This document shows, piece by piece, positions 1 through 64,000 of a DNA stretch of 64,000 bases. A model generated the notes under the pieces. The model worked only from the letters and a program-made list of their open reading frames with translations, made no database searches and was not told the origin of the DNA. Positions within the stretch are counted from its first letter, which is position 1, and every line of letters starts with the position of its first letter. The DNA is from Phycisphaerae bacterium (lineage in GTDB: Bacteria > Planctomycetota > Phycisphaerae > Sedimentisphaerales > UBA12454). The position numbers and the translations under genes are program-made. The stretch lies in the NCBI GenBank assembly GCA_041652575.1, contig JBAZHC010000001.1, positions 70,636 to 134,635 of the forward strand. The letters run 5' to 3'.

Positions 1-1
1 C

Positions 2-589
2 GAACCTTTCACGATAGGCTTATATGCGGTAAAACAGAGTCAGGGCCCTTACAGCGAAAAAATTGCGATACTCGGCTCCGGCCCGATAGGACTTAGCTGT
101 ATGACCGCGGCCGGAATAAAAGGCGCAAAGAAAATTTATATGACAGACAAAATCAATTCGAGACTTGCTGTCGCCAAAAAACACGGCGCAGACTGGATAG
201 GCAATCCCGATGAAGCTGATATTGTCGAACAGATAAAAAAACTTGAACCGCTCGGCGTCGATGTCGTTTACGAATGCGCAGGCCAGCAGAGTACGATTGA
301 CCAGGCCCTTGAAATTTTACGGCCGGGCGGGAAACTTGTTCTTGTCGGCATTCCGCGTGAAAGTACGATGTCGTTTTGCATTGACTATGCGCGCAGAAAA
401 GAAATTACGATTGTAAATATCCGCAGACAGAACCGCACAACCGAAGAGTCTATTGAACTTATCGCGGATAAAAAAGTGAATATTGATTTTATGGTTACGC
501 ACAGATTCGCTTTTAAGGATGGGATAAAGGCGTTTGAAATTGTTGCCGGCTACAAAGACGGCGTAATCAAAGCGATGATTGAATTTTGA
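2..589 (+). CDS. Zinc-type (MDR family) alcohol/polyol dehydrogenase, C-terminal part; 5' end lies outside the window
   Basis: The reading frame is open to the window edge. A Rossmann GxGxxG (AILGSGPIGL) sits upstream of the first Met. The C-terminal VDVVYECAGQ...LRPGGKLVLVG pattern is typical of MDR dehydrogenases. Confidence 0.75.
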   Translation, partial: EPFTIGLYAVKQSQGPYSEKIAILGSGPIGLSCMTAAGIKGAKKIYMTDKINSRLAVAKKHGADWIGNPDEADIVEQIKKLEPLGVDVVYECAGQQSTIDQALEILRPGGKLVLVGIPRESTMSFCIDYARRKEITIVNIRRQNRTTEESIELIADKKVNIDFMVTHRFAFKDGIKAFEIVAGYKDGVIKAMIEF

Positions 590-674
590 TTAGGGCATAG
601 GGTTAGCTGGAAAAGAAGTAAGTAAAATTACCACACTGGACTTAAAAAGCGGGTACCTGTCCACAGTTTAACGG

Positions 675-1664
675 TTAGTCCGCGTCTGCTTTGATGCCTT
701 TGTTCAAGCATACGACTGGCTTGTCTTGCCGGTCAGCATATTGTACCCATGCTTTATATCCTAGTCCCCAATCAATAAACAGCTTCCCAATGAAATCACT
801 CAGCCTGTCCTGCAACGTCAGGTCATAGACATCGCAACTTCCGGCTTTATAAACATCGCCTTCCACATGCGACGAGAGAGTGTCTTTGGGTAAAAGTCCT
901 TGATACCTCACAGCATAAAGCCCCGCAAACATCGTATCATCGTTGAAATCGACAATGAATACTGCCCAGTACGGTGCTGTGAACTTCTTTCGAGCCCTTA
1001 TTTCTTGTTCGGATTGGTACTTTTCAAACCGTGGGCGGTTCTCACACCACAACTCGTAAGGTGTATGACCTTTGGTCGCTCTTTTGTCTTTGTGCCGGAT
1101 AAGGCGAACATCGGCCGGTGACAACCCTGCATTACGCAAAATTGTATTGAACATAATTGGCAACGGAGCTTGCTGTGTATTGCCCTTCATAATACCTCCT
1201 TTTGTGTTATCTATAGAAGCATTATTGTTTGTTTCATTTTTCGTCATCTTGACAGAAGGGTAAATCTCATCCTCAAACAGATTATCAAATTGATTATCAC
1301 CTTTATTAGCAAGAAATTCTTTTAATGATGTTAATTTTATTTCTTTCCAAGCAATGCCATGATGGTCTAAGGTCTTTTGAATGTTAGGCGGGACACGAGA
1401 TCCAACTAACATAACTCTTATATCCGGGTTATCTGCGGAAAGAAGCATACCTTCATATGAAAGGATTTGGCCAATATGTTCATCTTTTATTGGACCCGCT
1501 TTTAATTCTACGATAAGCTTTCTTTTATGCTTATCGTCAAATAAAAGATCCATTCTTCTTCCATATACAGTTACCTGTCGTCCTGTCAAAATCAACCCGG
1601 TTTCTATTAAGTCAGGATATTTGGCAAGTACTGATTCAAGGTCTGACTCTTTCATCTTTAACAC
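675..1664 (-). CDS. Two-domain protein: N-terminal NucS/DUF91-like PD-(D/E)xK nuclease domain fused to an unassigned ~170-aa C-terminal domain
   Basis: 329-aa ORF. The N-terminal RRMDLLFDD...LIVELKAGP...IGQILSY gives a D...ExK nuclease core as in NucS-type nucleases. The C-terminal half (LIRHKD...YELW...YQSEQE...YWAVFIV...FAGLY...IDWG) is not recognisable as a named family. Confidence 0.65.
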   Translation of the reverse strand: MLKMKESDLESVLAKYPDLIETGLILTGRQVTVYGRRMDLLFDDKHKRKLIVELKAGPIKDEHIGQILSYEGMLLSADNPDIRVMLVGSRVPPNIQKTLDHHGIAWKEIKLTSLKEFLANKGDNQFDNLFEDEIYPSVKMTKNETNNNASIDNTKGGIMKGNTQQAPLPIMFNTILRNAGLSPADVRLIRHKDKRATKGHTPYELWCENRPRFEKYQSEQEIRARKKFTAPYWAVFIVDFNDDTMFAGLYAVRYQGLLPKDTLSSHVEGDVYKAGSCDVYDLTLQDRLSDFIGKLFIDWGLGYKAWVQYADRQDKPVVCLNKGIKADAD

Positions 1665-2002
1665 TTTATATTAAAGTCCTTTTTGTTCAACTATGCCTCT
1701 GAGCCTCATTTCCAATATAATACCAAACCTGTCTTGAAAATCAATATTTTTAACTGACGGTCTTATATTGCTTTAAAACGGCGTATTGTCTTTCTATTAT
1801 ATTATCGTAAGCAACATGATAAATTGGCCGAAAGAAATTGAAATTTTTTAAAAAAAGTGAAAAATTCATCTAACAAACCTTATATTTCCACTATGATTTA
1901 GGGATGGTTTTTATAAAATTTGAAAATTAGGGTTAGGATATACTTTTAATTTGGCAAATAATGTGTCTATCACGTGCTATATTACTATAGTTATTGTATT
2001 AT

Positions 2003-2031
2003 TTGTCAAAATCTCTTTTTTGGGTTATAAT
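2003..2031 (+). promoter_or_regulatory. Sigma70-type promoter for cinA (TTGTCA, 17-nt spacer, TATAAT)
   Basis: TTGTCA lies at 2003-2008 and a perfect TATAAT at 2026-2031, with an exact 17-nt spacer. The cinA ATG at 2040 is only 9 nt downstream of the -10 box and has no Shine-Dalgarno sequence. Confidence 0.6.
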
Positions 2032-2039
2032 TACAGCTT

Positions 2040-3284
2040 ATGCAAAATAATGCTGCGATAATAAGCGTTGGCAATGAGCTTTTAAACGGCAATACCGTTG
2101 ACACAAACAGCAGTTGGCTGCAAAGCCGATTGCTTACGGTATCTATACCCATAGTTTATAGCTGTGCCGTTATCGACGACATCGAGGAGATTAAAAACGC
2201 CATTGAATACGCTTCCGGCAAAGCGGATATCATTTTAATTACCGGCGGTCTCGGCCCGACGGACGACGACCTTACGAGAGATGGAATCGCACAATTCCTG
2301 AATGTCAAACTTGAATATCATCCTGAAATTTATGAGAAGATAGAAAATTTCTTCACGGCCATAAACAGGCCATTGGTGGAAAAAAACAAAATTCAGGCCT
2401 ATCTTCCTGCCGGCACTGTTGCTATCGAAAATGAACTCGGCACCGCGCCGGGAATATTTTACAAAGACGGCAAAAAAATAATTGCCTCGTTTCCCGGTGT
2501 GCCGAGCGAGATGAAACAGATGTTCGACAAGTCGATTTTGCCTAAGCTGAAAAAGTTTTCTCACAGCGATTGTCTGGTTGTAAGGAAAATCAGATGTATC
2601 GGCGCAGGCGAATCGGCAATCGCCGAGATGATGGGCGATATGATGGCACGCGACAGGAATCCGCTTGTAAACTGCACTGTCGATCATGGAATCATCACGC
2701 TGCATATAATCGCCCGCGCTCAGGATAAGCGCAGTGCCGAGATTATGGCGGCAAAGGATATCGAAAGACTTCGCGGCATTTTAGGCGAGCTTATTTACGG
2801 TTTGGACGAGCAGAGTCTTGCTGAAGTTGTCGGACAGAAACTTTTAGAGAAAAAAAAGACTTTAGCGACAGCCGAATCCTGTACAGGCGGCCTTATCGCC
2901 AAAATGATTACCGATGTGCCGGGTTCGAGCGGATATTTTACTTACGGCTGGGTTACTTACAGCAACGAGGCGAAAATATCGGAACTTGGCGTAGAAAAAA
3001 AACTGATAGAACAGTTTGGTGCCGTCAGCAGAGAGGTTGCCGCGGCGATGGCTAAAGGGGCCAGGAAAAAATCAGGTGCGGATTTCGCCGTTGCCGTTAC
3101 TGGAATTGCAGGCCCGCAGGGCGAAACTGAACAAAAACCTGTGGGATTGGTATATATTTCCATAGCTTCATCGAGAGGTGCCGAAACGGAGAGATTTTTA
3201 TTCGGACCAAGAAACAGGGATTTTATCAGACTAAGAACAGCTCAAACTTTACTTAATTTACTCAGATTGAAGTTGGGTAATTGA
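2040..3284 (+). CDS. cinA: CinA: competence/damage-inducible protein with an MoCF-type N-terminal domain and a PncC NMN-amidohydrolase C-terminal domain
   Basis: The N-terminus is AIISVGNELLNG...ILITGGLGPTDDDLT. The C-terminus is TLATAESCTGGLIAKMITDVPGSS...VAVTGIAGP. Confidence 0.9.
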   Translation: MQNNAAIISVGNELLNGNTVDTNSSWLQSRLLTVSIPIVYSCAVIDDIEEIKNAIEYASGKADIILITGGLGPTDDDLTRDGIAQFLNVKLEYHPEIYEKIENFFTAINRPLVEKNKIQAYLPAGTVAIENELGTAPGIFYKDGKKIIASFPGVPSEMKQMFDKSILPKLKKFSHSDCLVVRKIRCIGAGESAIAEMMGDMMARDRNPLVNCTVDHGIITLHIIARAQDKRSAEIMAAKDIERLRGILGELIYGLDEQSLAEVVGQKLLEKKKTLATAESCTGGLIAKMITDVPGSSGYFTYGWVTYSNEAKISELGVEKKLIEQFGAVSREVAAAMAKGARKKSGADFAVAVTGIAGPQGETEQKPVGLVYISIASSRGAETERFLFGPRNRDFIRLRTAQTLLNLLRLKLGN

Positions 3285-3350
3285 CCTCTTTGGCCGATAT
3301 TGATATAGTTATAGTATAAATAACACGATTGGAGTGTATCTATACGTTTT

Positions 3351-5063
3351 ATGGCAAAAAGCCGAAGAAAATTAGGCGAAATACTCTACAAAAGCGGATT
3401 GGTTAGCAAAGAAGCGCTTATTGACGCCCTGAAAACCTCTCAGCAGAAGAACAAAAGAATCGGCGAAACGCTGATCGAGATGGGGCTGGTTTCTGAAGAC
3501 CACGTTACTAAGGCTATTGCTCATCAATTTGGTCTTGAATATATAGACCTTGACAGGCATCCCATTTCCCAGAGTACATTAAAACTTATTCCGGAAGAAG
3601 TCGTTCAGAAGTATGGTGTTTTGCCGATTAGCAAGGAGAACGGCAGGTTAAAACTGATTATCAGCGACCCGCTTGACCTTGATATGCTTGATACGCTGCG
3701 TTTCAGGCTTAACAGCGAAATTGACTGCAGTATCGCAAGTCCTACGAAGATTCGCGCCTTCATCGACAGAAGTATAGACGAGGTAAGAAGCAGTATTGAT
3801 GCCACCGCCGCCGAGCTCGCCGAAGAAGGCCATACCATTGAAGAGGAAATAAGAAAGGCCGCCGACGCGGAGGAAGATGATGAAGGACCGGTTATTCGGC
3901 TTGTCAATATGATGATTGACGAAGCGGTCCGTATGAAGGCAAGCGATATTCATATCGAGCCGATGGCCGACCGTGTAAGGGTTCGCTATCGTGTCGATGG
4001 TGTTTGTGCCGAAAGGGATACTATTCCCAAGCATATGCAGCCGGCGGTACTTGCCCGTTTGAAGATTTTATCGGGAATGGACATTTCAGAAAGACGACTG
4101 CCGCAGGACGGAAGAATTCAGAGAGAAATCGAAGGCAGGAAGGTTGACTTCCGTGTTTCTGCGCTCCCCGGTTATCATGGCGAAAGTACTGTGCTTCGTA
4201 TTTTAGAGCCGGAGTCGATTAATATTGGTATCCAGGCACTGGGTCTGGGCGATGAAGACAATCAGAAATTTTTGAAAATTATCAAAAGACCGAATGGTAT
4301 ATTCCTTGTTACAGGACCGACCGGCAGCGGAAAAAGTACGACGCTTTACTCGGCACTGAAAGAGCTTAACAAACCCGACAAAAAGATTATTACCGCTGAG
4401 GACCCGGTGGAATATAACGTAGCGGGCATTAACCAGTGCCAGGTGAAAGAGGACATTGGGCTTACTTTTGCCAAAATTCTTCGAGCAATGCTGCGTCAGG
4501 CGCCGAACGTGATCCTCGTCGGCGAAATTCGTGACGGCGAGGTTGCCGATATCGCTATTCAGGCCGCACTTACGGGCCACCTTGTTTTCAGCACTCTGCA
4601 TACCAATGACGCTTCCAGCGCGATTACGCGTTTGATTGATATGGGCGTAAAGCCTTTCCTTGTCGCAAGTTCAATTCAGGCTATTATGGCACAGCGCCTT
4701 GTGCGAAGAATATGCCCGGCTTGTAAAATTGTCGATGAACATCCTGACCCGCATTTTCTGAGGCTGCTCAATATCGGGCCGGACGATTTGAAAAAATATC
4801 CTGTGTATAAAGGCGCAGGCTGCAATAAATGTCATAATCTCGGTTATAAGGGCAGGCAGGGAATCTTTGAAATACTCGAGATGAATAACGAGTTGAGAGA
4901 ACTTGCATTTGCCAGGGCTCCTGCTTCGGAGCTGCGAAGGGCCGCAAAGGCCGGAGGTATGAGAACCCTGCTCGGAGACGGCAGGGAAAAAGTGTTCAAA
5001 GGAATAACAACGCCTGAAGAAGTCTCGAAACATTCACAGGCGGAAGGTTTGGTACTCGATTAA
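3351..5063 (+). CDS. PilB/GspE-family secretion/pilus-extension ATPase, copy 1
   Basis: N-terminal T2SSE_N/MshEN-type repeats, Walker A GPTGSGKST, Asp/His boxes, and a tetracysteine motif (CPAC...CNKC). Confidence 0.9.
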   Translation: MAKSRRKLGEILYKSGLVSKEALIDALKTSQQKNKRIGETLIEMGLVSEDHVTKAIAHQFGLEYIDLDRHPISQSTLKLIPEEVVQKYGVLPISKENGRLKLIISDPLDLDMLDTLRFRLNSEIDCSIASPTKIRAFIDRSIDEVRSSIDATAAELAEEGHTIEEEIRKAADAEEDDEGPVIRLVNMMIDEAVRMKASDIHIEPMADRVRVRYRVDGVCAERDTIPKHMQPAVLARLKILSGMDISERRLPQDGRIQREIEGRKVDFRVSALPGYHGESTVLRILEPESINIGIQALGLGDEDNQKFLKIIKRPNGIFLVTGPTGSGKSTTLYSALKELNKPDKKIITAEDPVEYNVAGINQCQVKEDIGLTFAKILRAMLRQAPNVILVGEIRDGEVADIAIQAALTGHLVFSTLHTNDASSAITRLIDMGVKPFLVASSIQAIMAQRLVRRICPACKIVDEHPDPHFLRLLNIGPDDLKKYPVYKGAGCNKCHNLGYKGRQGIFEILEMNNELRELAFARAPASELRRAAKAGGMRTLLGDGREKVFKGITTPEEVSKHSQAEGLVLD

Positions 5064-5083
5064 TATTTTGACAGGATTTTAAA

Positions 5084-6220
5084 ATGGCTACGGTACATAT
5101 AGACAGGCTTCTTGACGCGTGTATAAAAATGGGCGGTTCAGACGTGCATCTTACTGTCGGCAGGCCGCCGGTGTTAAGAGTTCACGGCAGATTGAGGTCG
5201 CTTGAGACCAAGGTACTTGAGCCTGAGGATACAAGTGCGCTGATGAAGAGTATAACTCCAGACAAAAATCAGCAGGAATTTCAGGAAGTCGGCGGTACAG
5301 ATTTTGGTTTTGCCTTCGGCGATAAGGCCCGGTTCAGAACAGCGATTTTCCGTCAGAAAGGTAATGTAACTCTCGTATTGCGATTAATACCTTCTGAGCT
5401 GATGAGCCTGGAAAAAATAGGACTGCCGAAGATTTGTTCTGCGCTGTGTCGCAGGCCAAGAGGGCTTTTTCTTGTAACAGGACCAACCGGAAGCGGTAAA
5501 ACAACTACGCTTGCGAGTATGATTAATTATATCAATGAGACTCTCGACCGGCATATAATAACAGTTGAACATCCTATTGAATATTATCATCAGCACAAAA
5601 AATCGATTGTAAATCAGCGTGAGGTCGGAACCGATGTACCGAATTTTGCCGAGGCGTTGAGAAGGGCACTAAGGCAGGACCCTGACGTAATCCTTGTCGG
5701 CGAGTTGCGAGACCTTGAAACGATGGAAAATGCTCTCCGTGCGGCAGAAACCGGACACCTTGTGTTCAGCACCGTGCATACCACAGGCTGTCAGGGTACG
5801 ATTACCAGAATTGTCGATACTTTCCCGGTCGCCCAGCAGGAGCAGATAAGGGTGCAGATGAGCACAAATCTTATCGCCGTTTTAAGCCAGGCGCTTTGTC
5901 CGTTAAAGGCCGGCAAGGGCAGAGTCGCTGCTTATGAATTTATGGTGGTAACGCCTGCCATTGCAAACCTTATTCGTGAGAATAAAACCTATAGAATTGA
6001 GTCGAGTATTCAAACCGGAAAGAATCTCGGTATGCAATTGCTGGATGACCATCTATGGGACCTCTATGATAAGGATAGGATTACTCTTGAAGAGATGCTC
6101 GACAAGGCCAGACAGCCAAGTGTCATGCTCGAAAAGGCCGAAAAGAAAATGGGCGGAAGGACCGAAGAAATGAAAAGGGAACTTGAAAATATCGGTCCTA
6201 TTATTGGGGTTTCCAGCTAA
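5084..6220 (+). CDS. pilT: PilT-type twitching-motility (retraction) ATPase
   Basis: 378 aa and lacks the long GspE N-domain. Contains SDVHL, Walker A GPTGSGKTTT, ILVGELRD and GHLVFSTVHT. Confidence 0.9.
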   Translation: MATVHIDRLLDACIKMGGSDVHLTVGRPPVLRVHGRLRSLETKVLEPEDTSALMKSITPDKNQQEFQEVGGTDFGFAFGDKARFRTAIFRQKGNVTLVLRLIPSELMSLEKIGLPKICSALCRRPRGLFLVTGPTGSGKTTTLASMINYINETLDRHIITVEHPIEYYHQHKKSIVNQREVGTDVPNFAEALRRALRQDPDVILVGELRDLETMENALRAAETGHLVFSTVHTTGCQGTITRIVDTFPVAQQEQIRVQMSTNLIAVLSQALCPLKAGKGRVAAYEFMVVTPAIANLIRENKTYRIESSIQTGKNLGMQLLDDHLWDLYDKDRITLEEMLDKARQPSVMLEKAEKKMGGRTEEMKRELENIGPIIGVSS

Positions 6221-6531
6221 ATTTTATTCAGCGGTCAAGGTGGACTTGAAAAGAAGGAGACTCTTTTTGTCATTAATTTTGCGGTTTTATCCCTCTTCAT
6301 AAAAGTATTTGTTGTAACAATATTTATGGTTTAGATTTTTATATTATATTGTTCATTTTACCAATTTTAAACCATAATATTTATAGTGGTAACAGATTTG
6401 TTTTTACTAAATTGTTTTAAATACCAAGTGTCGCATACATAATTTTCTTGCTAACATAGTGTTATGAACGTATATTGTTATTAGAAGGGTAAAGATAATT
6501 TACCGATTAAGAATTAAGTTGGAGGTCTGAT

Positions 6532-8280
6532 ATGGCCAGAGACATTCCAATAGAGCAGTTGCGAGGCAGGACGTTAGGACGAATTCTCGTTAAAATGGGA
6601 ATCTTAACGAGGGATAAAGTTCATCAATGCTTAGCTGTTCAGAAGAAAAAAGGCGGCGGGGTTCTTCTCGGGCAGGTGATGATCGAATTGGGAATGATAG
6701 ATGATAAGCAGCTAAAAAAGGCACTGGCGGCGCAAAGGGGAATGGGATATGTCGACCTGGCCGGCATGGATATCGAAAAATCCATAATAGACCAAATACC
6801 TGCTCAGATGGCCAATGCCTACAGGGTAGTGCCGCTCGAATACGATAAAATTCAAAACACTATGATAGTGGCAATCGACAGTCCGGATAATTTCAAAGCG
6901 ACCGACGATTTAAGCACGCTGATGGGATTTAAGGTTCAGGCCAAAGTTGCTTCACCTGCCGAACTCGATGAGGTCCTCAAAAAATATTATTCCAAGGAAG
7001 AAGAGAGTATAAACGACCTTATCGGTCAGCTTGAAGGTGACGACTTTCTCGGAGAATTTGCGGGCAGAGACCAGAGTATCGACCTCAGCGAGCTTAAAGA
7101 ACTTGCCGAATCGAACCCGGTCAAAAAACTGCTCAACCTCGTACTTTTGCAGGCCATAAAAGACAAGGCCTCGGACATTCACTTTGAACCTTTCGAAGAC
7201 GAATACAAGATGCGATACCGAATTGACGGCGTGCTTTATGAGATGATACCGCCGCCAAAACATATAGCCGTAGCCATAAGTTCGAGAATAAAGGTTATGG
7301 CAAATCTTGACATAGCCGAAAGAAGAATGCCTCAGGACGGCAGAATTCCGTTGACCGTCCAGGGTCATCAGGTTGACCTGCGTGTCGCTATTCTTCCGAC
7401 GATGTTCGGCGAAAGCGTCGTGCTTCGTGTACTTGACAGGTCACAGCTCGATTTGAAGCTCGAGAACCTCGGCATGGCACAGGAAGATATGAGTATGGTA
7501 CGTCAGCTTATGCAGAAACCCAACGGGATTCTTATTGTAACGGGACCTACCGGCAGCGGAAAAACGACGACGCTTTATTCGGCGCTTAAGGAACTTAATA
7601 CTATCGACAGCAAGCTGATTACCACGGAGGACCCCGTTGAGTATGATATCGACGGCATTATTCAGGTGCAGATGAAACCTGACATAGGTCTTACGTTCGC
7701 AAGCTGTCTTAGGTCTATATTGCGTCAGGACCCTGACGTGATAATGGTCGGTGAAATTCGTGACCTTGAGACGGCGCAAATTGCCTCGCAGGCCTCGCTC
7801 ACAGGACACCTTGTTTTTACAACGCTCCATACCAATGACGCCCCGAGCGCAATCGCAAGACTTTTGGACCTTGGTCTTGAGCCGTTTTTGATTACCGCGA
7901 CCCTCGAAGGAATTATCGCCCAAAGGCTTGTAAGAAAAATATGCAAAAACTGCAAAGAGGCTTATGAACCGACTGAAGAGCAGCTTCTCGAACTTGATTT
8001 GACGCCGGATAAGGTGCAGGGCAAGACGTTCTATTACGGCCGGGGCTGCGACCAGTGCAATAATACAGGATACAGAGGCCGAATGGGAATATATGAAATA
8101 ATGGTTTTTGACGATGAAATGCGCGAACTTGTAATGAACCATGCCTCGACAAATGTGCTGCGAACTGCGGCGAAAAAGGTCGGTATGACGACACTTCGCG
8201 AAAGAGGACTTAATGCGATATATAACGGCGTGACAACGATAGAAGAAGTTGTCAAGGAAACAGTAATGGAAGAGCAGTAG
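6532..8280 (+). CDS. PilB/GspE-family secretion/pilus-extension ATPase, copy 2
   Basis: A paralogue of the 3351-5063 gene with the same domain order. Walker A GPTGSGKTTT and tetracysteine CKNC...CDQC. The RBS ggagg lies upstream. Confidence 0.9.
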   Translation: MARDIPIEQLRGRTLGRILVKMGILTRDKVHQCLAVQKKKGGGVLLGQVMIELGMIDDKQLKKALAAQRGMGYVDLAGMDIEKSIIDQIPAQMANAYRVVPLEYDKIQNTMIVAIDSPDNFKATDDLSTLMGFKVQAKVASPAELDEVLKKYYSKEEESINDLIGQLEGDDFLGEFAGRDQSIDLSELKELAESNPVKKLLNLVLLQAIKDKASDIHFEPFEDEYKMRYRIDGVLYEMIPPPKHIAVAISSRIKVMANLDIAERRMPQDGRIPLTVQGHQVDLRVAILPTMFGESVVLRVLDRSQLDLKLENLGMAQEDMSMVRQLMQKPNGILIVTGPTGSGKTTTLYSALKELNTIDSKLITTEDPVEYDIDGIIQVQMKPDIGLTFASCLRSILRQDPDVIMVGEIRDLETAQIASQASLTGHLVFTTLHTNDAPSAIARLLDLGLEPFLITATLEGIIAQRLVRKICKNCKEAYEPTEEQLLELDLTPDKVQGKTFYYGRGCDQCNNTGYRGRMGIYEIMVFDDEMRELVMNHASTNVLRTAAKKVGMTTLRERGLNAIYNGVTTIEEVVKETVMEEQ

Positions 8281-8324
8281 CGATTTAAGATTGAAAATTG
8301 AAGAATGAAGATTTGAGTTTAGGA

Positions 8325-8360
8325 TTCGGTATAGCTAACGTTACCGTTACCGATACCGAA
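8325..8360. repeat. Imperfect palindrome (family C: ggtat/ggtaac-rich) downstream of the second ATPase
   Basis: In ttcggtatagctaacg-ttac-cgttaccgataccgaa the two arms are complementary except at 2 positions. Confidence 0.6.
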
Positions 8361-8385
8361 AACGGAATTTAATAAAAGGTGATAT

Positions 8386-9630
8386 ATGCCGGTTTTTCAA
8401 TATGAAGCGTTAGATGCCAGCGGGCAGGAAATAAAAGGGCAAATCGAAGCTCTCAGCGGTGATGAAGCGCTGAGTAAAATCCGCAATATGGGATATTTCC
8501 CTACGAAGCCTCCCAAAGCCAAGGGCGGAGTGCGTGAGAAAAAGGCTGCATCGACCAAACCGAAATCCCGCAGGGGTGCCGGCGGCAGTGTGGGAGTAAA
8601 ACAGCTTACACAATTCGCCAGACAGCTTTCGACTCTTCAGGATGCCGGTCTGCCGATTTTGCGTTCGCTTCGGATTCTCGAAGAACAGCAAAAGCCCGGT
8701 ACTTTTAAGAAGATTATCGGTTACGTAGGCGATGATATTGAAAGCGGCTCAACTCTTTCCGAAGCGCTTGGAAAATATCCAAAGGCGTTCAACAGATTAT
8801 TTGTGAATATGGTGGCGGCAGGCGAGGTCGGCGGCGTTCTCGATGTCATTTTGTCCAGACTTGCCGATTTTATGGAAAAGGCGGCCAAGCTGAAAGCCAA
8901 AATTAAGGGCGCGATGGTTTACCCGGTTGTCGTTATGGGCGCTGCCTTCGGTATCGTTATGGGTTTGATGCTTGGTGTTATTCCGAAATTCAGTACGATT
9001 TTAAAGGATATGACCGGTGGAGAACTGCCGGCCCTTACAAGAATCCTTATATCAATCAGTAACTGGATTGCGTTCCAGTACGGCTGGGCCGTGATGATTG
9101 CGATTCCGTTTATAATAATATTTACACTGCGCCTTATAAGACAGTTCGCTATCGGCAGATATATCCTTGATACCATTAACCTTCATTTGCCTGTTATAGG
9201 CAAGTTGGTCTATAAAACAGTCGTAGCGCGATGGACAAGAACGCTTGGCACTCTCATCAGCGCAGGCGTGCCGATACTCGAGGCGATAAACATTACCGCC
9301 GACACCGCGGGAAATGAAGTTTATTCGACTATGCTTCGCAAGGTGTACAACGCAATCAGGCAGGGCGATACCTTTGCAAATCCGCTCAGAATCTCGAAGA
9401 CCACCGACAGCCTCGTGGTGAATATGATTGATGTCGGCGAGGAAACGGGCGATATGGACAAGATGCTTATGAAAATCGCCGGAAATTTCGATGAAGAAGT
9501 TGATGTGCTCGTCGGCTCTCTTATGAGTCTGCTTGAGCCTATAATGATTATCGTTCTCGGCGGAACCGTAGGCGTGATTGTGCTCGCTATATTTTTGCCG
9601 ATGGTAAAGATTATTACGTCTTTAATGTAA
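8386..9630 (+). CDS. PilC/GspF-family inner-membrane platform protein
   Basis: 414 aa with the duplicated T2SSF architecture, three hydrophobic segments, and the motifs LSTLQDAGLPILRSL and LISAGVPILEAI. Confidence 0.9.
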   Translation: MPVFQYEALDASGQEIKGQIEALSGDEALSKIRNMGYFPTKPPKAKGGVREKKAASTKPKSRRGAGGSVGVKQLTQFARQLSTLQDAGLPILRSLRILEEQQKPGTFKKIIGYVGDDIESGSTLSEALGKYPKAFNRLFVNMVAAGEVGGVLDVILSRLADFMEKAAKLKAKIKGAMVYPVVVMGAAFGIVMGLMLGVIPKFSTILKDMTGGELPALTRILISISNWIAFQYGWAVMIAIPFIIIFTLRLIRQFAIGRYILDTINLHLPVIGKLVYKTVVARWTRTLGTLISAGVPILEAINITADTAGNEVYSTMLRKVYNAIRQGDTFANPLRISKTTDSLVVNMIDVGEETGDMDKMLMKIAGNFDEEVDVLVGSLMSLLEPIMIIVLGGTVGVIVLAIFLPMVKIITSLM

Positions 9631-9657
9631 AATTTATAACTTAATATTGAAAAATTT

Positions 9658-9719
9658 AACCACGAATGAACACGAATAAATTAGAATTAAAATTTTATAT
9701 CTCTGTGTCCTCTGTGGCT
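9658..9719. repeat. Family A intergenic element (CCAC-GAA-type arm, AT loop, CTCTGTGG-type arm)
   Basis: aaccacgaatgaacacgaataaa, then an AT-rich loop, then ctctgtgtcctctgtggct. The two arms are only weakly complementary. Confidence 0.5.
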
Positions 9720-9791
9720 GAAAGAATGAGTTAGTCTGCTAAACAGGCAGTTGAAAATGAAATAATAACGTTTATAGGAAAGGCAATTAAA

Positions 9792-10787
9792 ATGAAAACG
9801 AAAAAAAGAAAATCTGGTTTTACGATTGTCGAGCTTCTGACAGTTATGGCCATTATAGCCATACTGATGGGCCTGCTTGTGCCGGCTCTTAATCAGGTCA
9901 GAAAACTTGCAAAAGACACAAGTCAAAAAGCGCAGTTTCACGCTATCGATGCGGCTTTGGAAGGCTATTATGCCGACAATCTGGCGTATCCTGATTCTGC
10001 GATATCGAAAACAAGCAATGTTTATACTGTAGGCGCCCAAAAACTCGCCGAGGCTCTTGTCGGAAGGGATTTGTTTGGACGTGACAATATGTCGAGCTGG
10101 GACGCAAAGAAAGATGAGCTTGACCCAAACAGCGACGCTATTTACGCAATTGAGGCGTATGGTTCTACTCCAGCTCAGGTAACATTCAGTCTTGGTAATA
10201 GAACAAAGCTTTATCTCAATCCGGATAAGGTGGAAGCGTTTGGAGTTGGTCAGTTGTATAGTAATAATGATACCGCTGCCGCCGTTGTTTATCCGGGAGA
10301 CAGGGACGAAACAGGCGCCAGAATAGGTACTATTAGTAAGCCGGCTCCGGTTTTAACCGATGTGTATCTCGCAAAGAAGGTTACTTTGGCAAACAGAACG
10401 ACCAAGATGGCTGGTTCGCCGATTTTATATTACAAGGCCAATACTCATGCAACTTTTTTCCCGAATGTTGATGCAAATAGTACGGTTGATTATGCCGATG
10501 TCAATGAGACAGGCAGTATATACAACGGTATGGATAACGAAGAACTCATTAATTTGTATCAGATGATGAATCCAATAGCTACAAATATGCATCATTTTGA
10601 CCAGGCATACAATAATGCTGAAACACCCCAAAAGAATGGCGGATGGATTTTCTATAAAACTATTACTAACCCTACGTTTATCACTCAGCCTCGGCCATAT
10701 AATATGGATAGCTATATCCTGATATCAGCCGGTGCCGATGCTATATATGGAACAGCGGACGATATTTATAATTTCCAGTCGCAATAA
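9792..10787 (+). CDS. Prepilin-type N-terminal cleavage/methylation domain protein, GspG-like with a large insert
   Basis: The leader is MKTKKRKSG followed by FTIVELLTVMAIIAILMGLLVPAL. The C-terminal ISAGADAIYGTADDI resembles the GspG Ca-binding tail. Confidence 0.85.
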   Translation: MKTKKRKSGFTIVELLTVMAIIAILMGLLVPALNQVRKLAKDTSQKAQFHAIDAALEGYYADNLAYPDSAISKTSNVYTVGAQKLAEALVGRDLFGRDNMSSWDAKKDELDPNSDAIYAIEAYGSTPAQVTFSLGNRTKLYLNPDKVEAFGVGQLYSNNDTAAAVVYPGDRDETGARIGTISKPAPVLTDVYLAKKVTLANRTTKMAGSPILYYKANTHATFFPNVDANSTVDYADVNETGSIYNGMDNEELINLYQMMNPIATNMHHFDQAYNNAETPQKNGGWIFYKTITNPTFITQPRPYNMDSYILISAGADAIYGTADDIYNFQSQ

Positions 10788-10797
10788 ATGTGAAATA

Positions 10798-10824
10798 GCC
10801 GCAAAGGCACTAAGGCACGAAAGA
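10798..10824. repeat. Family A half-element (agccgcaaaggcactaaggcacgaaag)
   Basis: It has the same CAC-NAAG periodic motif as the other family A arms. Confidence 0.5.
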
Positions 10825-10838
10825 AAATATTGGAATGG

Positions 10839-10858
10839 ATTCCCGCCTTCGCGGGAAT
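10839..10858. repeat. Short GC hairpin attcccgc-cttc-gcgggaat
   Basis: A perfect 8-bp stem with a 4-nt loop, located between two pilin genes. Confidence 0.6.
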
Positions 10859-10950
10859 GACATTACTTTGTGTCTCCCGTAAGGGATGGCCAAGCCATTG
10901 GTGTCTTAACGGCAAAAAAGGGGCAAAAAATGAAGACCGAAAAAAAATAT

Positions 10951-11028
10951 AGTCGCAAAGGCACAAAGGCACTAAAAGAAAATAGAAATATTTATTTTAA
11001 AACTTCGTGTCTTAGTGGCTTAGTGGCT
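10951..11028. repeat. Family A imperfect inverted repeat overlapping the next pilin start codon
   Basis: The left arm is agtcgcaaaggcacaaaggcactaaaag, followed by an AT loop and the right arm cttcgtgtcttagtggcttagtggct. A GTG at 11023 lies inside the right arm. Confidence 0.6.
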
Positions 11029-11925
11029 AAAGCGGGATTTACGCTGGTCGAAGTTTTGACGACGCTGACGATTATTGCGATTCTTATAGGAATACTGCTG
11101 CCGGCACTGGGACAGGTAAAAAAGTTCGCAATAGAAGCCAGACAGAAAGCGCAAATCAGCAGTATCGATATCGCCGCGAATCTCTATAAAAACGACTTTG
11201 GCGAGTATCCGCCATCGCACGGCAGTAGTTTTGATCCATTGCCGGCTAATGACGGTATTAACTATTGCGGCGCCCAGACACTTGCCGAGGCACTTGTAGG
11301 CTATGACCTGCTCGGCGTTCATCGTAATTCTGTATTCAAAGCGAATGGCTATGATAGTAATTCCCCTACTCCGGTAAATCTTTATCCCTCGAATCCTGAC
11401 GCTGTAAACCTTAGCAAACGCAAAGGGCCTTATCTTGACAGGACGAACATCGGCGTTTTTAAGCCTAAAGATATATTTGCCAATTTAACAGACTTGAAAT
11501 ATCCGGACAACTATGTGATTTGCGATGCTTTTGCTGTGGTAAGCAAAAAAATCGGCGGGAAAACATACAAAATCGGCACACCTGTTCTGTATTTCAGGGC
11601 CAACCCTTCTCCGGTTAATATGCAGCTTATCTCCAGTACGACCGTGGATAGCCATTTAAATAACATCTATAACTATTTTGATAATTATCCAACCATACTT
11701 ACCGGGATAAATAATAAAAAACCCCATAAGCTTTATGAATCGACTCCGAACGGCAGTACCTTTTATAATTTTATCAGGGATACGATGATACCGATTGTAA
11801 CCCCGCCGGCCAACAGTTGCGGCAGGCCTGTTAGGCCGGACTCGTTTATTTTGATTTCGGCAGGCTCCGACGGCCTTTATGGAACGAACGACGATATTTG
11901 TAATTTCGAGCCCAATTTTGAGTGA
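11023..11925 (+). CDS. Prepilin-type protein, paralogue of 9792-10787 (GspG-like)
   Basis: A GTG start at 11023 gives the leader MAKAG followed by FTLVEVLTTLTIIAILIGILLPAL. The C-terminus is ISAGSDGLYGTNDDI. The ORF-track start at 10870 would add about 50 aa translated from repeat DNA. Confidence 0.8.
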   Translation: MAKAGFTLVEVLTTLTIIAILIGILLPALGQVKKFAIEARQKAQISSIDIAANLYKNDFGEYPPSHGSSFDPLPANDGINYCGAQTLAEALVGYDLLGVHRNSVFKANGYDSNSPTPVNLYPSNPDAVNLSKRKGPYLDRTNIGVFKPKDIFANLTDLKYPDNYVICDAFAVVSKKIGGKTYKIGTPVLYFRANPSPVNMQLISSTTVDSHLNNIYNYFDNYPTILTGINNKKPHKLYESTPNGSTFYNFIRDTMIPIVTPPANSCGRPVRPDSFILISAGSDGLYGTNDDICNFEPNFE

Positions 11926-11935
11926 TGATAAAAAT

Positions 11936-12043
11936 GGGTATGGGTATGGGTAACGGTAACGTTGCATGTTGCGGACATTCAGGACGTTACCGAAACCGAC
12001 ATCATTCTACGCGACTTTACCGATACCTATACCTATACCGAAA
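11936..12043. repeat. Family C long imperfect palindrome (gggtatgggtatgggtaacggtaacgt ... acgttaccgaaaccg ... ttaccgatacctatacctatacc)
   Basis: Nested complementary arms are readable directly. It lies between two pilin genes. Confidence 0.6.
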
Positions 12044-12057
12044 TTTAAATGTGATTT

Positions 12058-12555
12058 ATGCTGATGATAAAAAAAAATGGTATGACATTGATAGAGATTC
12101 TGGTCGCCGTTGCCATTGTGGCGATTCTGGCGGCGGGACTCTATTCTGTCAGCAATTATGTCGAAACGCAGGCAAAGATAAAACTTACCGAATCGACAAT
12201 AGAGATTCTCACCGGCGCGCTTGAGCAGTATTATGATTTCTACGGCTCTTTCCCGGACCCCAATGCGACTTATCCTGCTGGCTGTGACCTCCCTGTGGAA
12301 AAACTGTATTACAAACTTACTCTCGCACCGGAGGCTAAAAAAATTCTTAATCAGATAAAGCCTTCGCTGATAGTAAATGTTAATACGAATGAATCTCCGG
12401 CGAAGATTTTCCCAGAGGTTGTTGACGCATGGGGCACGGCAATGAAATATGATTACATAAAAAATACAGTTCAACAGGATAATTTCCCTGTAATTACTTC
12501 AGCCGGCCCCGATAAGGATTTTAACAAAACCGATGATAATCTTACCAGCAGATAA
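12058..12555 (+). CDS. Small prepilin-type pseudopilin/pilin (GspG/H-like)
   Basis: The leader is MLMIKKNG followed by MTLIEILVAVAIVAILAAGL. The C-terminus is ITSAGPDKDFNKTDDN. Confidence 0.8.
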   Translation: MLMIKKNGMTLIEILVAVAIVAILAAGLYSVSNYVETQAKIKLTESTIEILTGALEQYYDFYGSFPDPNATYPAGCDLPVEKLYYKLTLAPEAKKILNQIKPSLIVNVNTNESPAKIFPEVVDAWGTAMKYDYIKNTVQQDNFPVITSAGPDKDFNKTDDNLTSR

Positions 12556-12556
12556 T

Positions 12557-12718
12557 AAAAAAATATGAAATTCAAAATGAAAACTCGAAGCACGAAACTC
12601 GAAATTCGAAACAATATCAAAATACGAAATACGAATGTTCAAAATAAGTTGTTTTGGTCATTTTTAGGTTTTTGTAATTCGGATTTGTTTCGGATTTCGA
12701 TATTGGAATTTCGGATTT
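12557..12718. repeat. Family B ~140-160-bp intergenic repeat, copy 1 (long imperfect hairpin of cgaaat/atttcg units)
   Basis: In a by-eye alignment of the ~125-nt core it matches 15505-15641 at roughly nine positions in ten. Its two halves are partly self-complementary around tgttcaaaa...ttttggtca. Confidence 0.75.
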
Positions 12719-12722
12719 AAAA

Positions 12723-13499
12723 ATGAGACCTGTGCTTAAAAAAAAACGAAACCAAAAGAACAGGACAGCCCCGCCCGGACGGGCAGGCTTTTCGCTGGTG
12801 GAGCTGCTTGTTGTTATTGGGATAATTGCTGTCCTTGTCGGCCTTTCGATGCCGGCGATAAACGCGATGCAGAAGTCTTTTGACTCCACAGGTTCCGAAG
12901 GAATGATTAGCACGGCACTTTCTACTGCCAGAACGCTCGCAATCAGCCGGCAGAAATACGCCGGCGTCAGATTTCAAAAAGTCTATGATAAGGATGGCCT
13001 GCAGAAAGCCGACCAGTATATGATTTTTATAATTCACGATGAAGACCAGAGCACCCTTACCGATGAGTTTCATGCCGTTGACGGTTATAAGCCTATGCGG
13101 CTGCCGGAAAATATCGGTGTAATGGATTTAACCGGAATAAGTTCTATTAGCGGCGATGCGGCGCTTTCTAACGCCACCACATTTTCGATATTATTTTCAC
13201 AGGCAGGCAGGCTTGTAATTCACGATGTTCAGACAAGAAACAAGGATGGATTAACTACAAACGGTAGCAAGGACGATGTTTTTAATACAAAAACGCAGGT
13301 ACAATCCGGCGTCGGAATGTTTTTGCAGGATGATTATCCTGCCGATGGTCTTGATAAGGAACAAAGCCGAAATAAATTTGTTATCTATGACCGTGAAAAG
13401 TTTGGAACGATGTTAACGGACGGCCAAAAAATGGATTATTTAAATGGGCTTAAGCCTGTGTATGTAAATCCTTATACAGGCGCGTTGATTGAAAAATAA
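12723..13499 (+). CDS. Prepilin-type N-terminal cleavage/methylation domain protein (GspH/FimT-like)
   Basis: A long basic leader ends in GRAG and is followed by FSLVELLVVIGIIAVLVGLSMPAI. Confidence 0.8.
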   Translation: MRPVLKKKRNQKNRTAPPGRAGFSLVELLVVIGIIAVLVGLSMPAINAMQKSFDSTGSEGMISTALSTARTLAISRQKYAGVRFQKVYDKDGLQKADQYMIFIIHDEDQSTLTDEFHAVDGYKPMRLPENIGVMDLTGISSISGDAALSNATTFSILFSQAGRLVIHDVQTRNKDGLTTNGSKDDVFNTKTQVQSGVGMFLQDDYPADGLDKEQSRNKFVIYDREKFGTMLTDGQKMDYLNGLKPVYVNPYTGALIEK

Positions 13500-13506
13500 A
13501 TAATTA

Positions 13507-13560
13507 TCTCTGTGTTCTCTGTGAACTCTGTGGCTAAAAAAATTATGAACTCTGTGGCTA
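13507..13560. repeat. Family A right-arm-type units (ctctgtg...ctctgtggct), duplicated and overlapping a pilin start
   Basis: tctctgtgttctctgtgaactctgtggct is followed by a second gaactctgtggcta. No matching left arm is seen. Confidence 0.5.
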
Positions 13561-14294
13561 AAAATAACGGTTTCTCTCTTACCGAGGTCTTAATGGCCGT
13601 CGGCATACTCTCTGTCGGCCTTATGCTTGTTGCCACGATGTTTCCAGTTGGGATTTATCTTACCTCTGTCGCCTCGGAAAGGACTATGGCCGCGATTGTC
13701 GCGGACGAGGCCTTTGCCAAAATCCGGCTTTACGGTCTCGACCTTAACTCAGGTAATTGGATGTCTCCCAGAGACAAAGAATGTATGTGGTATGAAGAAG
13801 TATCTCTGATAGCAATCGACCCCAATGAATTTTCCTATCCGCCTGTTGACCCCTGTTCGACGGACAACAGCCAATATTACTGGTCTGCGTTGTGCAAAAA
13901 ATGTAATAACGATGGGAGCGATACGCGGTATCTGATTACGGTTTTTGTCGCCAGAAAAACCTCGCCTAATCATACGTATCTTAATGGCGGAGATGGCGGA
14001 AAAATACCGAGGGCTGCCGGGATTTCCGATTTGAGCCAGCCGGCCTCAAATGAGTTGAACATTGCTTATGGTAACGTCAGGTATGTCAATCCGCCTACGA
14101 CAATACTCGATAACGCTTCTGGCAGGCTGTACCGCGTTATAGAAAGAAAAGTTAGTCCTTCTACTGTAGTGGTACTGGATAGAGACTGGGATAGTGATAC
14201 TGATATCCCGAGGCAAATCTGGGTTGTACCGCCGCCGAATACCGGCGGGAAAAATGCGGATGTCGGAGTCTTTCAAAGAATAATAAGATTTTAG
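13545..14294 (+). CDS. Prepilin-type minor pilin (PilV/GspI-like)
   Basis: An ATG at 13545 gives the leader MNSVAKNNG followed by FSLTEVLMAVGILSVGLMLVATMFP. The alternative start at 13512 lies in repeat DNA. Confidence 0.75.
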   Translation: MNSVAKNNGFSLTEVLMAVGILSVGLMLVATMFPVGIYLTSVASERTMAAIVADEAFAKIRLYGLDLNSGNWMSPRDKECMWYEEVSLIAIDPNEFSYPPVDPCSTDNSQYYWSALCKKCNNDGSDTRYLITVFVARKTSPNHTYLNGGDGGKIPRAAGISDLSQPASNELNIAYGNVRYVNPPTTILDNASGRLYRVIERKVSPSTVVVLDRDWDSDTDIPRQIWVVPPPNTGGKNADVGVFQRIIRF

Positions 14295-14295
14295 G

Positions 14296-14370
14296 AGCCA
14301 CGAAGACACAAAGGCACAAAGTAAAAATAAATAATAATAAAAAACTTAGTGTCTTGGTGCCTTAGTGGCT
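14296..14370. repeat. Family A imperfect inverted repeat
   Basis: The arms 14296-14321 and 14345-14370 are complementary at 21 of 26 positions by hand count. The loop is A/T-only. Confidence 0.7.
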
Positions 14371-14433
14371 AAAAAAAATGAAAAAAGCATTTACCCCAAC
14401 ACCAATTTGTATTGTGGGGGGATAGAGAAAAAT

Positions 14434-15504
14434 ATGCGAAAACAGATTTACAAACAAATACCAAACTTTCTTGCCAATAAAAAATTGGTTAGGGGGTTTA
14501 CTATAACTGAATTACTTGTCGCGATTGGCCTGCTTGTGGCCGTGCTCGCCGCCTCGACGATGGTTTTTCATTATTCCATCGAGGCCCAGCGTACCGCGAT
14601 GGCAACGGCCGAAATCATGCGGAATTTTCGGGCTATCACCGACCAGCTTAACTCCGATTTTGCAGGCCTGCGAAAGGATGGAGAAATTTTCGTCATCTGG
14701 GCCGCTGAACAGGGCACCCATGAGAGATTCGATCGCGTAATGTTTTTCGCCAATGGCGATTTTCAATCTTATAGTACTCCGGTAATTCACGGCGACCTTG
14801 CGAGGATTAGCTATATGCTTGCCAAAAGGGATAATGCGCAGGCTGCCGTGCAGTCTCCTGAAAAGCGAATACTCGCCCGGACTCAGCATATATTTACCGC
14901 CGATACCACATTGCCGAATATTGACCCTGCCGCATTTACCACTAACCAGCAGTGGGCCGACTGGCATAATAAGCTTGAGTACGACAAGATAACTATGGAG
15001 CAGTGGAAGAACATGCCCTGGAACACAAAGGACGATATGCTCACTGTTATTACAGACGTTACTGTTGGCGGTTCGACTGTCGCTGATGCGGTTAGGGGGA
15101 CGGCTATTGACACGACCGACCCGAATTCCATTCATATGATTTTGTGTCAGGGCGTCGGCCAGTTCAAGGTGCAGGGCTGGTACGCTCCGCAGAAACGATG
15201 GGTGCCCGAAGTTGACCCCGATGGAAACGGTAATTTGTCGGATTCCGATTTCTTTATAAATGGCAGTGACATTGACCCCTGTTCGGTTCCCGGAGTATTG
15301 TATCCGTATCCGCCGAACGGAGTGGTACTTCTTGGGGGGCCGACATTTGACGGCAATTATTATACAGACCTGCTGAACGAAGAGAACTTTGGTTTTATTC
15401 CCGGCCTCGGACGGGCGCTGAAGTTTACTTTTACTTTATATGATTCCAAGGGCATTTTAAAAGGCGGCAGAAGATTTGAGCATATTGTTTATATTGGACA
15501 GTAA
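14434..15504 (+). CDS. Prepilin-type minor pilin (PilW/GspJ-like)
   Basis: An ATG at 14434 gives a leader ending in LVRG, followed by FTITELLVAIGLLVAVLAASTMVF. The ORF-track GTG at 14365 lies inside the family A repeat. Confidence 0.75.
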   Translation: MRKQIYKQIPNFLANKKLVRGFTITELLVAIGLLVAVLAASTMVFHYSIEAQRTAMATAEIMRNFRAITDQLNSDFAGLRKDGEIFVIWAAEQGTHERFDRVMFFANGDFQSYSTPVIHGDLARISYMLAKRDNAQAAVQSPEKRILARTQHIFTADTTLPNIDPAAFTTNQQWADWHNKLEYDKITMEQWKNMPWNTKDDMLTVITDVTVGGSTVADAVRGTAIDTTDPNSIHMILCQGVGQFKVQGWYAPQKRWVPEVDPDGNGNLSDSDFFINGSDIDPCSVPGVLYPYPPNGVVLLGGPTFDGNYYTDLLNEENFGFIPGLGRALKFTFTLYDSKGILKGGRRFEHIVYIGQ

Positions 15505-15641
15505 AAAATATGAAGCACGAAACTCTAAATTCGAAACAATATTAAAATACGAAATACAAATGTTCAAAACAAATTGTTTGGGTCATTTTAAGTTTTGGTG
15601 ATTCGGATTTGTTTCGGATTTCGATATTAGGATTTCGAATT
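15505..15641. repeat. Family B intergenic repeat, copy 2
   Basis: See copy 1 (12557-12718). It occupies the same position relative to its neighbours, immediately after a pilin stop codon and before the next gene. Confidence 0.75.
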
Positions 15642-15678
15642 TTGTAAGGTAACCGCCTCTTTAGATGAGGAAAGAAAT

Positions 15679-18327
15679 ATGAAAGAAAAGAAAAAGATAC
15701 AAATTAAACCAGTCAGGTCCGGCTCGGCTCTTATAATGACGATGGTTCTGACTGTGATGCTCGCGATAGTTGCCGTGATGTTCGTTTCGATGGCGCGAAT
15801 GGACAGGGCCGCAACCAGCAATATCGCCGACAATATGATGCTCGAATCCGCCGTTAAATCTCTTGTTGAAATCATCGACAAAGAACTTGTCCTCGACACT
15901 CCCGGCGTGGCGAAAAAAGCCGGCCTCTCGCAGGCCGCTTATCCGCGATATTATGATTACTGGGATTATCCCGATGCCAATGACGCCTGGCTGGCAAGTA
16001 TTGAGCCTTATTTGGAAAAAATAGACGGAACATACAAGGTATACAGATGGCGGCAAATCAGCGATGTAACCAGCTTTTTGAAAATAAGTGGTTTTGAAGT
16101 CAATGATATTGGAGTGGATCCCGTGCACGGTTCAGGGCCATTCAATCAGGATGTAATAAAGGATTATCCTGATATAAGTCTTAATACAGACGGAACCCTT
16201 AAAGAACAACTGGCTGATGCTGATGGTGACGGCATAGCCGATTCGAAATGGATTGAACTGGCGGATTTACGCTCATCAAAAGGCCAACGCATTTACGCTG
16301 CCGTTCGCATAATTGACAATGGCGGAATGGTTAATGTCAATACCGCCCACACATTCGACCCAACCGGCGCGCTGGCCGGAATCAACGGCAAAAGCCAGAT
16401 GCAGATAAACCTTAAAGGCCTTTTGAAGGACGCCGATACAATCACCAAACTGCACCAGGCCCGCTGCGGCACCGAGCCGAACAATTGGGCCGATTATGAG
16501 AAAGATATTATCTGGGATTATAACAGTATATCAGACACCGGCTATCTGCCCTTTGATATCTCCGATGAACTCGAATTGAAATACCGCTATTGCATAGACA
16601 GCAAATTCATCAGCCGTTTCGAAGCCAATATGCCGAACACAATAAAAACATACGGAAATCCCGGCAGCCTTTACGATGCGTCCAGCGACTGGGGGCTCAT
16701 CGACTGGCAGAATAGGATTGCCGACCCGAACTTTCCCGCGTACGCAAGCGGCGACCGCAGGCATTTGCTGACCGCATACAGTGTTGACCGCATTATCGAC
16801 CCCAACGGCGACAAAATGCTCAATGTTAATACCGTATCCGACCCGAAGAAATTGTACCGCATAATGCGTAAGGCGATTCGCAGCACTAATCCTGCTTTGG
16901 ACGCCAATATAGCCGCCCAAATTGCGGTTAACATAATTGATTATCGCGATACCGATTCGGATGTTAACGTTTTTCACAATCCAGACAACGGCAAATACTA
17001 TTACGGCTTCGAACGGCCCTGTGCTTACATTTCGGAATTGGCGTACAGGCAGGTAACAGATTTGAATATACCCGAAACCTATAAATCTTACGCGATTGAG
17101 CTTTATAAGCCTGATTTTATTGACCAGTCCCCGAATGGATGGCAGCTTTTGGTCAATGGCATAGCTTATGATGTTAACTGGTTAGGGACAAAACATTTTT
17201 ATGTCATAAAATGGGAAAATTCCAACGCCCCATTCGCTGTGAGTTATAGCGATGCTAATGTCCGGACAATACCCAATCCGCTTTCCACTCCTATATTTAA
17301 TGCCGGTAATACGATTGCATTGGTACGAAAAGCTGCCAATGGTGAAAACCTCGTGGTTGATTCTAACAATGTTCCGGCCGGCTGGCCCCCGTCAGCCAGC
17401 GGCATTTATGATTATCGAAGAAATATTACAATGCACAAATGTATGAGGCGTTTATGGCAGGTATCTGGTTCAGCTACACTTGGCAGTGCTAATGGCTATA
17501 CAAGCCCTCTTTACGACTATTATTATATTCAGGCCCATCCGGCCAATAGCGCCTTTACGAATATCGGCGACATAGGAATGGTTTTTCGCAAAGCCGCTTA
17601 TTATCCTCTTGGCGCCTCCGCCGCCGATAAAGCTGATGCGATTGGTTACAGTGTCAATACGAGCAGGGAAATCGGTGTTCGTCTGAATTTAGCGGACCCC
17701 AATTATCAGCAGATTTTCAGGTATCTGACCGTGATGGACCCGCACACTCGTAATCCGGCCAATGATGTAAATGAAACAAGAATAAAGGGCAGAATCAATA
17801 TTAATACCGCCTCGGCATATACGATAGCGCAATTGCCGTGGGTTTCAAAAAGAAAAAGCGGCAGCTACAACGGCACCGCTCTCGCCAAGGCGATAATTGC
17901 TTACAGGGATAAGACCGCGATAGATTCTCCGCCTTATACCAGCCGTACAGGAATCCCCGGTTTTACCAGAAGTATTGGTCAGCTTTGTAATGTTAATGTT
18001 GGTGGTGTCCCGGAATTCAGAATTGATTATTACGGTCGGGACATTGTTCCGGTGTCCCCTTTCGCGCCTATAGACCAGAATAGTTTTCCCGACCTTACGT
18101 TCAATGATGGAGCGGCCAATGATTTTGAGGAACGCGATTTGATTTTCGCCCGCGTAAGCGACCTTGTTACTATTCGCAGCGATATCTTTACCGCGTATAT
18201 ATTAGTGCGAATCGGCGTTGACGGCCCGCAGAAAAGATATATGGTAATCCTCGACCGCAGCGGCGTCAAAAAGTCTTCAGACAAAGTTAGGATAATCGCC
18301 TTTCAGTCCGTACCTGAGGCCAGATAA
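15679..18327 (+). CDS. Very large GspK/PilX-like minor pseudopilin (882 aa)
   Basis: The N-terminal RSGSALIMTMVLTVMLAIVAVMFV has no Glu5, as in GspK. The C-terminal GRININTASAYTIAQLP is a GspK-like helix-hairpin-helix motif. An internal DADGDGIAD Ca-binding-type loop is present. Confidence 0.7.
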   Translation: MKEKKKIQIKPVRSGSALIMTMVLTVMLAIVAVMFVSMARMDRAATSNIADNMMLESAVKSLVEIIDKELVLDTPGVAKKAGLSQAAYPRYYDYWDYPDANDAWLASIEPYLEKIDGTYKVYRWRQISDVTSFLKISGFEVNDIGVDPVHGSGPFNQDVIKDYPDISLNTDGTLKEQLADADGDGIADSKWIELADLRSSKGQRIYAAVRIIDNGGMVNVNTAHTFDPTGALAGINGKSQMQINLKGLLKDADTITKLHQARCGTEPNNWADYEKDIIWDYNSISDTGYLPFDISDELELKYRYCIDSKFISRFEANMPNTIKTYGNPGSLYDASSDWGLIDWQNRIADPNFPAYASGDRRHLLTAYSVDRIIDPNGDKMLNVNTVSDPKKLYRIMRKAIRSTNPALDANIAAQIAVNIIDYRDTDSDVNVFHNPDNGKYYYGFERPCAYISELAYRQVTDLNIPETYKSYAIELYKPDFIDQSPNGWQLLVNGIAYDVNWLGTKHFYVIKWENSNAPFAVSYSDANVRTIPNPLSTPIFNAGNTIALVRKAANGENLVVDSNNVPAGWPPSASGIYDYRRNITMHKCMRRLWQVSGSATLGSANGYTSPLYDYYYIQAHPANSAFTNIGDIGMVFRKAAYYPLGASAADKADAIGYSVNTSREIGVRLNLADPNYQQIFRYLTVMDPHTRNPANDVNETRIKGRININTASAYTIAQLPWVSKRKSGSYNGTALAKAIIAYRDKTAIDSPPYTSRTGIPGFTRSIGQLCNVNVGGVPEFRIDYYGRDIVPVSPFAPIDQNSFPDLTFNDGAANDFEERDLIFARVSDLVTIRSDIFTAYILVRIGVDGPQKRYMVILDRSGVKKSSDKVRIIAFQSVPEAR

Positions 18328-18435
18328 AAATCAGGGTATAGGGGATATTGGCCGGCAGGATTATATTTAGCTCGCCGCCTGCCCTCCGTAGTCCGTCTTG
18401 GCGGACGAAGGATGGGTACCCGATGCGAGGTAATT

Positions 18436-18504
18436 AGCCACAAAGGCACTAAGACACTAAGAAAAAATATTTTAAAAACTTTGTGCTTTCGTGTCTTGGT
18501 GGCT
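18436..18504. repeat. Family A imperfect inverted repeat
   Basis: The arms 18436-18461 and 18479-18504 are complementary at 20 of 26 positions by hand count. The loop is aaaaaatattttaaaaa. Confidence 0.7.
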
Positions 18505-18507
18505 ATT

Positions 18508-18539
18508 AAAAAAAAGGCCCCGCCATTTCCGGCGGAGCC
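18508..18539 (-). terminator. Rho-independent terminator of the cold-shock gene
   Basis: On the minus strand the stem is ggctccgcc-ggaaat-ggcggggcc (one mismatch), followed by an 8-nt T run. It lies 29 nt after the stop codon. Confidence 0.75.
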
Positions 18540-18567
18540 TTACGTTTTTAAGTCATTTACCGCTCAA

Positions 18568-18771
18568 TTATGCGGGGACTACATTGGTCGCGCATGGACC
18601 CTTTTTGCCCTGACCTACTTCGAATGTTACGCTTTGGCCTTCATCTAATGATGTGTAGCCCGGAACCTTTATTTCAGAATGATGAACGAACAAATCTGCT
18701 CCGCCATCGTCCGGGGTAATAAAGCCAAAACCTTTACTTGCGTTGAACCATTTTACTTTACCTGTACTCAC
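18568..18771 (-). CDS. cspA: CspA-family cold-shock protein
   Basis: 67 aa with the RNP1/RNP2 motifs ([15 protein letters not shown] and DLFVHHS). Confidence 0.95.
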
Positions 18772-19037
18772 GTGATTACTCCTTAATACTGTTTTAAAAA
18801 AATAAACAAACTATCTCTCTGGTTACATTTATAGGGAAGTACTATTGAGAGATGAAACAATATCCCTGAAACTTTTTTACCATACTTTAGACTCTTCATT
18901 ACTTATTATATACAAAGTATAACATAATAATGACAAATAGGCAATAAATAAATGCCATCCGCCGCATTTTAGTCTTTCTGCGCGGACGAAAAAGGGGGGA
19001 AATACGCTTTTTTGCGTAAAAACGCTGATTTTGTCGG

Positions 19038-20087
19038 CTAATTCAATTTTGCCCGCAGTGTTTCAGCTCGCAAAACGTCTCTTTGCTCCGGATTGAGGGC
19101 TTGTCCCTTGTTTATCTGCAGATGAGCCGGCTGGGTGAGCATAAAAAGTTCGTTTATGGTCTCGATTGAGATTTCCTTGATTCTGCCCATATTTATTCCC
19201 ATTCTCAGGTTGCTCAGAAGGAACATCGCTTCGTGAGAACTGATAAGTCTGGCGTTTTTTAATACCGCCAAAGCTCGGGCTATTTTGTCGTCGAGAATAT
19301 TAATGTCTTTTACCATTAATCTGTCGCGGGCGACTCGTTCGTATTCCACAATCTTGGGAATTATCAGGTTCTGAAAATCTTCGACTATTTTTTCTTCGCT
19401 GACGCCAAGTGTAACCTGGTTTGAAATCTGGAAGAAGTCGCCGACCGCTTCTGTTCCTTCGCCGAACAGGCCGCGAACAGTAAGATTCATATCCTTGGCC
19501 GATTCGAATAATTTTTTAAGCTGCTCGGTCATTTTAATCGCAGGCAGATGCATCATCACCGAGACTCTTATCCCGGTGCCGAGATTTGTCGGACAGGCCG
19601 TCAGAAAACCGTATTTTGAACTGAATGCGTATGTTATTTTTTCGCCGATGGCGTTGTCGATATCGTTGATTCTCTGCCAGCATTTGTCGAGATTGAGTCC
19701 TGCCGCCAGAACGCTCAGTCTCAGATGGTCTTCTTCGTTTATCTGCGCCGCGAAAAGTTCGTTCTTGGCGATAACGGCGCCTCGCGGCCCTTTTCCAGCA
19801 GCCAGGTTCCTGCTGATAAGCTGCCGCTCTATGAGTAAATCTCTTTCGAGACTGCTGCCGTGCTCTATATCGATGAAAAAGATATCGCCTAACTCGCTGA
19901 GCGAAAGGATTGTTTCTTTCAGGGTTTGGAGAATCTTTCTCTTTTCCTCGTCGCTGCATCGGCATGTAAACTTGTGCCCGGCGATATTACGCGCGAGCCT
20001 TATCCGTGAGGAAATGACAATGTCCGATAATGGTACGCCGGGGTCGAACCATCGGCTCGTTTTCGTACTTAAATCCGTAAGTCTCAT
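19038..20087 (-). CDS. mcsB: Protein arginine kinase McsB (ATP:guanido phosphotransferase family)
   Basis: Contains RLARNIAG, INEEDHLRL, TNLGTGIRVSVMMHLPA and TVRGLFGEG. Confidence 0.9.
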   Translation of the reverse strand: MRLTDLSTKTSRWFDPGVPLSDIVISSRIRLARNIAGHKFTCRCSDEEKRKILQTLKETILSLSELGDIFFIDIEHGSSLERDLLIERQLISRNLAAGKGPRGAVIAKNELFAAQINEEDHLRLSVLAAGLNLDKCWQRINDIDNAIGEKITYAFSSKYGFLTACPTNLGTGIRVSVMMHLPAIKMTEQLKKLFESAKDMNLTVRGLFGEGTEAVGDFFQISNQVTLGVSEEKIVEDFQNLIIPKIVEYERVARDRLMVKDINILDDKIARALAVLKNARLISSHEAMFLLSNLRMGINMGRIKEISIETINELFMLTQPAHLQINKGQALNPEQRDVLRAETLRAKLN

Positions 20088-20590
20088 TGCAGTGTCTTCA
20101 GCTGGTCCCTGATTTTAGCGGCCAGCTCGTAATCTTCCTTCTCTATTGCCAGGCTCAATTGCTTTTTAAGCTCTTCCGTTTCGCTTTGTTCTTCGCTCTT
20201 GGCGCTGGTACTGGTTTGTATTTGGGCAGGAACTTTTCCTTTATGCGTTAAATTATTATCCTGGGTCTTTTCGATAATCTGGCGCAGGTCGTCTCCGAAA
20301 ACTTCGTAATCATTCGGACAACCCAGCAGCGCCTGTTTGCGGAACTGCTCCATTGTTATTCCGCATTCGGGGCAGGATATTTGGGGCTTTTCAGAGATGC
20401 CGTTTTCGCCTGTCTGCTGATGTGCCGCAAGAAGAGAACTTAAAAGTTCATTCAGCGAAAGCTGGCTTTTTATGGTTACTCCCTCCTGCTGCGCGCAGTT
20501 TTGACACAGATGACTTTCAGTTCGCTGACCGTCAATTATTTCGGTCAGATGAACCGTTGCTGTTTTAGTTTTGCAATTATCGCACTGCAT
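20084..20590 (-). CDS. mcsA: McsA-like activator: zinc-finger N-terminus plus a UvrB/UvrC motif
   Basis: CDNC...CQNC and CPEC cysteine pairs, and a C-terminal EDYELAAKIRDQL UVR motif. The gene overlaps mcsB by 4 nt. Confidence 0.85.
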   Translation of the reverse strand: MQCDNCKTKTATVHLTEIIDGQRTESHLCQNCAQQEGVTIKSQLSLNELLSSLLAAHQQTGENGISEKPQISCPECGITMEQFRKQALLGCPNDYEVFGDDLRQIIEKTQDNNLTHKGKVPAQIQTSTSAKSEEQSETEELKKQLSLAIEKEDYELAAKIRDQLKTLQ

Positions 20591-20681
20591 GGTTTACCTG
20601 TTCTATTATACTCGAAAATCTCTTAAAAAATTCACCCAATAATACATCGGCAGTAAAATAAAACGACTAAATAAGTACTTT

Positions 20682-21041
20682 TTAGCTATATCTCGCCTTG
20701 CAGCCGCTCGTTTCGGTAACCTCGACGTACAAAGGACTTATGTGCTTTGGAATTTCTTCTTTGATACTGCTGAATATATATTTGGCGACATTTTCGGCCG
20801 AAGTATTAGTATTTTTAAAGCACGCGAAATCTTCCAGTGCCCGGTCGTTAAAAGGACTGACGATTCCGTCCAGAATCATTTTCAGTTTATTGAAGTCCAG
20901 CAGCACTCCGTTTTCGTCGAGGCTTTCGCCGCCGACGACAGCCTCGGCTATCCAGTCGTGAATGTGATAAGGCTCGACCGCTTCCGACAGCTTAAGCTGA
21001 TGGCCCGCGCGGAATGTTGCTGTTACGGATATCGTATACAT
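20682..21041 (-). CDS. queD: 6-carboxy-5,6,7,8-tetrahydropterin synthase (PTPS family)
   Basis: 119 aa with FRAGHQL...HIHDW...VEVTETSGCKARY. Confidence 0.85.
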   Translation of the reverse strand: MYTISVTATFRAGHQLKLSEAVEPYHIHDWIAEAVVGGESLDENGVLLDFNKLKMILDGIVSPFNDRALEDFACFKNTNTSAENVAKYIFSSIKEEIPKHISPLYVEVTETSGCKARYS

Positions 21042-21045
21042 TTTT

Positions 21046-21552
21046 TTAGCCCTGTGCTGAGTTTATTTCAGCGACTCTTTTTTGCAGTCTTTCATAAACG
21101 CTCTGCGGTATCAGGTTCGACACATCGCCGCCCAGTCTTGCTATTTGTCTTATAAGCGCCGAACTTGTAAAACCGAATTCCTCGCTGGTCATAACGAACA
21201 CTGTTTCGATGCCCGCCACGGCACGATTCGTCATCGCAAGCTGAAATTCATATTGAACATCGGTAAGATTTCGCAGGCCGCGCAGCATTGCCGTTGCGCC
21301 TACGCTTGCCGCATATTCGACTGTAAGACAGTCGTAGCTCTGAACACTCACTCCTTCGATACCTGCCACGAGAGGCTTTATCAGTTCTACGCGCTCGGCA
21401 GGGGTGAAAAACGGGTCTTTCAGCGGACTGTTTCCAACCGCGACAATCAGTTCGTCGAACAGTTTTATACCGCGATGGATTACGTCCAGGTGGCCGTTGG
21501 TTATCGGGTCGAATGAACCCGGAAATACCGCTCTGACAAATCTCTTTGCCAT
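21046..21552 (-). CDS. coaD: Phosphopantetheine adenylyltransferase
   Basis: Contains AVFPGSFDPITNGHLDVI and ISSSLIRQ-like (TSSALIRQI) motifs. Confidence 0.95.
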   Translation of the reverse strand: MAKRFVRAVFPGSFDPITNGHLDVIHRGIKLFDELIVAVGNSPLKDPFFTPAERVELIKPLVAGIEGVSVQSYDCLTVEYAASVGATAMLRGLRNLTDVQYEFQLAMTNRAVAGIETVFVMTSEEFGFTSSALIRQIARLGGDVSNLIPQSVYERLQKRVAEINSAQG

Positions 21553-21571
21553 ATTACGCCTTTCGTTTAGT

Positions 21572-21591
21572 CCCCGCCGCTTGAGGCGGGG
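21572..21591. repeat. Family D GC hairpin (ccccgcc-gcttga-ggcgggg), copy 1
   Basis: A perfect 7-bp stem. The flanks tttag...tg(g)tta are shared with copy 2. Confidence 0.65.
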
Positions 21592-21695
21592 TGGTTAGCC
21601 CTGCCAATACCTTGGCAGAGTTCGTCATCATTCCGACCATTCACAACGCAACCGAGCCGCGAATATAAATGAGCGGTCTTCAAAATTGTTTAGCA

Positions 21696-21713
21696 CCCGC
21701 CGCTTGAGGCGGG
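21696..21713. repeat. Family D GC hairpin (cccgcc-gcttga-ggcggg), copy 2
   Basis: It has the same stem-loop sequence as copy 1 and lies about 120 bp away in the same intergenic region. Confidence 0.65.
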
Positions 21714-21763
21714 CTGTTACGGCGTTTCCCCAATTATAACAGAAATGCCTTCCGCGTCAAATA

Positions 21764-23203
21764 TCAGACTGATTTGCCGCTTGGCAGAAATTTACCCAGT
21801 TCGCAGCTTTTTGCCGCCAATTTCCTGCCTTCGGCCGCGTTTTTCAGTTTTCCGGCGGCAATCGCCTGTATCAGGATGTTTCCGATTGCCGTTCCCTCGA
21901 CCGGCCCTGTAATCACCGTTTTGCCCGTTGCGTCAGCCGCCAGTTGATTCAGCAAATCGTTTTTCGAGCCGCCGCCCACGATGTGCAGCGTATCTATTTT
22001 CTTGCCGGTGATTTTTTCGAGCGTCTCCATCTCGTCGCGATATTTCGCTGACAGGCTTTCGAGAATAACTCGTGCCATTTGTCCTTTGTCTTCGATTGGT
22101 TTTTGACCTGTTTTTTTAAGATGATTGTTTATCCTCGTTGGCATTTCGCCGGGCGCAAGAAATTCCGAATTGTTGCAGTCGATAACAGCCGCCAATGGCT
22201 TCGCTTCTTTTGCCATCTTTGTAATTTCAGCGTAATCGAGTTTGCAGCCTTCTTTCTCCCATTGCCTTCTGCATTCCTGCAAAAGCCACAGACCCATAAT
22301 GTTTTTCAAAAATCTGATTGTGTTTTCAATTCCGCCTTCGTTTGTAAATGCGCCGCTGAAACTGTCATCGTTTATTATTGCACCTTTGCTTTCAATGCCA
22401 ATCAGGCTCCACGTTCCGCTCGAAAGATACGCCCAGTTATTTCCCTCTGCCGGAACTGCCGCAACCGCGCACGCCGTATCGTGAGAACCTGTCGCGATTA
22501 TATCGATTGGTTCGCAGTTCAATTCTTTGCAGATTTCAGGTTTTAATTTTCCAACCTTTGTACCGGGTCTTACAATCTCCGGCATAATGTCGATCGGCAG
22601 CGAAAGTTTTTCAAAAATCTCTTTTGACCACTTTCCCGTTTTCATATCCAAAAGCCCCGATGTGCTCGCAAGCGTGTATTCAGCAAAAGATTTACCGCAG
22701 AGATAATAAGAAACCAAATCCGCCATAAAAATCAGCTTCTTGGTTTTTTTCAGAATTTCAGGATTAAGCGATTTTGCCGCTAACAACTGAAAAATCGTAT
22801 TTAGCTGCATAAACTGAATACCGGAATTTTCATAAATCGCGCGCTTCGGCATAAGCTCAAAGGCCTTTTCCATCATATTGTTTGTTCTGCTGTCGCGGTA
22901 GTGATATGGATTTTCGAGCAGTTTGCCGTCGGAGCCTATAAGCCCGAAATCTACGCCCCAACTGTCAACAGCGATACCATCGATTGGTTCGGTACTTGTT
23001 TTTATCGCCTCGGCGATGCCGGCTTTGATTTGGGAAAATAATTTTTCAAAATCCCATCGCAGAGAATTATTCTGCTGAACAGGTCCATTGATGAAGCGAT
23101 GAATTTCTGCCAGTTCTAATTTCTCGTCGCCGATTGTTCCGAGCATTACTCTGCCGCTTTCTGCGCCGAGGTCAACAGCTATATATCGGGAAACTTTGTT
23201 CAT
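21764..23203 (-). CDS. rhaB: Rhamnulokinase-like FGGY-family sugar kinase
   Basis: Contains IAVDLGAESGRVMLG...LRWD, and the 479-aa length and FGGY C-terminal motif HIVGGGSKN fit the family. Confidence 0.75.
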   Translation of the reverse strand: MNKVSRYIAVDLGAESGRVMLGTIGDEKLELAEIHRFINGPVQQNNSLRWDFEKLFSQIKAGIAEAIKTSTEPIDGIAVDSWGVDFGLIGSDGKLLENPYHYRDSRTNNMMEKAFELMPKRAIYENSGIQFMQLNTIFQLLAAKSLNPEILKKTKKLIFMADLVSYYLCGKSFAEYTLASTSGLLDMKTGKWSKEIFEKLSLPIDIMPEIVRPGTKVGKLKPEICKELNCEPIDIIATGSHDTACAVAAVPAEGNNWAYLSSGTWSLIGIESKGAIINDDSFSGAFTNEGGIENTIRFLKNIMGLWLLQECRRQWEKEGCKLDYAEITKMAKEAKPLAAVIDCNNSEFLAPGEMPTRINNHLKKTGQKPIEDKGQMARVILESLSAKYRDEMETLEKITGKKIDTLHIVGGGSKNDLLNQLAADATGKTVITGPVEGTAIGNILIQAIAAGKLKNAAEGRKLAAKSCELGKFLPSGKSV

Positions 23204-23331
23204 CTGTTACCTGCCGATTTAATTTAGATACCTTAATAAACCGTCTGAAAAGCTTTTTTGCAAGCAAAACTTACCCTGAGCTTACCCGAAGGATAGGGCT
23301 TAAACCGGCGTAAATGCCAAAAACAAACAAA

Positions 23332-23372
23332 AACGAACAATACCCGCCCCAAACGCGGGAGCATTGTTCGTT
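23332..23372 (-). terminator. Rho-independent terminator after the lipoprotein gene
   Basis: The stem is aacgaacaat.cccgc / gcggg.gcattgttcgtt. On the minus strand it is followed by ttttgtttgttttt. Confidence 0.7.
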
Positions 23373-23417
23373 TTAAGGTTTACAGCGTACAGCTTACTGT
23401 GCCCTGTGTTTTTCCTG

Positions 23418-23708
23418 TTAAGGCTTGGGCGTATTGGCATCGCTGGTTTTCTTGGTATCGCCTTTAATAGCTTCGCCAGTTTTCTCAACGGCGCCGCCTA
23501 CTACTTCGCCGGTTTTTTTAGCGGCGCCTTTGACGGCACTTCCGGTCTTTTCAGCGGCGACTTCAACAGCCTCGCCGGTCTTCTCGGCGGCCTTATCTAT
23601 CTTTTCGCCTGCCGACTCCATCGGCCCTTTGTCGTCATCGCAGCCGGCCAGTGCCAGCACGGCCAATACTGCCCCAATCAGCAATACTTGTTTTAGAATC
23701 TTTTTCAT
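23418..23708 (-). CDS. Small lipoprotein built from five 11-residue repeats
   Basis: A signal peptide with the lipobox LAGC is followed by GEKIDKAAEKT / GEAVEVAAEKT / GSAVKGAAKKT / GEVVGGAVEKT / GEAIKGDTKKT. Confidence 0.8.
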   Translation of the reverse strand: MKKILKQVLLIGAVLAVLALAGCDDDKGPMESAGEKIDKAAEKTGEAVEVAAEKTGSAVKGAAKKTGEVVGGAVEKTGEAIKGDTKKTSDANTPKP

Positions 23709-23771
23709 CTTCGCGTCCTTTCCGATTTGCGTTTCTAACGTCTATTCTCTGAAATTTTAAATTTTAAATCT

Positions 23772-24119
23772 TCAATTCTTCCCTCTCCGCCTTCGGCGGT
23801 CTTTCTGTTTCCGGATTTTTTCAATTTTTTTAGCCTGCGGGCTTTCTTTGCCAAGTAATTTATTTTCGAGCAGTTCACAAAGTTGTTTTCTCGCGTAATA
23901 ACGGTTTAGTCCCTGACTTCGGCTCTTTTGCACCTTGACAGCCAGGCCGCTGGGAATATGTTTTAAATGAACGCAGGTGGAAGTTTTATTTACTTTCTGG
24001 CCGCCTTTGCCGCCGCTGCGAACGAACGTTTCCTCTAAATCCTTTTCGAACAGCTTACAGCTTGCCATTCGCTGCGCAAGCTCCTGCCTTTTTCTTTCTG
24101 TAATTCCAAAATTAATCAT
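23772..24119 (-). CDS. GGQ (RF-1 domain) protein, ArfB-like ribosome-rescue / peptidyl-tRNA hydrolase family
   Basis: Contains SGGKGGQKVNKTST and a basic C-terminal tail, KQKDRRRRRGK. Confidence 0.75.
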   Translation of the reverse strand: MINFGITERKRQELAQRMASCKLFEKDLEETFVRSGGKGGQKVNKTSTCVHLKHIPSGLAVKVQKSRSQGLNRYYARKQLCELLENKLLGKESPQAKKIEKIRKQKDRRRRRGKN

Positions 24120-24186
24120 ATATCTTGCCTTTGGCGCCGGCTATCTCATCGGGGTTTGCGCAGCAATGATAAATTTAAACAAGAAA

Positions 24187-24765
24187 CTAACCTTTAAGTT
24201 CGCCCCAATTAACCTGCTTCCTGTCGAGTTCGAGAATTTCGGAACTGTTTATGAGCCATCTCTTGTCCGGCGTTTTTTCAAAACTGAATCTTGCCTTTAC
24301 AATCAGAAATGACTTGCCCATCCTCGCAATTTCGCTTTCCTCGGAAAATTTAATCAATGCCTCCATTGTAAAAGTCGCGTGATTATCTTCTACAACTGTT
24401 CCCCGGCTCAGAAACGTTAGTTTTTCAATCATTGCCGTTTGAATCATCGCCTGGCAGTATGCGATTATCGTATCTTTTGAGGAATGGGCAGTATCGGCGT
24501 AATCATCGGCGATTATTTCTTTAATCGGCTCTATTTTTTGTTCTTCGAAAGCCTTTATGCCGATGTTTATTGCGTTGAGAATTTTTTCTTTATCGGTTTG
24601 AACAAAATACGAAACTGCGAAAGCCAAAGCGACAATCCCCAGAGGTATCAGCGGATGCCATCGCCGTCTTTTATCGGGTTTCAGTATCCACAGCAGCCAC
24701 AGTCCGAACATCACCACACCGGCCGCTGCGATTCCGACAAACGGATATTCGAAAACATTCCACAT
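24187..24765 (-). CDS. Hypothetical membrane-anchored protein
   Basis: Two N-terminal hydrophobic helices are followed by a ~120-aa soluble domain. No diagnostic motif was recognised. Confidence 0.55.
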   Translation of the reverse strand: MWNVFEYPFVGIAAAGVVMFGLWLLWILKPDKRRRWHPLIPLGIVALAFAVSYFVQTDKEKILNAINIGIKAFEEQKIEPIKEIIADDYADTAHSSKDTIIAYCQAMIQTAMIEKLTFLSRGTVVEDNHATFTMEALIKFSEESEIARMGKSFLIVKARFSFEKTPDKRWLINSSEILELDRKQVNWGELKG

Positions 24766-24769
24766 AAAA

Positions 24770-26131
24770 TTAATTCCTTAGCGCTCTTATTTGTGCCGGT
24801 ATTCTGCCTTTTCGTTTAATAAAATCCGGCGAAGCGATTTTCGGCACCTTCATAATCGGCGCCGAGCCCAGTAATCCGCCGAAATGTACTATCTGTCCCG
24901 CCTTTTTCCCCGGCACGGGTATAACCCTCACGCTGGTGGTTTTATTATTGGCAACTCCGATTGCAAGCTCGTCAGCGATTATCGCGCTCAACACCTCCGC
25001 CGGCGTATTCCCCGGAACCGCGAACATATCCAGGCCGACCGAACAGACGCTTGTCAGCGCTTCGAGCTTTTCAAGATTGAGCGCACCTGTCCGCACGGCG
25101 CGAATCATTCCGGCGTCTTCACTAACCGGAATAAATGTACCCGACAGGCCCCCGACATTCCCAGACGCCATCGCGCCGCCTTTTTTCACAGCATCCATAA
25201 GCATCGCAAGAGCCGCAGTCGAGCCGGGCCTGCCTATCCTCGAAACACCCATCGCTTCTATTATTTCCGCTACCGAATCGCCTCGCTTGGGCGTAGAGGC
25301 AAGCGAAATATCGACTATCCCAAACTCAACCTTCATCAGATCCGCTATTTCCCTGCCGATAAGCTCGCCGGCCCGTGTTATCTTGAAAACCGTCCTCTTT
25401 ATAACCTCCGAAAGCATCGTTAAATCACATTTCGGATTGTTCTCGACAACCTCCCTTACAACGCCGGGGCCCGATATTCCAATATTGAGCGAGTAATCGC
25501 CTTCGCCAACTCCATGATGAGCACCGGCCATAAAAGGATTGTCCTCCGGCACATTGGCAAAGACGGCAATCTTGGCACAGCCGATTCCGTTTTTGCTTTT
25601 TGCAGCAAGGGCCTTGAGAATATGGCCGAACTTTTCAATCGCCGTCATATTCATTCCTGCCGAACTCGACGCGAGATTTAAAAAGCCGCACAACCTTTCA
25701 GTCTGCGACAATGCCTGCGGCAACGAATCAATCAGCAGCTCATCGGATTTCGTCATTGATTTTTGAACAAGCGCCCCGAACCCGCCGATAAAATCAATAT
25801 CGGCTGCCTTTGCCGCCCTGTCCAAAGTTTTAGCCACAGATACAGCGGTCGAAATCTTCCGCGGCAGCGATTCGATAAGCAGCGAAACAGGCGTTACACT
25901 TATTCGCCTGTTCGTTATGGGTATGCCGTATTTAGCCTCAAGCACATCGGCGCATTCGTTCAGGCGTTTGCCCATCTCTGAAATCCGCTTATAAATTCTT
26001 TTATTGAACGCGGCCAGGTTCCTGTCGGCGCAGTCTTTCAGATTGACCCCGAGCGTAACGGTTCTGATATCGAAATTCTGCTCGATAGTCATCTTTACCG
26101 TTTCAAAGACCTCTTCTACTGATATTCGCAT
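24770..26131 (-). CDS. UPF0210 / DUF711 (PFL-like) family protein
   Basis: ETVKMTIEQNFDIRTVTLGVNLKDC matches the N-terminal signature of the family as I remember it. The start was placed at MRISVEE, 17 codons inside the ORF-track start. Confidence 0.75.
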   Translation of the reverse strand: MRISVEEVFETVKMTIEQNFDIRTVTLGVNLKDCADRNLAAFNKRIYKRISEMGKRLNECADVLEAKYGIPITNRRISVTPVSLLIESLPRKISTAVSVAKTLDRAAKAADIDFIGGFGALVQKSMTKSDELLIDSLPQALSQTERLCGFLNLASSSAGMNMTAIEKFGHILKALAAKSKNGIGCAKIAVFANVPEDNPFMAGAHHGVGEGDYSLNIGISGPGVVREVVENNPKCDLTMLSEVIKRTVFKITRAGELIGREIADLMKVEFGIVDISLASTPKRGDSVAEIIEAMGVSRIGRPGSTAALAMLMDAVKKGGAMASGNVGGLSGTFIPVSEDAGMIRAVRTGALNLEKLEALTSVCSVGLDMFAVPGNTPAEVLSAIIADELAIGVANNKTTSVRVIPVPGKKAGQIVHFGGLLGSAPIMKVPKIASPDFIKRKGRIPAQIRALRN

Positions 26132-26453
26132 AATCCGTTCCTTTACGTTAATAAAACTAAACCCAAGCACTAATGTACCCAAAATCGCCAGTCCGGCAAC
26201 AATAATTTGGGCGTGGATTTGTTTGCCATCGAAATTGACGATATGGCCGCCGAAGCGGGGAGCATTAGAAAGTGATTCCTACAGTTTCCTTGCAAAAACC
26301 AAGCGATGGGATAAAAGGCGGGTAAGTCTTGACCCCGCACCTAATCGCGTTCAAATAATTAAAATAGGTGCGGGATTGACCTGTTCTATCTATTCTGTTA
26401 TCGTATGTGGCGGTTTTATATGGAGTAAAAGTAAATTGCAAGCATTTAGACGT

Positions 26454-28640
26454 ATGTTCAAATATATCTGGCCGCAATGGCCCAGAATCATTGTGGTCGT
26501 ATGCGGCGCGCTAATCGTTTCGCTGCTGCTGTCGTTGAGCTTTATGACGCTTATCCCGCTTCTGAAAGTTATGATAGGGGAAGAGGGACTGCACGGCTGG
26601 GTGGACAGGAAAACCTGCAATTGGCGGTACAGCGTAGATTTTTACGTGCCGGATGTCGCGGATTTAACGGGGAAAAACGGCCAGGAAGTTACGCACAGTC
26701 TTATTATAACCAAAGTTACAAAGAATGGTTTGGCCGGGGCGGCAGGATTAAAACTGAACGACAGAATTATCGGCGCGGGCGACCTTTTAGTTGGGCCGGA
26801 GGCAGAGGAATTTATCGCTGCTGAATTGATGCAGGAAATGGCTAACGCGCCGAAAGGCCGATTGACAATTCAATTGCAGACGGTCGGCAACGATAATGTT
26901 TCCGAGATTAAACAGATTCAGATTGATTCGACGGCAGATGAGGCGTTTATGGAGTCTGCAAAATGGGGACCTGTCGAGCGAATCAAGTGGAACGCGGGAA
27001 AATCATTTTTTGCACAAGCACATAAGTTGATGCGTTTACTTCCGAGAGAAAAGACAAATGAAGGGAAAACCAAAGCAGTCACTTTTATTATGATAGTGAT
27101 GCTTGTGATTACGATGATTCGCTGTATAGCAAAGTTTTATCAGGATTATCTGGCACAGAAGGTAGTACAGGTGGCGATAAACGATTTACGGCTGGACGCT
27201 TTCGAGCATGTGATGAAGATGCCGATACGATATTTCATCAATGAACAGCCGAGCGATACCGTCAGCAGGCTTATAAGGGACAGCGGAGCCATGGGCAACG
27301 GCATTAAGGTTCTGCTGGGCAAGGCGCTTCGCGAACCACTCAATGCCTCCTTTTTCCTTGGGGCCGCGATGTTTTTGAACTGGCAGCTTACGCTTGTGTT
27401 TTTAGGCGGTGCGCCGGCCACGCTTTGGCTGACGGCATTACTGGGCAGGAAAATGAAGCATGCGACAAGAAAAACGCTTCTGTCGTGGGCGCAAATGCTC
27501 TCTAAGCTGCAGGAAACAGTGGCCGGGCTGAAGATTGTGAAAGTTTATAATCAGCAGGATTATGAGAAGGGCATTTTTAGTGCGATAAACAAAAAATTGC
27601 TGAAACAGATGCTGAAAGGTTCGCGTGTTGACGCGGCGACAATGCCCATACTGGAAGTGATTGGAATGGCGGCAGGTGCAGCGGCGATAATCTTCGGCAC
27701 ACACTGGATAAACAGAGGTCAGCTCGACGCTACTGAGTTTTTTACGATATTGATTTTGCTTGGCTCGGCGGCAGAGGCTGTGAGGAAAACGAGCGATATA
27801 TGGAACAAGATTCAGGAGGCGAACGCCGCGGCTGAAAGAGTGTTTTCTCTTATGGATGAACCGCTCGAGATTGAAAAACAGGATGCAGCAAAGCTGGCGA
27901 CGCTGAAGGAAAAAATCGAATTAAGGAATGTCGTATTTACCTATCCCGGCAGTGAGTCGGCCGTACTGAACGGCGTTAACCTGACGGTAATGGCCGGCCA
28001 TACCGTCGCAATTGTGGGTCCAAACGGTTCGGGCAAGACAACTTTGGCAAACCTGATTCCGAGGTTCTATGATGTTGACAGCGGTTCTGTTCTGTTTGAC
28101 GGGCAGGATATACGCGATGTTACGCTGAAAAGTCTCAGGGACCAGATTGGGATGGTAACGCAGAATGTGATAACATTTAACGGTACCGTCGCGACTAATA
28201 TCGCTTACGGCAAACCGCAGGCTTCGAAAGACGAAATAATCAAAGCCGCAAAAGGCGCTTTCGCGGATGAATTTATAGTTAATTTGCCGAATGGGTATGA
28301 GACGTTAATCGGCGAACAGGGCTGCGGTCTCAGCGGCGGGCAATTACAGAGAATTATTATAGCCAGGGCGATTCTGAAGAATCCTGCTGTTCTGATTTTC
28401 GACGAGGCCACAAGTCAGGTCGATGCCGACAGCGAAGCCAAGATTCACAGGGCCATAGAGAAGATTATGAAGGACAGGACTTGTTTTATCATTGCTCACA
28501 GGTTCAGCACCATTCTCAGTGCGGATGTAATTGTCGTAATGGACAAGGGGCAGATTGTCGCTCAGGGTTCACACGAAGAACTTGTCAAAAACTGTACTTT
28601 GTACAGGAGTTTGTACGAAACGCAATTGATTGTAACCTGA
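26454..28640 (+). CDS. MsbA-like ABC exporter (fused TMD-NBD) with a PDZ-like insert in the first periplasmic loop
   Basis: Walker A GPNGSGKTT, signature LSGGQLQR, and Walker B LIFDEATS. An insert of about 165 aa between TM1 and TM2 contains ITKVTKNGLAGAAGLKLNDRIIGAG. The start was placed at MFKYIWPQWPR. Confidence 0.85.
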   Translation: MFKYIWPQWPRIIVVVCGALIVSLLLSLSFMTLIPLLKVMIGEEGLHGWVDRKTCNWRYSVDFYVPDVADLTGKNGQEVTHSLIITKVTKNGLAGAAGLKLNDRIIGAGDLLVGPEAEEFIAAELMQEMANAPKGRLTIQLQTVGNDNVSEIKQIQIDSTADEAFMESAKWGPVERIKWNAGKSFFAQAHKLMRLLPREKTNEGKTKAVTFIMIVMLVITMIRCIAKFYQDYLAQKVVQVAINDLRLDAFEHVMKMPIRYFINEQPSDTVSRLIRDSGAMGNGIKVLLGKALREPLNASFFLGAAMFLNWQLTLVFLGGAPATLWLTALLGRKMKHATRKTLLSWAQMLSKLQETVAGLKIVKVYNQQDYEKGIFSAINKKLLKQMLKGSRVDAATMPILEVIGMAAGAAAIIFGTHWINRGQLDATEFFTILILLGSAAEAVRKTSDIWNKIQEANAAAERVFSLMDEPLEIEKQDAAKLATLKEKIELRNVVFTYPGSESAVLNGVNLTVMAGHTVAIVGPNGSGKTTLANLIPRFYDVDSGSVLFDGQDIRDVTLKSLRDQIGMVTQNVITFNGTVATNIAYGKPQASKDEIIKAAKGAFADEFIVNLPNGYETLIGEQGCGLSGGQLQRIIIARAILKNPAVLIFDEATSQVDADSEAKIHRAIEKIMKDRTCFIIAHRFSTILSADVIVVMDKGQIVAQGSHEELVKNCTLYRSLYETQLIVT

Positions 28641-28658
28641 TTTGGGCGGAGACCGCCG

Positions 28659-30536
28659 ATGGCGCCGAATATCAGTATCTGCATTCCAACCTATAACAGA
28701 GAGCATTTGCTTAAGGAAACCCTCGACAGTGTTTTTGCACAGACATATAAGGATTTCGAGGTTGTGATAGTCGATGACGGTTCGACCGACGGCACGAAGG
28801 AAATGCTTCGAAAGGGCGGTTATAATGTACGGTATCACTGGCAGAAAAATGCCGGCGATGCTGCGGCGAGAAATAAACTAATTGAACTTGCAGAGGGCAG
28901 GTATATATCATTTCTTGATTCGGACGACCTGTTGTTTCCCGATGCGCTCGAGCAAATGACGGCAGCAATACCGAAAGGAGTTGAAGATATTGTTGTTTAT
29001 GGTCCTTATGCCGCTATTGATGAAAAGGGGGATATACTTCACAGGAGAAAGAAAAAACTTTACAGCGGCAGGATAACGGAAAGGCTGTTTGAGAATATAC
29101 TGATACATTCCTGCGGTTCGCTTTTCCCGAAAAAAATTCTGGTCGAGGCCGGCGGGTTCAATACGTCTTTGCATGTTTGTTCCGATTATGATTTATGGCT
29201 GAAACTTTCTTTGAAATACGATTTTATCCCGGTTAATAAGCCGGTTTTTAAAAGACGCAGGCACAGCGGCAATCTATCCAAGGCATCTTTCACTAATCGC
29301 AATACCGAATATAAAGTACTTGAGAATTTTTATTACAACGGTGGCGGCATAAATGCGGTTCCTCGCAGACTGGCGATGAGACGATTGAGCAAGGAACAGT
29401 ACAGAGCCGCCAGGAGCGCTATCAGGGAATCAATACAGCAAACTGCCTGTGATTTATTAAAAAGTTCACTGAAAAGGCATTTTAATTTAAAGACTTTATT
29501 CTGGCTGCTTGTGGCGGAGATGCGGCAATTGACGAATCCGCAATCGGCCGGAATTCTTATCCTAAGTCATAACCCGTCTCGTGCCAGTTTTCGCCAGCGT
29601 ATCAGCGACTATCTGCCGTATTTACACGATGCGGGGATACAAACGAAAGTTTGTCGGCTTCCCGAGAATAAAATATCCCGCTGGATGCTGTTTTACTCGG
29701 CCCGAAAGTTTGACGCCGTTCTGCTTCACAAGAAATGCCTGAACCTGTTCGACGCGAAGATTCTGCGTTATTACAGCAAGATGATAATTTACGATTTTGA
29801 CGATGCAATAATGTATAGTCCTGTAAGACCTGAGAATAATCGAACGAGCCATTTTCGGTTATTCAGGCGAACGGCAAAAATGGCGGATGTGATGATTGCG
29901 GGCAATGAATATCTGGCGGAACATGCCCTGCGATACTGTTCGAATGTTTACATACTGCCGACAGGACTCGATACGGAAGCGTTCAGGCAAGCGGACAACA
30001 GGACGGTGCATAATAAAATTCGCCTGGTCTGGATAGGCAGTAAAATTACGCTGATGTATCTTTCAGAACTTCGGGAAGTTCTTGAACAGGTTGGAAAAAC
30101 AGATGCACAAATAGTTCTTCGTATTATCGCAGACGATTTTTTCGATATGGATTATATGCCTGTTGAAAAGCGTAAATGGTCGCTGGATTCGCAATATTCC
30201 GATTTATTGGAATGCGATATAGGCCTTGCGCCGCTGCCGGACAACCGGTTTACGCGGGGTAAGTGCGCCTTCAAAATTCTGCAGTATTTCGCTGCCGGCC
30301 TGCCAGTGGTCGCTTCGCCGGTAAGCGTTAACGGTGATTTTATTTATCAGAGCGGGGCTGGCGTTATTGCGTCGACGCCTGAAGAATGGAAAGAGAAAAT
30401 CCTGAAAATGGTTCAGGATGCCGCGTTGCGCGACAGGTTAGGCCAAAACGCCGGACAATTTGTTCAACAATATGACAGGAAGGTTCTCGCCGGGAAGTTT
30501 TGTGAAATAATAAAGAAAAGTATTCAAAAGACATAA
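28659..30536 (+). CDS. Fusion glycosyltransferase: GT2 (N-terminal) plus GT1/GT4-like (C-terminal)
   Basis: The N-terminus is ISICIPTYNRE...VVIVDDGSTDGT...LDSDD. The C-terminus has the GT-B tail pattern GLAPLP...KILQYFAAGLPVVASP. Confidence 0.8.
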   Translation: MAPNISICIPTYNREHLLKETLDSVFAQTYKDFEVVIVDDGSTDGTKEMLRKGGYNVRYHWQKNAGDAAARNKLIELAEGRYISFLDSDDLLFPDALEQMTAAIPKGVEDIVVYGPYAAIDEKGDILHRRKKKLYSGRITERLFENILIHSCGSLFPKKILVEAGGFNTSLHVCSDYDLWLKLSLKYDFIPVNKPVFKRRRHSGNLSKASFTNRNTEYKVLENFYYNGGGINAVPRRLAMRRLSKEQYRAARSAIRESIQQTACDLLKSSLKRHFNLKTLFWLLVAEMRQLTNPQSAGILILSHNPSRASFRQRISDYLPYLHDAGIQTKVCRLPENKISRWMLFYSARKFDAVLLHKKCLNLFDAKILRYYSKMIIYDFDDAIMYSPVRPENNRTSHFRLFRRTAKMADVMIAGNEYLAEHALRYCSNVYILPTGLDTEAFRQADNRTVHNKIRLVWIGSKITLMYLSELREVLEQVGKTDAQIVLRIIADDFFDMDYMPVEKRKWSLDSQYSDLLECDIGLAPLPDNRFTRGKCAFKILQYFAAGLPVVASPVSVNGDFIYQSGAGVIASTPEEWKEKILKMVQDAALRDRLGQNAGQFVQQYDRKVLAGKFCEIIKKSIQKT

Positions 30537-30540
30537 CTAA

Positions 30541-31542
30541 TCATTTTTTCGCATATACGCTCATCCTGCTTGTTTTTCCGCATCTGGCGAGCAAAAATAC
30601 AAAAGGCTTAACAAATATTTTACGAACCGGGCGCGATTTCAAAATATGATGCGGCAATTTGTTGTCAAGATATTGCGCCGAGGCGACAAGGTCCTTTGCG
30701 GAACTCTGATGGACGATTTTTTCAACGGTAAAACCTGTTTTATTCAGCATTGCTTTGATGGTAGCCGGCGAAAAATGGTTCAGATGCTGGGGCACATGAA
30801 GCGTATAAGCATATTTGCCATAAATTCTTGCCTCGAACCCAGATATATCCGGCACAGAAATGATCAACTGACCGCCTTTTTTCAGGAATTTATATACCCG
30901 GTTCAAACACTGTGCCGGTTCGTGTATATGCTCAAGGGCCATACTCATGTGGACAACGTCAAAAAAATCATCCGGGCATTGGTATTCGTCGAAGAACCCG
31001 TTGAAAATATTATTCAGGCCGAGAGTTTCCCTGGCATAATCGACGGCTTTTTTATTAATTTCTATCCCGTGCACTTCCCAGCCGTAGTGAGCCATTTTGG
31101 CGGCGAACGAACCCCATGAACAGCCGATGTCGAGAAGCCTTCCGCCGGGAACGAACCGCGGGATATGATCGACGGCAAGTCTGTGCCGGAAAAGTTTTTC
31201 AAACAGAAAGGCCCGAGATTTGCCGAAGGGCGATTCGAATTGGTAGCCGTAATAATTTGCCAAAACTGTTCTTGCGATTTTTTCCTCGATGGAATTATCT
31301 TTATTTTTCGAATCCGGCTGATAATAACCTGCCGAGTCGGGATAAAAGAAACCTATCGTATCTTTTGTCGGGCGGGGATTGGTAAAAACCATTTGGCAGT
31401 CGCGGCATTTTACAAGGGTGAAGAAATTATCAGTTCCGCCATAGAGTTCTTTGGCGTTCGTTATATACGGGGCATAATTATTTTTGCCGCATAAAGGACA
31501 GTTTACTGTTTCAAGATTATAACTCATTTTTTTACCAGACAA
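30541..31542 (-). CDS. Class I SAM-dependent methyltransferase with an N-terminal zinc ribbon
   Basis: CPLCG...CRDC pairs and SAM motif I LLDIGCSWGSF. Confidence 0.8.
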   Translation of the reverse strand: MSGKKMSYNLETVNCPLCGKNNYAPYITNAKELYGGTDNFFTLVKCRDCQMVFTNPRPTKDTIGFFYPDSAGYYQPDSKNKDNSIEEKIARTVLANYYGYQFESPFGKSRAFLFEKLFRHRLAVDHIPRFVPGGRLLDIGCSWGSFAAKMAHYGWEVHGIEINKKAVDYARETLGLNNIFNGFFDEYQCPDDFFDVVHMSMALEHIHEPAQCLNRVYKFLKKGGQLIISVPDISGFEARIYGKYAYTLHVPQHLNHFSPATIKAMLNKTGFTVEKIVHQSSAKDLVASAQYLDNKLPHHILKSRPVRKIFVKPFVFLLARCGKTSRMSVYAKK

Positions 31543-31554
31543 ATCGCTGCAATT

Positions 31555-32388
31555 TTACGCCCTAAATAACACATCCGCCCCTTTAGTCATTTTTTCAAGA
31601 TCGATACGATGGCTGCCGAAAATATCATAGCATTTGTATCCATACCGCCCCATAAATTCTGAAAGTTCCCTGAGACTTTTTCCCATAAGCTTAAAAGCAG
31701 CAGGAGTAATCTCGGCAACAATAGGAGGGAGATTGCCTTTCGATTTATCGAAAAATCCGGAAGTCCCTAACAGTACCGGCAACTCAAAGCCTTCCGTATC
31801 AATTTTAATCAGGGAAATATTTGATATTTTGCATTTTTCAAGGTAGCTATCCAGCCTGCCGATTGTAACCGGGAAAGTCTCTTCGACGTGTTCCTGAGGC
31901 ACAAACCCTGGAATTATCGAACTGCCCCCAAGACCGTGTTTGTGCTTAGTAATAGAGATTTGCCCGTTACTTTCTCCCAAAGCCATATTATTGACCACGA
32001 AATTGAATTCCGGATTTAAGCGGGCCAATGTTAATAAACGTTCATAATAAGCCGGAATAGGCTCAAAACTGTGAACTGTGCCTTCCTTTCCGACCAGACT
32101 CATACCGAACGCGGTTAAATAACCAACGTTTGCCCCTATATCAAGAAAAACGCCTCCGGGCTTTAGGTATTTCTTCAATGCCTCTCTGACATAAAACTCG
32201 TAGATTCCATAATACATTTTTTTGATATTTGAACCTAATGAGAAGTCAAAGATAAATTTAATATCATTGACATAACCTTCATATACAGGAACCCTGCGCG
32301 GCATCGAACCGTATTTATATCTGCATTTATGCCACTTTATTTTGTAATACAGAAGCGGATGTTTAAACCATAAACCGCGTATTTTCAT
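31555..32388 (-). CDS. FkbM-family methyltransferase
   Basis: Contains FLDIGANVGYLT...VHSFEPIP...IKIDTEGFE. Confidence 0.8.
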   Translation of the reverse strand: MKIRGLWFKHPLLYYKIKWHKCRYKYGSMPRRVPVYEGYVNDIKFIFDFSLGSNIKKMYYGIYEFYVREALKKYLKPGGVFLDIGANVGYLTAFGMSLVGKEGTVHSFEPIPAYYERLLTLARLNPEFNFVVNNMALGESNGQISITKHKHGLGGSSIIPGFVPQEHVEETFPVTIGRLDSYLEKCKISNISLIKIDTEGFELPVLLGTSGFFDKSKGNLPPIVAEITPAAFKLMGKSLRELSEFMGRYGYKCYDIFGSHRIDLEKMTKGADVLFRA

Positions 32389-33434
32389 ATTTCTGCTCCT
32401 TCAGTGTTCATATTCGTCCACGGGGCGTCGTAGCTGCCTTTTACAATCGAATCGATAATATATCGGGCTATCTTTTCACAATTAAATTCGTCGTGCGCAC
32501 GCTGCATACCGGCCGCTGCGATTTTTTGCCGTTCCTGGTCGTGCTTTAAGTACCAGTCGGCCAGTTCGAAAAATTCGTCGTTTGTTTCGAAGTAACGGAG
32601 ATGAGTGCCATCCTGGAAAAGCAAGTCGGAATCCGGAACCTTTTTGGCTAAGACAAATGTGCCGCAGGATAAATAGGTATAAAAACGGTCTGAATGACAC
32701 ATTCTGACATTATTATCAGCGTTAACGCTCAGGCCGATACGAGCTCCATTAATCGCATACAGATAATCCATACCGCCTATTTTAGGAAATCCGAAAGCAC
32801 CATATATTCTGGCGTTTGCTGTTTTTGAAAGTCTTGTGAGCAGTTCACTGCGAGTGTTTTCTACCGGGTACTTCGAACTTTTATCTCTGGTTTGTCCGGT
32901 AAATAAAATGTCGCATTTCCATTCTTCAGAAATATTGTATCTATGCTCCAAATCCGGGTCGCAGGGATAAGGCATAAAAACACATTTAATTCCCGAATCT
33001 TTATAAGCCTGCCGTCCACTTCCATCATTGGTTGTTATAACTAAATCCGTTTCTTTGGCGGCTTCAATCCGGTTTTTATGCAAATGAGGCCACAAGTCGC
33101 CGTCAAAAGCGCATATAAACGCATTCTTATTGGCCAGTCTTAATTTCTGAATAGTCTGCCTGTCCAGGAAATTTGCGAAAGTAATCATAATTATATCTGG
33201 TTGGTATTTTTTACTCTGCCGGACTAATAAATCATCCACCTTATCTTTGCAGATTTTTCTTGTAAGAAGATATGATGTCAGCGGCGCACAGTGGGAAAAT
33301 GCCGTATTGTAATCAAAGGCCTGAACATCACAGCCTGAACGAATAAATCCTTTACCTAATTTTCTTTGGATGTCTTTAATTAATTTAGCTGTGTATTGCT
33401 TTGAATCACCGACAATAAGAATTCTATAACCCAT
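32385..33434 (-). CDS. CgeB-like / GT1-type glycosyltransferase family protein
   Basis: The C-terminal RFYTYLSCGTFVL...YFETNDEF...AAAGMQRAHDEF resembles the CgeB/DUF3880-type GT-B tail. Confidence 0.6.
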   Translation of the reverse strand: MGYRILIVGDSKQYTAKLIKDIQRKLGKGFIRSGCDVQAFDYNTAFSHCAPLTSYLLTRKICKDKVDDLLVRQSKKYQPDIIMITFANFLDRQTIQKLRLANKNAFICAFDGDLWPHLHKNRIEAAKETDLVITTNDGSGRQAYKDSGIKCVFMPYPCDPDLEHRYNISEEWKCDILFTGQTRDKSSKYPVENTRSELLTRLSKTANARIYGAFGFPKIGGMDYLYAINGARIGLSVNADNNVRMCHSDRFYTYLSCGTFVLAKKVPDSDLLFQDGTHLRYFETNDEFFELADWYLKHDQERQKIAAAGMQRAHDEFNCEKIARYIIDSIVKGSYDAPWTNMNTEGAEI

Positions 33435-33464
33435 AAAATCTTTTTAAAATATTAAAATATATTT

Positions 33465-34481
33465 CTATCTATTGGCGTACATCTTTTGATAATACTGTTG
33501 ATAATTGCCGCTGGTTACACGGCTGAGCCATTTTTTATTTTGGAGGTACCAGTCAATCGTATTTTTTATACCCTGCTCGAATTTTGTTGCCGCGTGCCAG
33601 CCGAGCTGAGCGTTTGTTTTCGCAGAGTCTATAGCATATCGCCGGTCGTGGCCGGGACGGTCTTTGACAAACGTTATCAGCGACTGAGGTTTATCAACCA
33701 GCTTGAGTATCGTATTTACCACTTCGAGGTTTGTTTTTTCATTGCTCGAACCGATGTTATAAACTTCGCCGCTCTTTCCGTCCGTTAAAACTTTCCATAC
33801 GGCCCTGCAATGGTCCTCGACGTGTATCCAGTCGCGAACATTCAAACCATCGCCGTAAACGGGCAAAGGTTTATCGTTCAGAGCGTTGTTTATCATCAGC
33901 GGAATCATTTTTTCAGGGAATTGATACGGGCCGTAATTATTCGAGCATCTGGTTATGCTGTAATTGAGTCCCCATGTATGCCCAAAGGCTTTTACGAGCA
34001 AATCTGCCGCGGCTTTACTTGCCGAGTACGGTGAATTTGGAGACAGAGGAGTTTCTTCCGTGAATTTGCCGGTCGGGCCAAGCTCGCCGTAAACCTCGTC
34101 GGTTGAAATCTGTATGAAACGCTTGATTTTTTTGTCGCAGGCGGCCTGGAGCAGGGTAAGCGTGCCGGTTACGTTGGTTTCGATAAAAATTTTGGGTTCC
34201 GTTATCGAACGGTCGACGTGACTTTCGGCGGCAAAGTTTACAATCGTATCGATTTTGTTTTTATCGATTATATCCTCAACTGTTTTGCCGTCGCATATAT
34301 CGGCTTTGACGAAAAGATGGTTGGGATGCTTAAGAAAGCCTTCAAGATTTTCAAGATTTCCGGCATAAGTGAGTTTGTCGAGATTGACGATGAAACAATC
34401 CGGCTGTTCGGCAAGCAGTAATCTTACGAAATTGCTTCCTATAAAGCCTGCCCCGCCTGTAACGAGAATTCTTTTCATCAT
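33465..34481 (-). CDS. rfbB: dTDP-glucose 4,6-dehydratase
   Basis: Contains ILVTGGAGFIGSNF, the YSASKAA catalytic YxxxK, and RPGHDRRYAID. Confidence 0.95.
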   Translation of the reverse strand: MMKRILVTGGAGFIGSNFVRLLLAEQPDCFIVNLDKLTYAGNLENLEGFLKHPNHLFVKADICDGKTVEDIIDKNKIDTIVNFAAESHVDRSITEPKIFIETNVTGTLTLLQAACDKKIKRFIQISTDEVYGELGPTGKFTEETPLSPNSPYSASKAAADLLVKAFGHTWGLNYSITRCSNNYGPYQFPEKMIPLMINNALNDKPLPVYGDGLNVRDWIHVEDHCRAVWKVLTDGKSGEVYNIGSSNEKTNLEVVNTILKLVDKPQSLITFVKDRPGHDRRYAIDSAKTNAQLGWHAATKFEQGIKNTIDWYLQNKKWLSRVTSGNYQQYYQKMYANR

Positions 34482-35311
34482 ATTGTTTTCAAAAACCTTT
34501 CAAGAGATTTTTGCCACAATTCAATCGGTTTGTCAAGTAAAGACTGTATTTTGTCGCAGTGGAATCTGCTGTTGGCGGGTCTCGCTGCGGCGGTTTTAAA
34601 TTCGCTCGTTTTGCACGGAACGACTTCAGTATCGAGGTTAAGTTTTTCGAAAACAAATTTTGCCATCTCGCAGCGGCTGGTAAAACCGGTGGCGGCATAG
34701 TGGAAAATACCCTGCGGTTTTTTCGCGATAAACTCGTGAATGACTTTGGCGGCTTCACAAGTCCATGTCGGCGAGCCGAACTGGTCGTCAACAACTTTTA
34801 AACTGTCTCTTTGTTTGGAAAGAGAAACCAGTTTGCTTATGAAGTTATTGCCGTTTTTGCCGTAGGTCCACTGGACACGAATAATAGCAAAATTGTTATG
34901 ATTTTTCGCTAAAAGCGTTTCGCCTTCGAGCTTGCTTTTGCCGTAAGCGTTTATTGGGTTAGGCATATCGGTTTCGATGTAAGGCGTTTCTTTTTTGCCG
35001 TTGAAAACAAAATCGGTGCTTATGTGAATAACATAGATATTTTTTTTATTGGCGATTTGAGCGAGATTGCCAACCGCCTCGGCGTTTACCTTAAAAGCGA
35101 GGTCATATTGACTTTCAGTTTTTTCGACATCTGTAAACGCGGCGCAGTTAATAACAATATTCGCATTTTCGACGGCCCCGGCGAGCTGCTTTTTATCGGT
35201 GATATCAAAATTCGGCAGGTCGAGAGCGGTTATATTATCTCCGGCGCATAAATTACAAATCTCTGAACCGAGCATACCCTTTGCGCCGAGCAGTACAATT
35301 TTTTCAGCCAT
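34478..35311 (-). CDS. rfbD: dTDP-4-dehydrorhamnose reductase
   Basis: Contains LLGAKGMLG, YGKSKLEGE and RPANSRF. It overlaps rfbB by 4 nt. Confidence 0.9.
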   Translation of the reverse strand: MAEKIVLLGAKGMLGSEICNLCAGDNITALDLPNFDITDKKQLAGAVENANIVINCAAFTDVEKTESQYDLAFKVNAEAVGNLAQIANKKNIYVIHISTDFVFNGKKETPYIETDMPNPINAYGKSKLEGETLLAKNHNNFAIIRVQWTYGKNGNNFISKLVSLSKQRDSLKVVDDQFGSPTWTCEAAKVIHEFIAKKPQGIFHYAATGFTSRCEMAKFVFEKLNLDTEVVPCKTSEFKTAAARPANSRFHCDKIQSLLDKPIELWQKSLERFLKTI

Positions 35312-35831
35312 CCTGACGTGTCCAGTCGTAAGGGATGTCGTTGTCGTGAGGCGGTATTCTGAATTCGTCGGGCTGAGTGTAATTGTAAACTTCAGTCGGC
35401 GTGTTTACTATGTATGCCTCATCCTGACTTACACACATCCATCCGTGGCATACGCCTGGCGGAATCTTCAAAACTGCCGGACAATGCTCGCCCATATAAA
35501 TCTGGTTGACGCTGCCTTTGGTTTTCGAATCGTCCCTCGCATCGTAAAGAGCGACCTTTATCGTGCCTTTTACCACATAAAAGTAATCGGTTTGTTTTTT
35601 ATGCCAGTGCCAGGCCTTTACGACGCCGGGATATGTCGAGGTAAAATAAACCTGTCCGAATTTTTCAAACAGTTCGTCATCGGCCCGCATAATTTCGCCG
35701 AGTCTGCCGCGTTCGTCCAGAAGAACCTTTGCGGCTTTTACCTTAACGCCTTCAATCAAACCGGCCGAGCCTGTAATGATAATCGAACCTTCGGAAAAAA
35801 CTCTTTTCAATGTCGCTGTTTTTTTTGTCAT
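35304..35831 (-). CDS. rfbC: dTDP-4-dehydrorhamnose 3,5-epimerase-family cupin
   Basis: The RmlC-like core is RGRLGE...VKAWHWHKKQTDYFYVVKG...GVCHGW. It lies between rfbA and rfbD. Confidence 0.8.
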   Translation of the reverse strand: MTKKTATLKRVFSEGSIIITGSAGLIEGVKVKAAKVLLDERGRLGEIMRADDELFEKFGQVYFTSTYPGVVKAWHWHKKQTDYFYVVKGTIKVALYDARDDSKTKGSVNQIYMGEHCPAVLKIPPGVCHGWMCVSQDEAYIVNTPTEVYNYTQPDEFRIPPHDNDIPYDWTRQDG

Positions 35832-36553
35832 TCTGGAGGCTCCTTAATAACCAGTTTGTTTGCAGTGTTAAGCGATTCAAATGTTCCGGCATCTGTCCAC
35901 CAGCCGGCCAGAATATCATATTCGAGCTGATTGCGGCCGATATAAACGTTATTGACGTCGGTGATTTCAAACTCTCCGCGGCCGGAGGGCTTTAACGTTT
36001 TGATTATGTTGAAAACATCGCTGTCGTAAAAATATATTCCGGTTACAGCGTGATTTGTTTTCGGATTTTTCGGTTTCTCGATAATTTTGGTTACTTTTCC
36101 GTCTGAAATTTCAGCGACTCCGAAACGCTGCGGATTTTCGACTTTTTTGAGCAGGACTCTTGCTCCTTTTTTCTGGGCGGTAAATTTTTTCAGGTAAGGC
36201 TTTAATGGTGCCTTGAAGATGTTATCGCCGAGGATTATGACAAGGCCGCTGGTGCCTGCGAAGTTTTCCGCCAGAGAAAGTGCCTGAGCGATACCGCCGG
36301 CCTGGTCCTGAACTTTATAGGTGAATCGACAGCCGAAATCTTTGCCTGAACCGAGCAGATTTACCACGTCGCCCATGTGGTCAACACCTGTTACAATAAG
36401 AATTTCCTTTATTCCGGCTGAGACGAGTTTTTCGACAGGGTAGTAAATCATCGGTTTTTTACCGACAGCCAATAGATGTTTATTTGTAACCTTAGTCAGG
36501 GGCATCAGGCGGGAACCTGTTCCGCCGGCCAGAACGACACCTTTTATGTCCAC
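35828..36553 (-). CDS. rfbA: Glucose-1-phosphate thymidylyltransferase (short form)
   Basis: Contains VVLAGGTGSRLMPLT..NKHLL and LGDNIF. Confidence 0.85.
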   Translation of the reverse strand: MDIKGVVLAGGTGSRLMPLTKVTNKHLLAVGKKPMIYYPVEKLVSAGIKEILIVTGVDHMGDVVNLLGSGKDFGCRFTYKVQDQAGGIAQALSLAENFAGTSGLVIILGDNIFKAPLKPYLKKFTAQKKGARVLLKKVENPQRFGVAEISDGKVTKIIEKPKNPKTNHAVTGIYFYDSDVFNIIKTLKPSGRGEFEITDVNNVYIGRNQLEYDILAGWWTDAGTFESLNTANKLVIKEPPE

Positions 36554-36974
36554 AAAATTCTCCCTTTAAGTAACTGAATTACAGGATTTTACAATCATAA
36601 CGGCGATAAGTCAATTAAAGGCTGATGCAGATGAAAAGGATTATAATCATTTTTTTGGCAGGGCGTGTTTAAAATCGGCGTTATCAGTATTGAAAACAGC
36701 TAATTTAGTGCAGGGAAAATGCTTGCTTTGCCGATAGAGGTTTAGTATAGTGTTGCCCAAGTCCCTGTCGAACGGGGTAGCAATAGGAATGTGGGGCCGG
36801 TAGAATCACGGCATAACCGGCTCAAACCTCCGACAGGACCCAACCGGCTCGTACTAACGGCCACCGTGAAAACAGAAAAGTTGAAAATTTGAAATTTTAT
36901 ATTTAAGTGCTATTTTGTCTTTTTGTTTCATATTTTCAATGATTGGGTTTAACTATTTAATTTCAAAAGACTTA

Positions 36975-37046
36975 TACCCGGTGGTGTAATTGGTAACACA
37001 GAGGCTTTTGGTGCCCCCATTCTAGGTTCGAGTCCTAGCCGGGTAG
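36975..37046 (+). tRNA. tRNA-Gln (anticodon UUG)
   Basis: A hand-folded cloverleaf. The acceptor stem TACCCGG/CCGGGTA has a U1:A72 pair and discriminator G73. The D arm is GTGT/ACAC. The anticodon stem is GAGGC/GCCCC with one A-C mismatch, and the loop is TTTTGGT. The T arm is CTAGG-TTCGAGT-CCTAG. No CCA is encoded. Confidence 0.8.
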
Positions 37047-37092
37047 TTAAAATAGTTAAAAGTGAATATTTGATATTAAAAGTGGATAGGTT

Positions 37093-38313
37093 ATGTCTGA
37101 AAAAGTTGCGATAATATTGGCCGCCGGCGTAAGCAGCCGGATGAACACCAAGCTGCCTAAGGTTCTGCACGAGGTCTGCGGAAGACCAATGCTGGCCTAT
37201 GTAGTCGATGCCTGCAGACAGGCTGGTATTCAGCAATTATATGTTATAGTCGGTTACGGCAAAGAACAGGTAATCGAGTATTTCAGCGACGACAAGAATA
37301 TTACCTGGATCGAACAGGCAGAACAAAAAGGCACTGGCCACGCGGTGATGTGCTGCAAAAAACATCTGGCTGATTTTGCCGGTGATACGCTTATTCTCTG
37401 CGGAGACGGTCCTTTAATCAGGACAGAAACGCTCAAGACGCTGATAGAAAAACACGAACGTGAAATGTCGTCGGCCACGCTGGCTACGGCAATTCTTGAC
37501 GACCCGAGCGGCTATGGCAGAATTGTCCGCGACAGTTACGGAAATATCCAGGGCATCGTCGAGGACGGCGATTGTAGTCCTGTTCAGAAAACAATCAGGG
37601 AAGTTAATCCGAGCTACTACTGCTTTAAGAATAAAACGCTTTTCGAGGCTCTGGAAAAGATAACACCTGACAATGTAAAGAAAGAATACTACCTGACCGA
37701 CGCACTGCATTTGATTATAAAGGCCGGCCATAAAGTCGTCGCTGTAACGGCGGTTGCTGCGGAAGACGCGATGGGCGTTAACAATCGTCAGCAGCTCAGC
37801 GAGGCAGGCAAGATTATGCAGCGAAGGGTTCAGGAAGGCTTTATGAAATCCGGCGTAACGATAGTCGACCCGCCTAATACGTGGATTGACGCCCGCGCAC
37901 AAATAGGACAGGATTCGGTAATTGAGCCTTTTACATATATTCGCGGACGGGTAAAGATTGGCAGCAACTGCAGAGTAGGGCCTTTTGCTCATCTTCGCGA
38001 CGGAACCGTGCTCGAGAACGATGTTGTTCTCGGCGTTTTTACCGAAGTGAAAAAATCGACGCTTGCCGACGGAGTCAGGGCCAGACATCACAGTTATATA
38101 GGCGACTCGAAAATCGGTAAAAATGTTACTATAGGCGCAGGTGCGATAACGGCGAACTTCGACGGCGAAAAAACAAATCCAAGTCAGGTTGGCGACGGAG
38201 CTTTTATCGGGGCCGGCTCGATACTCATCGCCCCGGTTACTGTTCCGGCTGGTACGCATATTTCGCCCGGCTCGGTAGTAAACGGCAGGGACGCCGCAGG
38301 AAAGAAAGAATAA
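37093..38313 (+). CDS. glmU: Bifunctional GlcNAc-1-P uridyltransferase / GlcN-1-P acetyltransferase
   Basis: Contains ILAAGVSSRMNTKLPKVLH, GTGHAV, and C-terminal left-handed beta-helix hexapeptide repeats. Confidence 0.85.
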   Translation: MSEKVAIILAAGVSSRMNTKLPKVLHEVCGRPMLAYVVDACRQAGIQQLYVIVGYGKEQVIEYFSDDKNITWIEQAEQKGTGHAVMCCKKHLADFAGDTLILCGDGPLIRTETLKTLIEKHEREMSSATLATAILDDPSGYGRIVRDSYGNIQGIVEDGDCSPVQKTIREVNPSYYCFKNKTLFEALEKITPDNVKKEYYLTDALHLIIKAGHKVVAVTAVAAEDAMGVNNRQQLSEAGKIMQRRVQEGFMKSGVTIVDPPNTWIDARAQIGQDSVIEPFTYIRGRVKIGSNCRVGPFAHLRDGTVLENDVVLGVFTEVKKSTLADGVRARHHSYIGDSKIGKNVTIGAGAITANFDGEKTNPSQVGDGAFIGAGSILIAPVTVPAGTHISPGSVVNGRDAAGKKE

Positions 38314-38325
38314 AGGGACTGATAA

Positions 38326-39273
38326 ATGCCTTTGAGTAAAAACATAAAGATTTTCAGCGGTTCGAGTAATCCGGAACTTACAGAGAAGATATGCAAGTAT
38401 CTCGAAGTGCCTATCGGCTGCGCTAAAATCGACAGGTTTCCCGACGGCGAAAAATTAATAAAGTGCGAAGACGATGTTCGCGGCAAGGATTGTTTTGTTG
38501 TGCAGTCCGGATGCAACCCAGTCGATGCGAATCTCGTCGAGCTTCTGATTTTTCTCGATTGCCTTAAACGCGCAAGCGCAAGCAGGGTAACCGCGGTTAT
38601 ACCGTATTTCGGTTATGCCCGGCAGGACAGAAAAGACGAGGGCAGAGTTCCGATAACAGCCAAGCTGGTTTCCAATCTTATAACCATAGCCGGCGCCGAC
38701 AGGGTTCTCGCGATGGACCTTCACGCCGCCCAGCTTCAGGGATTTTTCGATATTCCGGTCGATCATCTTTTTGCCGAGCCTGTGCTGACGAAATATTTCG
38801 GAACCAAAAAGATTGATAACCTGACAATAGTTTCGCCAGACCTTGGCAATATGAAACGAGCGGCGAGATACGTCGAACATCTCAACGGCGAACTGGCTAT
38901 AATTCACAAAAGACGCATAAACGGCAGAGAAGTCCAGTGCGAAGAAATTATCGGTTCGGTCAAGGGAAGAAATGTTCTGATGTGCGACGATATGATTTCA
39001 ACCGCCGGTACGATATGTTCGGCCGCCAAACTTGTCAAGAAACAGGGAGCAAATAAGGTATTTGTAGGCGCCACACACGGCATATTCTCCGACAAAGCCG
39101 TGGAAAGGATAGCCGATTCTCCGATTGACGAGATAGTGGTTACGGATACGATTCCCCTGGGAGCGAATACCAAAAAGCTCGCCAATCTCAAGGTGCTGAC
39201 CGTTTCGGATATACTCGGAGAAGCTATAAAACGAATACATAATAACGAATCTATAAGTGCAATGTTTGCGTAG
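38326..39273 (+). CDS. prs: Ribose-phosphate pyrophosphokinase
   Basis: Contains YFGYARQDRK and the PRPP-binding loop VLMCDDMISTAGT. Confidence 0.95.
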   Translation: MPLSKNIKIFSGSSNPELTEKICKYLEVPIGCAKIDRFPDGEKLIKCEDDVRGKDCFVVQSGCNPVDANLVELLIFLDCLKRASASRVTAVIPYFGYARQDRKDEGRVPITAKLVSNLITIAGADRVLAMDLHAAQLQGFFDIPVDHLFAEPVLTKYFGTKKIDNLTIVSPDLGNMKRAARYVEHLNGELAIIHKRRINGREVQCEEIIGSVKGRNVLMCDDMISTAGTICSAAKLVKKQGANKVFVGATHGIFSDKAVERIADSPIDEIVVTDTIPLGANTKKLANLKVLTVSDILGEAIKRIHNNESISAMFA

Positions 39274-39319
39274 TATATTGGTAACTTATAATTTATGCTG
39301 AAAATGAGGTAAAGATAAC

Positions 39320-39982
39320 ATGGCATCAAAAGAGCTGATTTTAAAGGCTGAAACAAGAACAGAGCGAGGGAAGAAACGTTCGGCGAAACTTCGTAAGGAA
39401 GGCAAAATTCCTGCCATAATTTATGGGCATAAACAAGAGCCGGAGGCTGTTGTCCTTAACGCTCATGATTTTGCCGAAGGCATCCGTCACGGACAAAGAC
39501 TGCTTGACGTTGAAATTGGCGGAAAAACAGAAAAGCTGCTGATTAAGGAAGTCCAGTACGACTATCTCGGCAGGAGTATAATTCATACCGACTTAATCAG
39601 AGTCGACCTGAGCGAAAAAGTTACGGTTGAAGTTCCGCTTGTATTCAAGGGCACTCCAGTCGGCGTGAGTGAAGGCGGAGTTCTTGAAGAGCATCTCGCC
39701 AAGATTGAGATTGAATGTACGGTAACAGAAATACCTGAAACAATCGATGTTTCTGTAAAGGGTCTCAAGATTGACGAATCGCTTCATACACGCGATATCG
39801 TACTGCCTGCCGGGGTCAGGCTTGTGACAGCACCTGATATACTTGTGGTTGCCTGTCATGAACCTATTGTTATCGCTGAGCCGGAGGCTGAAGCAGTGGC
39901 TGGGGCAGAGCCGACATCTCCTGAGGTTATTACAGAAAGAAAACCGAAGGAAGGTGAAGAAGACGCTGAAAAGAAGGCTTAA
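39320..39982 (+). CDS. rplY: 50S ribosomal protein L25 / general stress protein Ctc
   Basis: Contains KLRKEGKIPAIIYG, the two-domain Ctc form, and an acidic tail. Confidence 0.9.
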   Translation: MASKELILKAETRTERGKKRSAKLRKEGKIPAIIYGHKQEPEAVVLNAHDFAEGIRHGQRLLDVEIGGKTEKLLIKEVQYDYLGRSIIHTDLIRVDLSEKVTVEVPLVFKGTPVGVSEGGVLEEHLAKIEIECTVTEIPETIDVSVKGLKIDESLHTRDIVLPAGVRLVTAPDILVVACHEPIVIAEPEAEAVAGAEPTSPEVITERKPKEGEEDAEKKA

Positions 39983-40022
39983 CGATTTTAACGAGCCGCA
40001 ATGACAGGGCAGAAAAATCTGA

Positions 40023-40610
40023 ATGGACGAGATTAAGTTAATAGCCGGTCTTGGCAACCCTGACAAGGAATATGAAGGAACCCGTCATAATATCGGGTTC
40101 GAAGTTATAGAAAAACTGGCTGAGAAATTCGGCATCGAACTGCAAAAAGGAAAGTTTGGTGCAGCCTTCGGCCAGACGGTTCTTGAAGACAAAAAGTTAA
40201 TATTGCTGAAGCCGCTGAAATATATGAATAACAGCGGGCAGGTTATTGCGACGGTTGCCGGTTTTTATAAATTAGAACCGCAGCAGATATTTGTAATAAC
40301 CGATGACCTCGCTCTCGAACCGGGTCTGATAAGAATAAGAGCGTCCGGTTCGGCAGGCGGACATAACGGGCTTGCCGATATCGTCGAGAAAATAGGTACC
40401 GAAAATTTCAGCCGGCTAAGAGTCGGCATCGGCGACAAAGGCCAAATGCAGGGAAGGGATTATGTTCTTTCCAGACCGGGTCAGGCGGAAAGAGAGCTTC
40501 TGAATCAGGCCGTCATACAGGCGGCAGAAGCGACGGTCTTCTGGGTCAGCAACGGCGTTGACGCGGCGATGACAAAATTTAATAAAAAGAACGCAGTAAA
40601 AGATAAATAA
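40023..40610 (+). CDS. pth: Peptidyl-tRNA hydrolase
   Basis: Contains LIAGLGNPDKEYEGTRHNIGF and GSAGGHNG. Confidence 0.95.
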   Translation: MDEIKLIAGLGNPDKEYEGTRHNIGFEVIEKLAEKFGIELQKGKFGAAFGQTVLEDKKLILLKPLKYMNNSGQVIATVAGFYKLEPQQIFVITDDLALEPGLIRIRASGSAGGHNGLADIVEKIGTENFSRLRVGIGDKGQMQGRDYVLSRPGQAERELLNQAVIQAAEATVFWVSNGVDAAMTKFNKKNAVKDK

Positions 40611-40669
40611 AAGGTTCTAAACCTGAAATACAGTATTGTGATTAAAAGAATTGTTTAAGGAGTGTTAAT

Positions 40670-41125
40670 TTGGAAACCGTAACCAAGAGATTGTACGAGG
40701 CGTTGTTTCTCGTAGATTCCGGTGAGGCTGCTGCCGATTGGCAGGGCATAAATGACCATGTAAAAAAGATACTTGACCGCAACGAGGCGGAGATAGTCAG
40801 TATGCGGAAGTGGGATGAACGGCCGCTCGCATACGAGATTAAGGGCAAAAAGAGAGGCACTTATATTCTTGTCTACTTTAATGCTCCATGCGTAAAGTTG
40901 ACCGCAATTGAACGGGACTCGCAGCTTTCCGAAAGAATTATGCGTGTGCTTATTCTCCGCGGCGACCATGTAACGCCGGAAGATATAGCAAAGGATACTC
41001 CCGCAATGCTTGCGGAAAAAGGACAAGTTGTCAGCGCTCCTGTCGAAAAAGCGATTGCCAAGGAAGTGATTGCTGAAGAAGAAGACGATGATGAAATACC
41101 GGATATTGACGCAAAGCTGGATTAG
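40670..41125 (+). CDS. rpsF: 30S ribosomal protein S6
   Basis: Contains YEALFLV...WDERPLAYEIKGKKRGTYIL. A TTG start is preceded by the aaggag RBS, and the tail is acidic. Confidence 0.9.
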   Translation: METVTKRLYEALFLVDSGEAAADWQGINDHVKKILDRNEAEIVSMRKWDERPLAYEIKGKKRGTYILVYFNAPCVKLTAIERDSQLSERIMRVLILRGDHVTPEDIAKDTPAMLAEKGQVVSAPVEKAIAKEVIAEEEDDDEIPDIDAKLD

Positions 41126-41154
41126 GCAAGAGCTTTTTGCGAAAGGAAGTTGTT

Positions 41155-41586
41155 ATGGCGAATTTCAATAAGGTTATTCTGCTGGGTAATTTGACGCGGG
41201 ACCCGCAACTGTCTTATCTGCCCAGTCAGACTGCCGTTGTGGATTTCGGACTTGCGGTCAATCGCCGCTGGACCGGCCAGGACGGTCAGCAGCGTGACGA
41301 AACATGCTTTGTGGACTGCAGGGCGTTCGGCAAGCCGGCGGAAACAATAAATAAGTATTGTAAAAAGGGCAAACCTCTGCTGGTCGAAGGCAGACTGACA
41401 TTTGACAGCTGGACCGGACAGGACGGCGTCAAAAAAAGCAAGCTTAGGGTTACAGTGGAGACTTTCCAGTTTATGCCGATAGGCGGCCCAAGGCAGAGCG
41501 GCGGCGATACAGATGAATCCCATGCCCCGGCATCTGACGCTTCACAAAATGAGCCTCAAGCGGGCGGTGACGATATACCGTTTTAA
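41155..41586 (+). CDS. ssb: Single-stranded DNA-binding protein
   Basis: Contains MANFNKVILLGNLTRDP and the C-terminal DDIPF tip. The ATG at 41155 is preceded by aaggaag. Confidence 0.95.
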   Translation: MANFNKVILLGNLTRDPQLSYLPSQTAVVDFGLAVNRRWTGQDGQQRDETCFVDCRAFGKPAETINKYCKKGKPLLVEGRLTFDSWTGQDGVKKSKLRVTVETFQFMPIGGPRQSGGDTDESHAPASDASQNEPQAGGDDIPF

Positions 41587-41630
41587 TTTGAGATTTGAAA
41601 TTTTAGATTTTATTTTTAGGAGTAATTTAA

Positions 41631-41903
41631 GTGAGAGGTCAAAACTTTAAGAAAAAACCTGATAAGACGAACAGGAAGAAGAAACGCAGGGACAATGTCA
41701 GGGAACAGAATCAATGCAGGTTCTGCAGGTCGAAGACGAAATACGTTGATTACAAGGATACGGAGATTTTAGGCAAGCTGCTTACTCATCGGGGTAAGAT
41801 TTTCTCTCGTAAGCGCAGCGGAAACTGTGCGAGTTGTCAGCGGAAGGTCAAGCTGGCGATAAAACGCGCCCGTTTTATAGGATTGCTTCCGTTTACAAGT
41901 TAA
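41631..41903 (+). CDS. rpsR: 30S ribosomal protein S18
   Basis: Contains CRFC...VDYKDTEIL...KIFSRKRSG...KRARFIGLLPF. The start codon is GTG, preceded by aggag. Confidence 0.9.
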   Translation: MRGQNFKKKPDKTNRKKKRRDNVREQNQCRFCRSKTKYVDYKDTEILGKLLTHRGKIFSRKRSGNCASCQRKVKLAIKRARFIGLLPFTS

Positions 41904-41960
41904 TCGGCGGTTTTTAAACAGAAAATAAACCCAGACAGATTGGTTATTGGAGACGTTAGT

Positions 41961-42455
41961 ATGAAGGTTTTACTATGTGAAGATGTTGAAACCCTCGGCT
42001 GGTATGGCGATGTAGTGAATGTCCGCCAGGGATATGCAAGAAATTATCTTTTGCCTCAGAGATTGGCGACAATTCCGACAGAAGCAAAAATAAAGGCTAT
42101 GGCCGATGAGAAAGCCAAAAGAGCCGAGAAGAGAAAAGTTGTCATTGAAAATCTGAAGAAGGCCGCCGAAGCCGTCAATGGAGCCGAAGCCGTTATCGCC
42201 GCAAAGGCAAACGAGCAGGGCCATTTGTTCGGTTCGGTTACGGCAAAGGAAATTGCCGATAATCTTCGTCAGCAGGGTTTCGAAGTGGCTGAAAAATATG
42301 TTCGGATTGACGAACACATAAAAGAGGTCGGCCAGCATACCATTAGACTGAAATTTGCAGCGGATATTACCGCTACGGTAAAGGTTGTTGTAGTTCCGGA
42401 AAACGAGAATTCAGAAACGACCGATGGTTCAGAGACTCAGACAAAACCAGAATAA
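41961..42455 (+). CDS. rplI: 50S ribosomal protein L9
   Basis: Contains MKVLLCEDVETLG..GDVVNVRQGYARNYLLPQ. Confidence 0.9.
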   Translation: MKVLLCEDVETLGWYGDVVNVRQGYARNYLLPQRLATIPTEAKIKAMADEKAKRAEKRKVVIENLKKAAEAVNGAEAVIAAKANEQGHLFGSVTAKEIADNLRQQGFEVAEKYVRIDEHIKEVGQHTIRLKFAADITATVKVVVVPENENSETTDGSETQTKPE

Positions 42456-43836
42456 AAAGGCTCAAACTGCTGCACAAACGGATTCGTCAGCTTTGCAGCT
42501 TACCGGCAGGACTATGCCGGAATCGCTCGAAGCAGAAGCCGCGGTGCTCGGCTCGATGATACTCGACCCTGAATGTATAGGCCAGGTTGTTCAGCAGGTT
42601 ACGGCCAACTCGTTTTATCGTATCGAACATCAGATGATTTTCGAGGCGATAGTCTCGTTGTGGGAAAAGAAAAATGACAAGTTCGACCTTTTGCTGCTGC
42701 GGGACGAACTGAAAAACCGCAAACAGCTCGAGGAAATCGGCGGGGCGGAATATCTTGTCAAAGTAGCCGAGGCGGTGCCGTCCAGCGCCAATGTCGAACA
42801 GTACCTCAAGATAGTCAAAGACAAGCAGATGATGCGCGAGCTTATTTCCGCGGCAGGGGAGGTATTGTCCGAGGCTTTCGAGGATATGGGCGAGGCGGCG
42901 GAAAAGCTCGACAGGGCCGAACAGAAGATATTCAACGTTACACAGAAAAAAATAAGCGGCTCTGCGGCATCAATCAAGGACCTTTTGACCGAGGCCTTCG
43001 AGGCTATCGACAGACGGGAAGGACATCATGTAACCGGCCTTCCGACAGGATTTGCCGAGATGGACGACCTGACATGCGGACTTCAGAACGGCGAAATGAT
43101 TGTGATTGCGGGCAGGCCGAGTATGGGCAAAACAAGTTTCGCTATGAACATCGCCGAACATATCGGCGCAGATAACAATATACCTGTCGCGTTTTTCTCT
43201 CTTGAAATGAGCCGTCAGCAGCTCGCGGAGCGTATGCTTTGCGGCAGGGCGATGATGGATTCCCAGATTGTCCGAAAGGGTATGATTAGCGACAGTCAGT
43301 ATCAGGAGCTTGTGCACGCAGCAAGCGAGCTAAGCGAAAAACCTATTTATGTTGATGATACGCCCGGCATAACGCCTCTGGAATTAAGAGGCAAGGCCAG
43401 AAGACTTCGCAGCCGGTTTGGAATCAAATGTGTTTTCATCGATTACCTGCAGCTTATGAGTATGGGCGGCAGAGTAGAGTCCAGGCAGCAGGAAGTAAGC
43501 GAGATAAGCAGATATTTGAAAGCTCTCGCAAGAGAGCTCGAAGTACCTGTCATTGTTTTAAGTCAGCTTAACCGTTCGCCGGAAGGAAGAGAAGGACACA
43601 GGCCGAGAATGAGCGACCTGCGTGAAAGCGGCAGTATCGAACAGGACGCTGACGTCGTTATGCTGCTCCACCGGGAAGATTATTATCATAGAGGCGAAAC
43701 GGACTATGAAGATACTAACAGCGCGGAAGTAATCGTCGCAAAACAGCGTAATGGTCCGACGGATACGATAGAGTTGAGCTTTAACGGTATGTATACTCGC
43801 TTCGCCAATAAGACCAGAATCAAAGAACCTTTTTAA
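42424..43836 (+). CDS. dnaB: Replicative DNA helicase DnaB
   Basis: Contains PESLEAEAAVLGSMILDP, Walker A GRPSMGKTSF, and LSQLNR. The true start may be the ATG at 42514. Confidence 0.9.
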   Translation: MVQRLRQNQNKKAQTAAQTDSSALQLTGRTMPESLEAEAAVLGSMILDPECIGQVVQQVTANSFYRIEHQMIFEAIVSLWEKKNDKFDLLLLRDELKNRKQLEEIGGAEYLVKVAEAVPSSANVEQYLKIVKDKQMMRELISAAGEVLSEAFEDMGEAAEKLDRAEQKIFNVTQKKISGSAASIKDLLTEAFEAIDRREGHHVTGLPTGFAEMDDLTCGLQNGEMIVIAGRPSMGKTSFAMNIAEHIGADNNIPVAFFSLEMSRQQLAERMLCGRAMMDSQIVRKGMISDSQYQELVHAASELSEKPIYVDDTPGITPLELRGKARRLRSRFGIKCVFIDYLQLMSMGGRVESRQQEVSEISRYLKALARELEVPVIVLSQLNRSPEGREGHRPRMSDLRESGSIEQDADVVMLLHREDYYHRGETDYEDTNSAEVIVAKQRNGPTDTIELSFNGMYTRFANKTRIKEPF

Positions 43837-43883
43837 TGGCGACGCTCGGTTAACGTGATGGATTTTTATAGGAAAGGGATTTT

Positions 43884-46301
43884 ATGTTGAATTCCAAATG
43901 CCCTGGCAGGACTTACAGGCGGACTGGGTCGTTCTTTTTTATATTTATTCTATTATTTGTTCTTAATAATGCCGTACAGGCAGAATCAAACAATATCGCT
44001 CAGGCCGGCGATAGCAATCTTGCGCAGACAGAGCCGAGCAATGTTGAGCCGGCAGAGCCCGGCGATGCCGCGGCGCTCGAAAATAAGGTTATAGACAGTG
44101 TCCTGATACAGGGCAATATATACATCGGCAGCGAAAAAATATTATCGGCGATAAGAAGCAGGCAGGGTCAGCAGTTTACCGCTGCCGAGGCTCAGGAAGA
44201 TATAAAAAGAATCGCCGCTATCAATGGCGTCGAATTTGCCTATTACAGTCTTGAACCCGTCGGTCAGAATGTAAAAATAATCTTTGTTGTAAAAGAGAAA
44301 AGAGTTATTCGCCAGATAACCTTCAGTGGAGACAGGAAAATCGGCAGCGATAAACTCATCGAAAAACTCGGATTCTCGAGGGGAGATTATATTGATAATC
44401 TTACAGCGAAAGCCGGGGCTGAAAAACTTACCGAATATTACAAAAAAACGGGCTATCCGTTTGTCAAAGTTGATTTTGACGATTCCGGCATAGAGCAGGG
44501 CAGACTAAATTATATAATCGAACAGGGCACAAAAGTTAAAATTAAGAAAGTGAAATTCGAGGGAAACGCCTCGATGAAAAAGAAAGAACTTCTAAAGGCA
44601 ATCCGAAGCAAGCCGAGACAGCTTGGCTTCATCCAGAACTACTTCAAGCAGGATGTTGTCGATGACGACCTGATAAAATTGCAGCAGGCTTACGACAAAA
44701 GAGGTTACCTCGATACGAAAGTAACCGCCAGAACAGATTTCCGCAAAGACAAAAAAGGCGTCGATATTGTTTATGCCATTGATGAGGGCAGGCAGTATGA
44801 CGTTGCCAAAATAGAATTTACCGGCAATAAATTTTTGAGCGACGCTAATCTGGCAGGTAACTTCCGGCTGAAAGAAGGAAAATTTTACAGCAATGAAAAG
44901 TCTGACCTCGACAGAGACGAAATTCTCAGGTTATATCGTGAGCAGGGATTTATAGATGTTCAGGTGCAATCGGGCAGACAGTTTACCGCAGACAACAAAA
45001 TAATAGCAAAATTTGACGTAAAAGAAGGCGAAAGATTCCGCATAGGCCAGATAAATATTTCCGGCAACAAAACTGTGCAGGACAAGGTAATCAGGCGTGT
45101 CCTTGACGAAGATGATTTCAAGCCGGGCGAGTGGTATAATGCTCATATCGCTCAGGGTACAGGCGAAGGCCAGCTCGAAAAGGATATCAAAGCCGGGGTC
45201 TATACCGAAACTGCCACTATTACGCCGGTCGGAGAAAAACCGGGTCAGAAAGACGCTGAAGTCAGAATTACCGAGGGCAAGACCGGTTCGATACTTTTCG
45301 GTGCAGGCATCAGCAGTACGGACGGCCTGATTGGACAGATGGTTTATGAACAGAGGAACTTCGATGTAAAAAAATGGCCTAAAAACTGGCGAAAGTTCTT
45401 TTCTGAAAACGCCTTTAAGGGCGCAGGTCAGCGGTTAAGAATAGCGGCTGAGCCGGGTACTGAAGTGAGCCGATATTCAATCAGTTTTACAGAGCCGTAT
45501 CTGAAAGATAAGCCGATATCAATGACTGTTGCAGGTTCGAACTGGGAAAGAGGAAGAGAAAGCTATAACGAGATGAGGCAAAAAGGCTATCTGGGCTTTA
45601 CGAGGCGAATGAAAAAAGGCTGGTACAGAACTCTTGCGTTCCGGCTGGAGAATGTGGGTATAGAAGACATTGATGGCGATGCTCCAAAAGAGGTAAGGGA
45701 TGTAAAGGGTGATAACTTTCTTGCCGGCATAAGGATTGGCTTTGGAAGAAACAGCACTGACAGCCAATTCAATCCGACAACCGGAAGGAATTATGAATTA
45801 AGTTACGAACAGGTCGGCGGAGACCATACATTCGGAATTCTTGACGGAACATATCGCTGGTACAAAACGCTGCGTGAGGACCTTGCCAGACGAAAAACCG
45901 TCCTCGAGACAAAGTTTTACGCTGCGACGATTGTTGGCGATGCCCCGCTGTTTGAAAAATTTTATGCCGGCGGCAGCGGCAGCGTAAGAGGTTTCGAATA
46001 TCGCGGGATAAGTCCGCGTTCTGGCGCGGATAAAGACCCTGTAGGCAGCAGGTGGATAGCAACGGCCAGCGGCGAAGTTACAGTACCGCTGACGACCGAG
46101 GCGCTGTCTGCTCTTTTCTTTGTCGATACAGGTATGGTTGATACGGGCGGAATAAGAGTTGCTGCCGGTATAGGCATTCAGATTCTGCTGCCGCAGTGGT
46201 TCGGTCCTGTGCCGATGAGATTCGAACTTGCGACTCCGTTCATAAAAAGCGAAGATGATGATACTCAAATGTTTAGTTTCTCTGTGGGAACGTTATTTTA
46301 A
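43884..46301 (+). CDS. bamA: Outer-membrane protein assembly factor BamA (POTRA repeats plus Omp85 barrel)
   Basis: 805 aa with a signal sequence, repeated POTRA-like units (I..I.F.GN), and the C-terminal barrel ending FSFSVGTLF. Confidence 0.85.
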   Translation: MLNSKCPGRTYRRTGSFFFIFILLFVLNNAVQAESNNIAQAGDSNLAQTEPSNVEPAEPGDAAALENKVIDSVLIQGNIYIGSEKILSAIRSRQGQQFTAAEAQEDIKRIAAINGVEFAYYSLEPVGQNVKIIFVVKEKRVIRQITFSGDRKIGSDKLIEKLGFSRGDYIDNLTAKAGAEKLTEYYKKTGYPFVKVDFDDSGIEQGRLNYIIEQGTKVKIKKVKFEGNASMKKKELLKAIRSKPRQLGFIQNYFKQDVVDDDLIKLQQAYDKRGYLDTKVTARTDFRKDKKGVDIVYAIDEGRQYDVAKIEFTGNKFLSDANLAGNFRLKEGKFYSNEKSDLDRDEILRLYREQGFIDVQVQSGRQFTADNKIIAKFDVKEGERFRIGQINISGNKTVQDKVIRRVLDEDDFKPGEWYNAHIAQGTGEGQLEKDIKAGVYTETATITPVGEKPGQKDAEVRITEGKTGSILFGAGISSTDGLIGQMVYEQRNFDVKKWPKNWRKFFSENAFKGAGQRLRIAAEPGTEVSRYSISFTEPYLKDKPISMTVAGSNWERGRESYNEMRQKGYLGFTRRMKKGWYRTLAFRLENVGIEDIDGDAPKEVRDVKGDNFLAGIRIGFGRNSTDSQFNPTTGRNYELSYEQVGGDHTFGILDGTYRWYKTLREDLARRKTVLETKFYAATIVGDAPLFEKFYAGGSGSVRGFEYRGISPRSGADKDPVGSRWIATASGEVTVPLTTEALSALFFVDTGMVDTGGIRVAAGIGIQILLPQWFGPVPMRFELATPFIKSEDDDTQMFSFSVGTLF

Positions 46302-46342
46302 TCTGATATTTTTTTATGGATATAACTTAAGAAAGGATTGTT

Positions 46343-46963
46343 ATGAATAAAAAAAATCTTGTAGTTGGAGCTATACTGGCAGGTTTTGGATTGCTTATTC
46401 TTTGCCTTGAATGTTCCGATGCGGCAAAGGATAAAACGACAGCACCGGCAAAAATCGGCATTGTGAGCATAAGAGAAATCTTCGATAACTGCGCGATGAA
46501 AACCGAGACCGAAAAAACTCTTGCTGCCGAAGGTGACAAGCGATTTGCCGAAATCAAGAAGCTTGAGCAGGATATAGATAATGATAAGACCGCCCTGGGC
46601 AAATTCAAAGAGGGCAGTCAGGAATATATGGATTTGCTTAAGGGCCTGATGATGAAACAGTCGCAGCTTGACGCCGGGAAAGAATTTTATCAGCAGGAAT
46701 TTACCTTAAAGGAAATGCGCAGCAAAGAGGATATTTATCGGAAAATCCTTGACGTTATCGCAAAGGTCGCCAAGGAAAAAGGCTACGATATAATTTTGAA
46801 CAGGGACGATAATTATCTTAATCAGCCGGAGACTTCGCCTCCTGCGCAGAATCCGACAGACCTTATTCTGACTACAAGAACGCATAAACTGCTTTATTTC
46901 AATAAAGACCTTGATATTACCGCTGAAGTGCTTATCGCTATGAACAGCGGCAGCAGTAAGTAA
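46343..46963 (+). CDS. skp: OmpH/Skp-family periplasmic chaperone
   Basis: A signal peptide, coiled-coil-rich content, and its position between bamA and lpxD. Confidence 0.75.
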   Translation: MNKKNLVVGAILAGFGLLILCLECSDAAKDKTTAPAKIGIVSIREIFDNCAMKTETEKTLAAEGDKRFAEIKKLEQDIDNDKTALGKFKEGSQEYMDLLKGLMMKQSQLDAGKEFYQQEFTLKEMRSKEDIYRKILDVIAKVAKEKGYDIILNRDDNYLNQPETSPPAQNPTDLILTTRTHKLLYFNKDLDITAEVLIAMNSGSSK

Positions 46964-46984
46964 TTAGTATTTTACCTTTTATCG

Positions 46985-48046
46985 GTGCAATTAAAGAAGA
47001 TGACGGAATTAAAAAAAATTACTGTAAGCGAGATTGCTGCCGTTATCGGGGCAGAGCTTATCGGTTCTGGACAGGCAAATGTTGTCGGGGTACTACCTTT
47101 TGACGCTGCCGGGCCGGACAGTATTACCTTTGCCGCAGATGAAAAACTTTTGGAAACCATATCGCTCTGCAAAGCCGCCGCTGTGATTGTAAACAAAAAA
47201 ACTGATTCGCCGATTCCGCTGCTTGTTGTGGACAATGTAGAGCGTGCCCTGATAGAGGCGCTTGAACAGTTTATGCCGACTCTTACGAAACCGGCGGCGG
47301 GAATACACAAAACCGCTGTAGTTGAAGCGGGAGCGATAGTAGATGCCACTGCCTCGATTGGCGCTCTTGCTTATATCAGAACAGGCGCCAAAATCGGGGA
47401 AAGAACTGTTATCGGCGCAGGCTGCAAAATAGGCGAAGGTTCGGTCATCGGCAAGGATTGCAGGCTTGAAGATAATGTGGTTGTGTATTACAAGTGCGTT
47501 ATCGGAAACAACTGTATCATCGGCGCCAATGCCGCAATCGGCGCAACCGGATTCGGCTATTATTTTATCGACGGTCAGCACAGGCTGATTCCGCATACGG
47601 GGTCTGTTTTGATTGAAGACTGCGTGGAAATCGGCGCAAATGGCTGTATTGACAGAGCGAAATTCGGCAACACTATAATCGGAGCGGGAACTAAAATAGA
47701 TAACCTTGTTCAGATTGCTCATAATGTAATAATCGGCAAGTGCTGTCTGATTGTTTCGCAGGCAGGCATTTCCGGCAGTACCAAACTCGGCAACGGCGTT
47801 GTCGTCGCGGGGCAGGCAGGCATAAGAGACCATATGACAATTGGCGACAGGGCCCAGATAGGCGCACAGGCAGGTGTAATGACTAATATTGGCTCGAATG
47901 AAAAAGTTGTCGGTTCGCCGGCCATAGATGTCAAAGATTTTTTTAGACAGGTGCTTCTGAAGCATAAACTGCCTGAAATGAGCAAACAATTGAAACAGTT
48001 GATAAAGAAGGTAGAAGAACTTGAAGCCGCAAAAAACAATAGCTGA
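46985..48046 (+). CDS. lpxD: UDP-3-O-acylglucosamine N-acyltransferase
   Basis: An N-terminal LpxD domain, long hexapeptide repeats (IG.N..IG..A.IG), and a C-terminal helix. Confidence 0.9.
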   Translation: MQLKKMTELKKITVSEIAAVIGAELIGSGQANVVGVLPFDAAGPDSITFAADEKLLETISLCKAAAVIVNKKTDSPIPLLVVDNVERALIEALEQFMPTLTKPAAGIHKTAVVEAGAIVDATASIGALAYIRTGAKIGERTVIGAGCKIGEGSVIGKDCRLEDNVVVYYKCVIGNNCIIGANAAIGATGFGYYFIDGQHRLIPHTGSVLIEDCVEIGANGCIDRAKFGNTIIGAGTKIDNLVQIAHNVIIGKCCLIVSQAGISGSTKLGNGVVVAGQAGIRDHMTIGDRAQIGAQAGVMTNIGSNEKVVGSPAIDVKDFFRQVLLKHKLPEMSKQLKQLIKKVEELEAAKNNS

Positions 48047-49331
48047 TCAGGCCAGGCTTTCCGGTAAAGGAATGTTTGGCGGCCAGGAAGTCAGGGTGCT
48101 TTTCCGCTCCGCTGATGTCGATACCGGCATTGTTTTTATCAGGAAAGATACGCCTGAACCTGTGCGGATAGAAGCTAATGTAAAAAATATCGGTGAACGC
48201 AGCAGAAGAACGGCGATAAAAAAAGGAGATGCGAGCATCGAGACCATAGAGCACTGCATGGCCGCCATAAACGCTCTTGAGATTAACAATATTATAATTG
48301 AAGTTGAAGGGCCTGAATTGCCGGGCTTTGACGGCGGCCCCGGCGAATACTTTAAAACCCTGAAGAAGTGCGGTTTTGTTGAACAATCAAAACCGCGAAA
48401 AGAGCTTGTGATTACCGAGCCGATTACTCTCTCCGATGGCGACGCTTCTATTTATGCACTTCCCGCCTCTGCCGATGAATTGCAGATTACTTATGATTTG
48501 GATTATACGAAACATACAGGCATAGGCCGGCAAATGCTTAGCTGTACGCTGACGACTGAATATTTCGAGACGAACCTGGCGCCTGCGAGGACGTTTTTAC
48601 TCGAAGCCGAGGCGAAACAATTTCAGTCTCACGGCATTGGTACCCACTTAAGTCCGCGGGAAATTCTTGTTATAAATTCAGACGGCCCGATTAAAAACAG
48701 TTTTCGTTTCCCCGATGAGTGTGTCAGGCACAAGATTGTCGATTTGATTGGCGATATCGCTCTTACGGGAAGACATGTATGCGGAAGAATCGTAGCTTAT
48801 AAAAGCGGCCACAGCCTTAATCAGAAGCTCGCGGCCAAACTGCTCCAAATAGCGGAACATCAGGACAGGATAACAAAAGCCGGAACCGATGCGCTGCTTG
48901 ATATTCGCAGGATACAAAAAATTCTGCCGCACCGTTACCCGTTTCTGCTCGTGGACAAGATTATAGAAATTGACGGCGACAGGCTTATTAAGGGCGTCAA
49001 AAACGTAACTTATAATGAATTATTTTTCCAGGGGCATTTCCCCGGCACGCCGATAATGCCCGGCGTTCTTATTCTCGAAGCGCTTGCGCAGGTCTCTGGT
49101 CTGCTTTTCGCACAGAAGCTCGAACATACCGGAAAACTCGCGCTTTTGCTCGGTATGGATAATGTCAAGCTGCGAAAGCCTGTTGTGCCGGGCGACCAGT
49201 TGATTCTTATTTCCGAAGCGGTAAGAACCCGCAGCAAAACCGCCGTATGCAAATGTCTTGCTATGGTCGGAGACGTAAAGGCTGCCGAAGCCGAGATAAA
49301 GTTTATGCTCGTAGATGACGAGACTGTATAA
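48021..49331 (+). CDS. Bifunctional UDP-3-O-acyl-GlcNAc deacetylase / 3-hydroxyacyl-ACP dehydratase (LpxC-FabZ fusion)
   Basis: The LpxC part has ETIEHCMAAI...HKIVDLIGD...GHSLN. The FabZ part has LPHRYPFLLVDKI...FFQGHFPG.PIMPGVL. Confidence 0.9.
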   Translation: MKPQKTIADQARLSGKGMFGGQEVRVLFRSADVDTGIVFIRKDTPEPVRIEANVKNIGERSRRTAIKKGDASIETIEHCMAAINALEINNIIIEVEGPELPGFDGGPGEYFKTLKKCGFVEQSKPRKELVITEPITLSDGDASIYALPASADELQITYDLDYTKHTGIGRQMLSCTLTTEYFETNLAPARTFLLEAEAKQFQSHGIGTHLSPREILVINSDGPIKNSFRFPDECVRHKIVDLIGDIALTGRHVCGRIVAYKSGHSLNQKLAAKLLQIAEHQDRITKAGTDALLDIRRIQKILPHRYPFLLVDKIIEIDGDRLIKGVKNVTYNELFFQGHFPGTPIMPGVLILEALAQVSGLLFAQKLEHTGKLALLLGMDNVKLRKPVVPGDQLILISEAVRTRSKTAVCKCLAMVGDVKAAEAEIKFMLVDDETV

Positions 49332-49356
49332 TAATTTTTTTCAGGAAAACAACGAA

Positions 49357-50172
49357 ATGACTAAAATACATCCAACAGCGGTAATTGAACCAAGTGCTCA
49401 GCTCGGCAAAGATGTTGTGGTTGGGCCGAATTGTTTTATCGATTCCGGAGCGCAAATAGGCGACGGCTGCATTTTTGACGCCAATGTAGTAATGGGCAAG
49501 AATGTAAAAGTCGGTAAGAAAAATATATTTTACGCAGGCAGTGTAATCGGAAGGAATCCGCAAATGCTCGGCGCCACTCCCGATACTCCTTTTGGCGCTC
49601 TTGAAATCGGCGATGAAAATCTGATCCGTGAATATGTTACGATACACCCGAGCATCTTCATGGATGCCGCTACAAAAGTCGGGAATAATAATATGTTTAT
49701 GGTCGGAGTACACATCGGCCACGACTGCATAGTCGAAAACAATACCGTCCTCAGCAATAATACACAGATAAGCGGACACTGCAAAATCGAAAACGGCGTC
49801 TGGCTCAGCGGCACAGTTCAAATTCATCAGTTCGTAACAGTAGGCAAATGGGCTTATGCGACGGCGCTGTCCGGACTCAATCACGATGTTCCTCCTTTTA
49901 TTACCGTAAGCGGCCATTACCCGCCGGAAGTCAGATTGGTAAACGAAAGAGGAATGATCCGAGCAGGCCTCAACGAAGAGCAGAAAAGAGCGATTTTAGA
50001 TGCCTTTAAGTTTTTGTATAAAAGCAAAACGCCGCTCCTTGAAAACGTCAAAACTCTTGCCGCAAAAGGCGGCCTCGATGAAAATGTGCAGGCAATGGTC
50101 GATTCTATCCTGAGAAGCAATGAGCACCGTTTCTGCAGACACCTTGAGTCGCTTAGAAGAAAAGGACATTAG
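49357..50172 (+). CDS. lpxA: Acyl-ACP--UDP-GlcNAc O-acyltransferase
   Basis: Contains MTKIHPTAVIEPSAQLG, hexapeptide repeats, and the LpxA C-terminal helical domain. Confidence 0.9.
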   Translation: MTKIHPTAVIEPSAQLGKDVVVGPNCFIDSGAQIGDGCIFDANVVMGKNVKVGKKNIFYAGSVIGRNPQMLGATPDTPFGALEIGDENLIREYVTIHPSIFMDAATKVGNNNMFMVGVHIGHDCIVENNTVLSNNTQISGHCKIENGVWLSGTVQIHQFVTVGKWAYATALSGLNHDVPPFITVSGHYPPEVRLVNERGMIRAGLNEEQKRAILDAFKFLYKSKTPLLENVKTLAAKGGLDENVQAMVDSILRSNEHRFCRHLESLRRKGH

Positions 50173-50178
50173 CTTCAG

Positions 50179-51183
50179 ATGGACAAAATCAGAACAGCCG
50201 TAGTCGGCGCAGGCAAAATGGGGCAAATTCACGCCAAGGTTCTCAGTAAACTGCCGCAAAGCAGTCTTGTCGCGATAGTCGATGTTCAGCAGGACAAGGC
50301 AAGGAAACTGGCCAAAGAATTTAAATGCGAATTTTTTACCGACCCCAAAGAAATCATCGGCAAAGTCGATGCTGTAACAATTTCCGCTCCGACCCAGAGC
50401 CATCTTGCTCTGGCCGAACTTTTCATAAGCAATCATATACCGGTACTCATCGAAAAACCTCTTGCCGCAAGCGCAGAGCAGGGCGAAAAAATCGTTTCAC
50501 TTTCTAAAGAATACGATACTGTCGTCGCTGTAGGCCATTCGGAAAGATGTAATCCGGTCGTGCAGGCGATGAAAAGGCTGAAAATCGAGCCGAAGTTTAT
50601 CGAAGCGACAAGAATCAGCCCGTATTCTTTCCGCTCGACGGATATCGGCGTTGTTCTCGATGTGATGATTCACGATATCGATATAATTCTCGCCCTTGCC
50701 CAAAGCCCCGTAAAAAAAGTCGATGCCTTCGGCGTAAATGTGATTGGAGATGCAGAGGATATTTGCAACTCGAGGATATTTTTCGAAAACGGCTGTGTCG
50801 CCAACGTTACCGCGTCGAGATTGGCACTGAAAACCGTAAGAAAAATTCGTGTCTTCAGCAGGCAGGCGTATTTAAGTCTCGATTTTTTCAAAAAAGAAGG
50901 CATCGTGATTAAAACGGACCCGAACGTTGACGCTGTAAAATGGGTCAAGGAAAAACAGGCTCTCGGCAATTTCGATTTCACAGGCGTAAACTGGCCCGAC
51001 CTGCTGCATATAGAAAATCTCAGTATAGATGATAAGGAGCCGCTTCGTCTCGAGCAGGAATCGTTTTTAAATGCCGTTGCCGATAAAAACAATCGTCCCG
51101 AAGTAACCGCTGAAGAAGGCTTGGCCGCCCTCAAATGTGCCGAGGCAATTCTAAAATCCGTCAAAGAGCACAAATGGGACTGA
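50179..51183 (+). CDS. Gfo/Idh/MocA-family NAD(P)-dependent oxidoreductase
   Basis: The N-terminal Rossmann motif is IRTAVVGAGKMGQIHAK, followed by EKPLA. Confidence 0.8.
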   Translation: MDKIRTAVVGAGKMGQIHAKVLSKLPQSSLVAIVDVQQDKARKLAKEFKCEFFTDPKEIIGKVDAVTISAPTQSHLALAELFISNHIPVLIEKPLAASAEQGEKIVSLSKEYDTVVAVGHSERCNPVVQAMKRLKIEPKFIEATRISPYSFRSTDIGVVLDVMIHDIDIILALAQSPVKKVDAFGVNVIGDAEDICNSRIFFENGCVANVTASRLALKTVRKIRVFSRQAYLSLDFFKKEGIVIKTDPNVDAVKWVKEKQALGNFDFTGVNWPDLLHIENLSIDDKEPLRLEQESFLNAVADKNNRPEVTAEEGLAALKCAEAILKSVKEHKWD

Positions 51184-51188
51184 TAATT

Positions 51189-52226
51189 TTATAGTTTGAA
51201 ATTCCTCGCTGTTTCCATAAATACCTGCATATTTTTCAACGGCGTTCCCGGCGGCAAATCGCAGCCTGTACTCAAAATAAAATTGGGATATTTCGCTGTT
51301 TTTTCCAATAAATCTTTTGTTGTCTCGGCGACCAGTTCCGGCGAGCCGTCTTTCATTATTTTTGTCGGATTGACATTTCCAATTACCACAACTTTTTGAG
51401 GTACTTTTTCAAGCATTTTTACAATGTTAACTCCTGTCTCCGGGGAATCTACACTCAATGCCCCAACGCCGCTTTTTACCATCCCGTCTATCAGGTGCAT
51501 TGTATTGCCGCATATATGATAAATCGTATCTACGCCGGCGTATCTATAGATTTGCAGGATGTGATTTACATATTGACCGCTGAATCGCTCGAATTGCTGC
51601 GGCCCCAAAATTACTCCCGTCGGTTCAAGAATGCATATCATATCCGCCCCTGCGTTTACAAGGGAACGCGCGTATTCGATAATTATCGATGTGCTGAATT
51701 TGCATAGTTCATCGAGTTTTTCAGGATCGAGTATCGAATCCATCGCGACCTGCTGAGCGCCCTCGAGCAAACCGGCCAGCGTAACCGGACCAATAACATA
51801 AGCGCCGACAAGAACATTATCAGGCAGACCGAGCTTCATCATTTCGATGGTTTTTATATACGACTGAATTCTCGCATCGTGCAGAATATTTATCCGCCGT
51901 AAATAATCGAGGTCGTCAACATTGTTAATCGGATGATGTTCGACTGTGCTCGATTCGTGAGTCGGGAAACGTACAGGCAGCCCGAGCGCGTTCGCCTCGA
52001 CAGAAAGGTCCATCATCATAAAGGCCGCATCCGGTTTTAGCTGGCTGACCAATGCCTCGATGCAGTTGTAATGCATACCGTAATTTTGCTGGGCGACTTT
52101 AATCGACATATTCAAAAGGTCGCAGCCCGGAAAACCGACCAGCGGCGCGGCAAGTCTTTTTTTCTCTGTATAAGCTTCAGCGGCAATCGCAGCGAGAGTT
52201 TTTCTTTTTATAAGCGAACTTATCAT
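51189..52226 (-). CDS. Uroporphyrinogen decarboxylase (URO-D) family protein, MtaA/CmuA-like
   Basis: 345 aa with a TIM-barrel URO-D-like pattern (...ILEPTG...HICGNT...). The specific function is unclear. Confidence 0.6.
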   Translation of the reverse strand: MISSLIKRKTLAAIAAEAYTEKKRLAAPLVGFPGCDLLNMSIKVAQQNYGMHYNCIEALVSQLKPDAAFMMMDLSVEANALGLPVRFPTHESSTVEHHPINNVDDLDYLRRINILHDARIQSYIKTIEMMKLGLPDNVLVGAYVIGPVTLAGLLEGAQQVAMDSILDPEKLDELCKFSTSIIIEYARSLVNAGADMICILEPTGVILGPQQFERFSGQYVNHILQIYRYAGVDTIYHICGNTMHLIDGMVKSGVGALSVDSPETGVNIVKMLEKVPQKVVVIGNVNPTKIMKDGSPELVAETTKDLLEKTAKYPNFILSTGCDLPPGTPLKNMQVFMETARNFKL

Positions 52227-52372
52227 ATTCTAATTCCTTAGGTAAAATCCGTTTAGAAATGCTTTACGTTATGTCTTAATTATATGAAATACGGAATCGG
52301 ATAGCTCAATCTATCGGTTTGATTTTTTGTACTATCCTGCTGTTTTCGCCTTTTTTTAACGAATAAACGAGT

Positions 52373-53047
52373 TTAAAAGCGTATTTTCAGCCTTGTTACG
52401 GTTTGATGTGCGACCCTGCTCGGCTCAGGCAAACGATACTTCCCGCAGCAATCAAGCACAATTCTTACAGCATCTTCGAGTCTGCATTTGAAACCCACGG
52501 AAACGAAAACCGGTTTTACATTATTGCGGGTTCTGACGACCGAGCCGATGATTTCATTTTTATCTTTGAGAGGACTTGTCGAACCTTTTGCCTCGGCGGG
52601 ATTTTCAAACTCGCCGATTAGTCTGCTTTTTGCGCAGCCTATTGTCGGAATGTCGAGAAAGAGGCCCAGATGGCTCGCAAGCCCTAATCTTCGCGGATGA
52701 GCTATTCCCTGACCGTCAACGATTATGCAGTCCGGAACGATTTTAAGTTTTTCAGCCGCCGCAAGACAAACCGGCGCTTCGCGAAACGATAACAGCCCGG
52801 GAATATATGGAAATGTTACCGGCAGTATCGAGTATGCCGCTTCGATAATCTCGAAAGTTCCGGCCGATAAAACAATTATGCAGGCGGCGATATTTTTTTT
52901 ATCTTTTGTAAAACCGCAATCTACGCCGGCGATGGTTTTTATTTTTTTGTTGAATTTGCATGGGACGATTTGCCCGGCAAGGCTTTTTTGAAGCTCAATC
53001 GCCTTTTTGACGCTTATGTCCCAATTGTGTAAGTTCTTTATCTTCAT
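52373..53047 (-). CDS. nfi: Endonuclease V (deoxyinosine 3' endonuclease)
   Basis: Contains IAGVDCGF, FPYIPGLLSFREAP, VDGQGIAHPRRLGLASHLG and IGCAKS. The start was placed at MKIKNLHNW (53047). Confidence 0.9.
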   Translation of the reverse strand: MKIKNLHNWDISVKKAIELQKSLAGQIVPCKFNKKIKTIAGVDCGFTKDKKNIAACIIVLSAGTFEIIEAAYSILPVTFPYIPGLLSFREAPVCLAAAEKLKIVPDCIIVDGQGIAHPRRLGLASHLGLFLDIPTIGCAKSRLIGEFENPAEAKGSTSPLKDKNEIIGSVVRTRNNVKPVFVSVGFKCRLEDAVRIVLDCCGKYRLPEPSRVAHQTVTRLKIRF

Positions 53048-53169
53048 TAGTTTATGGTTTCGCCCGGATAAATGTATTTTACTTATTGAATGGTTTTGGT
53101 ACAATAGCCAAATTGGTTTATTGCCTTTTTTCTCAAGGCGGATACCAACAGTAAGCAAAAGGGAAAATA

Positions 53170-56025
53170 ATGCAGAAATCTATAAAAGTTGTCGGGGCTT
53201 GCCAGCACAATCTTAAGAATATAAGTGTCGAGGTTCCTCGCGATAAATTTGTCGTTATTACCGGCATCAGCGGCTCCGGAAAAAGTTCGCTTGCGTTCGA
53301 TACGATATACGCCGAAGGTCAGCGAAAATATGTCGAGTCTTTAAGCGCCTACGCCCGTCAGTTTCTCGAACAGATGCAAAAACCTGATGTTGAGTACATC
53401 GAAGGTCTCCCCCCGACAATCGCGATTGAGCAGAGAAGCGCCGCCAGCAATCCCCGTTCGACCGTTGCCACGACAACCGAGATTTACGATTACTGCAGGG
53501 TTCTCTTCGCAAGGGCAGGCACGCCGCACTGCTGGATTTGCGGAAAAGAAATCGCCAGCCAGCATTCGACGCAAATTGTTGACAGCATAATGTCGCTGCC
53601 GCAGGAAACTAAGGTGCAGATTTGCGCTCCGCTTATCCGCGGCCAGAAAGGCGAGCACAAGGAAATCTTCATAGGGATTCAAAGCGAAGGTTTCGTGCGT
53701 GTCCGCGTTGACGGAATTATTTACGACGTAAAGAGTGTTCCAAGGCTGGACAAAAACAAAAAGCACGATATTGCCGCTGTTATCGACAGGCTTATTATAA
53801 AAGATACGGTACGAATTCGTCTTGCGGATTCTGTTGAAGCTGCGCTGAAGATTGGCGAAGGCCTGATATTTGTAATGGTTCAGGAGCCCAGCGACGGCAA
53901 ACAAAACGGGGGCTCCGGAGGGTGGCGCGACCTTGTATTCAGCGAAAAATTCGCCTGCAACGAGCATCCTGAAGCATCTCTCGAGGAACTTTCGCCGAGA
54001 CTTTTCAGTTTTAACAGTCCTTACGGCGCCTGCGGAAGCTGCGATGGCCTTGGAACGATACTCGAATTTGACGAAGACCTGATTGTGCCGGACAGAAATC
54101 TTTCCCTTGAAAACGGGGCAATCGACGCCTGGCGCAAGGGCGGCAAGAGAATGAATATTTTCTACAGCAGATTGATAATGAAATTCTGCAGAGATTTCGA
54201 AATAAGCAAACAGACGCCTTTTTTAAAGATACCTACTGACATAAAAAAAATTCTTATGCACGGTACTACGGAAGAAGACGAAAAAAAATTCGGGACATAT
54301 TTTGAAGGAGTTATGCCGAATCTTGACAAGAGATGGAAAAATACTTCCAGCGAGTATGTCAAGGCCCGGCTCCACAGCTATCTTTCCGAGCAGCCGTGCA
54401 GAACCTGCAACGGCGCAAGACTCCGCAAAGAGGCCGTCGCTGTCACCATAGGCGATAAAAACATAAACGAAATTGCCCGGATGAGCGTTGAAGAATCGCA
54501 GAAATTTTTTAGCGAGCTTAAATACGAAGGCGAAAAAGCCCTTATCGCCGTCCAGCCGCTAAAGGAAATAAAAGCAAGATTGAAATTTCTTGTCGACGTT
54601 GGCCTGGGTTATATTACTCTTGACCGCAGAAGCGGAACATTAAGCGGCGGAGAGGCCCAGCGTATAAGACTTGCCACGCAGGTCGGCAGCGGACTTGTCG
54701 GCTGCTGTTATGTCCTCGACGAACCGACCATCGGCCTGCACAGACGCGATAACGACAGGCTGCTCGGCATATTAAGAAAACTGACTGACATAGGAAATAC
54801 AGTTCTTGTTGTCGAACACGATGAAGATGTTATCAAAAGCGCCGATTATGTAATTGATATCGGTCCGGCTGCCGGCGACCACGGCGGAGAACTTATCGCG
54901 CAGGGGTCTGTAAAGGATATATGTGCGGCTCCGCGTTCCATGACAGGCGATTATCTTTCCGGCAGAAAAAAAATCGAACTGCCCGCAAGAAGACGAAAAG
55001 TCAGGATGAATCACTGCATTGAAATCAAAGGTGCCTGCGAAAATAATCTGAAAAATATCGACGTTAAATTTCCCCTCGGCGTTTTTACCTGTGTTACAGG
55101 CGTTTCAGGCTCGGGCAAAAGTACGCTCGTTACTGAAATTCTCCTGAAAGGACTTTGGAGAAAATTATATTACTCCGGCGCCAAACCCGGCAAACACAAA
55201 AACATCCTTGGCACAAGTCAGATTGACAAGGTTATAGAAATCGACCAGTCGCCGATTGGCAAAACCCCTCGAAGCAATCCCGTTACCTACACTGGCGTAT
55301 TCGACCTTATAAGGCAGTTATTTGCCAAGACCCGTGAAGCTCGAATCAGAGGCTATAGCGCCGGCAGGTTCAGTTTTAATATCAAAGGCGGCAGATGCGA
55401 ACACTGCCAGGGCCAGGGCACCAAAAAAATAGAGATGCACTTTTTGCCGGACGTTTATGTTATCTGTCAGCAGTGTAAGGGCAGTAAATACAATCCTGAA
55501 ACGCTTCAGATTACATATAAAGGCAAATCGATTGCCGATGTTCTCGATATGCGGATTGAGGAGTCGCTGAAGTTTTTCGCGAATTTCCCGAAGGTTGTTC
55601 GGCTGCTCAAAACCTTAAGCGACGTCGGCCTCGGTTATATGCAGCTTGGTCAATCCTCGACGACTCTTTCCGGCGGCGAAGCGCAGCGAGTCAAACTTGC
55701 CGCCGAGCTCGGCAAAACTTCGACAGGTCATACGTTATATCTTCTCGATGAGCCGACAACCGGTCTGCACTTTGCCGATATTCATAATTTGCTGAACGTG
55801 CTGCAGAGATTATGCGACCTCGGCAATACCGTAATTGTAATTGAGCACAATCTCGATGTTATAAAACTGGCTGATTATATTATTGACCTTGGCCCCGAAG
55901 GCGGCCAGGCCGGCGGAAATGTTATCGCCACCGGCTCGCCAGAGGAAATTCTGAAATTCAAAATGAGCCATACTGCCGAATATCTCAGACAATATCTCAA
56001 TAACCGGCAGAAAAAGGACCAATAG
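53170..56025 (+). CDS. uvrA: Excinuclease ABC subunit A
   Basis: 951 aa with two ABC modules ([12 protein letters not shown] and [10 protein letters not shown]), zinc-finger cysteines, and two copies of LSGGEAQR. Confidence 0.97.
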
Positions 56026-57089
56026 TGAAAACATTTACGACGCTTCAATGGACCGGCGATATCAATGGCTGTCTCGAACTGACGGACCAGCGAAAACTTC
56101 CCGCAGAATTTATCACGATACAATGCAAAACCACGGAACAATTATTTAACGCGATAAAAACCCTTGCCGTCAGGGGAGCCCCTGCAATCGGAGTTGCCGC
56201 CGGTTTTGGTATTTGCCTTGCGGCACAGCAGACAGAAAATTTAAAACTTTCAGACGCGGTAAAATATATTGAAGAGCAGGCTGATTTTCTTTCGAAATCG
56301 AGACCGACCGCGGTAAATCTATTTTGGGCCCTTGAAAGAATGAAAAAAACAGTCTGTGATTTCGCCGAAAAAAATCCAAACGCTGAAATTGATGATATGA
56401 GAAAATGCTTATTGAGCCAGGCGCAGAAGATTTACGATGAAGATGTAGAAATGTGCCGCAGGATAGGTCTCAATGGCGAAAAATTTATACCTGCCGGCGG
56501 AGCGATTCTGACGCATTGTAACGCCGGCGCTCTTGCCACGGCAGGCGATGGTACGGCAATTGCGCCGATATTTGAGGCGCAGAGAAAAGGAAAAAAATTT
56601 AAAGTCTATGCCGATGAGACAAGACCGCTTCTGCAGGGCGCAAGACTAACGGCATGGGAACTTAAACAGGCCGGCATCGATGTTACACTTATCTGCGACA
56701 ATATGGCGGGGACGTTAATGAAGGATGGAAAAATAAATGCCGTAATTGTCGGCGCAGACCGGATAACGGCCAATGGCGATACCGCAAATAAAATCGGAAC
56801 TTATTCTTTAAGTGTTCTCGCCAAAACGCACAATATACCGTTTTATGTCGCTGCGCCGTCAAGCACCTTCGATTTAAAATCGAAAAACGGCAGTCAAATC
56901 CCGATTGAGCAGAGAGAGCCTGACGAAGTGCTTAAGTTTATGGATGTTCAGATTGCACCTGCGGGCGTAAATGTGTATAATCCTGCTTTTGACGTAACGC
57001 CCGCGGAAAATATCACGGCGATAATTACTGAAAAAGGTGTTGTCCAGTGGCCGACAGAAGAAAAAATCCGAAAAATGCTAAGCCTTTAA
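56025..57089 (+). CDS. mtnA: S-methyl-5-thioribose-1-phosphate isomerase
   Basis: eIF-2B alpha/beta/delta-like fold with VRGAPAIGVAA, HCNAGALAT, ADETRP.LQGARLTAWEL and GADRI.ANGD.ANKIGTY. Confidence 0.9.
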   Translation: MKTFTTLQWTGDINGCLELTDQRKLPAEFITIQCKTTEQLFNAIKTLAVRGAPAIGVAAGFGICLAAQQTENLKLSDAVKYIEEQADFLSKSRPTAVNLFWALERMKKTVCDFAEKNPNAEIDDMRKCLLSQAQKIYDEDVEMCRRIGLNGEKFIPAGGAILTHCNAGALATAGDGTAIAPIFEAQRKGKKFKVYADETRPLLQGARLTAWELKQAGIDVTLICDNMAGTLMKDGKINAVIVGADRITANGDTANKIGTYSLSVLAKTHNIPFYVAAPSSTFDLKSKNGSQIPIEQREPDEVLKFMDVQIAPAGVNVYNPAFDVTPAENITAIITEKGVVQWPTEEKIRKMLSL

Positions 57090-58846
57090 AGCAACCTCTT
57101 TCTCCCCAGCTTCTATTGCAGACAGCGGCAAGGGAAAAACGCGTCGATATTTTTTTGTTCCTGCTGCTGCTCTGTTTCGGTCTTTATCAGGCCATTCTGT
57201 ATTGGGGACATCAGGCTGTGCCGCATTTCGATTCATATTGTTTTCCTTTTGTAGGTCATAAAATACTGAGCTTTGAGCTTCCTGAAGATTTCAAAAGAAC
57301 GCCTCTTGTCGGGATATTGCAGATATGGCTTGGAAAAATATCCGGCGGACAATGTCCGGACTTTACCGGCGGCTGGCTTTTGAATTCAATTTCTCATATT
57401 TTAACCGTTATCTTTTTGTGGCTGGCGGCGAAAAGAGTCATCGGCCGAAACGCCGTCTGGTTTGCGGTTATCGCCATTATTAATCCGTTCGGCCTGCAGT
57501 TATTGACCGAAGCCATCGCCGAAACTCCGATGCTGTTTTTTATCTGGATTACGCTTTATTTAATTTTTATCAGGTCGAAATGGACCTATCTTTTCGCCTC
57601 GCTTGCGACAATGGTGCGTTATGAATGTGCCGCACTCATAGCGGGCATGTTTGTTTTGGAAATGATTGAAGGTAAAAATAAAAAAGAGCGGCTGATGGCT
57701 TTTGGTTATGCCGCCGCCGCTTCGATACCGCTTGCTGTTTGGATGCTCGGAACTTTTCTTAGCAGCAATCTCGGCGCCACTCACTATCTTAATATATTTA
57801 AAAAGGATTATACCTCGCAGTTTGTCGAGGGCGTCCAGAACAGAACAGGCTTTTTAATGCATGCCAACATTCTATGGCAGGTCGGTTTCCTCCCGCTCTT
57901 TCAGCCTTCTCCTGCGGCAGGCGGAACTCTTGCTAAAGGGCTTTTAATTGCCAACCAGGTTATTACGGTTATCACTTTCCTGTTCGGTACTGTTTACGGT
58001 CTTTATAAAAAACAGTGGAACATACTCGTACTGCTTATCTTCCTTCTGCCGTATTTCTGGATTCATTCCAAATACCCTTATCCGATTCACAGGTATCACG
58101 CGACTATTTTCGCGATGGTTATGCTTATATGTATTTACGGTATTATCAGTTTCTGGAAACTGGTAAAAGACAAACTGCCGAAACCGGCCGTAATCGCGTC
58201 GCAGCTTCTCGTTTCGGTAATAGCGATTATCTGGATTATGATTTTATGGGGTTATCTGCCGCGAATAGCGCCGATGAGCAAGGTAAGCGTTTCTCTCCCG
58301 TACATCGCGATACTGGCGGCCTTTATGGTTTTTGCCGTCGAAAGTTTCGCTTACAAAACAAAGCTGATTACTAATTTGGTCGTTCTGATATTAATGATTC
58401 TTATGATTGTTTCCAACCAGTTTGTCGTGGCGCAGGTTGTCGGCAACGGCGAAAGAGATTTGGAATTTAAATATCTTGCCGAATGGTACCGCCAGAACGC
58501 AAAGCCCGGCGAAAAGCTCGTTACTACCGTTCCGGTTATTCTTGAGATTCTTGCCCCGCAGTACAAAGACGATTTTATTCATACCAATACGTTTGATGCC
58601 AATAATCCCAATGATTTCGTAATGGAATGCTACAAAAGAAATATTACTTATGTCGCCTGGGATTCGAGAGAAGGCCTTAACCCCACCGACCATTATTACA
58701 AATACTGGAAAATGTCAAACATCGCACCTCTTGCCGTCGGCCGTGATATCGGCCCTTATCAGTTCATCACGCAATTAAGAGTCAATCAGCGGAGATATAT
58801 TAATCTCTACCGTCTAAGACCTCTGTCTGAAGTGATGCAAAAATAA
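57047..58846 (+). CDS. Polytopic membrane protein, possibly a GT-C-type glycosyltransferase
   Basis: About 12 or more hydrophobic segments are followed by a ~130-aa soluble tail. No catalytic motif was verified. The GTG start overlaps the mtnA end. Confidence 0.5.
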   Translation: MADRRKNPKNAKPLKQPLSPQLLLQTAAREKRVDIFLFLLLLCFGLYQAILYWGHQAVPHFDSYCFPFVGHKILSFELPEDFKRTPLVGILQIWLGKISGGQCPDFTGGWLLNSISHILTVIFLWLAAKRVIGRNAVWFAVIAIINPFGLQLLTEAIAETPMLFFIWITLYLIFIRSKWTYLFASLATMVRYECAALIAGMFVLEMIEGKNKKERLMAFGYAAAASIPLAVWMLGTFLSSNLGATHYLNIFKKDYTSQFVEGVQNRTGFLMHANILWQVGFLPLFQPSPAAGGTLAKGLLIANQVITVITFLFGTVYGLYKKQWNILVLLIFLLPYFWIHSKYPYPIHRYHATIFAMVMLICIYGIISFWKLVKDKLPKPAVIASQLLVSVIAIIWIMILWGYLPRIAPMSKVSVSLPYIAILAAFMVFAVESFAYKTKLITNLVVLILMILMIVSNQFVVAQVVGNGERDLEFKYLAEWYRQNAKPGEKLVTTVPVILEILAPQYKDDFIHTNTFDANNPNDFVMECYKRNITYVAWDSREGLNPTDHYYKYWKMSNIAPLAVGRDIGPYQFITQLRVNQRRYINLYRLRPLSEVMQK

Positions 58847-58894
58847 ATGTCATTTCGACCGGAGTGAAGCGCAGCGGAGAAATCTATTTAAATT

Positions 58895-60223
58895 TTATAA
58901 TTTCTTATTTTTATAATTATTCCACCAATTCTGCCATGCCGCTTTATCAGTGCGATAAGTTCGCGTTAATGGCATCTTCACACCTGTAAGTTTTTCAAGA
59001 GCCTTATTTATAGCACCGGCTCCGCCCTCTGATTCTTTATCTATAACATCTATAAGAACAGGCACATCTTGTAAATTACCGCATACTGCCAGCGAATAGG
59101 CCAAATTGGGGCCATAGCCGCAGTCTGCATATTTTAGTTCCTTCAGCAGGGTTATCGTTTGTTCTCTTGCGCCAAGCGGCCCCAACATTTCTGCCCAGAA
59201 ATATACATCATGCACCATTTTCATTGGGTCTTTTTTAATTTTTCTGATTTCTTCAACAAGTCTGTCCGCCAATTCATTACGGAGTTTTTGTTTGTCAGGC
59301 AAATCCATTGTTTTCCATATAAACCACGCACACGCAAGACGACAACCATCAGGCCCATCCGGAGTACTTCTGTCAAGGACGTGAGGTATTAACTGCTCTG
59401 GCGCTAAATCAGCAAAACGCGTATCTGTCGGCGGTTCAGTTGGATTAGGATACGGACAATTTCTTGCCTTTGTCTTTTCTTCTTTATTCTGCCCGGCAGA
59501 ATCAAAAGAAGGCACTATTGCAGCTTTAAAGGTAGTTTTGTCAACCATCACATACGACACTTTGCCGAGGTAATTTCGCCACGTTGTATTTTCTACGATA
59601 TAATATTTTTCTCCTTCATAAATAATACTCATACCCCCTTTGATAATCTCCGATGCAGCTTTGATTATTTTGTCGTACCTTTCATTCTGATTAGGGTCTT
59701 TGGAATCAGGGTGTAATCGGTTTAATTTTTCATAAGGGCTTACCGGGCTTCTCTGTTCCTGGCCGATGATAACAGGCAGGTTGTTCGAATCCTCCAGTTG
59801 AAAATTAAATACTCTTCCTTTAAGATAAGGAAACGGCGTCTTCTTAAGCATAATTTTGGATTCGGGGGCAGGATAAGTATCGTAACAAATAAAGTTAAGT
59901 TCTTTATTGTTCCACCGGCCAACGGTATTTTTTATGATTCCGCATTTTATAAGATACCAGGATTTCTCCCAGTCGCCCTCTGTGGCAGTTGCGTACTCCT
60001 GCATATCCGCGACATATACCAGAAACTCTATATCGGCTTGTCCGTCTTTAGGCGCCAGGTCAAATGGTATGGGTTTATTTTTCGGCAGATAAGCGTTCAC
60101 CGCCTCCGGCGGCGCGGGAATATTGCTGTCAGTGGGAATATCTTTTGCAAAGACGAAAGCGGAAGTCAGAATTATTAAAATAAAAATCGCCGAAAGTTCT
60201 GAATGCTTATTTTTCATTTTCAC
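58895..60223 (-). CDS. Hypothetical secreted protein
   Basis: 442-aa ORF with an N-terminal signal-like segment (SAIFILIILTSAFVFA). Composition is AT-rich and no family was recognised. Confidence 0.55.
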   Translation of the reverse strand: MKMKNKHSELSAIFILIILTSAFVFAKDIPTDSNIPAPPEAVNAYLPKNKPIPFDLAPKDGQADIEFLVYVADMQEYATATEGDWEKSWYLIKCGIIKNTVGRWNNKELNFICYDTYPAPESKIMLKKTPFPYLKGRVFNFQLEDSNNLPVIIGQEQRSPVSPYEKLNRLHPDSKDPNQNERYDKIIKAASEIIKGGMSIIYEGEKYYIVENTTWRNYLGKVSYVMVDKTTFKAAIVPSFDSAGQNKEEKTKARNCPYPNPTEPPTDTRFADLAPEQLIPHVLDRSTPDGPDGCRLACAWFIWKTMDLPDKQKLRNELADRLVEEIRKIKKDPMKMVHDVYFWAEMLGPLGAREQTITLLKELKYADCGYGPNLAYSLAVCGNLQDVPVLIDVIDKESEGGAGAINKALEKLTGVKMPLTRTYRTDKAAWQNWWNNYKNKKL

Positions 60224-60256
60224 TCCCTCTGAGACCGATGGCTATAAGTACTTATT

Positions 60257-61015
60257 TTATACGGTCTTGAAGATATTGAATTTGGCCAGTTGGAGTTTTT
60301 GAAGAACAAACTGCAGCATTGTGAAAAGCGTCAGCAGACCGTATCTTGTACTACGTGAAAAATTAATGCTCGACGCCTCTTTGAAATATCTGCACGGCAC
60401 GGGGGCATCGGCGATTTTAAATCCGAAATACGCCGCCTGCGCCAGCATTTGCGAATCGAACACAAAATCGTCCGAATTTTTATGATATGGTATTTTTTCC
60501 AGTACCGCTCGTTTATAAACTCTGAATCCGCTGTGGAAGTCGCCCAGGTTCTGGCCCAGTATAAAGTTTTCGGTAATAGTCAGCATTCTGTTCGCTAAAT
60601 ATTTATATACCGGCATACCTGAACTTATCGTTTCAGCTCTTGTGCGGATTCTGCTGCCGAGCATAAAATCGCAAACGCCGGTCTGCAAAAAGCCGATGAA
60701 ATACGGAATCAACCTGCCATCGTATTGGTAATCGGGATGAAGCATCACGACAATATCGGCTCCTTTTTTCAGTGCCGCGTCATAGCAGGTTTTTTGATTT
60801 GCGCCGTAGCCCCCGTTTTTTTCTCGTCGAATTACCGTCAGCCCAAGCCTCTCTGCAATCTCAACCGTATTGTCCTTGCTGCAGTCGTCCACCAGAATAA
60901 TATCTTTGCGGAATTGTTCCGGAATATCGTTGACAGTATTCTCCACCGTAGAGCCCGCGTTATACGCAGGCATAACTATTATAGTTTTGGGCGGATTGTT
61001 AGCGTTTGTATCCAA
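60257..61015 (-). CDS. GT2 glycosyltransferase, polyprenyl-phosphate sugar synthase-like (Dpm1/ArnC type)
   Basis: Contains [10 protein letters not shown]...[11 protein letters not shown]...GYGANQ and a C-terminal hydrophobic segment. Confidence 0.8.
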
Positions 61016-61030
61016 TGAAAAGCCGACTCC

Positions 61031-61291
61031 TCATTTTACCGCGACAACTTCCTTAACCTCCGGAACACGCTGCTTCAAAAGCCGCTCAACCCCCATCTTC
61101 AACGTCATGGCCGCGCCAGGACAACCCTTGCAGGCACCCTGAAGCCGAACCTTAACCGTATTGTCAGAGGTAAGTTCCACAAATTCTATATCGCCGCCGT
61201 CATTCTGCAACATCGGCCTAATGCCGTCAATTACTTCTATCACCTTGTCATTTATGGACTTATCGCCATGGCAACCGCAATTTTCACACAT
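61031..61291 (-). CDS. NifU-like C-terminal-domain Fe-S scaffold/carrier protein
   Basis: Contains DGGDIEFVE...VRLQGACKGCPGAAMTLK. Confidence 0.85.
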   Translation of the reverse strand: MCENCGCHGDKSINDKVIEVIDGIRPMLQNDGGDIEFVELTSDNTVKVRLQGACKGCPGAAMTLKMGVERLLKQRVPEVKEVVAVK

Positions 61292-61607
61292 TTTACAACT
61301 CCTGATAAATAATAAATTTAGAGCGGAAATTATATCAACATCTTAAAATTTCTCCACTTATTTTACGTTAATACGAAAACAATGGGGCAAAAAACAATCG
61401 TAAGTCCTTATTTTTCAAAAACAAATAAAGGAGTTATGAAAAAAAGTTCGTCAAAAACGCGCAAGTTTTTTTTATTTTCGCGCAAGTTGACTAAAAAAGG
61501 GCCACAGATTTCACTGATTTTGTACAGATTTTATATGAAAAAGTCAAAAAAGTGAGGAGTTTTTACAGGTTTTGGGCAGTTTTTGGGGTTTTTGGAACAT
61601 TTTTTTT

Positions 61608-61630
61608 AGCCACTAAGCCACTAAGACGAA
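61608..61630. repeat. Family A half-element (agccactaagccactaagacgaa)
   Basis: It has the same CCAC-TAAG periodic arm as in the pilus locus, followed by the family's usual aaaaaatatttaaaaa loop. The right arm is degenerate. Confidence 0.55.
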
Positions 61631-61651
61631 AAAAATATTTAAAAATTTTGT

Positions 61652-61679
61652 TTGACTAAATAAAAAAACACGATAAACT
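61652..61679 (+). promoter_or_regulatory. Candidate sigma70 promoter of the E2/E1/JAB operon (TTGACT, 16-nt spacer, TAAACT)
   Basis: TTGACT lies at 61652-61657 and TAAACT at 61674-61679, about 45 nt upstream of the first ATG. The aaggag RBS is at 61712-61717. Confidence 0.45.
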
Positions 61680-61701
61680 GCACAATCGTATTAATTGTAC
61701 A
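61679..61701. promoter_or_regulatory. Candidate operator: inverted repeat tgcacaat-N7-attgtaca
   Basis: The 8-bp arms are complementary at 7 of 8 positions. The repeat abuts the putative -10 box. Confidence 0.35.
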
Positions 61702-61723
61702 TATTTAACTTAAGGAGCAAGAT

Positions 61724-61939
61724 ATGGCCAAAAAACCGACAATTGAAGAATTGGAAGCTATTTTAGATAAGGAAGAAGAAACGCCAATCGAAATACTTCC
61801 GAATGGCGAAATCCGTGCAAAAGGCCAGACAAATTCAAGTGAATTGGCCGGAAAAAAACCACTAACAATGCGTGAAAATCTTGGCGGCGAATATTCTTTT
61901 AATAGGTTTAGATATGGACATTATACGTATTCAAAATGA
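61724..61939 (+). CDS. 71-aa protein with an internal Leu-Gly-Gly (residues 53-55); candidate modifier or substrate of the adjacent conjugation enzymes
   Basis: A strong RBS (aaggag) with 6-nt spacing, and first position in the operon. It has ...TMRENLGG followed by a 16-aa tail. It overlaps the next gene's ATG by 26 nt. Confidence 0.55.
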   Translation: MAKKPTIEELEAILDKEEETPIEILPNGEIRAKGQTNSSELAGKKPLTMRENLGGEYSFNRFRYGHYTYSK

Positions 61940-62291
61940 GTTCAAAGAAGCTCAGGAATATTTCTCATATATTGAGTTGCATCCAACATCTGATGGAAAG
62001 CTTTATGTAAAAAGCGCAATTCAATCTTCTTTTACTAATTATTATATTTTAAAAATTGTTTTTCCGGATAGTTACCCATATTCGATGCCAAGTGTTTATA
62101 TTGAAAAACCAGTGATAAATTCTTCGCCTCATCGTTATATGGAAGGAAATATTTGTTATTTACATCCGACTATGTGGAATCCGGGAATTCATAATCTTTC
62201 ATTTGTGCTTCAGCGTGCTGCTAAATGGTTAGCTAAATACGAGGTTTGGAAGAATAGCAATAAATGGCCGGGAGCACAAATTGTACATTAA
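61914..62291 (+). CDS. UBC/E2-like protein 1
   Basis: N-terminal helix RIQNEFKE, then FPDSYPYSMPSVYI, then HRYMEGNICYL...WNP. This parallels the E2 layout FP..YP...P, HPN-loop, catalytic Cys, W.P. Confidence 0.75.
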   Translation: MDIIRIQNEFKEAQEYFSYIELHPTSDGKLYVKSAIQSSFTNYYILKIVFPDSYPYSMPSVYIEKPVINSSPHRYMEGNICYLHPTMWNPGIHNLSFVLQRAAKWLAKYEVWKNSNKWPGAQIVH

Positions 62292-62302
62292 AGGAAATTT
62301 TT

Positions 62303-62824
62303 ATGCATTTAGATTTTAATACCTTATCTATGATGAAATTAAGAAGTTCTCCGGGGGAGGCTCTCGATAAAGTATCTAAAGAAGGCAAGGCCTTTATTAT
62401 CGAAAGAAATGGTCACCAAGAAGCCTGCCTGGTTCCTGTTTGGTATTTTTTGCCTGATATTCCAAAAGATAGAATTAGTAATGAGTTAGAAATATTACAC
62501 CAAAAAGGAGAAAAACCTTCATTAAGGTTTTCTGATAATCATGAATTGGAAATCTTGTTTAAAGAATGTTTAATGAATTATGAAATAACAATTAGAATTG
62601 TTCTTCCTCATGGATATCCAAACAACGTCCCGAAAATCTATGCTTCGCCTATTAGAAAAGATGCACCCCACTTATGGCATGATGGTGCTTTATGCATTTT
62701 TGGAATTATGGCTACTTGGAATCCTGGTAAACACAATATCGGTACTGTATTAGACCTAAGTCGAAAATGGCTTTCGAAATATAGCGAATGGGAAAAAAAT
62801 GAAATTTGGCCAGTTGAAGGTTGA
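62303..62824 (+). CDS. Phd/YefM-like N-terminal domain fused to UBC/E2-like domain 2
   Basis: The N-terminal LRSSPGEALDKVSKEGKAFIIERNGHQEACLVPVWYF is antitoxin-like. The C-terminal LPHGYPNNVPKIYA...HLWHDGALCIF...WNPGKHN is paralogous to E2-like 1. The aaaggaaa RBS precedes the ATG at 62303. Confidence 0.75.
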   Translation: MHLDFNTLSMMKLRSSPGEALDKVSKEGKAFIIERNGHQEACLVPVWYFLPDIPKDRISNELEILHQKGEKPSLRFSDNHELEILFKECLMNYEITIRIVLPHGYPNNVPKIYASPIRKDAPHLWHDGALCIFGIMATWNPGKHNIGTVLDLSRKWLSKYSEWEKNEIWPVEG

Positions 62825-62832
62825 AATAAAAA

Positions 62833-63678
62833 ATGAACGAAGAAAAAACATTTACACGAATAGAAAAATTATTTGATATTGGATTACTTAATAATAGCAG
62901 AATTCTTATTGTTGGGTGTGGTTCAGGTGGCGGTAATCTGGCTTTACAATTAGCTATGTCTGGTATCAAAAATTTTACACTAGTAGACAAGGATGTACTT
63001 GAGATAGAAAATGTCATTAGGCATGTTTGTGGAAGAAAATTTATAGGCAAAAGGAAAGTTGATGCACTTGAGGAAGTTTTATTAGACAGAAATCCTGAGA
63101 TTAAAATAAGGAAGTTCGACGTAGATATAATGAACTTTGACCTTCTTGAATCTGAAATAAAAGCTCATACTTTAGTCGTTTTGGCTACCGACAATGAACC
63201 TTCTCGCTATTTAATTAACGATATTTGTGTGCATAATAATATTCCATTTGTAGTTGGACGAGTATTTACTCGTGGTATTGGTGGAGAAGTTTTTATTTAT
63301 CGCCCCAAAATAGGCGGTTGTTTAGCATGTTTAGAAAGTTTTCTGGGAAGAACCAAATATCGTCAGGGGATAAGAGAAATAGATTTGGTATCGGAGAAAG
63401 AAAGGGAACAAATGTATGGCATGGAAATAGCTGAAATAAAAGATTCCCCTGGCCTTAATGTTGATATATCTTTTATTACGGCCTTTCATACAAGATTTGC
63501 ACTTGACGCAATTGCTGAGACATTAAAAGTACGTCCTAAATATATGCAAGCTATTCCTGATAATTATATTATATGGGGGAATAGGCCAACGCCTCCTTTT
63601 ACAAAACATTTTCAAATTCAACGCTTTAACCTGCCACCACAGGAAGGATGCCAAATATGTTCGCAAGAAAAAAAATAA
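62833..63678 (+). CDS. ThiF/MoeB-type E1-like adenylating enzyme
   Basis: Contains ILIVGCGSGGGNLA, LVDKD, NVIRH and LATDN, plus the paired CxxC motifs CLAC and CQIC. Confidence 0.85.
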   Translation: MNEEKTFTRIEKLFDIGLLNNSRILIVGCGSGGGNLALQLAMSGIKNFTLVDKDVLEIENVIRHVCGRKFIGKRKVDALEEVLLDRNPEIKIRKFDVDIMNFDLLESEIKAHTLVVLATDNEPSRYLINDICVHNNIPFVVGRVFTRGIGGEVFIYRPKIGGCLACLESFLGRTKYRQGIREIDLVSEKEREQMYGMEIAEIKDSPGLNVDISFITAFHTRFALDAIAETLKVRPKYMQAIPDNYIIWGNRPTPPFTKHFQIQRFNLPPQEGCQICSQEKK

Positions 63679-64000
63679 ATAAGATTCCAGTTCAAATTTG
63701 TATTTGCAAAGATGTATTAAATTCGATTTTCGACGAATGCGATAAAAATGATATTGATGAAACTGGTGGTCGTATAATTGGATATTATAATCAAAATAGA
63801 AATAAATTAAATATCAATGTTTGTGGTTTAATTGCTTCTGGTCCAAATGCAAAAAGTTCACCAACGAGTTTTTTTCAAGATGGGATTTACCAAGAAAGTA
63901 TCTTTAGAAAATTAGAAGAAGAATATCCTAACATTGAACATCTTGGAAATTGGCATACGCATCATGTAAATGGTTTGCAAACCTTAAGCGGAGGAGATAT
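63657..64000 (+). CDS. JAMM/JAB (MPN+) metalloprotease, 3' end outside the window
   Basis: Hand translation gives MFARKKINKIPVQICI...DETGGRIIGYY...HLGNWHTHHVNGLQTLSGGD, which carries the E...HxH...SxxD metal site. It overlaps the E1 stop by 22 nt. It is absent from the ORF track because it has no stop in the window. Confidence 0.8.
   Translation, partial: MFARKKINKIPVQICICKDVLNSIFDECDKNDIDETGGRIIGYYNQNRNKLNINVCGLIASGPNAKSSPTSFFQDGIYQESIFRKLEEEYPNIEHLGNWHTHHVNGLQTLSGGD

Follow-up and report, generated by a model that had tools for sequence, protein, structure and literature searches.

A horizontally mobile E1/E2/JAB cassette with a small Gly-Gly protein as candidate non-β-grasp modifier

Among the closest described relatives of the locus reported here is 6A-MBL, which was tabulated by Iyer, Burroughs & Aravind 2006 (Table 1, row 6a), is modelled in NCBIfam as NF058523 and NF058524, and is cited as a validated defence system of P. 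aeruginosa (PMC13276650; 10.1101/2025.09.30.679545). Our locus lies at the 3' end of the window, by which we mean the whole stretch of 64,000 nucleotides that was analysed, and only the 5' portion of the cassette, which is horizontally mobile and comprises about seven genes, falls inside it. The cassette and 6A-MBL have in common the E2, E1 and JAB activities and an adjacent MBL-fold hydrolase (found in 74 of 77 loci), and both are sporadic, mobile and sometimes accompanied by a patatin. However, 6A-MBL carries its three enzymatic domains in one polypeptide (cap2_3), whereas the cassette distributes E2, Phd-E2, E1 and a JAB with an extra domain over four genes, and its MBL is ComEC-like, unlike that of 6A-MBL. 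The cassette also encodes a small GG protein, for which we found no counterpart in the published accounts of 6A-MBL that were consulted. Against NF058523 (cut-off 320 bits) the scores are 53.5 bits for the cassette E1 and 44 bits for its JAB, and the MBL scores 40.5 bits against NF058524 (6A-MBL_enzyme, cut-off 220 bits); the 6A-MBL neighbours in L052/L054, which served as positive controls, reach 585/349 bits and 391/283 bits with the respective models. Because 6A-MBL pairs that pass these cut-offs adjoin the cassette in 17 loci, where the canonical system lies directly downstream, the two are distinct systems. Membership of the cassette in 6A-MBL was rejected on its different architecture, its scores far under the cut-offs and the separate 6A-MBL adjoining it. 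The MBL-fold gene downstream (seen on L001, a public contig identical to the window end that was used for sequence past the window edge) ties the locus to the 6A-MBL/type II CBASS lineage.

The likeness to type II CBASS lies in the E2s, both of which belong to the PF26395 family, in a JAB that is related to Cap3-type JABs, and in an effector repertoire (patatin, TM protein, nuclease) that resembles CBASS effectors. In type II CBASS, E2 and E1 are fused in Cap2, whereas the cassette encodes them in separate ORFs, and its E1 resembles MccB, MoeB and ThiF more than Cap2. Where CBASS uses the C-terminus of an enzyme, the cassette has a small GG-tailed protein of its own. No CD-NTase is present in the cassette, all genes of which are accounted for, or among the listed downstream and flanking families. 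The sole PADLOC 'Cyclase' match is to the E2-like C-terminus of one model, and the cassette contains no cyclic-nucleotide sensor.

Bil (BilABCD) resembles the cassette in having modifier, E2, JAB and E1 as separate genes. Its modifier precursor is matured by the JAB and serves antiviral conjugation, steps for which the cassette counterparts are predicted. BilA, however, is a β-grasp Ubl of one to three domains, whereas the candidate modifier of the cassette has 55 residues and a predicted non-β-grasp fold; BilD is a multidomain E1 (IAD-AAD-CYS), compared with a 281-residue cassette E1 with one adenylation domain; and BilB is a diverged CEHH-type E2. The MBL, patatin or TM effectors attached to the cassette also set it apart from Bil. 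The preliminary description had placed the locus outside both CBASS and Bil, and this assignment stands, since the cassette has neither a CD-NTase nor a β-grasp Ubl, carries E1 and E2 as separate genes, and contains two E2 copies. A check of the downstream sequence on L001 found the MBL, and neither a CD-NTase nor a BilA-like Ubl.

Bub (6E/DUF6527) is similar in that the modifier gene lies directly 5' of the E2 gene or is fused to it, and the JAB of that system cleaves the BubAB Ubl-E2 fusion after Gly (PMC11601596). The crossover loop of the Bub E1 contains no Cys and an invariant Tyr (PMC11601596), and the cassette E1 has Y195. Bub differs from the cassette in its β-grasp Ubl, its Ser-type E2 and its serine protease BubE; E2a of the cassette has an invariant Cys, and no BubE/DUF6527 gene is present in the cassette.

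Two further groups act on or consist of short chains. The MccB-MccA pair (microcin C7) and PaaA resemble the cassette in using ThiF-like enzymes on short peptides, and MccB adenylates the C-terminus of a non-β-grasp peptide. By analogy, MccB shows that the lineage of the cassette E1 can activate such a C-terminus. The MccB and PaaA pathways have no E2 and no JAB and yield a small-molecule antibiotic, and the N-terminal peptide clamp of MccB is not found in the cassette E1. Pup and UBact are protein modifiers that are likewise small, mostly lack ordered structure and bear a GG-x motif at the C-terminus; they are ligated via a Glu side chain by PafA-type, glutamine-synthetase-like enzymes with no E1/E2 cascade. 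No sequence similarity between them and the small protein of the cassette was noted.

Gene layout and the small Gly-Gly protein

The window ends in five tightly packed ORFs, g1 to g5, all on the same strand (Table 1). g1 and g2 overlap by 26 nt, gaps of 11 nt and 8 nt separate g2 from g3 and g3 from g4, and g4 and g5 overlap by 22 nt, so that the five co-directional genes with tiny gaps or overlaps of the preliminary description are borne out in every ORF and junction length. A candidate sigma-70-like promoter sits within an AT-rich intergenic region of 430 bp; it is weak evidence only, since nine of its 12 consensus positions are matched. Further upstream, the flank within the window consists of housekeeping genes and no defence island.

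Table 1. Positions of the cassette features within the window
Feature	Position	Strand	Details
Promoter candidate TTGACT-16-TAAACT (sigma-70-like)	61652..61679	+	about 45 nt 5' of g1; consensus scan
Shine-Dalgarno AAGGAG	61711..61716	+	7 nt 5' of g1 ATG; read from sequence
g1, small protein	61724-61939	+	71 aa
LGGEY motif codons (residues 53-57)	61880..61894	+	proposed processing and activation site
g2, E2a	61914-62291	+	125 aa; start MDIIRIQ
E2a Cys81 TGT codon	62154..62156	+	predicted thioester site; at least 98% conserved
g3, E2b	62303-62824	+	173 aa
E2b Cys131 codon	62693-62695	+	C in window copy
g4, E1	62833-63678	+	281 aa
g5, JAB/JAMM metalloprotease	63657-64000 (window end)	+	first 114 codons only

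No other part of the system is as conserved or as unusual as the product of g1. It is made up of a conserved 57-residue core and a variable tail of 14 residues, and the internal LGG, which the preliminary description listed together with the ORF but took no further, occupies residues 53 to 55. L53, G54, G55, E56 and Y57 are invariant in all 47 aligned homologues and in 77 distinct locus copies. The family core reads KKPLTM[RK]E[DN]LGGEY and is followed by a stop or a variable tail: 22 of the 77 copies stop directly after the Tyr, and in the others an unrelated tail follows, which is 1 to about 16 residues long but much longer in one copy. The family numbers 712 homologues when clustered at 90% and forms 594 clusters at 50% identity; none of the 712 has a Pfam domain, and in most of the 150 matches listed the LGGEY module is at or near the C-terminus. 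The gene lies directly 5' of the E2 gene in 74 of 77 loci. Over 71 comparisons, 2832 codons differ from those of the window copy and 1728 of these are synonymous, which argues that g1 is a real coding gene and points to purifying selection on the family. In a single case (P0367, on one 1.1-kb contig), the small protein is fused in frame to E2a (...LGGEY-VP-MDLDRL...), an arrangement that by analogy parallels the BubAB Ubl-E2 fusion (PMC11601596).

The AF2 model of g1 contains a helix, a hairpin, a short helix and a disordered tail, at moderate confidence (pLDDT 67.7), and neither fold nor sequence relatives were found in Pfam, PDB or Foldseek. That model, the short length and the lack of matches suggest that the protein is not β-grasp, and no β-grasp gene was found anywhere in the cassette. 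As in Ubl modifiers, a Gly-Gly lies in a flexible C-terminal stretch ahead of an extension, here as an invariant LGG that is followed by EY and a tail, or by a fused E2, and the 55-residue part ending in Gly-Gly looks like the tag. The invariant core with variable tails, the many homologues, the selection, the C-terminal module and the E2a fusion are the reasons for reading g1 as a candidate modifier precursor that would become attached to targets. Alternatively, Tyr57 could be the functional C-terminus, or LGGEY may serve another role, since an invariant Glu and Tyr are odd for a tail that is discarded.

The enzymes and the downstream genes

E2a is likely a UBC-fold E2, the conjugating enzyme that would catalyse transfer. 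It matches PADLOC E2 models at 2e-12 and UQ_con at 6e-5, the latter under Pfam's cut-off. The best PDB profile match of the family is UBE2W (4.5e-5), where PHRY..GxIC aligns with PHVY..GHIC and Cys81 falls on the catalytic Cys, in agreement with the earlier call of g2 as an E2. H73, C81, W88-N89-P90, H93 and the C-terminal H125 are kept in at least 98% of 79 sequences. E2b is matched by PADLOC E2 models at 5e-8, and a precomputed Pfam match to PF26395 (E2-CBASS) exists for both proteins. The paralogous E2 part of E2b (residues about 56-173) aligns with the E2a family in hhalign at 99.6% probability and 28% identity, and is preceded by a Phd/YefM-like region (residues about 7-46). PhdYeFM_antitox matches all 10 E2b family members tested (best 2.6e-8), spanning the N-terminal half of the profile only. 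These results uphold the proposal that g3 is a second E2 fused to an antitoxin-like domain. The companion claim that both E2s keep the candidate Cys is correct for the window but not for the family, in which position 131 is C in 55 of 76 E2b members, S in 18, A in two and Q in one. Since 21 of 76 copies have another residue in place of the Cys and four loci (L048, L081, L085, L088) have no such gene, E2b is probably accessory or UEV-like.

The g4 product is a stand-alone, single-domain adenylating enzyme of the ThiF/MoeB/MccB type, as had been proposed from its motifs. It matches the ThiF profile at 7e-37 and conserves GCGSGG (G28-G33), R63, D120 and two CxxC pairs. The AF2 model (pLDDT 80.6) finds its best PDB folds in MccB, MoeB, UBA5 and ThiF, and in the PDB profile search MccB is best at 7e-20 with Cap2 distant at 3e-8. 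The Rossmann fold begins at about residue 19, so that the peptide clamp at the N-terminus of MccB is missing. The crossover region has no Cys between the first CxxC pair and the EIKDSPGL motif, nor any between C166 and about residue 270; this region conserves R173, R177, E182, D184, Y195 and the EIKDSPGL motif itself, and the loop of residues 196-202 is disordered in the model.

The truncated g5 had been called a JAMM protease cut by the window edge, which its profile matches (PADLOC JAB 1.4e-14; Prok-JAB 2.5e-4) and complete zinc site confirm. The E...HxH...S..D residues E35, H100, H102, S111 and D114 are at least 98% conserved. On L001 the full-length JAB has 314 residues, including a C-terminal domain of about 150 residues beyond the window that has no Pfam or PDB match. 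Stand-alone homologues of the JAB domain are found in phage genomes without the other cassette components. The JAB gene on L001 is followed by a ComEC-type MBL hydrolase (3060-3893) and then by two membrane proteins; thus the earlier remark that no effector is visible applies within the window, but effector-like genes lie just past its edge. The MBL matches ComEC_Rec2 at 91 bits, and its PDB matches are ComEC/Rec2 chains only. This domain is described as a nuclease (for example, PMC12455585), and the MBL is likely a DNase. The partner gene varies: many genomes have a patatin phospholipase, and that of the window has a four-TM protein.

Distribution, mobility and neighbourhood

The order small-E2-E2'-E1-JAB-MBL is shared by about 80 genomes that span more than 15 phyla, and this recurrence, together with the coding signature of g1, argues that the five-gene arrangement is not due to chance. 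Across related loci, E2a is present in 77 of 77, E2b, the small protein and the MBL each in 74 of 77, the JAB in 79 of 80 and patatin in 42 of 68. E1 identity is 54-82% over these more than 15 phyla, one archaeal MAG included. The cassette is accompanied by variable partners, namely a patatin, a TM protein or an adjoining canonical 6A-MBL system. Some flanks contain RM, DISARM, Hma, Dsr2, AbiE and STAND genes and integrases, and flank content elsewhere is mixed. GC falls from 0.45-0.47 to 0.33-0.37 at the cassette, which is also found on a rhizobial megaplasmid and beside integrases, TraG and MobA. Cultured carriers include Bradyrhizobium genosp. A strain BDV5028 (complete genome) and Mesorhizobium sp. 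AR10 (plasmid). RefSeq labels the genes 'hypothetical', 'E2' or 'Phd/YefM antitoxin', and neither PADLOC (2023) nor NCBIfam (2026) recognises the cassette, which is consistent with novelty. It is widespread and horizontally mobile, and we found no earlier description of it in the literature.

A candidate conjugation pathway and competing explanations

Gene content, conservation, catalytic motifs, mobility and genomic context are the observed ground for what follows. The cassette is best read as a hitherto undescribed form of bacterial E1/E2/JAB defence system in which a non-β-grasp mini-modifier would be conjugated. With confidence that is about evenly balanced, we regard the locus as a ubiquitin-like protein-conjugation system whose biochemical steps would most probably serve anti-phage or anti-MGE defence. 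The small protein would be synthesised as a precursor and cleaved by the JAMM protease at the invariant LGG|EY, exposing Gly55 and either removing EY with the variable tail or freeing the tag from an E2 fusion. The MccB/MoeB-like E1 would then adenylate the C-terminal glycine. The acyl group would pass to Cys81 of E2a, perhaps directly from the adenylate, since the crossover region of the E1 has no cysteine. E2a would move the 55-residue tag onto a target amine with the help of E2b as a UEV-like adaptor, and the JAB may also reverse conjugation. The ComEC-type MBL and the variable partner would be the killing or clearing effectors, their activity coupled to the conjugation state. A defence role is suggested by homology to the CBASS E2, E1-E2 and JAB models of PADLOC, by the neighbouring 6A-MBL systems and the flanking defence genes and integrases, and by the E1 identity across phyla, the drop in GC and the phage-borne stand-alone JABs. 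A more specific version is tentative and falls somewhat short of an even chance: the LGG-ending 55-residue protein would be a true non-β-grasp modifier, activated and conjugated by E1 and E2 in a widespread prokaryotic immune pathway (in bacteria and at least one archaeal MAG). ComEC-type nuclease, patatin and membrane effectors would be controlled by the state of conjugation, and captured JAB isopeptidases would be the means by which phages counter the pathway.

Observations that count against a defence or conjugation reading are the housekeeping flank upstream, the E1 without crossover Cys and a fusion seen on a single contig. It is possible that the cassette instead primes its own effector as CBASS does, with E1 and E2 conjugating the C-terminus of the MBL or patatin and the small protein acting as a regulator, pseudo-substrate or competitive inhibitor. 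Cap2 acts likewise on its CD-NTase, and the same has been proposed for 6A-MBL. In type II CBASS, Pycsar and MBL pathways it is the pathway's own signalling enzyme that is conjugated (PMC11601596), the E2 and JAB families are closest to those of CBASS, the MBL is nearly always present, and in one locus (L030) JAB and MBL are fused. We nevertheless consider such priming unlikely, as the MBL C-terminus is not conserved, the cassettes of L002/L003 and L048 have no MBL, and the only invariant Gly-Gly tail of the system is that of the small protein, which is as universal as the enzymes. Alternatively, tagging may control nuclease and phospholipase toxins in a selfish, addiction-type or regulatory module that stabilises a mobile element or serves another stress response, in which E2b would bind DNA through its Phd-like domain and autoregulate in the manner of an antitoxin. 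The recurrence of that domain in every E2b protein tested, the rhizobial megaplasmid with integrases, TraG and MobA nearby, and the toxic-type enzymes among the effectors would all suit this decidedly unlikely explanation, but the cassette has no cognate Doc/YoeB-type toxin, the Phd match is restricted to half a profile, and co-location with defence genes and 6A-MBL as well as the phage-borne JABs fit defence better.

The small protein could also be a protease-gated pro-peptide or sensor, in which case the JAB or a phage protease would cut at LGGEY and thereby set free or inactivate an inhibitor of the effectors, and E1 and E2 would act elsewhere. Cleavage is implied by the variable tails and internal LGGEY positions, related JABs are carried by phages, and proteolytic activation of CBASS by phage proteases is reported in PMC12991175. 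This is quite improbable, because E1 and E2a, which are strictly co-inherited, would then have no substrate, and an LGG tail beside an adenylating enzyme is most simply the substrate of that enzyme. Very improbable is a RiPP or peptidyl-nucleotide pathway in which the MccB-like E1 would adenylate the C-terminus of the small peptide to give a microcin-C-like toxic product, with the JAB processing the precursor. MccB is the best sequence and fold match of the E1 and the candidate substrate is a short, apparently non-β-grasp peptide, yet the MccB peptide-clamp domain is missing, exporter or immunity genes do not recur, the invariant catalytic-Cys E2 and its UEV-like paralogue would have no role, and MccA-type substrates end in Asn rather than GG(EY).

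To our knowledge, every E1/E2-dependent modifier described so far has a β-grasp fold, except in CBASS, where an enzyme's tail takes this part. If the small protein is indeed conjugated by the cassette enzymes, it would be the first non-β-grasp 'mini-ubiquitin' that we are aware of. Ubiquitin-like conjugation would then need a broader definition that takes in a compact tag served by an MccB/MoeB-like E1 and a canonical Cys E2 together with a UEV-like partner and a JAMM protease, and the finding would be relevant to the evolution of the ubiquitin system from peptide-adenylating enzymes. The phage-borne JAB is a candidate phage counter-measure. The system is small enough for reconstitution and is present in cultured rhizobia, and it would add a widespread defence system that currently carries no such annotation.

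Layout and distribution of the cassette

The five co-directional and tightly coupled open reading frames that the preliminary description placed at the edge of the window are all real and lie on the plus strand, with junctions exactly as it gave them (a 26-nt overlap, an 11-nt gap, an 8-nt gap, and a 22-nt overlap). Its observation of an E2-E2-E1-JAB operon is confirmed, and its interpretation of the locus as a candidate for an undescribed system is supported. The operon is preceded by a 430-bp AT-rich leader containing a weak sigma-70-like site. GC content is 0.45-0.47 in the housekeeping flank (50000-61000), which carries uvrA, mtnA, a glycosyltransferase, and a NifU-like gene, and 0.33-0.37 in the cassette region (61000-64000), with the drop falling exactly at the cassette. 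The 24 kb upstream of the cassette contain no tRNA gene, and no integrase was seen in the upstream 8 kb. The leader holds short direct repeats (61458-61488 and 61553-61592), made up of two copies of CGCGCAAGTT lying 21 nt from one another and an imperfect 20-nt tandem. They may serve as operators, perhaps bound by the Phd-like domain of E2b, although the analysis of the leader repeats was uninformative. Sequence beyond the window edge was taken from L001, an identical 5.2-kb public contig.

Genes of the cassette in the window and occurrence of each component. Occurrence was scored over 82 loci with HMMs built from four seed loci, and denominators are assessable loci.
Gene	Position	Strand	Product	Occurrence
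g1, small protein	61724-61939	+	71 aa; LGG at residues 53-55; AAGGAG Shine-Dalgarno in front	74/77
g2, E2a	61914-62291	+	125 aa	77/77
g3, E2b	62303-62824	+	173 aa	74/77
g4, E1	62833-63678	+	281 aa	
g5, JAB	63657 to window end	+	114 codons within the window	79/80; missed only in L030, where JAB and MBL are fused
MBL				74/77
Patatin within a few kb				42/68

That the cassette exists as a conserved unit is close to certain. More than 1500 relatives of the E1 are in the databases, and each of the best 120 is a stand-alone protein, 278-301 aa long and 66-82% identical; few of these 120 carry source names, and those that do span unrelated phyla. With each species represented by a single genome, a scan found 80 loci with E1 identities of 54-82%, hosted by Planctomycetota, Omnitrophota, Elusimicrobiota, Acidobacteriota, Verrucomicrobiota, Myxococcota, Nitrospirales, Gemmatimonadota, Binatia, Armatimonadota, and Alpha-, Gamma-, and Deltaproteobacteria, as well as one Methanosarcinales MAG. 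A further copy was found separately in Campbellbacteria (CPR). The archaeal copy (L010, JAIWAR010000002.1) is a complete cassette on a 70-kb contig, with an E1 77% identical to that of the window; it reflects transfer between domains, or else the contig was misbinned. Gene order is invariably small-E2a-E2b-E1-JAB-MBL. The small protein was missed in three loci, one of which has a disrupted 5' end, while the other two yielded no motif and have a truncated E2a as well.

What surrounds the cassette differs by locus and includes integrases, type I, II, and IIG restriction-modification systems, DISARM, Hma, Dsr2, AbiEi, BrxH, and STAND/HNH proteins, along with housekeeping genes. The downstream partners are patatin (36 loci), a canonical 6A-MBL pair (17), and TM233 (10), the type found in the window's own locus, plus several uncharacterised families. 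In an MBL-less Planctomycetes copy (L002 3892-6753; also L003), a co-directional gene just upstream of the small gene encodes a 953-aa protein with an N-terminal HNH-like endonuclease region and a novel STAND NTPase, a possible alternative partner acting as effector or sensor.

A RefSeq-annotated copy is present on plasmid pMspAR10a of Mesorhizobium sp. AR10 with no system name attached, its genes being labelled in order as hypothetical, "ubiquitin-conjugating enzyme E2", "Phd/YefM family antitoxin", ThiF, hypothetical, hypothetical, and patatin. At L098 (5353-5883; NZ_CP080523.1, WP_258600242.1), RefSeq names the Phd-E2 fusion "type II toxin-antitoxin system Phd/YefM family antitoxin" and both JAB and MBL are "hypothetical". 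The antitoxin label is a systematic mis-annotation that conceals the E2 domain.

Enzymes of the cassette and the MBL protein

E2a is recognized by PADLOC E2 models (2e-12) and by Pfam UQ_con (6e-5), and its precomputed Pfam family is PF26395 (E2-CBASS). Its family profile matches eukaryotic UBCs, with UBE2W at the top (4.5e-5), and the alignment sets PHRY..G.IC of E2a on PHVY..GHIC of UBE2W, which makes Cys81 the counterpart of the catalytic cysteine. H73, C81, the WNP motif, and H93 are at least 98% conserved. The same level of conservation (at least 98%) is seen for His125, encoded by the last codon (62286-62288) and following a conserved WPG motif; such strictness at a C-terminal residue is unusual.

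E2b is a paralogue of E2a (hhalign probability 99.6%, 28% identity) that carries an N-terminal Phd/YefM-like domain, with PF02604 matched in 10/10 members tested (best 2.6e-8). The position equivalent to the E2a cysteine is Cys in 55, Ser in 18, Ala in 2, and Gln in 1 of 76 sequences, and four loci that are complete in other respects lack the gene. On both counts, E2b looks more like a UEV-like accessory than like a catalyst the system must have.

The E1 is a single-domain ThiF-type protein (7e-37) with conserved GCGSGG, R63, D120, and two CxxC pairs. Its AF2 model (pLDDT 80.6) matches the fold of MccB best, followed by MoeB, UBA5, and ThiF, and Cap2 is not among the top 50 fold matches; MccB is also the best match at the sequence level. 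The crossover region (residues ~167-210) has no cysteine and instead contains an invariant Y195 and an EIKDSPGL motif; two further invariant cysteines, C66 and C132, sit in the Rossmann core. A crossover of this kind, with an invariant tyrosine, recalls the Cys-less, Tyr-using E1 of Bub, whereas the E2a here retains its cysteine.

The JAB is a JAMM protease with E35, H100, H102, S111, and D114 all intact. The full protein in L001 is 314 aa long and has a C-terminal domain of ~150 residues, a profile of which found no match in Pfam or the PDB and showed no relation to the E2s or the small protein in hhalign. It is followed by a 277-aa MBL-fold protein that scores highest against the ComEC/Rec2 C-terminal domain (91 bits) and has six PDB matches, every one a ComEC/Rec2 or competence-protein chain (best E = 7.6e-17). 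Its metal site is reduced, with D62, D64, H65, H146, D177, H203, and H204 kept. By analogy with ComEC, the MBL protein is likely a DNase. At one locus (L030 8846-10699), JAB and MBL form a single 617-aa open reading frame, which points to physical cooperation of the MBL with the JAB or with its C-terminal domain. On the 3' side of the MBL gene in L001 are a membrane-anchored PG_binding_1 protein and then a 233-aa four-TM protein with weak similarity to DUF2207_C.

The small protein as a candidate modifier

For the small open reading frame, clustering at 90% gives 712 homologues and clustering at 50% gives 594 clusters, and no Pfam domain was found in any of the homologues. That it is a chance open reading frame is ruled out by this conservation together with the ratio of synonymous to non-synonymous change, since 1728 of the 2832 codons differing from the window copy are synonymous. 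Conservation is strong over a 57-residue core (...P[TS]I.ELE..L..EE..I[EQ]ILPNGE[IV]R...KKPLTM[RK]E[DN]LGGEY), and L53, G54, G55, E56, and Y57 are invariant. The stop codon directly follows the tyrosine in 22 of the 77 distinct copies; the remainder have unrelated tails of 1 to ~16 residues, with one far longer. Among the 150 database matches listed, the module is mostly at or near the C-terminal end, and a few have long extensions past GGEY.

A conserved body, a flexible tail ending in LGG, and a disposable extension are, as far as sequence can tell, the signature of a ubiquitin-like modifier precursor. The invariant EY may guide the JAB from the P1'/P2' positions, or the functional end of the protein may be Tyr57. 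The AF2 model (47-sequence alignment, pLDDT 67.7) consists of an N-terminal helix, a β-hairpin, a short helix, and a disordered tail, and the protein has no sequence match in the PDB and no Foldseek fold match. It is too short for a β-grasp fold, and none is predicted in the model. The closest precedent for this E1 lineage working on a non-β-grasp peptide is the microcin C7 pair MccB-MccA. The C-terminus of MBL was also considered as the conjugated end, and its lack of conservation makes this unlikely. Whether this protein serves as the conjugated tag we regard as evenly balanced, and we give a substantial, though somewhat less than even, chance to the cassette using a categorically new type of modifier. 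In one database protein (P0367; L099 495-1055), the small protein is fused in frame to E2a (...LGGEY-VP-MDLDRL...), which resembles the JAB-cleaved Ubl-E2 fusions of BubAB; the only example lies on one 1.1-kb contig and may be an assembly artefact.

Relation to described systems and a candidate role in defence

We classify the locus with the bacterial E1/E2/JAB conjugation-defence systems, from whose described members it differs. The nearest described relative is 6A-MBL (Iyer 2006, row 6a), cited as a validated anti-phage system (PMC13276650, 10.1101/2025.09.30.679545). The cassette is not simply 6A-MBL, since its enzymes are unfused, it scores far under the NCBIfam equivalog cut-offs that genuine 6A-MBL neighbours pass, and a small GG protein is not listed for 6A-MBL in the Iyer 2006 or NCBIfam sources; it also co-occurs with real 6A-MBL. 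Canonical 6A-MBL passing these cut-offs lies directly 3' of the cassette in 17 loci (e.g., L052 10737-14071 and L054 10626-15211), and some of the neighbouring triple fusions are extended, as in a 1138-aa E2-E1-JAB-patatin protein. The two may cooperate or may merely share an island. Type II CBASS has an E2 and JAB lineage in common with the cassette, but its two required parts, a CD-NTase and a Cap2 fusion, are absent here. Bil requires a β-grasp Ubl and a multidomain E1, and Bub a β-grasp Ubl, a Ser-type E2, and BubE. In the library searched, queries on this architecture led only to Iyer 2006 and to papers on CBASS, Bil, Bub, and 6A-MBL, and no paper describing it was found.

Phage genomes contain stand-alone JABs of ~170 aa (L091 7001-7513, L092 6001-6510, and L093-L097, all viral contigs) that are 50-74% identical to each other, close to the JAB domain of the cassette, and intact at the E, HxH, and S..D positions. 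They adjoin terminase and portal genes in at least two cases (L091 and L092), and none of these loci contains other cassette components. When the 114-aa JAB fragment was used as a homologue query, only short proteins were returned; of two that were checked, one (L090) is a frameshifted fragment of the same cassette and the other is a genuine stand-alone phage JAB. The fragment was not found in GenBank phages, nor the E1 in IMG/VR. One hypothesis is that the phage JABs are captured isopeptidases directed against the system, making them candidate anti-defence proteins.

A role in defence is probable on five indirect lines: the components are homologous to defence families, 6A-MBL and other defence genes lie alongside, the distribution is patchy in the way that horizontal transfer produces, the GC content is anomalous, and phages carry copies of the JAB. 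In the mechanism we propose, the JAB would mature the small protein between LGG and EY, and the E1 would then adenylate Gly55. The tag would pass to Cys81 of E2a, possibly straight off the adenylate, to be conjugated onto targets by E2a with the help of E2b. The JAB would serve in deconjugation too, and the response would be executed by MBL and the patatin or TM partner. This inferred mechanism covers the largest number of observations while making the fewest assumptions.

Follow-up and report, generated by a model that had tools for sequence, protein, structure and literature searches.

The 6A-MBL systems trace back to family 6a of Iyer, Burroughs and Aravind (2006) and, as cited in PMC11601596 and PMC13276650, have been validated in P. 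aeruginosa by van den Berg 2024. Their canonical form has two genes, one for a fused E2-E1-JAB protein ('cap2_3') and one for an MBL-fold enzyme, and the literature implies that this enzyme is itself conjugated. Bil and Bub operons combine an E1, an E2 and a peptidase with a modifier precursor that has to be cut to expose its Gly, and the Ubl-E2 pre-protein of BubAB is a precedent for fusion of a modifier to an E2 (PMC11601596). In type II CBASS the substrate of the E1 is a disordered C-terminus without a beta-grasp fold (10.1101/2022.03.31.486616). This C-terminus is that of the CD-NTase, and such tails end at the reactive residue (e.g. ...SSSASA, ...SGRSA). The sulfur carrier QbsE, a beta-grasp protein, ends in GG-CF and is trimmed by the JAMM protease QbsD before an E1 adenylates it. 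Pup and UBact are disordered tags that end in GGQ or GGE; Pup is ligated via a side-chain carboxylate by PafA/Dop enzymes of the glutamine-synthetase fold, encoded beside proteasome genes. To our knowledge, every dedicated E1/E2 modifier (ubiquitin, Ubls, SAMPs, BilA, BubA) has a beta-grasp fold, the only exception being the CBASS CD-NTase tail, which is part of an enzyme.

The window, by which we mean the whole stretch of 64,000 nucleotides that was analysed, carries at its 3' end most of a cassette of six genes in the order small protein, E2a, E2b, E1, JAB and MBL-fold nuclease. The operon and its upstream signals are the following.

61652..61679, + strand: promoter-like site TTGACT-16 nt-TAAACT, 5' of the operon (sequence inspection and recurrence in cassette loci)
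61679..61701, no strand assigned: imperfect palindrome resembling an operator, TGCACAAT-N7-ATTGTACA, 3' of the -10 hexamer and 5' of the Shine-Dalgarno sequence
61724..61939, + strand: cassette gene 1, small-protein gene of 71 aa, candidate pro-tag (ORF translation, homologues, synteny)
61914..62291, + strand: E2a, catalytic E2 of the E2-CBASS type, 125 aa (PADLOC E2 models to 2e-12; weak in Pfam)
62303..62824, + strand: E2b, a Phd/YefM-like N-domain fused to an E2 fold (Pfam, PADLOC)
62833..63678, + strand: E1, a ThiF/MoeB-type adenylating enzyme, 281 aa (Pfam ThiF 7e-37; PADLOC E1-E2 models to 3e-34)
63657..64000, + strand: N-terminal part of a JAB/JAMM metalloprotease that runs past the window end (PADLOC JAB 1.4e-14)
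L001:3060-3893, just beyond the window: gene 6, an MBL-fold ComEC-like hydrolase

Judged by its sequence, the cassette is related, though distantly and in split form, to the 6A-MBL and type II CBASS Cap2/Cap3 anti-phage systems. With 6A-MBL it shares E2, E1 and JAB activities and an MBL-fold hydrolase in defence contexts, and the NCBIfam 6A-MBL models match its E1 (1.5e-14), JAB (1.1e-11) and MBL protein (1.8e-10), with scores far below the equivalog cut-offs (NF058523, 53.5 and 44 versus 320 bits; NF058524, 40.5 versus 220). The MBL protein scores closer to ComEC/Rec2 (91 bits) than to NF058524. Unlike the fused canonical arrangement, the cassette has these activities in separate genes, and it adds a dedicated 57-aa LGGEY protein as well as a second E2, which has a Phd-like N-domain and often lacks the Cys. 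The likeness to type II CBASS lies in the homologous E1, E2 and JAB proteins (PADLOC E1-E2 to 2.8e-34, E2 2e-12, JAB 1.4e-14), with 26-30% identity to plasmid CBASS loci and 30% for the Cap2 E1 domain, and in the use, proposed here, of a flexible C-terminal tail without a beta-grasp fold as the E1 substrate. None of the cassette loci contains a CD-NTase, a SAVED protein or another CBASS effector. Instead of a CD-NTase C-terminus, the proposed substrate is a free-standing mini-protein, and whereas the CBASS tails end at the reactive residue, its diglycine is capped by an invariant EY.

E2a starts with the ATG at 61914 and contains the motif H-x4-G-x2-C, in which Cys81 is encoded at 62154-62156. 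Its Pfam matches to UQ_con and Prok-E2_B are weak and PF26395 is on record; the catalytic Cys is kept in 70/71 copies and the His in 71/71. In E2b the catalytic Cys is retained in the window copy but in only 34 of 77 copies overall (Ser in 26, Ala in 13), and its E2 fold is often non-catalytic and UEV-like. The E1 has two CxxC zinc motifs and, in an alignment to Cap2, lacks a Cys at the position of the crossover-loop Cys that Cap2 possesses; with this Cys missing, a canonical E1 thioester step is uncertain. Its nearest relatives of solved structure are MccB (2.4e-14), MoeB, SAE2 and ThiF, of which MccB adenylates a peptide C-terminus. The full JAB protein comprises 314 aa, including a C-terminal extension of about 170 aa without a known fold, and its active-site residues E/HxH/S/D are invariant in 69/69 copies. 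The MBL-fold gene follows directly 3' of JAB in all loci, with metal ligands invariant in 60/60 copies. That the MBL nuclease might itself be the E1 substrate, as implied for 6A-MBL, was considered and rejected, since its C-termini are unconserved and without Gly; none of the other cassette proteins has a conserved C-terminal Gly either. Plasmid searches for canonical 6A-MBL loci with which the MBL C-terminus could be compared gave CBASS, ComEC-like and other E1 contexts only.

The translation of the small ORF at 61724-61939 on the + strand is identical to the sequence on which the original prediction was based, and a Shine-Dalgarno sequence, AAGGAG, precedes it at 61712-61717. With 715 homologues in a set of 5.8 billion proteins and 606 clusters at 50% identity in a profile search, it is a genuine, strongly conserved gene, far beyond chance. 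Cassette loci were collected by a metagenome scan with an E1 alignment; a scan of genome contigs with a single E1 sequence gave one locus only. Among the E1-anchored metagenomic loci with enough upstream DNA the small ORF is present in 57/57, followed by E2a, E2b, E1, JAB and MBL. The same gene order recurs in contexts independent of one another, among them a chromosome and a megaplasmid from cultured Mesorhizobium, and a CTTGACA-type -35 hexamer is found at the equivalent position in most cassette loci. On one contig (P0149/L011) the small protein is fused in frame with E2a, which parallels the Ubl-E2 fusion of BubAB. The neighbourhoods are defence islands with type I RM, BrxC/D, Hen1/PNKP and patatin genes. 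Since a true beta-grasp Ubl gene might have lain just beyond the window, the flanks were inspected as well: the flanking genes differ between loci, and none with a beta-grasp product occurs as a conserved neighbour. An unrelated small protein carrying an LGG by chance had also been allowed for, and all that speaks for it is that short ORFs and LGG tripeptides are frequent to begin with. Hundreds of homologues, an invariant motif under protein-level constraint and strict synteny refute this reading, the probability of which we consider practically nil.

Within the small protein four elements can be distinguished.

61724..61849, + strand: folded N-terminal module, residues 1-42 (AF2 pLDDT 74-85 over residues 1-40)
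61853..61894, + strand: conserved flexible tail motif KKPLTMRENLGGEY, residues 44-57 (alignments; low pLDDT and extended in AF2; amino-acid-level constraint)
61883..61888, + strand: Gly54-Gly55 codons, the proposed site of JAB cleavage and E1 adenylation (invariance; the role is putative)
61895..61936, + strand: unconserved 14-aa extension SFNRFRYGHYTYSK, the last 8 codons of which lie inside the overlap with the E2 gene

An AF2 model of moderate confidence (pLDDT 70), built from an alignment of 52 sequences, contains a helix (residues 7-16), a beta-hairpin (22-24/30-32, EILPNGEIR), a short helix (38-41) and an extended tail, in which the LGG is placed at low confidence. Invariant residues of the N-terminal module are P5, I7, L10, L14, E17, I24-E29 and R31. 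Foldseek with this model gave no match in the PDB at E<=0.001, and no match to the small protein was found in Pfam, PADLOC, PHROGs, NCBIfam or, by an hmmsearch profile, the PDB. A beta-grasp or any other known fold was rejected on these grounds, in agreement with the expectation that the protein is too short for a classical beta-grasp. It is predicted to be a helix and hairpin module of about 40 residues with a flexible tail. We also considered whether the N-domain could be a truncated Phd/YefM fold akin to that of E2b. This is unsupported, as hhalign against the Phd-like domains of the cassette gave a probability of 0.4%, and Pfam showed no match to Phd/YefM (PF02604) at E<=1.

The tail motif KPLTMRE[ND]LGGEY is kept in 120/120 close homologues of the small protein and in 60/60 cassette copies found through E1. 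The diglycine, which was predicted to be conserved in homologous operons, is thus invariant in both sets. Synonymous codons vary freely at the L, G, G, E and Y positions of LGGEY, and the constraint therefore acts at the protein level. A nucleotide-level cause, such as the ribosome-binding site of E2 or the gene overlap, was rejected because all synonymous codons are in use. A C-terminal Gly-Gly with a possible removable extension is accordingly present in the form of LGG, followed by EY and by 0-15 residues that show no conservation in either set. The idea of a conserved GG with a disposable tail was right for the GG and for the residues following GGEY, but Glu56-Tyr57 is just as invariant as the diglycine. 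Of the 16 residues that were thought to be removable, only the 14 after Tyr57 are dispensable, and 27 of the 60 cassette copies (45%) stop directly after this Tyr. Two details of the original prediction need correction: 53 rather than 55 residues precede the diglycine, which is formed by residues 54-55, and the tail is not encoded wholly within the E2 overlap, which covers only the last 8 codons and the stop (E2 ATG at 61914). Tails vary in length with the place of the stop codon relative to the E2a start, and the part after EY is mostly a by-product of stop-codon placement against the ribosome-binding site and start of E2. Because these residues are unconserved, range from 0 to 15 and are set by the stop position, either most copies need trimming or the tail is irrelevant.

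Invariance of Glu56-Tyr57 at the level of the diglycine is unusual for a propeptide that is discarded.

The conserved EY could mark the motif as a binding epitope and not a processing site, or make Tyr57 the functional end; candidate mature ends are Gly55 and Tyr57. A further possibility raised by the diglycine is that of a RiPP-like precursor, in which the E1 would act on a peptide as MccB or PaaA does and the core would follow a double-glycine-type leader. LGG indeed resembles a double-glycine leader cleavage site, and among solved structures MccB is closest to the E1 in sequence. In 27/60 copies, however, nothing but EY would be left as the 'core', and the remaining copies show no conservation there. 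Neither a transporter nor an immunity gene nor a C39 peptidase is encoded, and the presence of two E2-fold proteins, a JAB and a nuclease within defence islands speaks for conjugation and immunity. We regard a RiPP precursor as highly improbable.

In view of the above, we propose that the small protein is a pro-tag that would be trimmed by JAB after Gly55, adenylated by the E1 and conjugated by the E2, thereby gating the nuclease, and we estimate the probability of this reading at roughly one half. The initial product would be an inactive pro-form, its diglycine capped by Glu-Tyr and any read-through residues. Cleavage after Gly55 by the metalloprotease of the operon would expose a Gly carboxylate for adenylation by the ThiF-type E1, after which the acyl group would pass to Cys81 of E2a. 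Since the E1 lacks the crossover-loop Cys of Cap2, this transfer may be direct. The UEV-like E2b would probably serve as adaptor or recruiter. Ligation of the tag to its target, which could be the MBL nuclease, the tag itself or a phage protein, would then switch on or localise the nuclease. The mini-tag precursor of the original prediction thus came through both computational tests, i.e. conservation of the ORF and its GG in homologous operons and the search for a beta-grasp neighbour, although stand-alone copies in phages open an inhibitor or mimic reading.

Cassette copies of the small protein form a tight clade with 65-88% identity, and outside the cassette the family shows far greater diversity, with 606 clusters at 50% identity, of which the divergent ones sampled are phage-like. 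Stand-alone homologues are encoded by uncultured phages in late or head modules; in P22-like phages the order is portal, small gene, scaffold and coat. When 50,697 phage genomes were searched by tblastn with sequences of both the cassette and the phage type, no cultured-phage homologue emerged. No E1, E2 or JAB gene occurs near the stand-alone phage copies, and given these copies the tail has some role independent of phage-encoded enzymes. A second family, likewise from uncultured phages, joins a Phd/YefM N-domain (Pfam 3.4e-6) to the same tail and includes the L029-type proteins; its genes lie as orphans in early regions, with methyltransferases and HTH regulators as neighbours. In this family, and only there, the second Gly is relaxed, being replaced in 30 of 115 sequences (18 by Asp), with L, G54, E and Y still conserved. 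The retention of Gly55 in the cassette and its relaxation in phage fit a need for chemistry in the host and for binding only in a mimic. Both the phage homologues and the Phd-tail chimeras look, from their sequences, like anti-defence mimics, and full-length homologues as well as chimeras, many with LGDEY, would jam the pathway.

The same phage proteins can be read differently if the small protein is never conjugated and acts as a pseudo-substrate or antitoxin-like inhibitor. Its KPLTMRExLGGEY tail would then plug the E1 adenylation site, the JAB groove or the MBL enzyme and keep the system silent until infection removes or degrades the protein, and phage homologues would be antitoxin mimics holding the effector off. 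A small product of the first operon gene with an acidic N-domain and a disordered C-terminal tail has the layout of a Phd/YefM-type antitoxin, and the phage proteins with a Phd/YefM N-domain bear the same tail where antitoxins have their toxin-binding segment. The N-domain of E2b and the L029-type proteins are Phd/YefM-like, and an N-domain followed by a disordered functional tail is the shared architecture. The invariance of EY next to a second Gly that is dispensable in the phage Phd-tail family would fit an inhibitor. Autoregulation is suggested by the operator-like palindrome, of which the half-site TG[CT][AG]CAAT/ATTG[CT][AG]CA occurs in 27/63 cassette upstream regions versus 1.3% of control windows. 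Degron-like ..AA endings are frequent in phage-type tails (30/99), yet they are absent from cassette tails. Inhibition also does not account for two glycines that are invariant in 180/180 cassette copies yet relaxed in phage, and under it the intact E1, the catalytic E2 and JAB would have no substrate. Moreover, the N-domain of the small protein has no detectable similarity to Phd/YefM in Pfam or hhalign, and no classical Doc or YoeB toxin is encoded. On balance, we find an inhibitor rather unlikely.

The late and head-module location of the phage copies, together with the greater diversity of the family outside the cassette and its phage-like divergent clusters, would also agree with a captured phage protein that serves as bait. 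A phage-dependent activity, and not constitutive JAB, would process the LGG|EY site, for which invariant P1'-P2' residues (EY) are fitting; the exposed GG would then license E1/E2 conjugation and nuclease activation, with JAB mainly an off-switch like Cap3. Precedents exist in defence systems that sense phage protease activity through decoy loops (PMC12991175) and in MBL effectors unleashed by a protease (10.1101/2025.11.14.688446). However, the P22-like phage modules bearing the gene contain no prohead protease, all-against-all BLAST revealed no conserved partner gene beside the phage copies, and the operon already encodes an intact protease. Bait for a phage protease is, in our judgement, improbable.

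Returning to the pro-tag reading, several known systems offer parallels. Like the Bil and Bub operons, the cassette encodes an E1, an E2, a peptidase and a proposed modifier precursor, but its small protein is a predicted helix, hairpin and tail without a beta-grasp match. A dipeptide-capped diglycine, an operon-encoded JAB/JAMM protease, here proposed to do the trimming, and a ThiF-type E1 recall QbsE/QbsD, which differ in belonging to siderophore biosynthesis and in having neither E2 nor nuclease. Pup and UBact resemble the small protein in being small and largely non-globular with a Gly-Gly-acidic C-terminal motif. Pup/UBact tagging itself does not match, as none of the cassette loci has PafA/Dop or proteasome/Mpa genes; GGQ or GGE is moreover the extreme terminus in Pup and UBact, whereas the cassette motif is GGEY, often with further residues, and E1/E2/JAB chemistry is implied. 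For the phage-encoded homologues, baculovirus v-ubi, a virus-encoded and late-expressed homologue of a conjugatable host modifier, offers an analogy only, because it is a eukaryotic beta-grasp ubiquitin. A literature search found no description of the LGGEY motif or of the E1/E2/JAB/MBL/Phd combination. More tentatively, the system as a whole may comprise a modifier of about 55 residues without a beta-grasp fold, kept latent by an invariant Glu-Tyr cap and countered by two families of phage mimics, one of full-length homologues encoded in late operons and one of Phd-tail chimeras, the latter often with a non-processable LGDEY.

The cassette spans only about 5 kb and is present in cultured Mesorhizobium strains, so that these proposals are directly testable. 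If true, even a dedicated stand-alone tag could undergo E1/E2 conjugation without having the ubiquitin fold, a free-standing tag of 55 residues would redefine the minimal requirements for ubiquitin-like conjugation, and the missing substrate logic of the 6A-MBL lineage would be supplied. From the invariance of the GG-EY cap, a licensing step seems to be built into the system. That two phage families share the tail suggests an anti-defence strategy not seen before, in the form of modifier or pseudo-substrate mimicry, which, if true, would constitute a new axis of mimicry between host and virus.

The gene that opens the cassette is present at 61724-61939 on the plus strand and translates as originally predicted, and the JAB protease and E2 that had been placed downstream of it are both found. 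The operon elements in the window, all on the plus strand, are listed here.

61652-61679, +, promoter-like site TTGACT-16-TAAACT
6 nt upstream of the small gene, +, Shine-Dalgarno sequence AAGGAG
61883-61888, +, codons of Gly54-Gly55 in the small gene
61914-62291, +, E2a, an E2-fold protein
62303-62824, +, E2b, a second E2-fold protein with a Phd/YefM-like N-terminal domain
62833-63678, +, E1, ThiF-type
63657 to beyond the window end, +, JAB protease

The part of the operon beyond the window is supplied by an identical public contig (L001), in which the full JAB protein has 314 residues and is followed by a 277-residue metallo-beta-lactamase (MBL)-fold protein resembling the ComEC/Rec2 nuclease domain, and then by genes for a PG_binding_1 protein and a DUF2207_C-like membrane protein. 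By homology, the true start of E2a is the ATG at 61914. Two details of the prediction need correction: 53 residues precede the Gly-Gly, not 55, and the overlap with the E2 gene takes in only the final eight codons after the GG, not the whole 16-residue tail.

An imperfect, operator-like palindrome, TGCACAAT-N7-ATTGTACA (61679-61701), lies between the -10 hexamer and the Shine-Dalgarno sequence and overlaps the promoter. It is also found upstream of the small gene in the homologous loci L005, L006, L007, L031, L032 and L037-L061, and the half-site TG[CT][AG]CAAT occurs in 27 of 63 cassette upstream regions, mostly 30-60 nt ahead of the start codon, versus 1.3% of control windows. The palindrome suggests autoregulation by a dedicated repressor, perhaps the Phd/YefM-like domain of E2b. 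Ahead of the promoter, the intergenic DNA is AT-rich and holds two tandem direct repeats, both short: CAGGTTTTGGG/CAGTTTTTGGG and two copies of AGCCACTA, at 61566-61587 and 61608-61623.

A collection of 5.8 billion proteins contains 715 homologues of the small protein, one of them an identical NCBI entry from a Phycisphaerae MAG, and a profile search matches 606 clusters among 1.84 billion cluster representatives. The alignment contains two invariant blocks, EILPNGE.R and P-L-T..E.LGGEY, and the pentapeptide LGGEY is invariant in the closest 120 homologues. To avoid circularity, cassettes were sampled through E1, which gave 80 metagenomic loci. The small ORF occupies the same position in all 57 that have at least 1250 nt upstream of E1, and GGEY is present in 60/60 small ORFs recovered in this way, so homologous operons keep both the ORF and its GG. 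Synonymous codons vary freely at LGGEY (all four Gly codons are in use, as are six for Leu and both for Glu and for Tyr), which indicates selection on the peptide and rules out an overlapping nucleotide signal as the cause of its conservation. The homologues, the invariant motif and the synteny exclude the option that the LGG arose by chance in an unrelated small ORF.

Beyond GGEY the sequences are unrelated between copies and 0-15 residues long. The stop codon directly follows Tyr in 21/120 close homologues and 27/60 E1-anchored copies; where a tail is present, the later stop lies in the region of the E2a ribosome-binding site and start, and ..RR, ..GG or ..ERR is found in many of the tails, as expected from translation of an AGGAG in frame. 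The lack of conservation and the stop codon position argue that the 14 residues after Tyr57 in the window protein are almost certainly functionless. A conserved GG followed by a disposable tail had been proposed; the GG is indeed invariant and the residues past GGEY are variable, but conservation runs on through Glu-Tyr, and the conserved unit, as judged from the alignments, is ...KPLTMRE[ND]LGG-EY. A RiPP precursor is highly improbable, since its core would consist of EY only and the reading fails. On one short contig (L011, 495-1055, protein P0149) the stop is absent and the reading frame runs on from the small protein into E2a (...LGGEY-VP-MDLDRL...); this was seen once, and may reflect either a sequencing error or a natural pre-protein of the BubAB type. 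One cassette copy (L058:3891-4079) ends in ...KEDLGGEYLGGEY, a tandem duplication of the motif (LGGEYLGGEY).

An AlphaFold2 model built on a 52-sequence alignment places helices at residues 7-16 and 38-41, the second one short, on either side of a beta-hairpin (22-24/30-32) and leaves the C-terminus extended; its pLDDT is 70 for the whole chain, about 82 over residues 1-30 and 42-57 in the tail. Foldseek found no match to the model in the PDB, and the protein has no match in Pfam, PADLOC, PHROG, NCBIfam or PDB sequences. The earlier doubt about a classical beta-grasp is borne out by these results; according to the model the small protein is not a beta-grasp.

The six genes occur in the same order in every context looked at, which included Planctomycetes, Elusimicrobiota, metagenomes from soil and peat, and two Mesorhizobium replicons, a chromosome and the megaplasmid pMspAR10a. 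The flanking genes bear no relation from one context to another and in many cases resemble defence islands, with type I R-M, BrxC/D, Hen1/PNKP and UvrD-like helicases. In an Elusimicrobiota MAG and two Mesorhizobium strains a patatin-like phospholipase gene, which may be an optional second effector, lies directly 3' of the MBL gene (L007:11755-12879; L030/L031:8869-10050; L032:11669-12850). Catalytic residues are retained in E2a (Cys 70/71, His 71/71), JAB (E, HxH, S and D, 69/69) and MBL (metal ligands, 60/60), and all seven cysteines, Arg63 and Asp120 are retained in E1 (86/86). The catalytic Cys of E2b (homologues in L002-L116) is found in only 34/77 copies, with Ser in 26 and Ala in 13, and the preceding His is also variable; the window copy retains Cys. 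By its sequence E2b often looks like a UEV-type pseudo-E2 adaptor. E1 has a 17-residue insertion instead of a Cys at the position of the Cap2 crossover-loop catalytic Cys; none of the 86 copies varies at Cys66 (in NVIRHxCG, beside the Arg finger) or at Cys132. Since the MBL C-termini carry no Gly and are not conserved, no operon protein other than the small one is a candidate substrate for E1.

Homologues of the small protein also occur in phages. A scan of IMG/VR with the small-protein alignment gave 18 viral loci, none of them with E2, E1, JAB or MBL within about 8 kb. These stand-alone homologues (44-60% identity) retain both conserved blocks and GGEY, and reside in head/packaging modules of unrelated uncultured phages.

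L015, L021, L024, small gene between P22-like portal and scaffold + coat genes
L025, small gene after terminase and portal
L016, small gene after major head protein and before neck

Apart from the small gene itself, no neighbour is conserved among the viral loci, and the gene is absent from the cultured phages searched. Divergent representatives from the profile search are also in phage-like contexts. GGEY is kept in 137/149 divergent members; in this set (P0121-P0269) the short tails start with Gly or Ala in 93/125 and end in Ala in 48/99 and Ala-Ala in 30/99 (e.g. GGEYAA, GGEYAEAA, GGEYGVAA). Such endings are reminiscent of ssrA-like C-terminal degrons, and Ala-Ala is absent from cassette copies.

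A second group of phage proteins joins a Phd domain to the tail. In L029 (7842-8060) a true Phd/YefM N-domain (Pfam 3.4e-6), 41% identical to that of cassette E2b (BLASTP 1e-9), is joined directly to ...KPLTFREDLGGEYAQ. This architecture defines a family of at least 154 proteins (others are L121:6001-6225 and L123:6001-6222) with the tail KPLT[FM]xxxLG[G/D]EY. The genes are orphans in early regions, adjoining HTH regulators, orphan DNA methyltransferases, RusA and GcrA/GapR-like genes. Among 115 members Leu (111), the first Gly (112), Glu (111) and Tyr (107) are kept; the second Gly is substituted in 30, by Asp in 18 of these. Since the chimera unites homologues of the E2b N-domain and the small protein's tail, it argues that phage proteins may be aimed at this system and that the two parts may act together.

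In view of the above, we consider it about as probable as not (roughly 50%) that the small protein is synthesised as a capped precursor and serves as a conjugatable tag, with the phage proteins as mimics aimed at the system. JAB would cleave the precursor after Gly55, E1 would adenylate Gly55, E2a would carry the tag with assistance from E2b, and the outcome of tagging would control the ComEC-like nuclease. This is the simplest account that employs every operon enzyme, and it sharpens the original precursor-tag proposal, which is partly supported but did not foresee the conserved Glu-Tyr beyond the GG. Invariance of Gly55 in host copies and tolerance of Asp in the Phd-tail family would be expected if Gly55 is needed for host chemistry but only for binding in a non-processable phage mimic. 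A tail that acts as a binding epitope would also fit the invariant Glu-Tyr, the large number of copies that stop at ...GGEY and the phage copies that stand alone; the small protein would then be an antitoxin-like pseudo-substrate that silences E1, JAB or MBL, and phages would supply mimics of it. We regard this as doubtful. A bait variant, in which a phage-dependent activity makes the licensing cut, is improbable and is weakened by the gene-bearing P22-like modules, which show no protease.

There are precedents for parts of the tag mechanism. The closest solved relative of E1 is MccB, which adenylates a peptide C-terminus. The GG-CF end of QbsE is trimmed by a JAMM enzyme. Bil and Bub precursors, one of them a Ubl-E2 pre-protein, are trimmed by JAB (PMC11601596), as proposed here for the capped tag. 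In type II CBASS, too, the E1 substrate is a disordered, non-beta-grasp tail. PADLOC CBASS E1-E2, E2 and JAB models match the cassette strongly (to 2.8e-34), and E1 is 26-30% identical to the Cap2 E1 domain of bona fide type II CBASS operons (Nostoc and P. aeruginosa plasmids). NCBIfam 6A-MBL models match E1, JAB and MBL at 1e-10 to 1e-14, far under equivalog cut-offs. Family 6a was defined by a fused E2-E1-JAB protein beside an MBL (PMC1779556) and is now cited as an anti-phage system (PMC11601596; PMC13276650; 10.1101/2025.09.30.679545); the window cassette, in contrast, is split, distantly related and has two extra genes. In the literature searched, neither the small protein, its LGGEY motif nor this combination of genes was found to be described. 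The cassette is thus related to the Cap2/Cap3 and 6A-MBL systems and is set apart by a dedicated LGG-EY mini-protein that is not a beta-grasp and has putative mimics in phages, which appears to be undescribed so far and is directly testable in cultured Mesorhizobium.

Follow-up and report, generated by a model that had tools for sequence, protein, structure and literature searches.

Near the end of the 64,000-nucleotide stretch of DNA analysed here (the window), one open reading frame raises the question of why an E2 conjugating enzyme should carry at its N-terminus a domain of the kind found in Phd/YefM antitoxins. The initial annotation had proposed such a fusion, and offered as possible reasons for it autoregulation of the operon by the E2, a UEV/E2-type pair with the upstream paralogue, and a toxin-antitoxin-like switch gated by conjugation. 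Bacterial systems built from E1, E2 and JAB proteins (type II CBASS, Bil, Bub and 6A-MBL) are a route to the origin and the immune use of ubiquitin-like conjugation. To our knowledge, the known regulators of the described E1/E2/JAB systems are separate proteins. The fusion protein, here called Phd-E2, together with a matching operator-like site at its own promoter, provides a testable case of transcription wired to conjugation machinery. The features of the locus, all within the window, are the following.

61652..61679, + strand: sigma-70-like promoter, TTGACT-16 nt-TAAACT, 9/12 consensus positions (a consensus match only)
61677..61703, no strand assigned: operator-like motif ACTGCACAATCGTATTAATTGTACATA, from a position weight matrix (PWM) and cross-locus conservation
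61724..61939, + strand: small protein, 71 aa, with a conserved 57-aa core at 61724-61894 ending KPLTMRENLGGEY
61914..62291, + strand: E2a, stand-alone CBASS-type E2 paralogue, 125 aa (Pfam, PADLOC)
62303-62824, + strand: Phd-E2 reading frame, ATG at 62303, TGA at 62822-62824, 173-aa product
62303..62452, + strand: Phd/YefM-fold domain, residues 1-50 of Phd-E2
62453..62824, + strand: conserved P51-D-I junction and E2 (UBC-fold) domain, residues ~55-173
62833..63678, + strand: ThiF/MoeB-type E1 adenylyltransferase, 281 aa (Pfam ThiF 7e-37)
63657..64000, + strand: JAB/MPN metallopeptidase, gene truncated at the window end (full product on the public contig, 314 aa)

The start ATG of Phd-E2 at 62303 is preceded by AAGGAAA at 62291-62297; an upstream ATG at 62264 is not supported as the start, since the homologues begin at the same M-x-L-D-F. 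Judged by profile matches and a predicted structure, the product is a Phd/YefM-type N-domain joined to a CBASS-type E2 domain that retains its Cys. The Pfam model PhdYeFM_antitox matched residues 7-46 of the window protein at profile positions 3-42 of 74 (E=3e-4), with a score of 20.9 bits that lies below the gathering score of 29.8. With the first 60 residues alone the E-value was 8.7e-5, and 58 of 58 aligned homologues matched the model at E<=1e-3 (best 6e-9). Precomputed PF02604 and PF26395 (E2-CBASS) assignments were present on most of the 120 homologues listed, of 357. A search of PDB sequences with the N-domain profile returned VapB46, 3dbo and 2odk at E=0.3-1.1 only, which is not significant alone, and fold comparison was therefore used for domain identity. 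AlphaFold2 predicted an N-domain arranged as beta1(5-9)-alpha1(10-15)-alpha2(17-27)-beta2(30-35)-beta3(38-43), with a pLDDT of 91.8 for residues 1-56 and 90.8 for full Phd-E2. When the N-terminal model was compared with the PDB by Foldseek, the best 25 matches were all N-domains of Phd, YefM, RelB2 or VapB46 (TM 0.64-0.75, rmsd 1.1-4.0 A, probability 0.96-1.00). Conservation in the protein is also highest over residues 1-50 (column entropy 0.94 vs 1.46 in the E2 domain), which are not a poorly conserved linker, so that profile, predicted fold and conservation together bear out the Phd/YefM-like domain proposed at the outset. The toxin-binding C-terminal segment of PF02604 is absent: the match ends at profile position 42 of 74 and the E2 fold begins at about residue 55.

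Within this domain, Arg14 (62342-62344) is invariant and aligns with R10 of YefM, which is needed for DNA binding (PMC4803016). The second DNA-binding Arg of YefM, R31, aligns with the invariant E34 and not with the adjacent R35, and R35 was dropped as its equivalent. The pTM of the full-length model, 0.81, suggests that the Phd domain is packed against the E2 domain in the same chain, and the canonical dimer surface could thereby be occluded.

Searching PDB sequences with the whole-protein profile gave E2 chains only, as weak matches, and the fusion protein had no match in NCBIfam or PHROGs. For the E2 part, Foldseek returned UFC1, the Vps23 UEV, UBE2N and Cdc34 (E 2e-4 to 3e-3), and PADLOC E2 models matched Phd-E2 at down to 5e-8. 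Its motif reads P122-H...G128-x-L-C131-x-x-G134...W139-N-P-G-x-H144. Cys131 (62693-62695) aligns with the catalytic-Cys region of PDB E2s and is 97% conserved, as is H123; the Cys is lost in two divergent representatives, P0132 and P0145. The corresponding motif of E2a is H73...C81-x-x-H84-P...W88-N-P-G-x-H93, in which C81, H73, H84, WNPG and H93 are present in 100% of 66 sequences. E2a scored 6e-5 with Pfam UQ_con and 8e-3 with Prok-E2_B, matched PADLOC E2 models to 2e-12 and carries a precomputed PF26395 E2-CBASS assignment. After the Cys, Phd-E2 has C-x-x-G134 where E2a has C-x-x-H84-P, and thus lacks the His-Pro. The conserved Cys131 and the UBC-fold matches agree with the early description of this part as a Cys-retaining, UBC-like paralogue of the upstream gene product.

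The fusion is not a one-off. The database search yielded 357 Phd-E2 homologues, and the fusion occurs in 66 of about 185,000 species genomes spread over many phyla; fusion and cassette are also found on a Mesorhizobium plasmid. A phage origin was rejected, no match being found in 50,697 phage records. Cultured hosts of the cassette are Bradyrhizobium genosp. A BDV5028 and Mesorhizobium sp. AR10, in the latter on plasmid pMspAR10a. The architecture is already present in databases, named only 'Phd/YefM family antitoxin'; the PGAP product name on pMspAR10a is 'type II toxin-antitoxin system Phd/YefM family antitoxin'. This label hides the E2 domain and may inflate toxin-antitoxin counts. No paper on a Phd/YefM-E2 fusion or on the cassette was found in the literature searched, within which the early statement that no characterised example exists holds.

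The fusion is invariably part of one cassette, which runs in the order 57-aa LGGEY protein, E2a, Phd-E2, ThiF-type E1, JAB peptidase and ComEC-type MBL hydrolase, often followed by a patatin or a membrane protein, with E2a and Phd-E2 adjoining each other in every cassette. The E1 matched the NCBIfam ThiF and MoeB models and PADLOC E1-E2 models to 3e-34; against the 6A-MBL model cap2_3 it gave 1.5e-14, far under the cutoff. The JAB protein matched Prok-JAB (2.5e-4), PADLOC JAB (1.4e-14) and the JAB part of 6A-MBL cap2_3 (1e-11), and its C-terminal ~190 aa had no assignable fold in domain and fold searches. Beyond the window, the same DNA on the public contig encodes a ComEC-type MBL hydrolase (277 aa), a PG_binding_1 protein and a membrane protein. 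The MBL protein matches the ComEC/Rec2 MBL domain at 4.7e-26, and an MBL-fold gene is adjacent in 65/73 fetched loci. Patatin homologues are present in 29 of the 73, in 25 cases directly after the MBL gene and on the same strand, and a membrane protein fills the last cassette slot in 13; this last gene slot is swappable. Neighbours of the cassettes include an integrase, IS30 and Fic. Genes for Doc, YoeB or RelE-type toxins were found neither in the cassette nor next to Phd-E2, whose neighbours are E2a and E1, and Pfam and NCBIfam searches gave no DNA-binding family match for the other cassette domains. Hints of a defence function come from the PADLOC E2, E1-E2 and JAB models, from weak matches to both NCBIfam 6A-MBL models, and from the swappable last gene and the integrase, IS and Fic neighbours. 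Taken as a whole, the cassette most probably serves as a mobile defence against phages, with kinship to 6A-MBL and type II CBASS.

In 67 of the 73 fetched loci the cassette begins with the gene for the small protein. Its 696 homologues are all 'hypothetical' and have no Pfam family, the best 120 of them sharing 75-91% identity, and the window protein itself had no family match in Pfam, NCBIfam, PADLOC or PHROGs. The LGGEY is invariant, and 15 of 67 copies stop directly after it; the 14-aa tail that follows the core in the window is not conserved and overlaps the next gene, E2a. In-frame fusions of the small protein to E2a occur in P0189 and P0195. We regard the small protein as a candidate for the conjugated modifier or its precursor. 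At 57 aa it is probably too short for a beta-grasp fold, and we know of no Ubl that approaches so small a size.

If Phd-E2 is a DNA-binding protein, its likeliest target lies at the cassette promoter, where TTGACA-like hexamers are enriched at the same position in related loci. The initial annotation had pointed to a palindrome at 61679-61701. Taken alone this palindrome is weak, with 7/8 matched positions in its arms, and a repeat search over the window did not report it because the arms share only 5 exact bases; it did prove to be part of a motif that is conserved across loci. The motif, at 61677-61703, covers the last bases of the -10 element as well as the region where transcription would start, and lies upstream of the ribosome-binding site. 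Its cores, TGCACA (61679-61684) and TGTACA (61696-61701), are separated by a degenerate CGTATT (61687-61692), and it forms an imperfect inverted repeat, TGCACAAT-N7-ATTGTACA. An ad hoc pattern of three GYRY units 4-5 nt apart found only 18/62 promoters and was replaced by an EM-derived PWM (k-mer enrichment and EM; 14 bits; 62 loci). With this PWM the motif outscores every other site in the 64-kb window (21.9 bits, against 11.9 for the runner-up), and it keeps rank 1 in its own locus, the same DNA on the public contig, when scored leave-one-out (20.2 bits). The element is significant only through its conservation across loci.

Across the related loci the same placement recurred. In leave-one-out scoring, the best match of the whole locus (~10 kb) fell in the 220 nt before the first gene in 52/62 loci, the chance of a best match in this 220-nt zone being 2.5% per locus; in the other 10 loci the top match lay elsewhere than at the promoter. 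In a locus outside the training set (L075), the top two matches, at 22.9 and 20.7 bits, lay 20-45 nt upstream of the first gene and made an inverted repeat, GTGCAATT-N5-AATTGCAC. Inverted repeats are enriched, GTGCAA occurs in 30 of 62 upstream regions vs 2.3 expected, and a core spacing of 8 bp is seen in 58% of cases vs 3.9% in the background. In Escherichia coli, the sites bound by YefM are TCATTGTACAATGA and another TGTACA box lying over the -10 region (PMC1802561), and the best match of the PWM in 10 kb of K-12 was the L repeat of the E. coli yefM operator; the full cores in the window are 17 bp apart, the yefM spacing being 12 bp. On the protein side, co-variation with operator type is seen at Phd residues 11, 15 and 16: SMTE-LR-xR types pair with RTCGYRCGAC-type boxes and xMMx-LR-SS types with CTGTGCAATTGTA. 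This co-variation is largely independent of locus G+C (r=0.34), and both it and the conservation of the motif are confounded by common descent. A reading of the conserved 5' region as RNA was set aside, there being no Rfam match. GC-rich versions of the motif are loop-less perfect palindromes, e.g. GTGCGATCGCAC, which speaks for a site that is recognised as DNA. The spread of the cassette over phyla argues against a host-encoded regulator.

The YefM-operator-like motif, the invariant Arg14 and the co-variation give substantial in-silico support to the earlier suggestion of operon autoregulation. On this evidence, Phd-E2 most likely shuts off its own operon by binding the conserved promoter site, and that operon is probably an antiviral protein-tagging operon. 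Taken jointly, that Phd-E2 represses its own cassette via the promoter motif and that the cassette is an anti-phage system is the explanation we favour, with moderate confidence. The Phd domain would dimerise and bind the phased TGTACA-like boxes at 61677-61703, so that an E2 would act as the repressor of its own operon, as YefM and Phd do on theirs. Since the E2 domain occupies the place of the antitoxins' toxin-binding segment, its state would be expected to modulate operator binding; it might carry the small protein as a thioester, be auto-modified, or have E1 or E2a bound to it. Expression of E1/E2/JAB and of MBL/patatin might then be coupled, we speculate, to conjugation activity. The 57-aa protein would have its C-terminus activated by the E1 and would be passed on by the E2s, and the JAB peptidase would trim precursors or reverse conjugation. 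The fuller proposal, a ubiquitin-like system in which the modifier is the 57-aa LGGEY protein with a disposable tail or E2a fusion and in which charging or self-modification of the DNA-bound E2 repressor directly lifts repression of the effector genes on infection, is tentative, and we hold it somewhat doubtful. If true, it would amount to a conjugation-gated transcription switch made from an antitoxin DNA-binding domain.

The Phd-like domain might instead be a dimerisation or protein-interaction module that does not bind DNA, with another factor on the promoter motif. Its role may then be to join two copies of the E2 as a homodimer or to bind E1, E2a or JAB, and the C-terminal domain of JAB, which lacks a family or fold match, may be the DNA binder. 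The N-domain of Phd/YefM antitoxins is indeed their dimerisation domain (PMC4803016), the equivalent of YefM R31 is out of register in Phd-E2, and the high pTM hints at an intramolecular interface. We nevertheless regard this explanation as unlikely, given that the motif is specifically YefM-operator-like, that the residue equivalent to YefM R10 is invariant and that the residues beside it co-vary with the operator sequence. A different arrangement, quite unlikely in our estimate, follows toxin-antitoxin logic: Phd-E2 would be an antitoxin that neutralises the MBL or patatin effector, either by binding it via the E2-fold domain or by attaching the small protein to it, and loss or inactivation of Phd-E2 on infection would free the effector. 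The E2 domain stands where the toxin-binding tail would be (Pfam 3-42 of 74), effector-like genes (MBL, patatin, membrane protein) lie downstream, and addiction-like behaviour has been speculated for such cassettes (Iyer et al. 2006; PMC1779556); yet no Doc, YoeB or RelE-type toxin gene adjoins Phd-E2, and the gene order differs from antitoxin-then-toxin. Such logic is compatible with autorepression by Phd-E2, as would be the conjugation-gated switch suggested at the outset.

Two further readings turn on the E2 domain itself. In a UEV/E2-type pair, Phd-E2 would be a non-catalytic or specificity partner of E2a, as Mms2 is of Ubc13, and its Phd domain would only oligomerise. The paralogous genes always stand side by side, Phd-E2 is without the post-Cys His-Pro of E2a, and P0132 and P0145 have no Cys. 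Conservation of Cys131 and likewise of the PH...G and WNPG-x-H motifs speaks against it, and it leaves the conserved operator unexplained; with the catalytic Cys kept in both proteins, the pair in the form first suggested is disfavoured, and we consider it very unlikely. On the other reading, Phd-E2 would simply be a type II Phd/YefM antitoxin of the usual kind, which is how RefSeq/PGAP and JGI name the homologues. It is backed by these source names, including the one on the Mesorhizobium plasmid, and is contradicted by domain architecture and gene context: an E2 fold whose Cys is conserved makes up two thirds of the protein, a toxin gene is absent, and Phd-E2 sits inside an E1/E2/JAB cassette. 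We give it practically no credence.

The preferred reading, an E2 that represses its own defence cassette, can be set against several known systems. Like YefM and Phd (PF02604; E. coli YefM-YoeB, phage P1 Phd-Doc), Phd-E2 has a beta-alpha-alpha-beta-beta N-terminal fold with an R10-type Arg, and, as with YefM, an operator-like element built from TGTACA-type cores precedes its own operon and overlaps the -10 region there. Unlike theirs, the cassette has no toxin gene, and Phd-E2 has a folded E2 domain instead of a toxin-binding tail; the cassette cores are phased at 8 bp, in contrast to 12 bp in yefM. Two paralogous UBC-fold proteins, presumably working together, recall Ubc13-Mms2, but C81 of E2a (100%) and C131 of Phd-E2 (97%) are both kept.

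Bil (BilABCD) and Bub resemble the cassette in that E1, E2 and peptidase are encoded by stand-alone genes and accompanied by a small modifier of their own, in defence contexts. Their modifiers are beta-grasp Ubls of one to three domains, whereas the candidate here has 57 aa and no family match; Bub makes oxyesters and lacks the Cys, whereas both E2s of the Phd-E2 cassette retain it. In the literature examined, no DNA-binding domain has been described on the E2 of Bil or Bub. With type II CBASS Cap2/Cap3 the cassette shares an E2-CBASS family E2, the logic of E1, E2 and JAB, and patatin effectors. In type II CBASS a protein C-terminus is conjugated and the JAB reverses the conjugation, but the cassette has no CD-NTase and its candidate conjugated species is the 57-aa peptide. 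Dedicated repressors can occur in CBASS operons (bioRxiv 10.1101/2022.04.27.489752); these regulators (CapW; CapH/CapP) are separate proteins, whereas the candidate regulator here is fused to the E2.

The 6A-MBL system (type 6a, Iyer et al. 2006; NF058523, NF058524) likewise combines E2, E1 and JAB with an adjacent MBL-fold hydrolase, and among specific NCBIfam models those of 6A-MBL are the ones that the JAB and MBL proteins match best. With NF058523 (cap2_3, cutoff 320 bits) the E1 scored 53.5 bits and the JAB 44 bits, neither E2 matching, and with NF058524 (cutoff 220 bits) the cassette MBL scored 40.5 bits. In 6A-MBL, E2, E1 and JAB form one polypeptide in a two-gene operon, whereas here they are separate genes, to which a second E2, the Phd domain and the 57-aa LGGEY protein are added. 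With scores so far short of the cutoffs and a different architecture, the cassette was not filed as 6A-MBL; judged by its domain matches and gene content, it is distantly related to the 6A-MBL anti-phage system, in a split and expanded form.

Phd-E2, the product of 62303-62824, joins an antitoxin-like N-terminal domain to an E2 (UBC-fold) domain and is encoded directly downstream of E2a, a stand-alone E2 paralogue. A public contig from a Phycisphaerae MAG, with an identical Phd-E2, carries the operon past the end of the window, and the features are arranged as follows.

Ending at 61679: putative promoter-like TTGACT-16-TAAACT, adjoining an operator-like element
61724-61939, + strand: small protein gene, first in the cassette, with a conserved core of 57 aa (61724-61894)
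61914-62291, + strand: E2a
62303-62824, + strand: Phd-E2, 173 aa, start ATG at 62303, AAGGAAA 6 nt upstream
After Phd-E2, on the public contig: ThiF-type E1, JAB peptidase (314 aa), MBL-fold protein (277 aa), PG_binding_1 protein, membrane protein
3918-5211 of L001 (the window's DNA on the public contig), 9350-10519 of the fetched locus L004 and 9154-10335 of L075 (a Mesorhizobium plasmid): swappable genes after the MBL gene

The start of Phd-E2 was placed at 62303 because homologues start at the same M-x-L-D-F, and a longer reading from 62264 was dropped. Residues 7-46 aligned with positions 3-42 of the 74 in the Pfam profile PhdYeFM_antitox (E = 3e-4), scoring 20.9 bits compared to the curated cutoff of 29.8 bits. 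By itself this match is a hint, and by sequence comparison it appears solid once relatives are added: all 58 aligned family members matched the profile at E<=1e-3 (best 6e-9). A large protein collection contained 357 homologues, nearly all 172-182 aa long and divided into the same two parts, and PF02604 and PF26395 (E2-CBASS) were precomputed on most of the homologues among the matches listed. Column entropy was 0.94 over residues 1-50, the lowest in the protein; residues 51-85 had 1.76 and the E2 core had 1.46. Residues R14, G18, L21, V24, E34, G37, A41, L43, V44 and P45 of the N-domain were invariant. In three very long proteins, P0147 (5751 aa), P0187 (1580 aa) and P0208 (1023 aa), a short part of the query was matched 7-14 times per protein: residues 2-53 in P0208, and residues 51-102 or 56-102 in the other two. 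The three could be repeat proteins, or the matches could be artefacts of composition.

The AlphaFold2 model of whole Phd-E2 (pLDDT 90.8, pTM 0.81) places beta1-alpha1-alpha2-beta2-beta3 in residues 5-43, followed by an E2 fold with an N-terminal helix (55-67), a four-stranded meander, the Cys loop and a helix at 146-166; its PDB matches were UFC1, Vps23 UEV, UBE2N and Cdc34. When residues 1-56 were modelled separately (pLDDT 91.8), the top 25 PDB matches were solely N-terminal domains of Phd, YefM, RelB2 or VapB46, for example 4zlx, 'N-terminal DNA binding domain of the antitoxin Phd' (rmsd 1.4 A, TM 0.69/0.81). The E-values of these matches were modest (0.009-0.25) because the N-domain is short, and its sequence profile on its own gave nothing significant against PDB chains. 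The Phd/YefM-like domain proposed in the initial annotation is thus borne out by the Pfam match, the 58 homologues and the fold-level matches, and the alternative that the N-terminus is a poorly conserved linker clearly fails on the entropy values. Phd-E2 holds the N-terminal half only of the antitoxin family, with the E2 domain standing in place of the toxin-binding tail.

The same annotation had described a UBC-like domain with its Cys retained, which agrees with the alignments. Cys131 of Phd-E2 (62693-62695), in the context P122-H...G128-x-L-C-x-x-G134...W139-N-P-G-x-H144, is 97% conserved, and C81, H73, H84, WNPG and H93 of E2a are all 100% conserved. Since both cysteines are conserved, neither protein is a classical Cys-less UEV. 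The two differ after the Cys (62693-62704 compared to 62154-62168): Phd-E2 has C-x-x-G (G134 100%), and the His-Pro of C-x-x-H-P in E2a (H84 100%) is consistently missing. In P0132 and P0145, two divergent representatives of Phd-E2 clusters, the Cys is replaced by P or D and the Phd domain is kept; in some lineages the fusion may act as a non-catalytic regulator.

The phyletic search suggested earlier found the full-length fusion in 66 of the 68 loci of a one-genome-per-species scan. Its hosts are Planctomycetota, Acidobacteriota, Alpha- and Gammaproteobacteria, Binatia, Gemmatimonadota, Omnitrophota, Elusimicrobiota, Verrucomicrobiota and Armatimonadota, together with cultured Bradyrhizobium and one Methanosarcinales MAG; the cassette also occurs on a Mesorhizobium megaplasmid, beside an IS30 element. 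In essentially all loci the order is constant (small protein, E2a, Phd-E2, E1, JAB, MBL), and the gene after MBL is swappable. Of the 73 fetched loci, 29 have a patatin-like phospholipase homologue, which in 25 follows MBL immediately and on the same strand, and 13 have a membrane protein that is DUF2207_C-like; in the window's genome MBL is followed by a PG_binding_1 protein, after which comes the membrane protein. The Methanosarcinales locus (L008, JAIWAR010000002.1), on a contig binned as archaeal, has a complete cassette with the operator motif and a bacterial-type TTGACA/-10 promoter; it was either transferred horizontally or binned wrongly. In an Acidobacteriaceae locus (L011, 4800-5000) the small gene is absent, just the 3' end of E2a (...WPGAEVKH) lies upstream of Phd-E2, and the matrix scan of the locus gave no operator match; the cassette there was apparently truncated or disrupted. 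On the left flank of the window's cassette (53170-61291), ORF translations read by eye gave uvrA, methylthioribose-1-phosphate isomerase-like, membrane, glycosyltransferase and NifU-like genes, which appear housekeeping-like, with no obvious defence island on that side.

The core of the small protein ends in an invariant KPLTM(R/K)E(D/N)LGGEY (...KPLTMRENLGGEY). Fifteen of 67 copies in fetched loci stop right after LGGEY, and the remaining copies have non-conserved tails. Its 696 homologues are all 'hypothetical' and belong to no Pfam family; the best 120 are 75-91% identical, a conservation above that of the enzymes. In this the small protein behaves like a modifier precursor, and it is a candidate for a very small one in the style of ubiquitin or Pup. 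In two metagenomic proteins (P0189 and P0195) it is in frame with E2a (...LGGEY-ARNLERIRREIK...), which might be a sequencing or gene-calling artefact; genuine fusions would need proteolytic release, as for ubiquitin fusion precursors.

Regions upstream of the first cassette gene were compared across 62 non-identical loci. GTGCAA/TTGCAC was present in 30 (2.3 expected, p about 1e-26) and ATTGCA likewise in 30 (2.7 expected). The motif of the EM-derived matrix (14 bits, ACTGTGCAATTGTAnTAAT) is located 30-55 nt ahead of the start codon, after the -10 box and before the ribosome-binding site. With near-identical sites removed from each training set, leave-one-out scans of both strands of the whole locus (about 10 kb) put the best match no more than 220 nt ahead of the first gene in 52/62 loci, compared to a chance of 2.5% per locus. 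The Mesorhizobium plasmid locus, outside the training set, gave its two best matches (22.9 and 20.7 bits) 20-45 nt before the first gene, together forming GTGCAATT-N5-AATTGCAC. The window's best match was at 61677 (21.9 bits; next best anywhere 11.9). The element is made of YGYRCR cores, in the window TGCACA at 61679 and TGTACA at 61696; successive cores were 8 bp apart in 58% of cases (background 3.9%), and inverted repeats were commoner than in shuffles. At 61608-61623, in a T/A-rich tract immediately before the promoter, AGCCACTA occurs twice as a perfect direct repeat in tandem.

YefM of E. coli recognises TCATTGTACAATGA plus a further TGTACA box over its own -10 region (PMC1802561). The cassette element is alike and looks like a YefM-type operator: the cassette-only matrix picked the yefM L repeat as the best match in 10 kb of K-12. 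YefM R10, essential for DNA binding (PMC4803016), aligned with the invariant R14 of Phd-E2, and YefM R31 was out of register. Residues around R14 co-varied with operator type, SMTE-LR-xR with RTCGYRCGAC boxes and xMMx-LR-SS with CTGTGCAATTGTA. The AT-rich operator is kept in high-GC rhizobial loci, so base composition does not explain the co-variation; shared descent confounds it. The competing candidate for the DNA binder is the unassigned C-terminal ~190 aa of the JAB protein (63657-64000 in the window; L001 2099-3043), in which JAB covers the first ~125 of 314 residues only and the remainder had no match in Pfam, NCBIfam or PDB sequences. No DNA-binding family match was found in the other cassette proteins.

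The analysis shows the domain architecture and how well it is conserved, the cassette, and a promoter element shared across loci. Beyond this, we believe that Phd-E2 is probably a repressor of the cassette that binds this element in dimeric form. More speculatively, the E2 domain would occupy the place of the antitoxins' toxin-binding, co-repressor-sensing tail, and repression might therefore respond to charging of the E2, to its self-modification or to the binding of partners, which would tie transcription to conjugation.

Database names of the homologues are 'type II toxin-antitoxin system Phd/YefM family antitoxin' or 'prevent-host-death family protein'. RefSeq/PGAP gives the former to the homologue on the Mesorhizobium sp. 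AR10 plasmid pMspAR10a (119065-119595), beside a paralogue named 'ubiquitin-conjugating enzyme E2'; the antitoxin name likely conceals the E2 domain and is misleading. The literature searched held no description of the fusion or of the cassette, and the initial statement that no characterised example was known stands.

We give a minority chance to a conjugation system that is new in substance and carries its own transcriptional switch. We rate the cassette instead as an apparent combination of two known kinds, an E1/E2/JAB defence-type cassette and a Phd/YefM autorepressor. Its MBL is of ComEC/Rec2 type (4.7e-26). On curated criteria the cassette falls outside 6A-MBL: the enzyme model matched the cassette MBL weakly (40.5 bits, cutoff 220), and the cap2_3 model gave 53 bits for E1 and 44 bits for JAB (cutoff 320). 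On these matches the cassette is distantly related, in split and expanded form, to type 6a among the operons of Iyer et al. 2006 (PMC1779556), a type that later work is reported to have shown to be anti-phage (PMC13276650; bioRxiv 10.1101/2025.09.30.679545).
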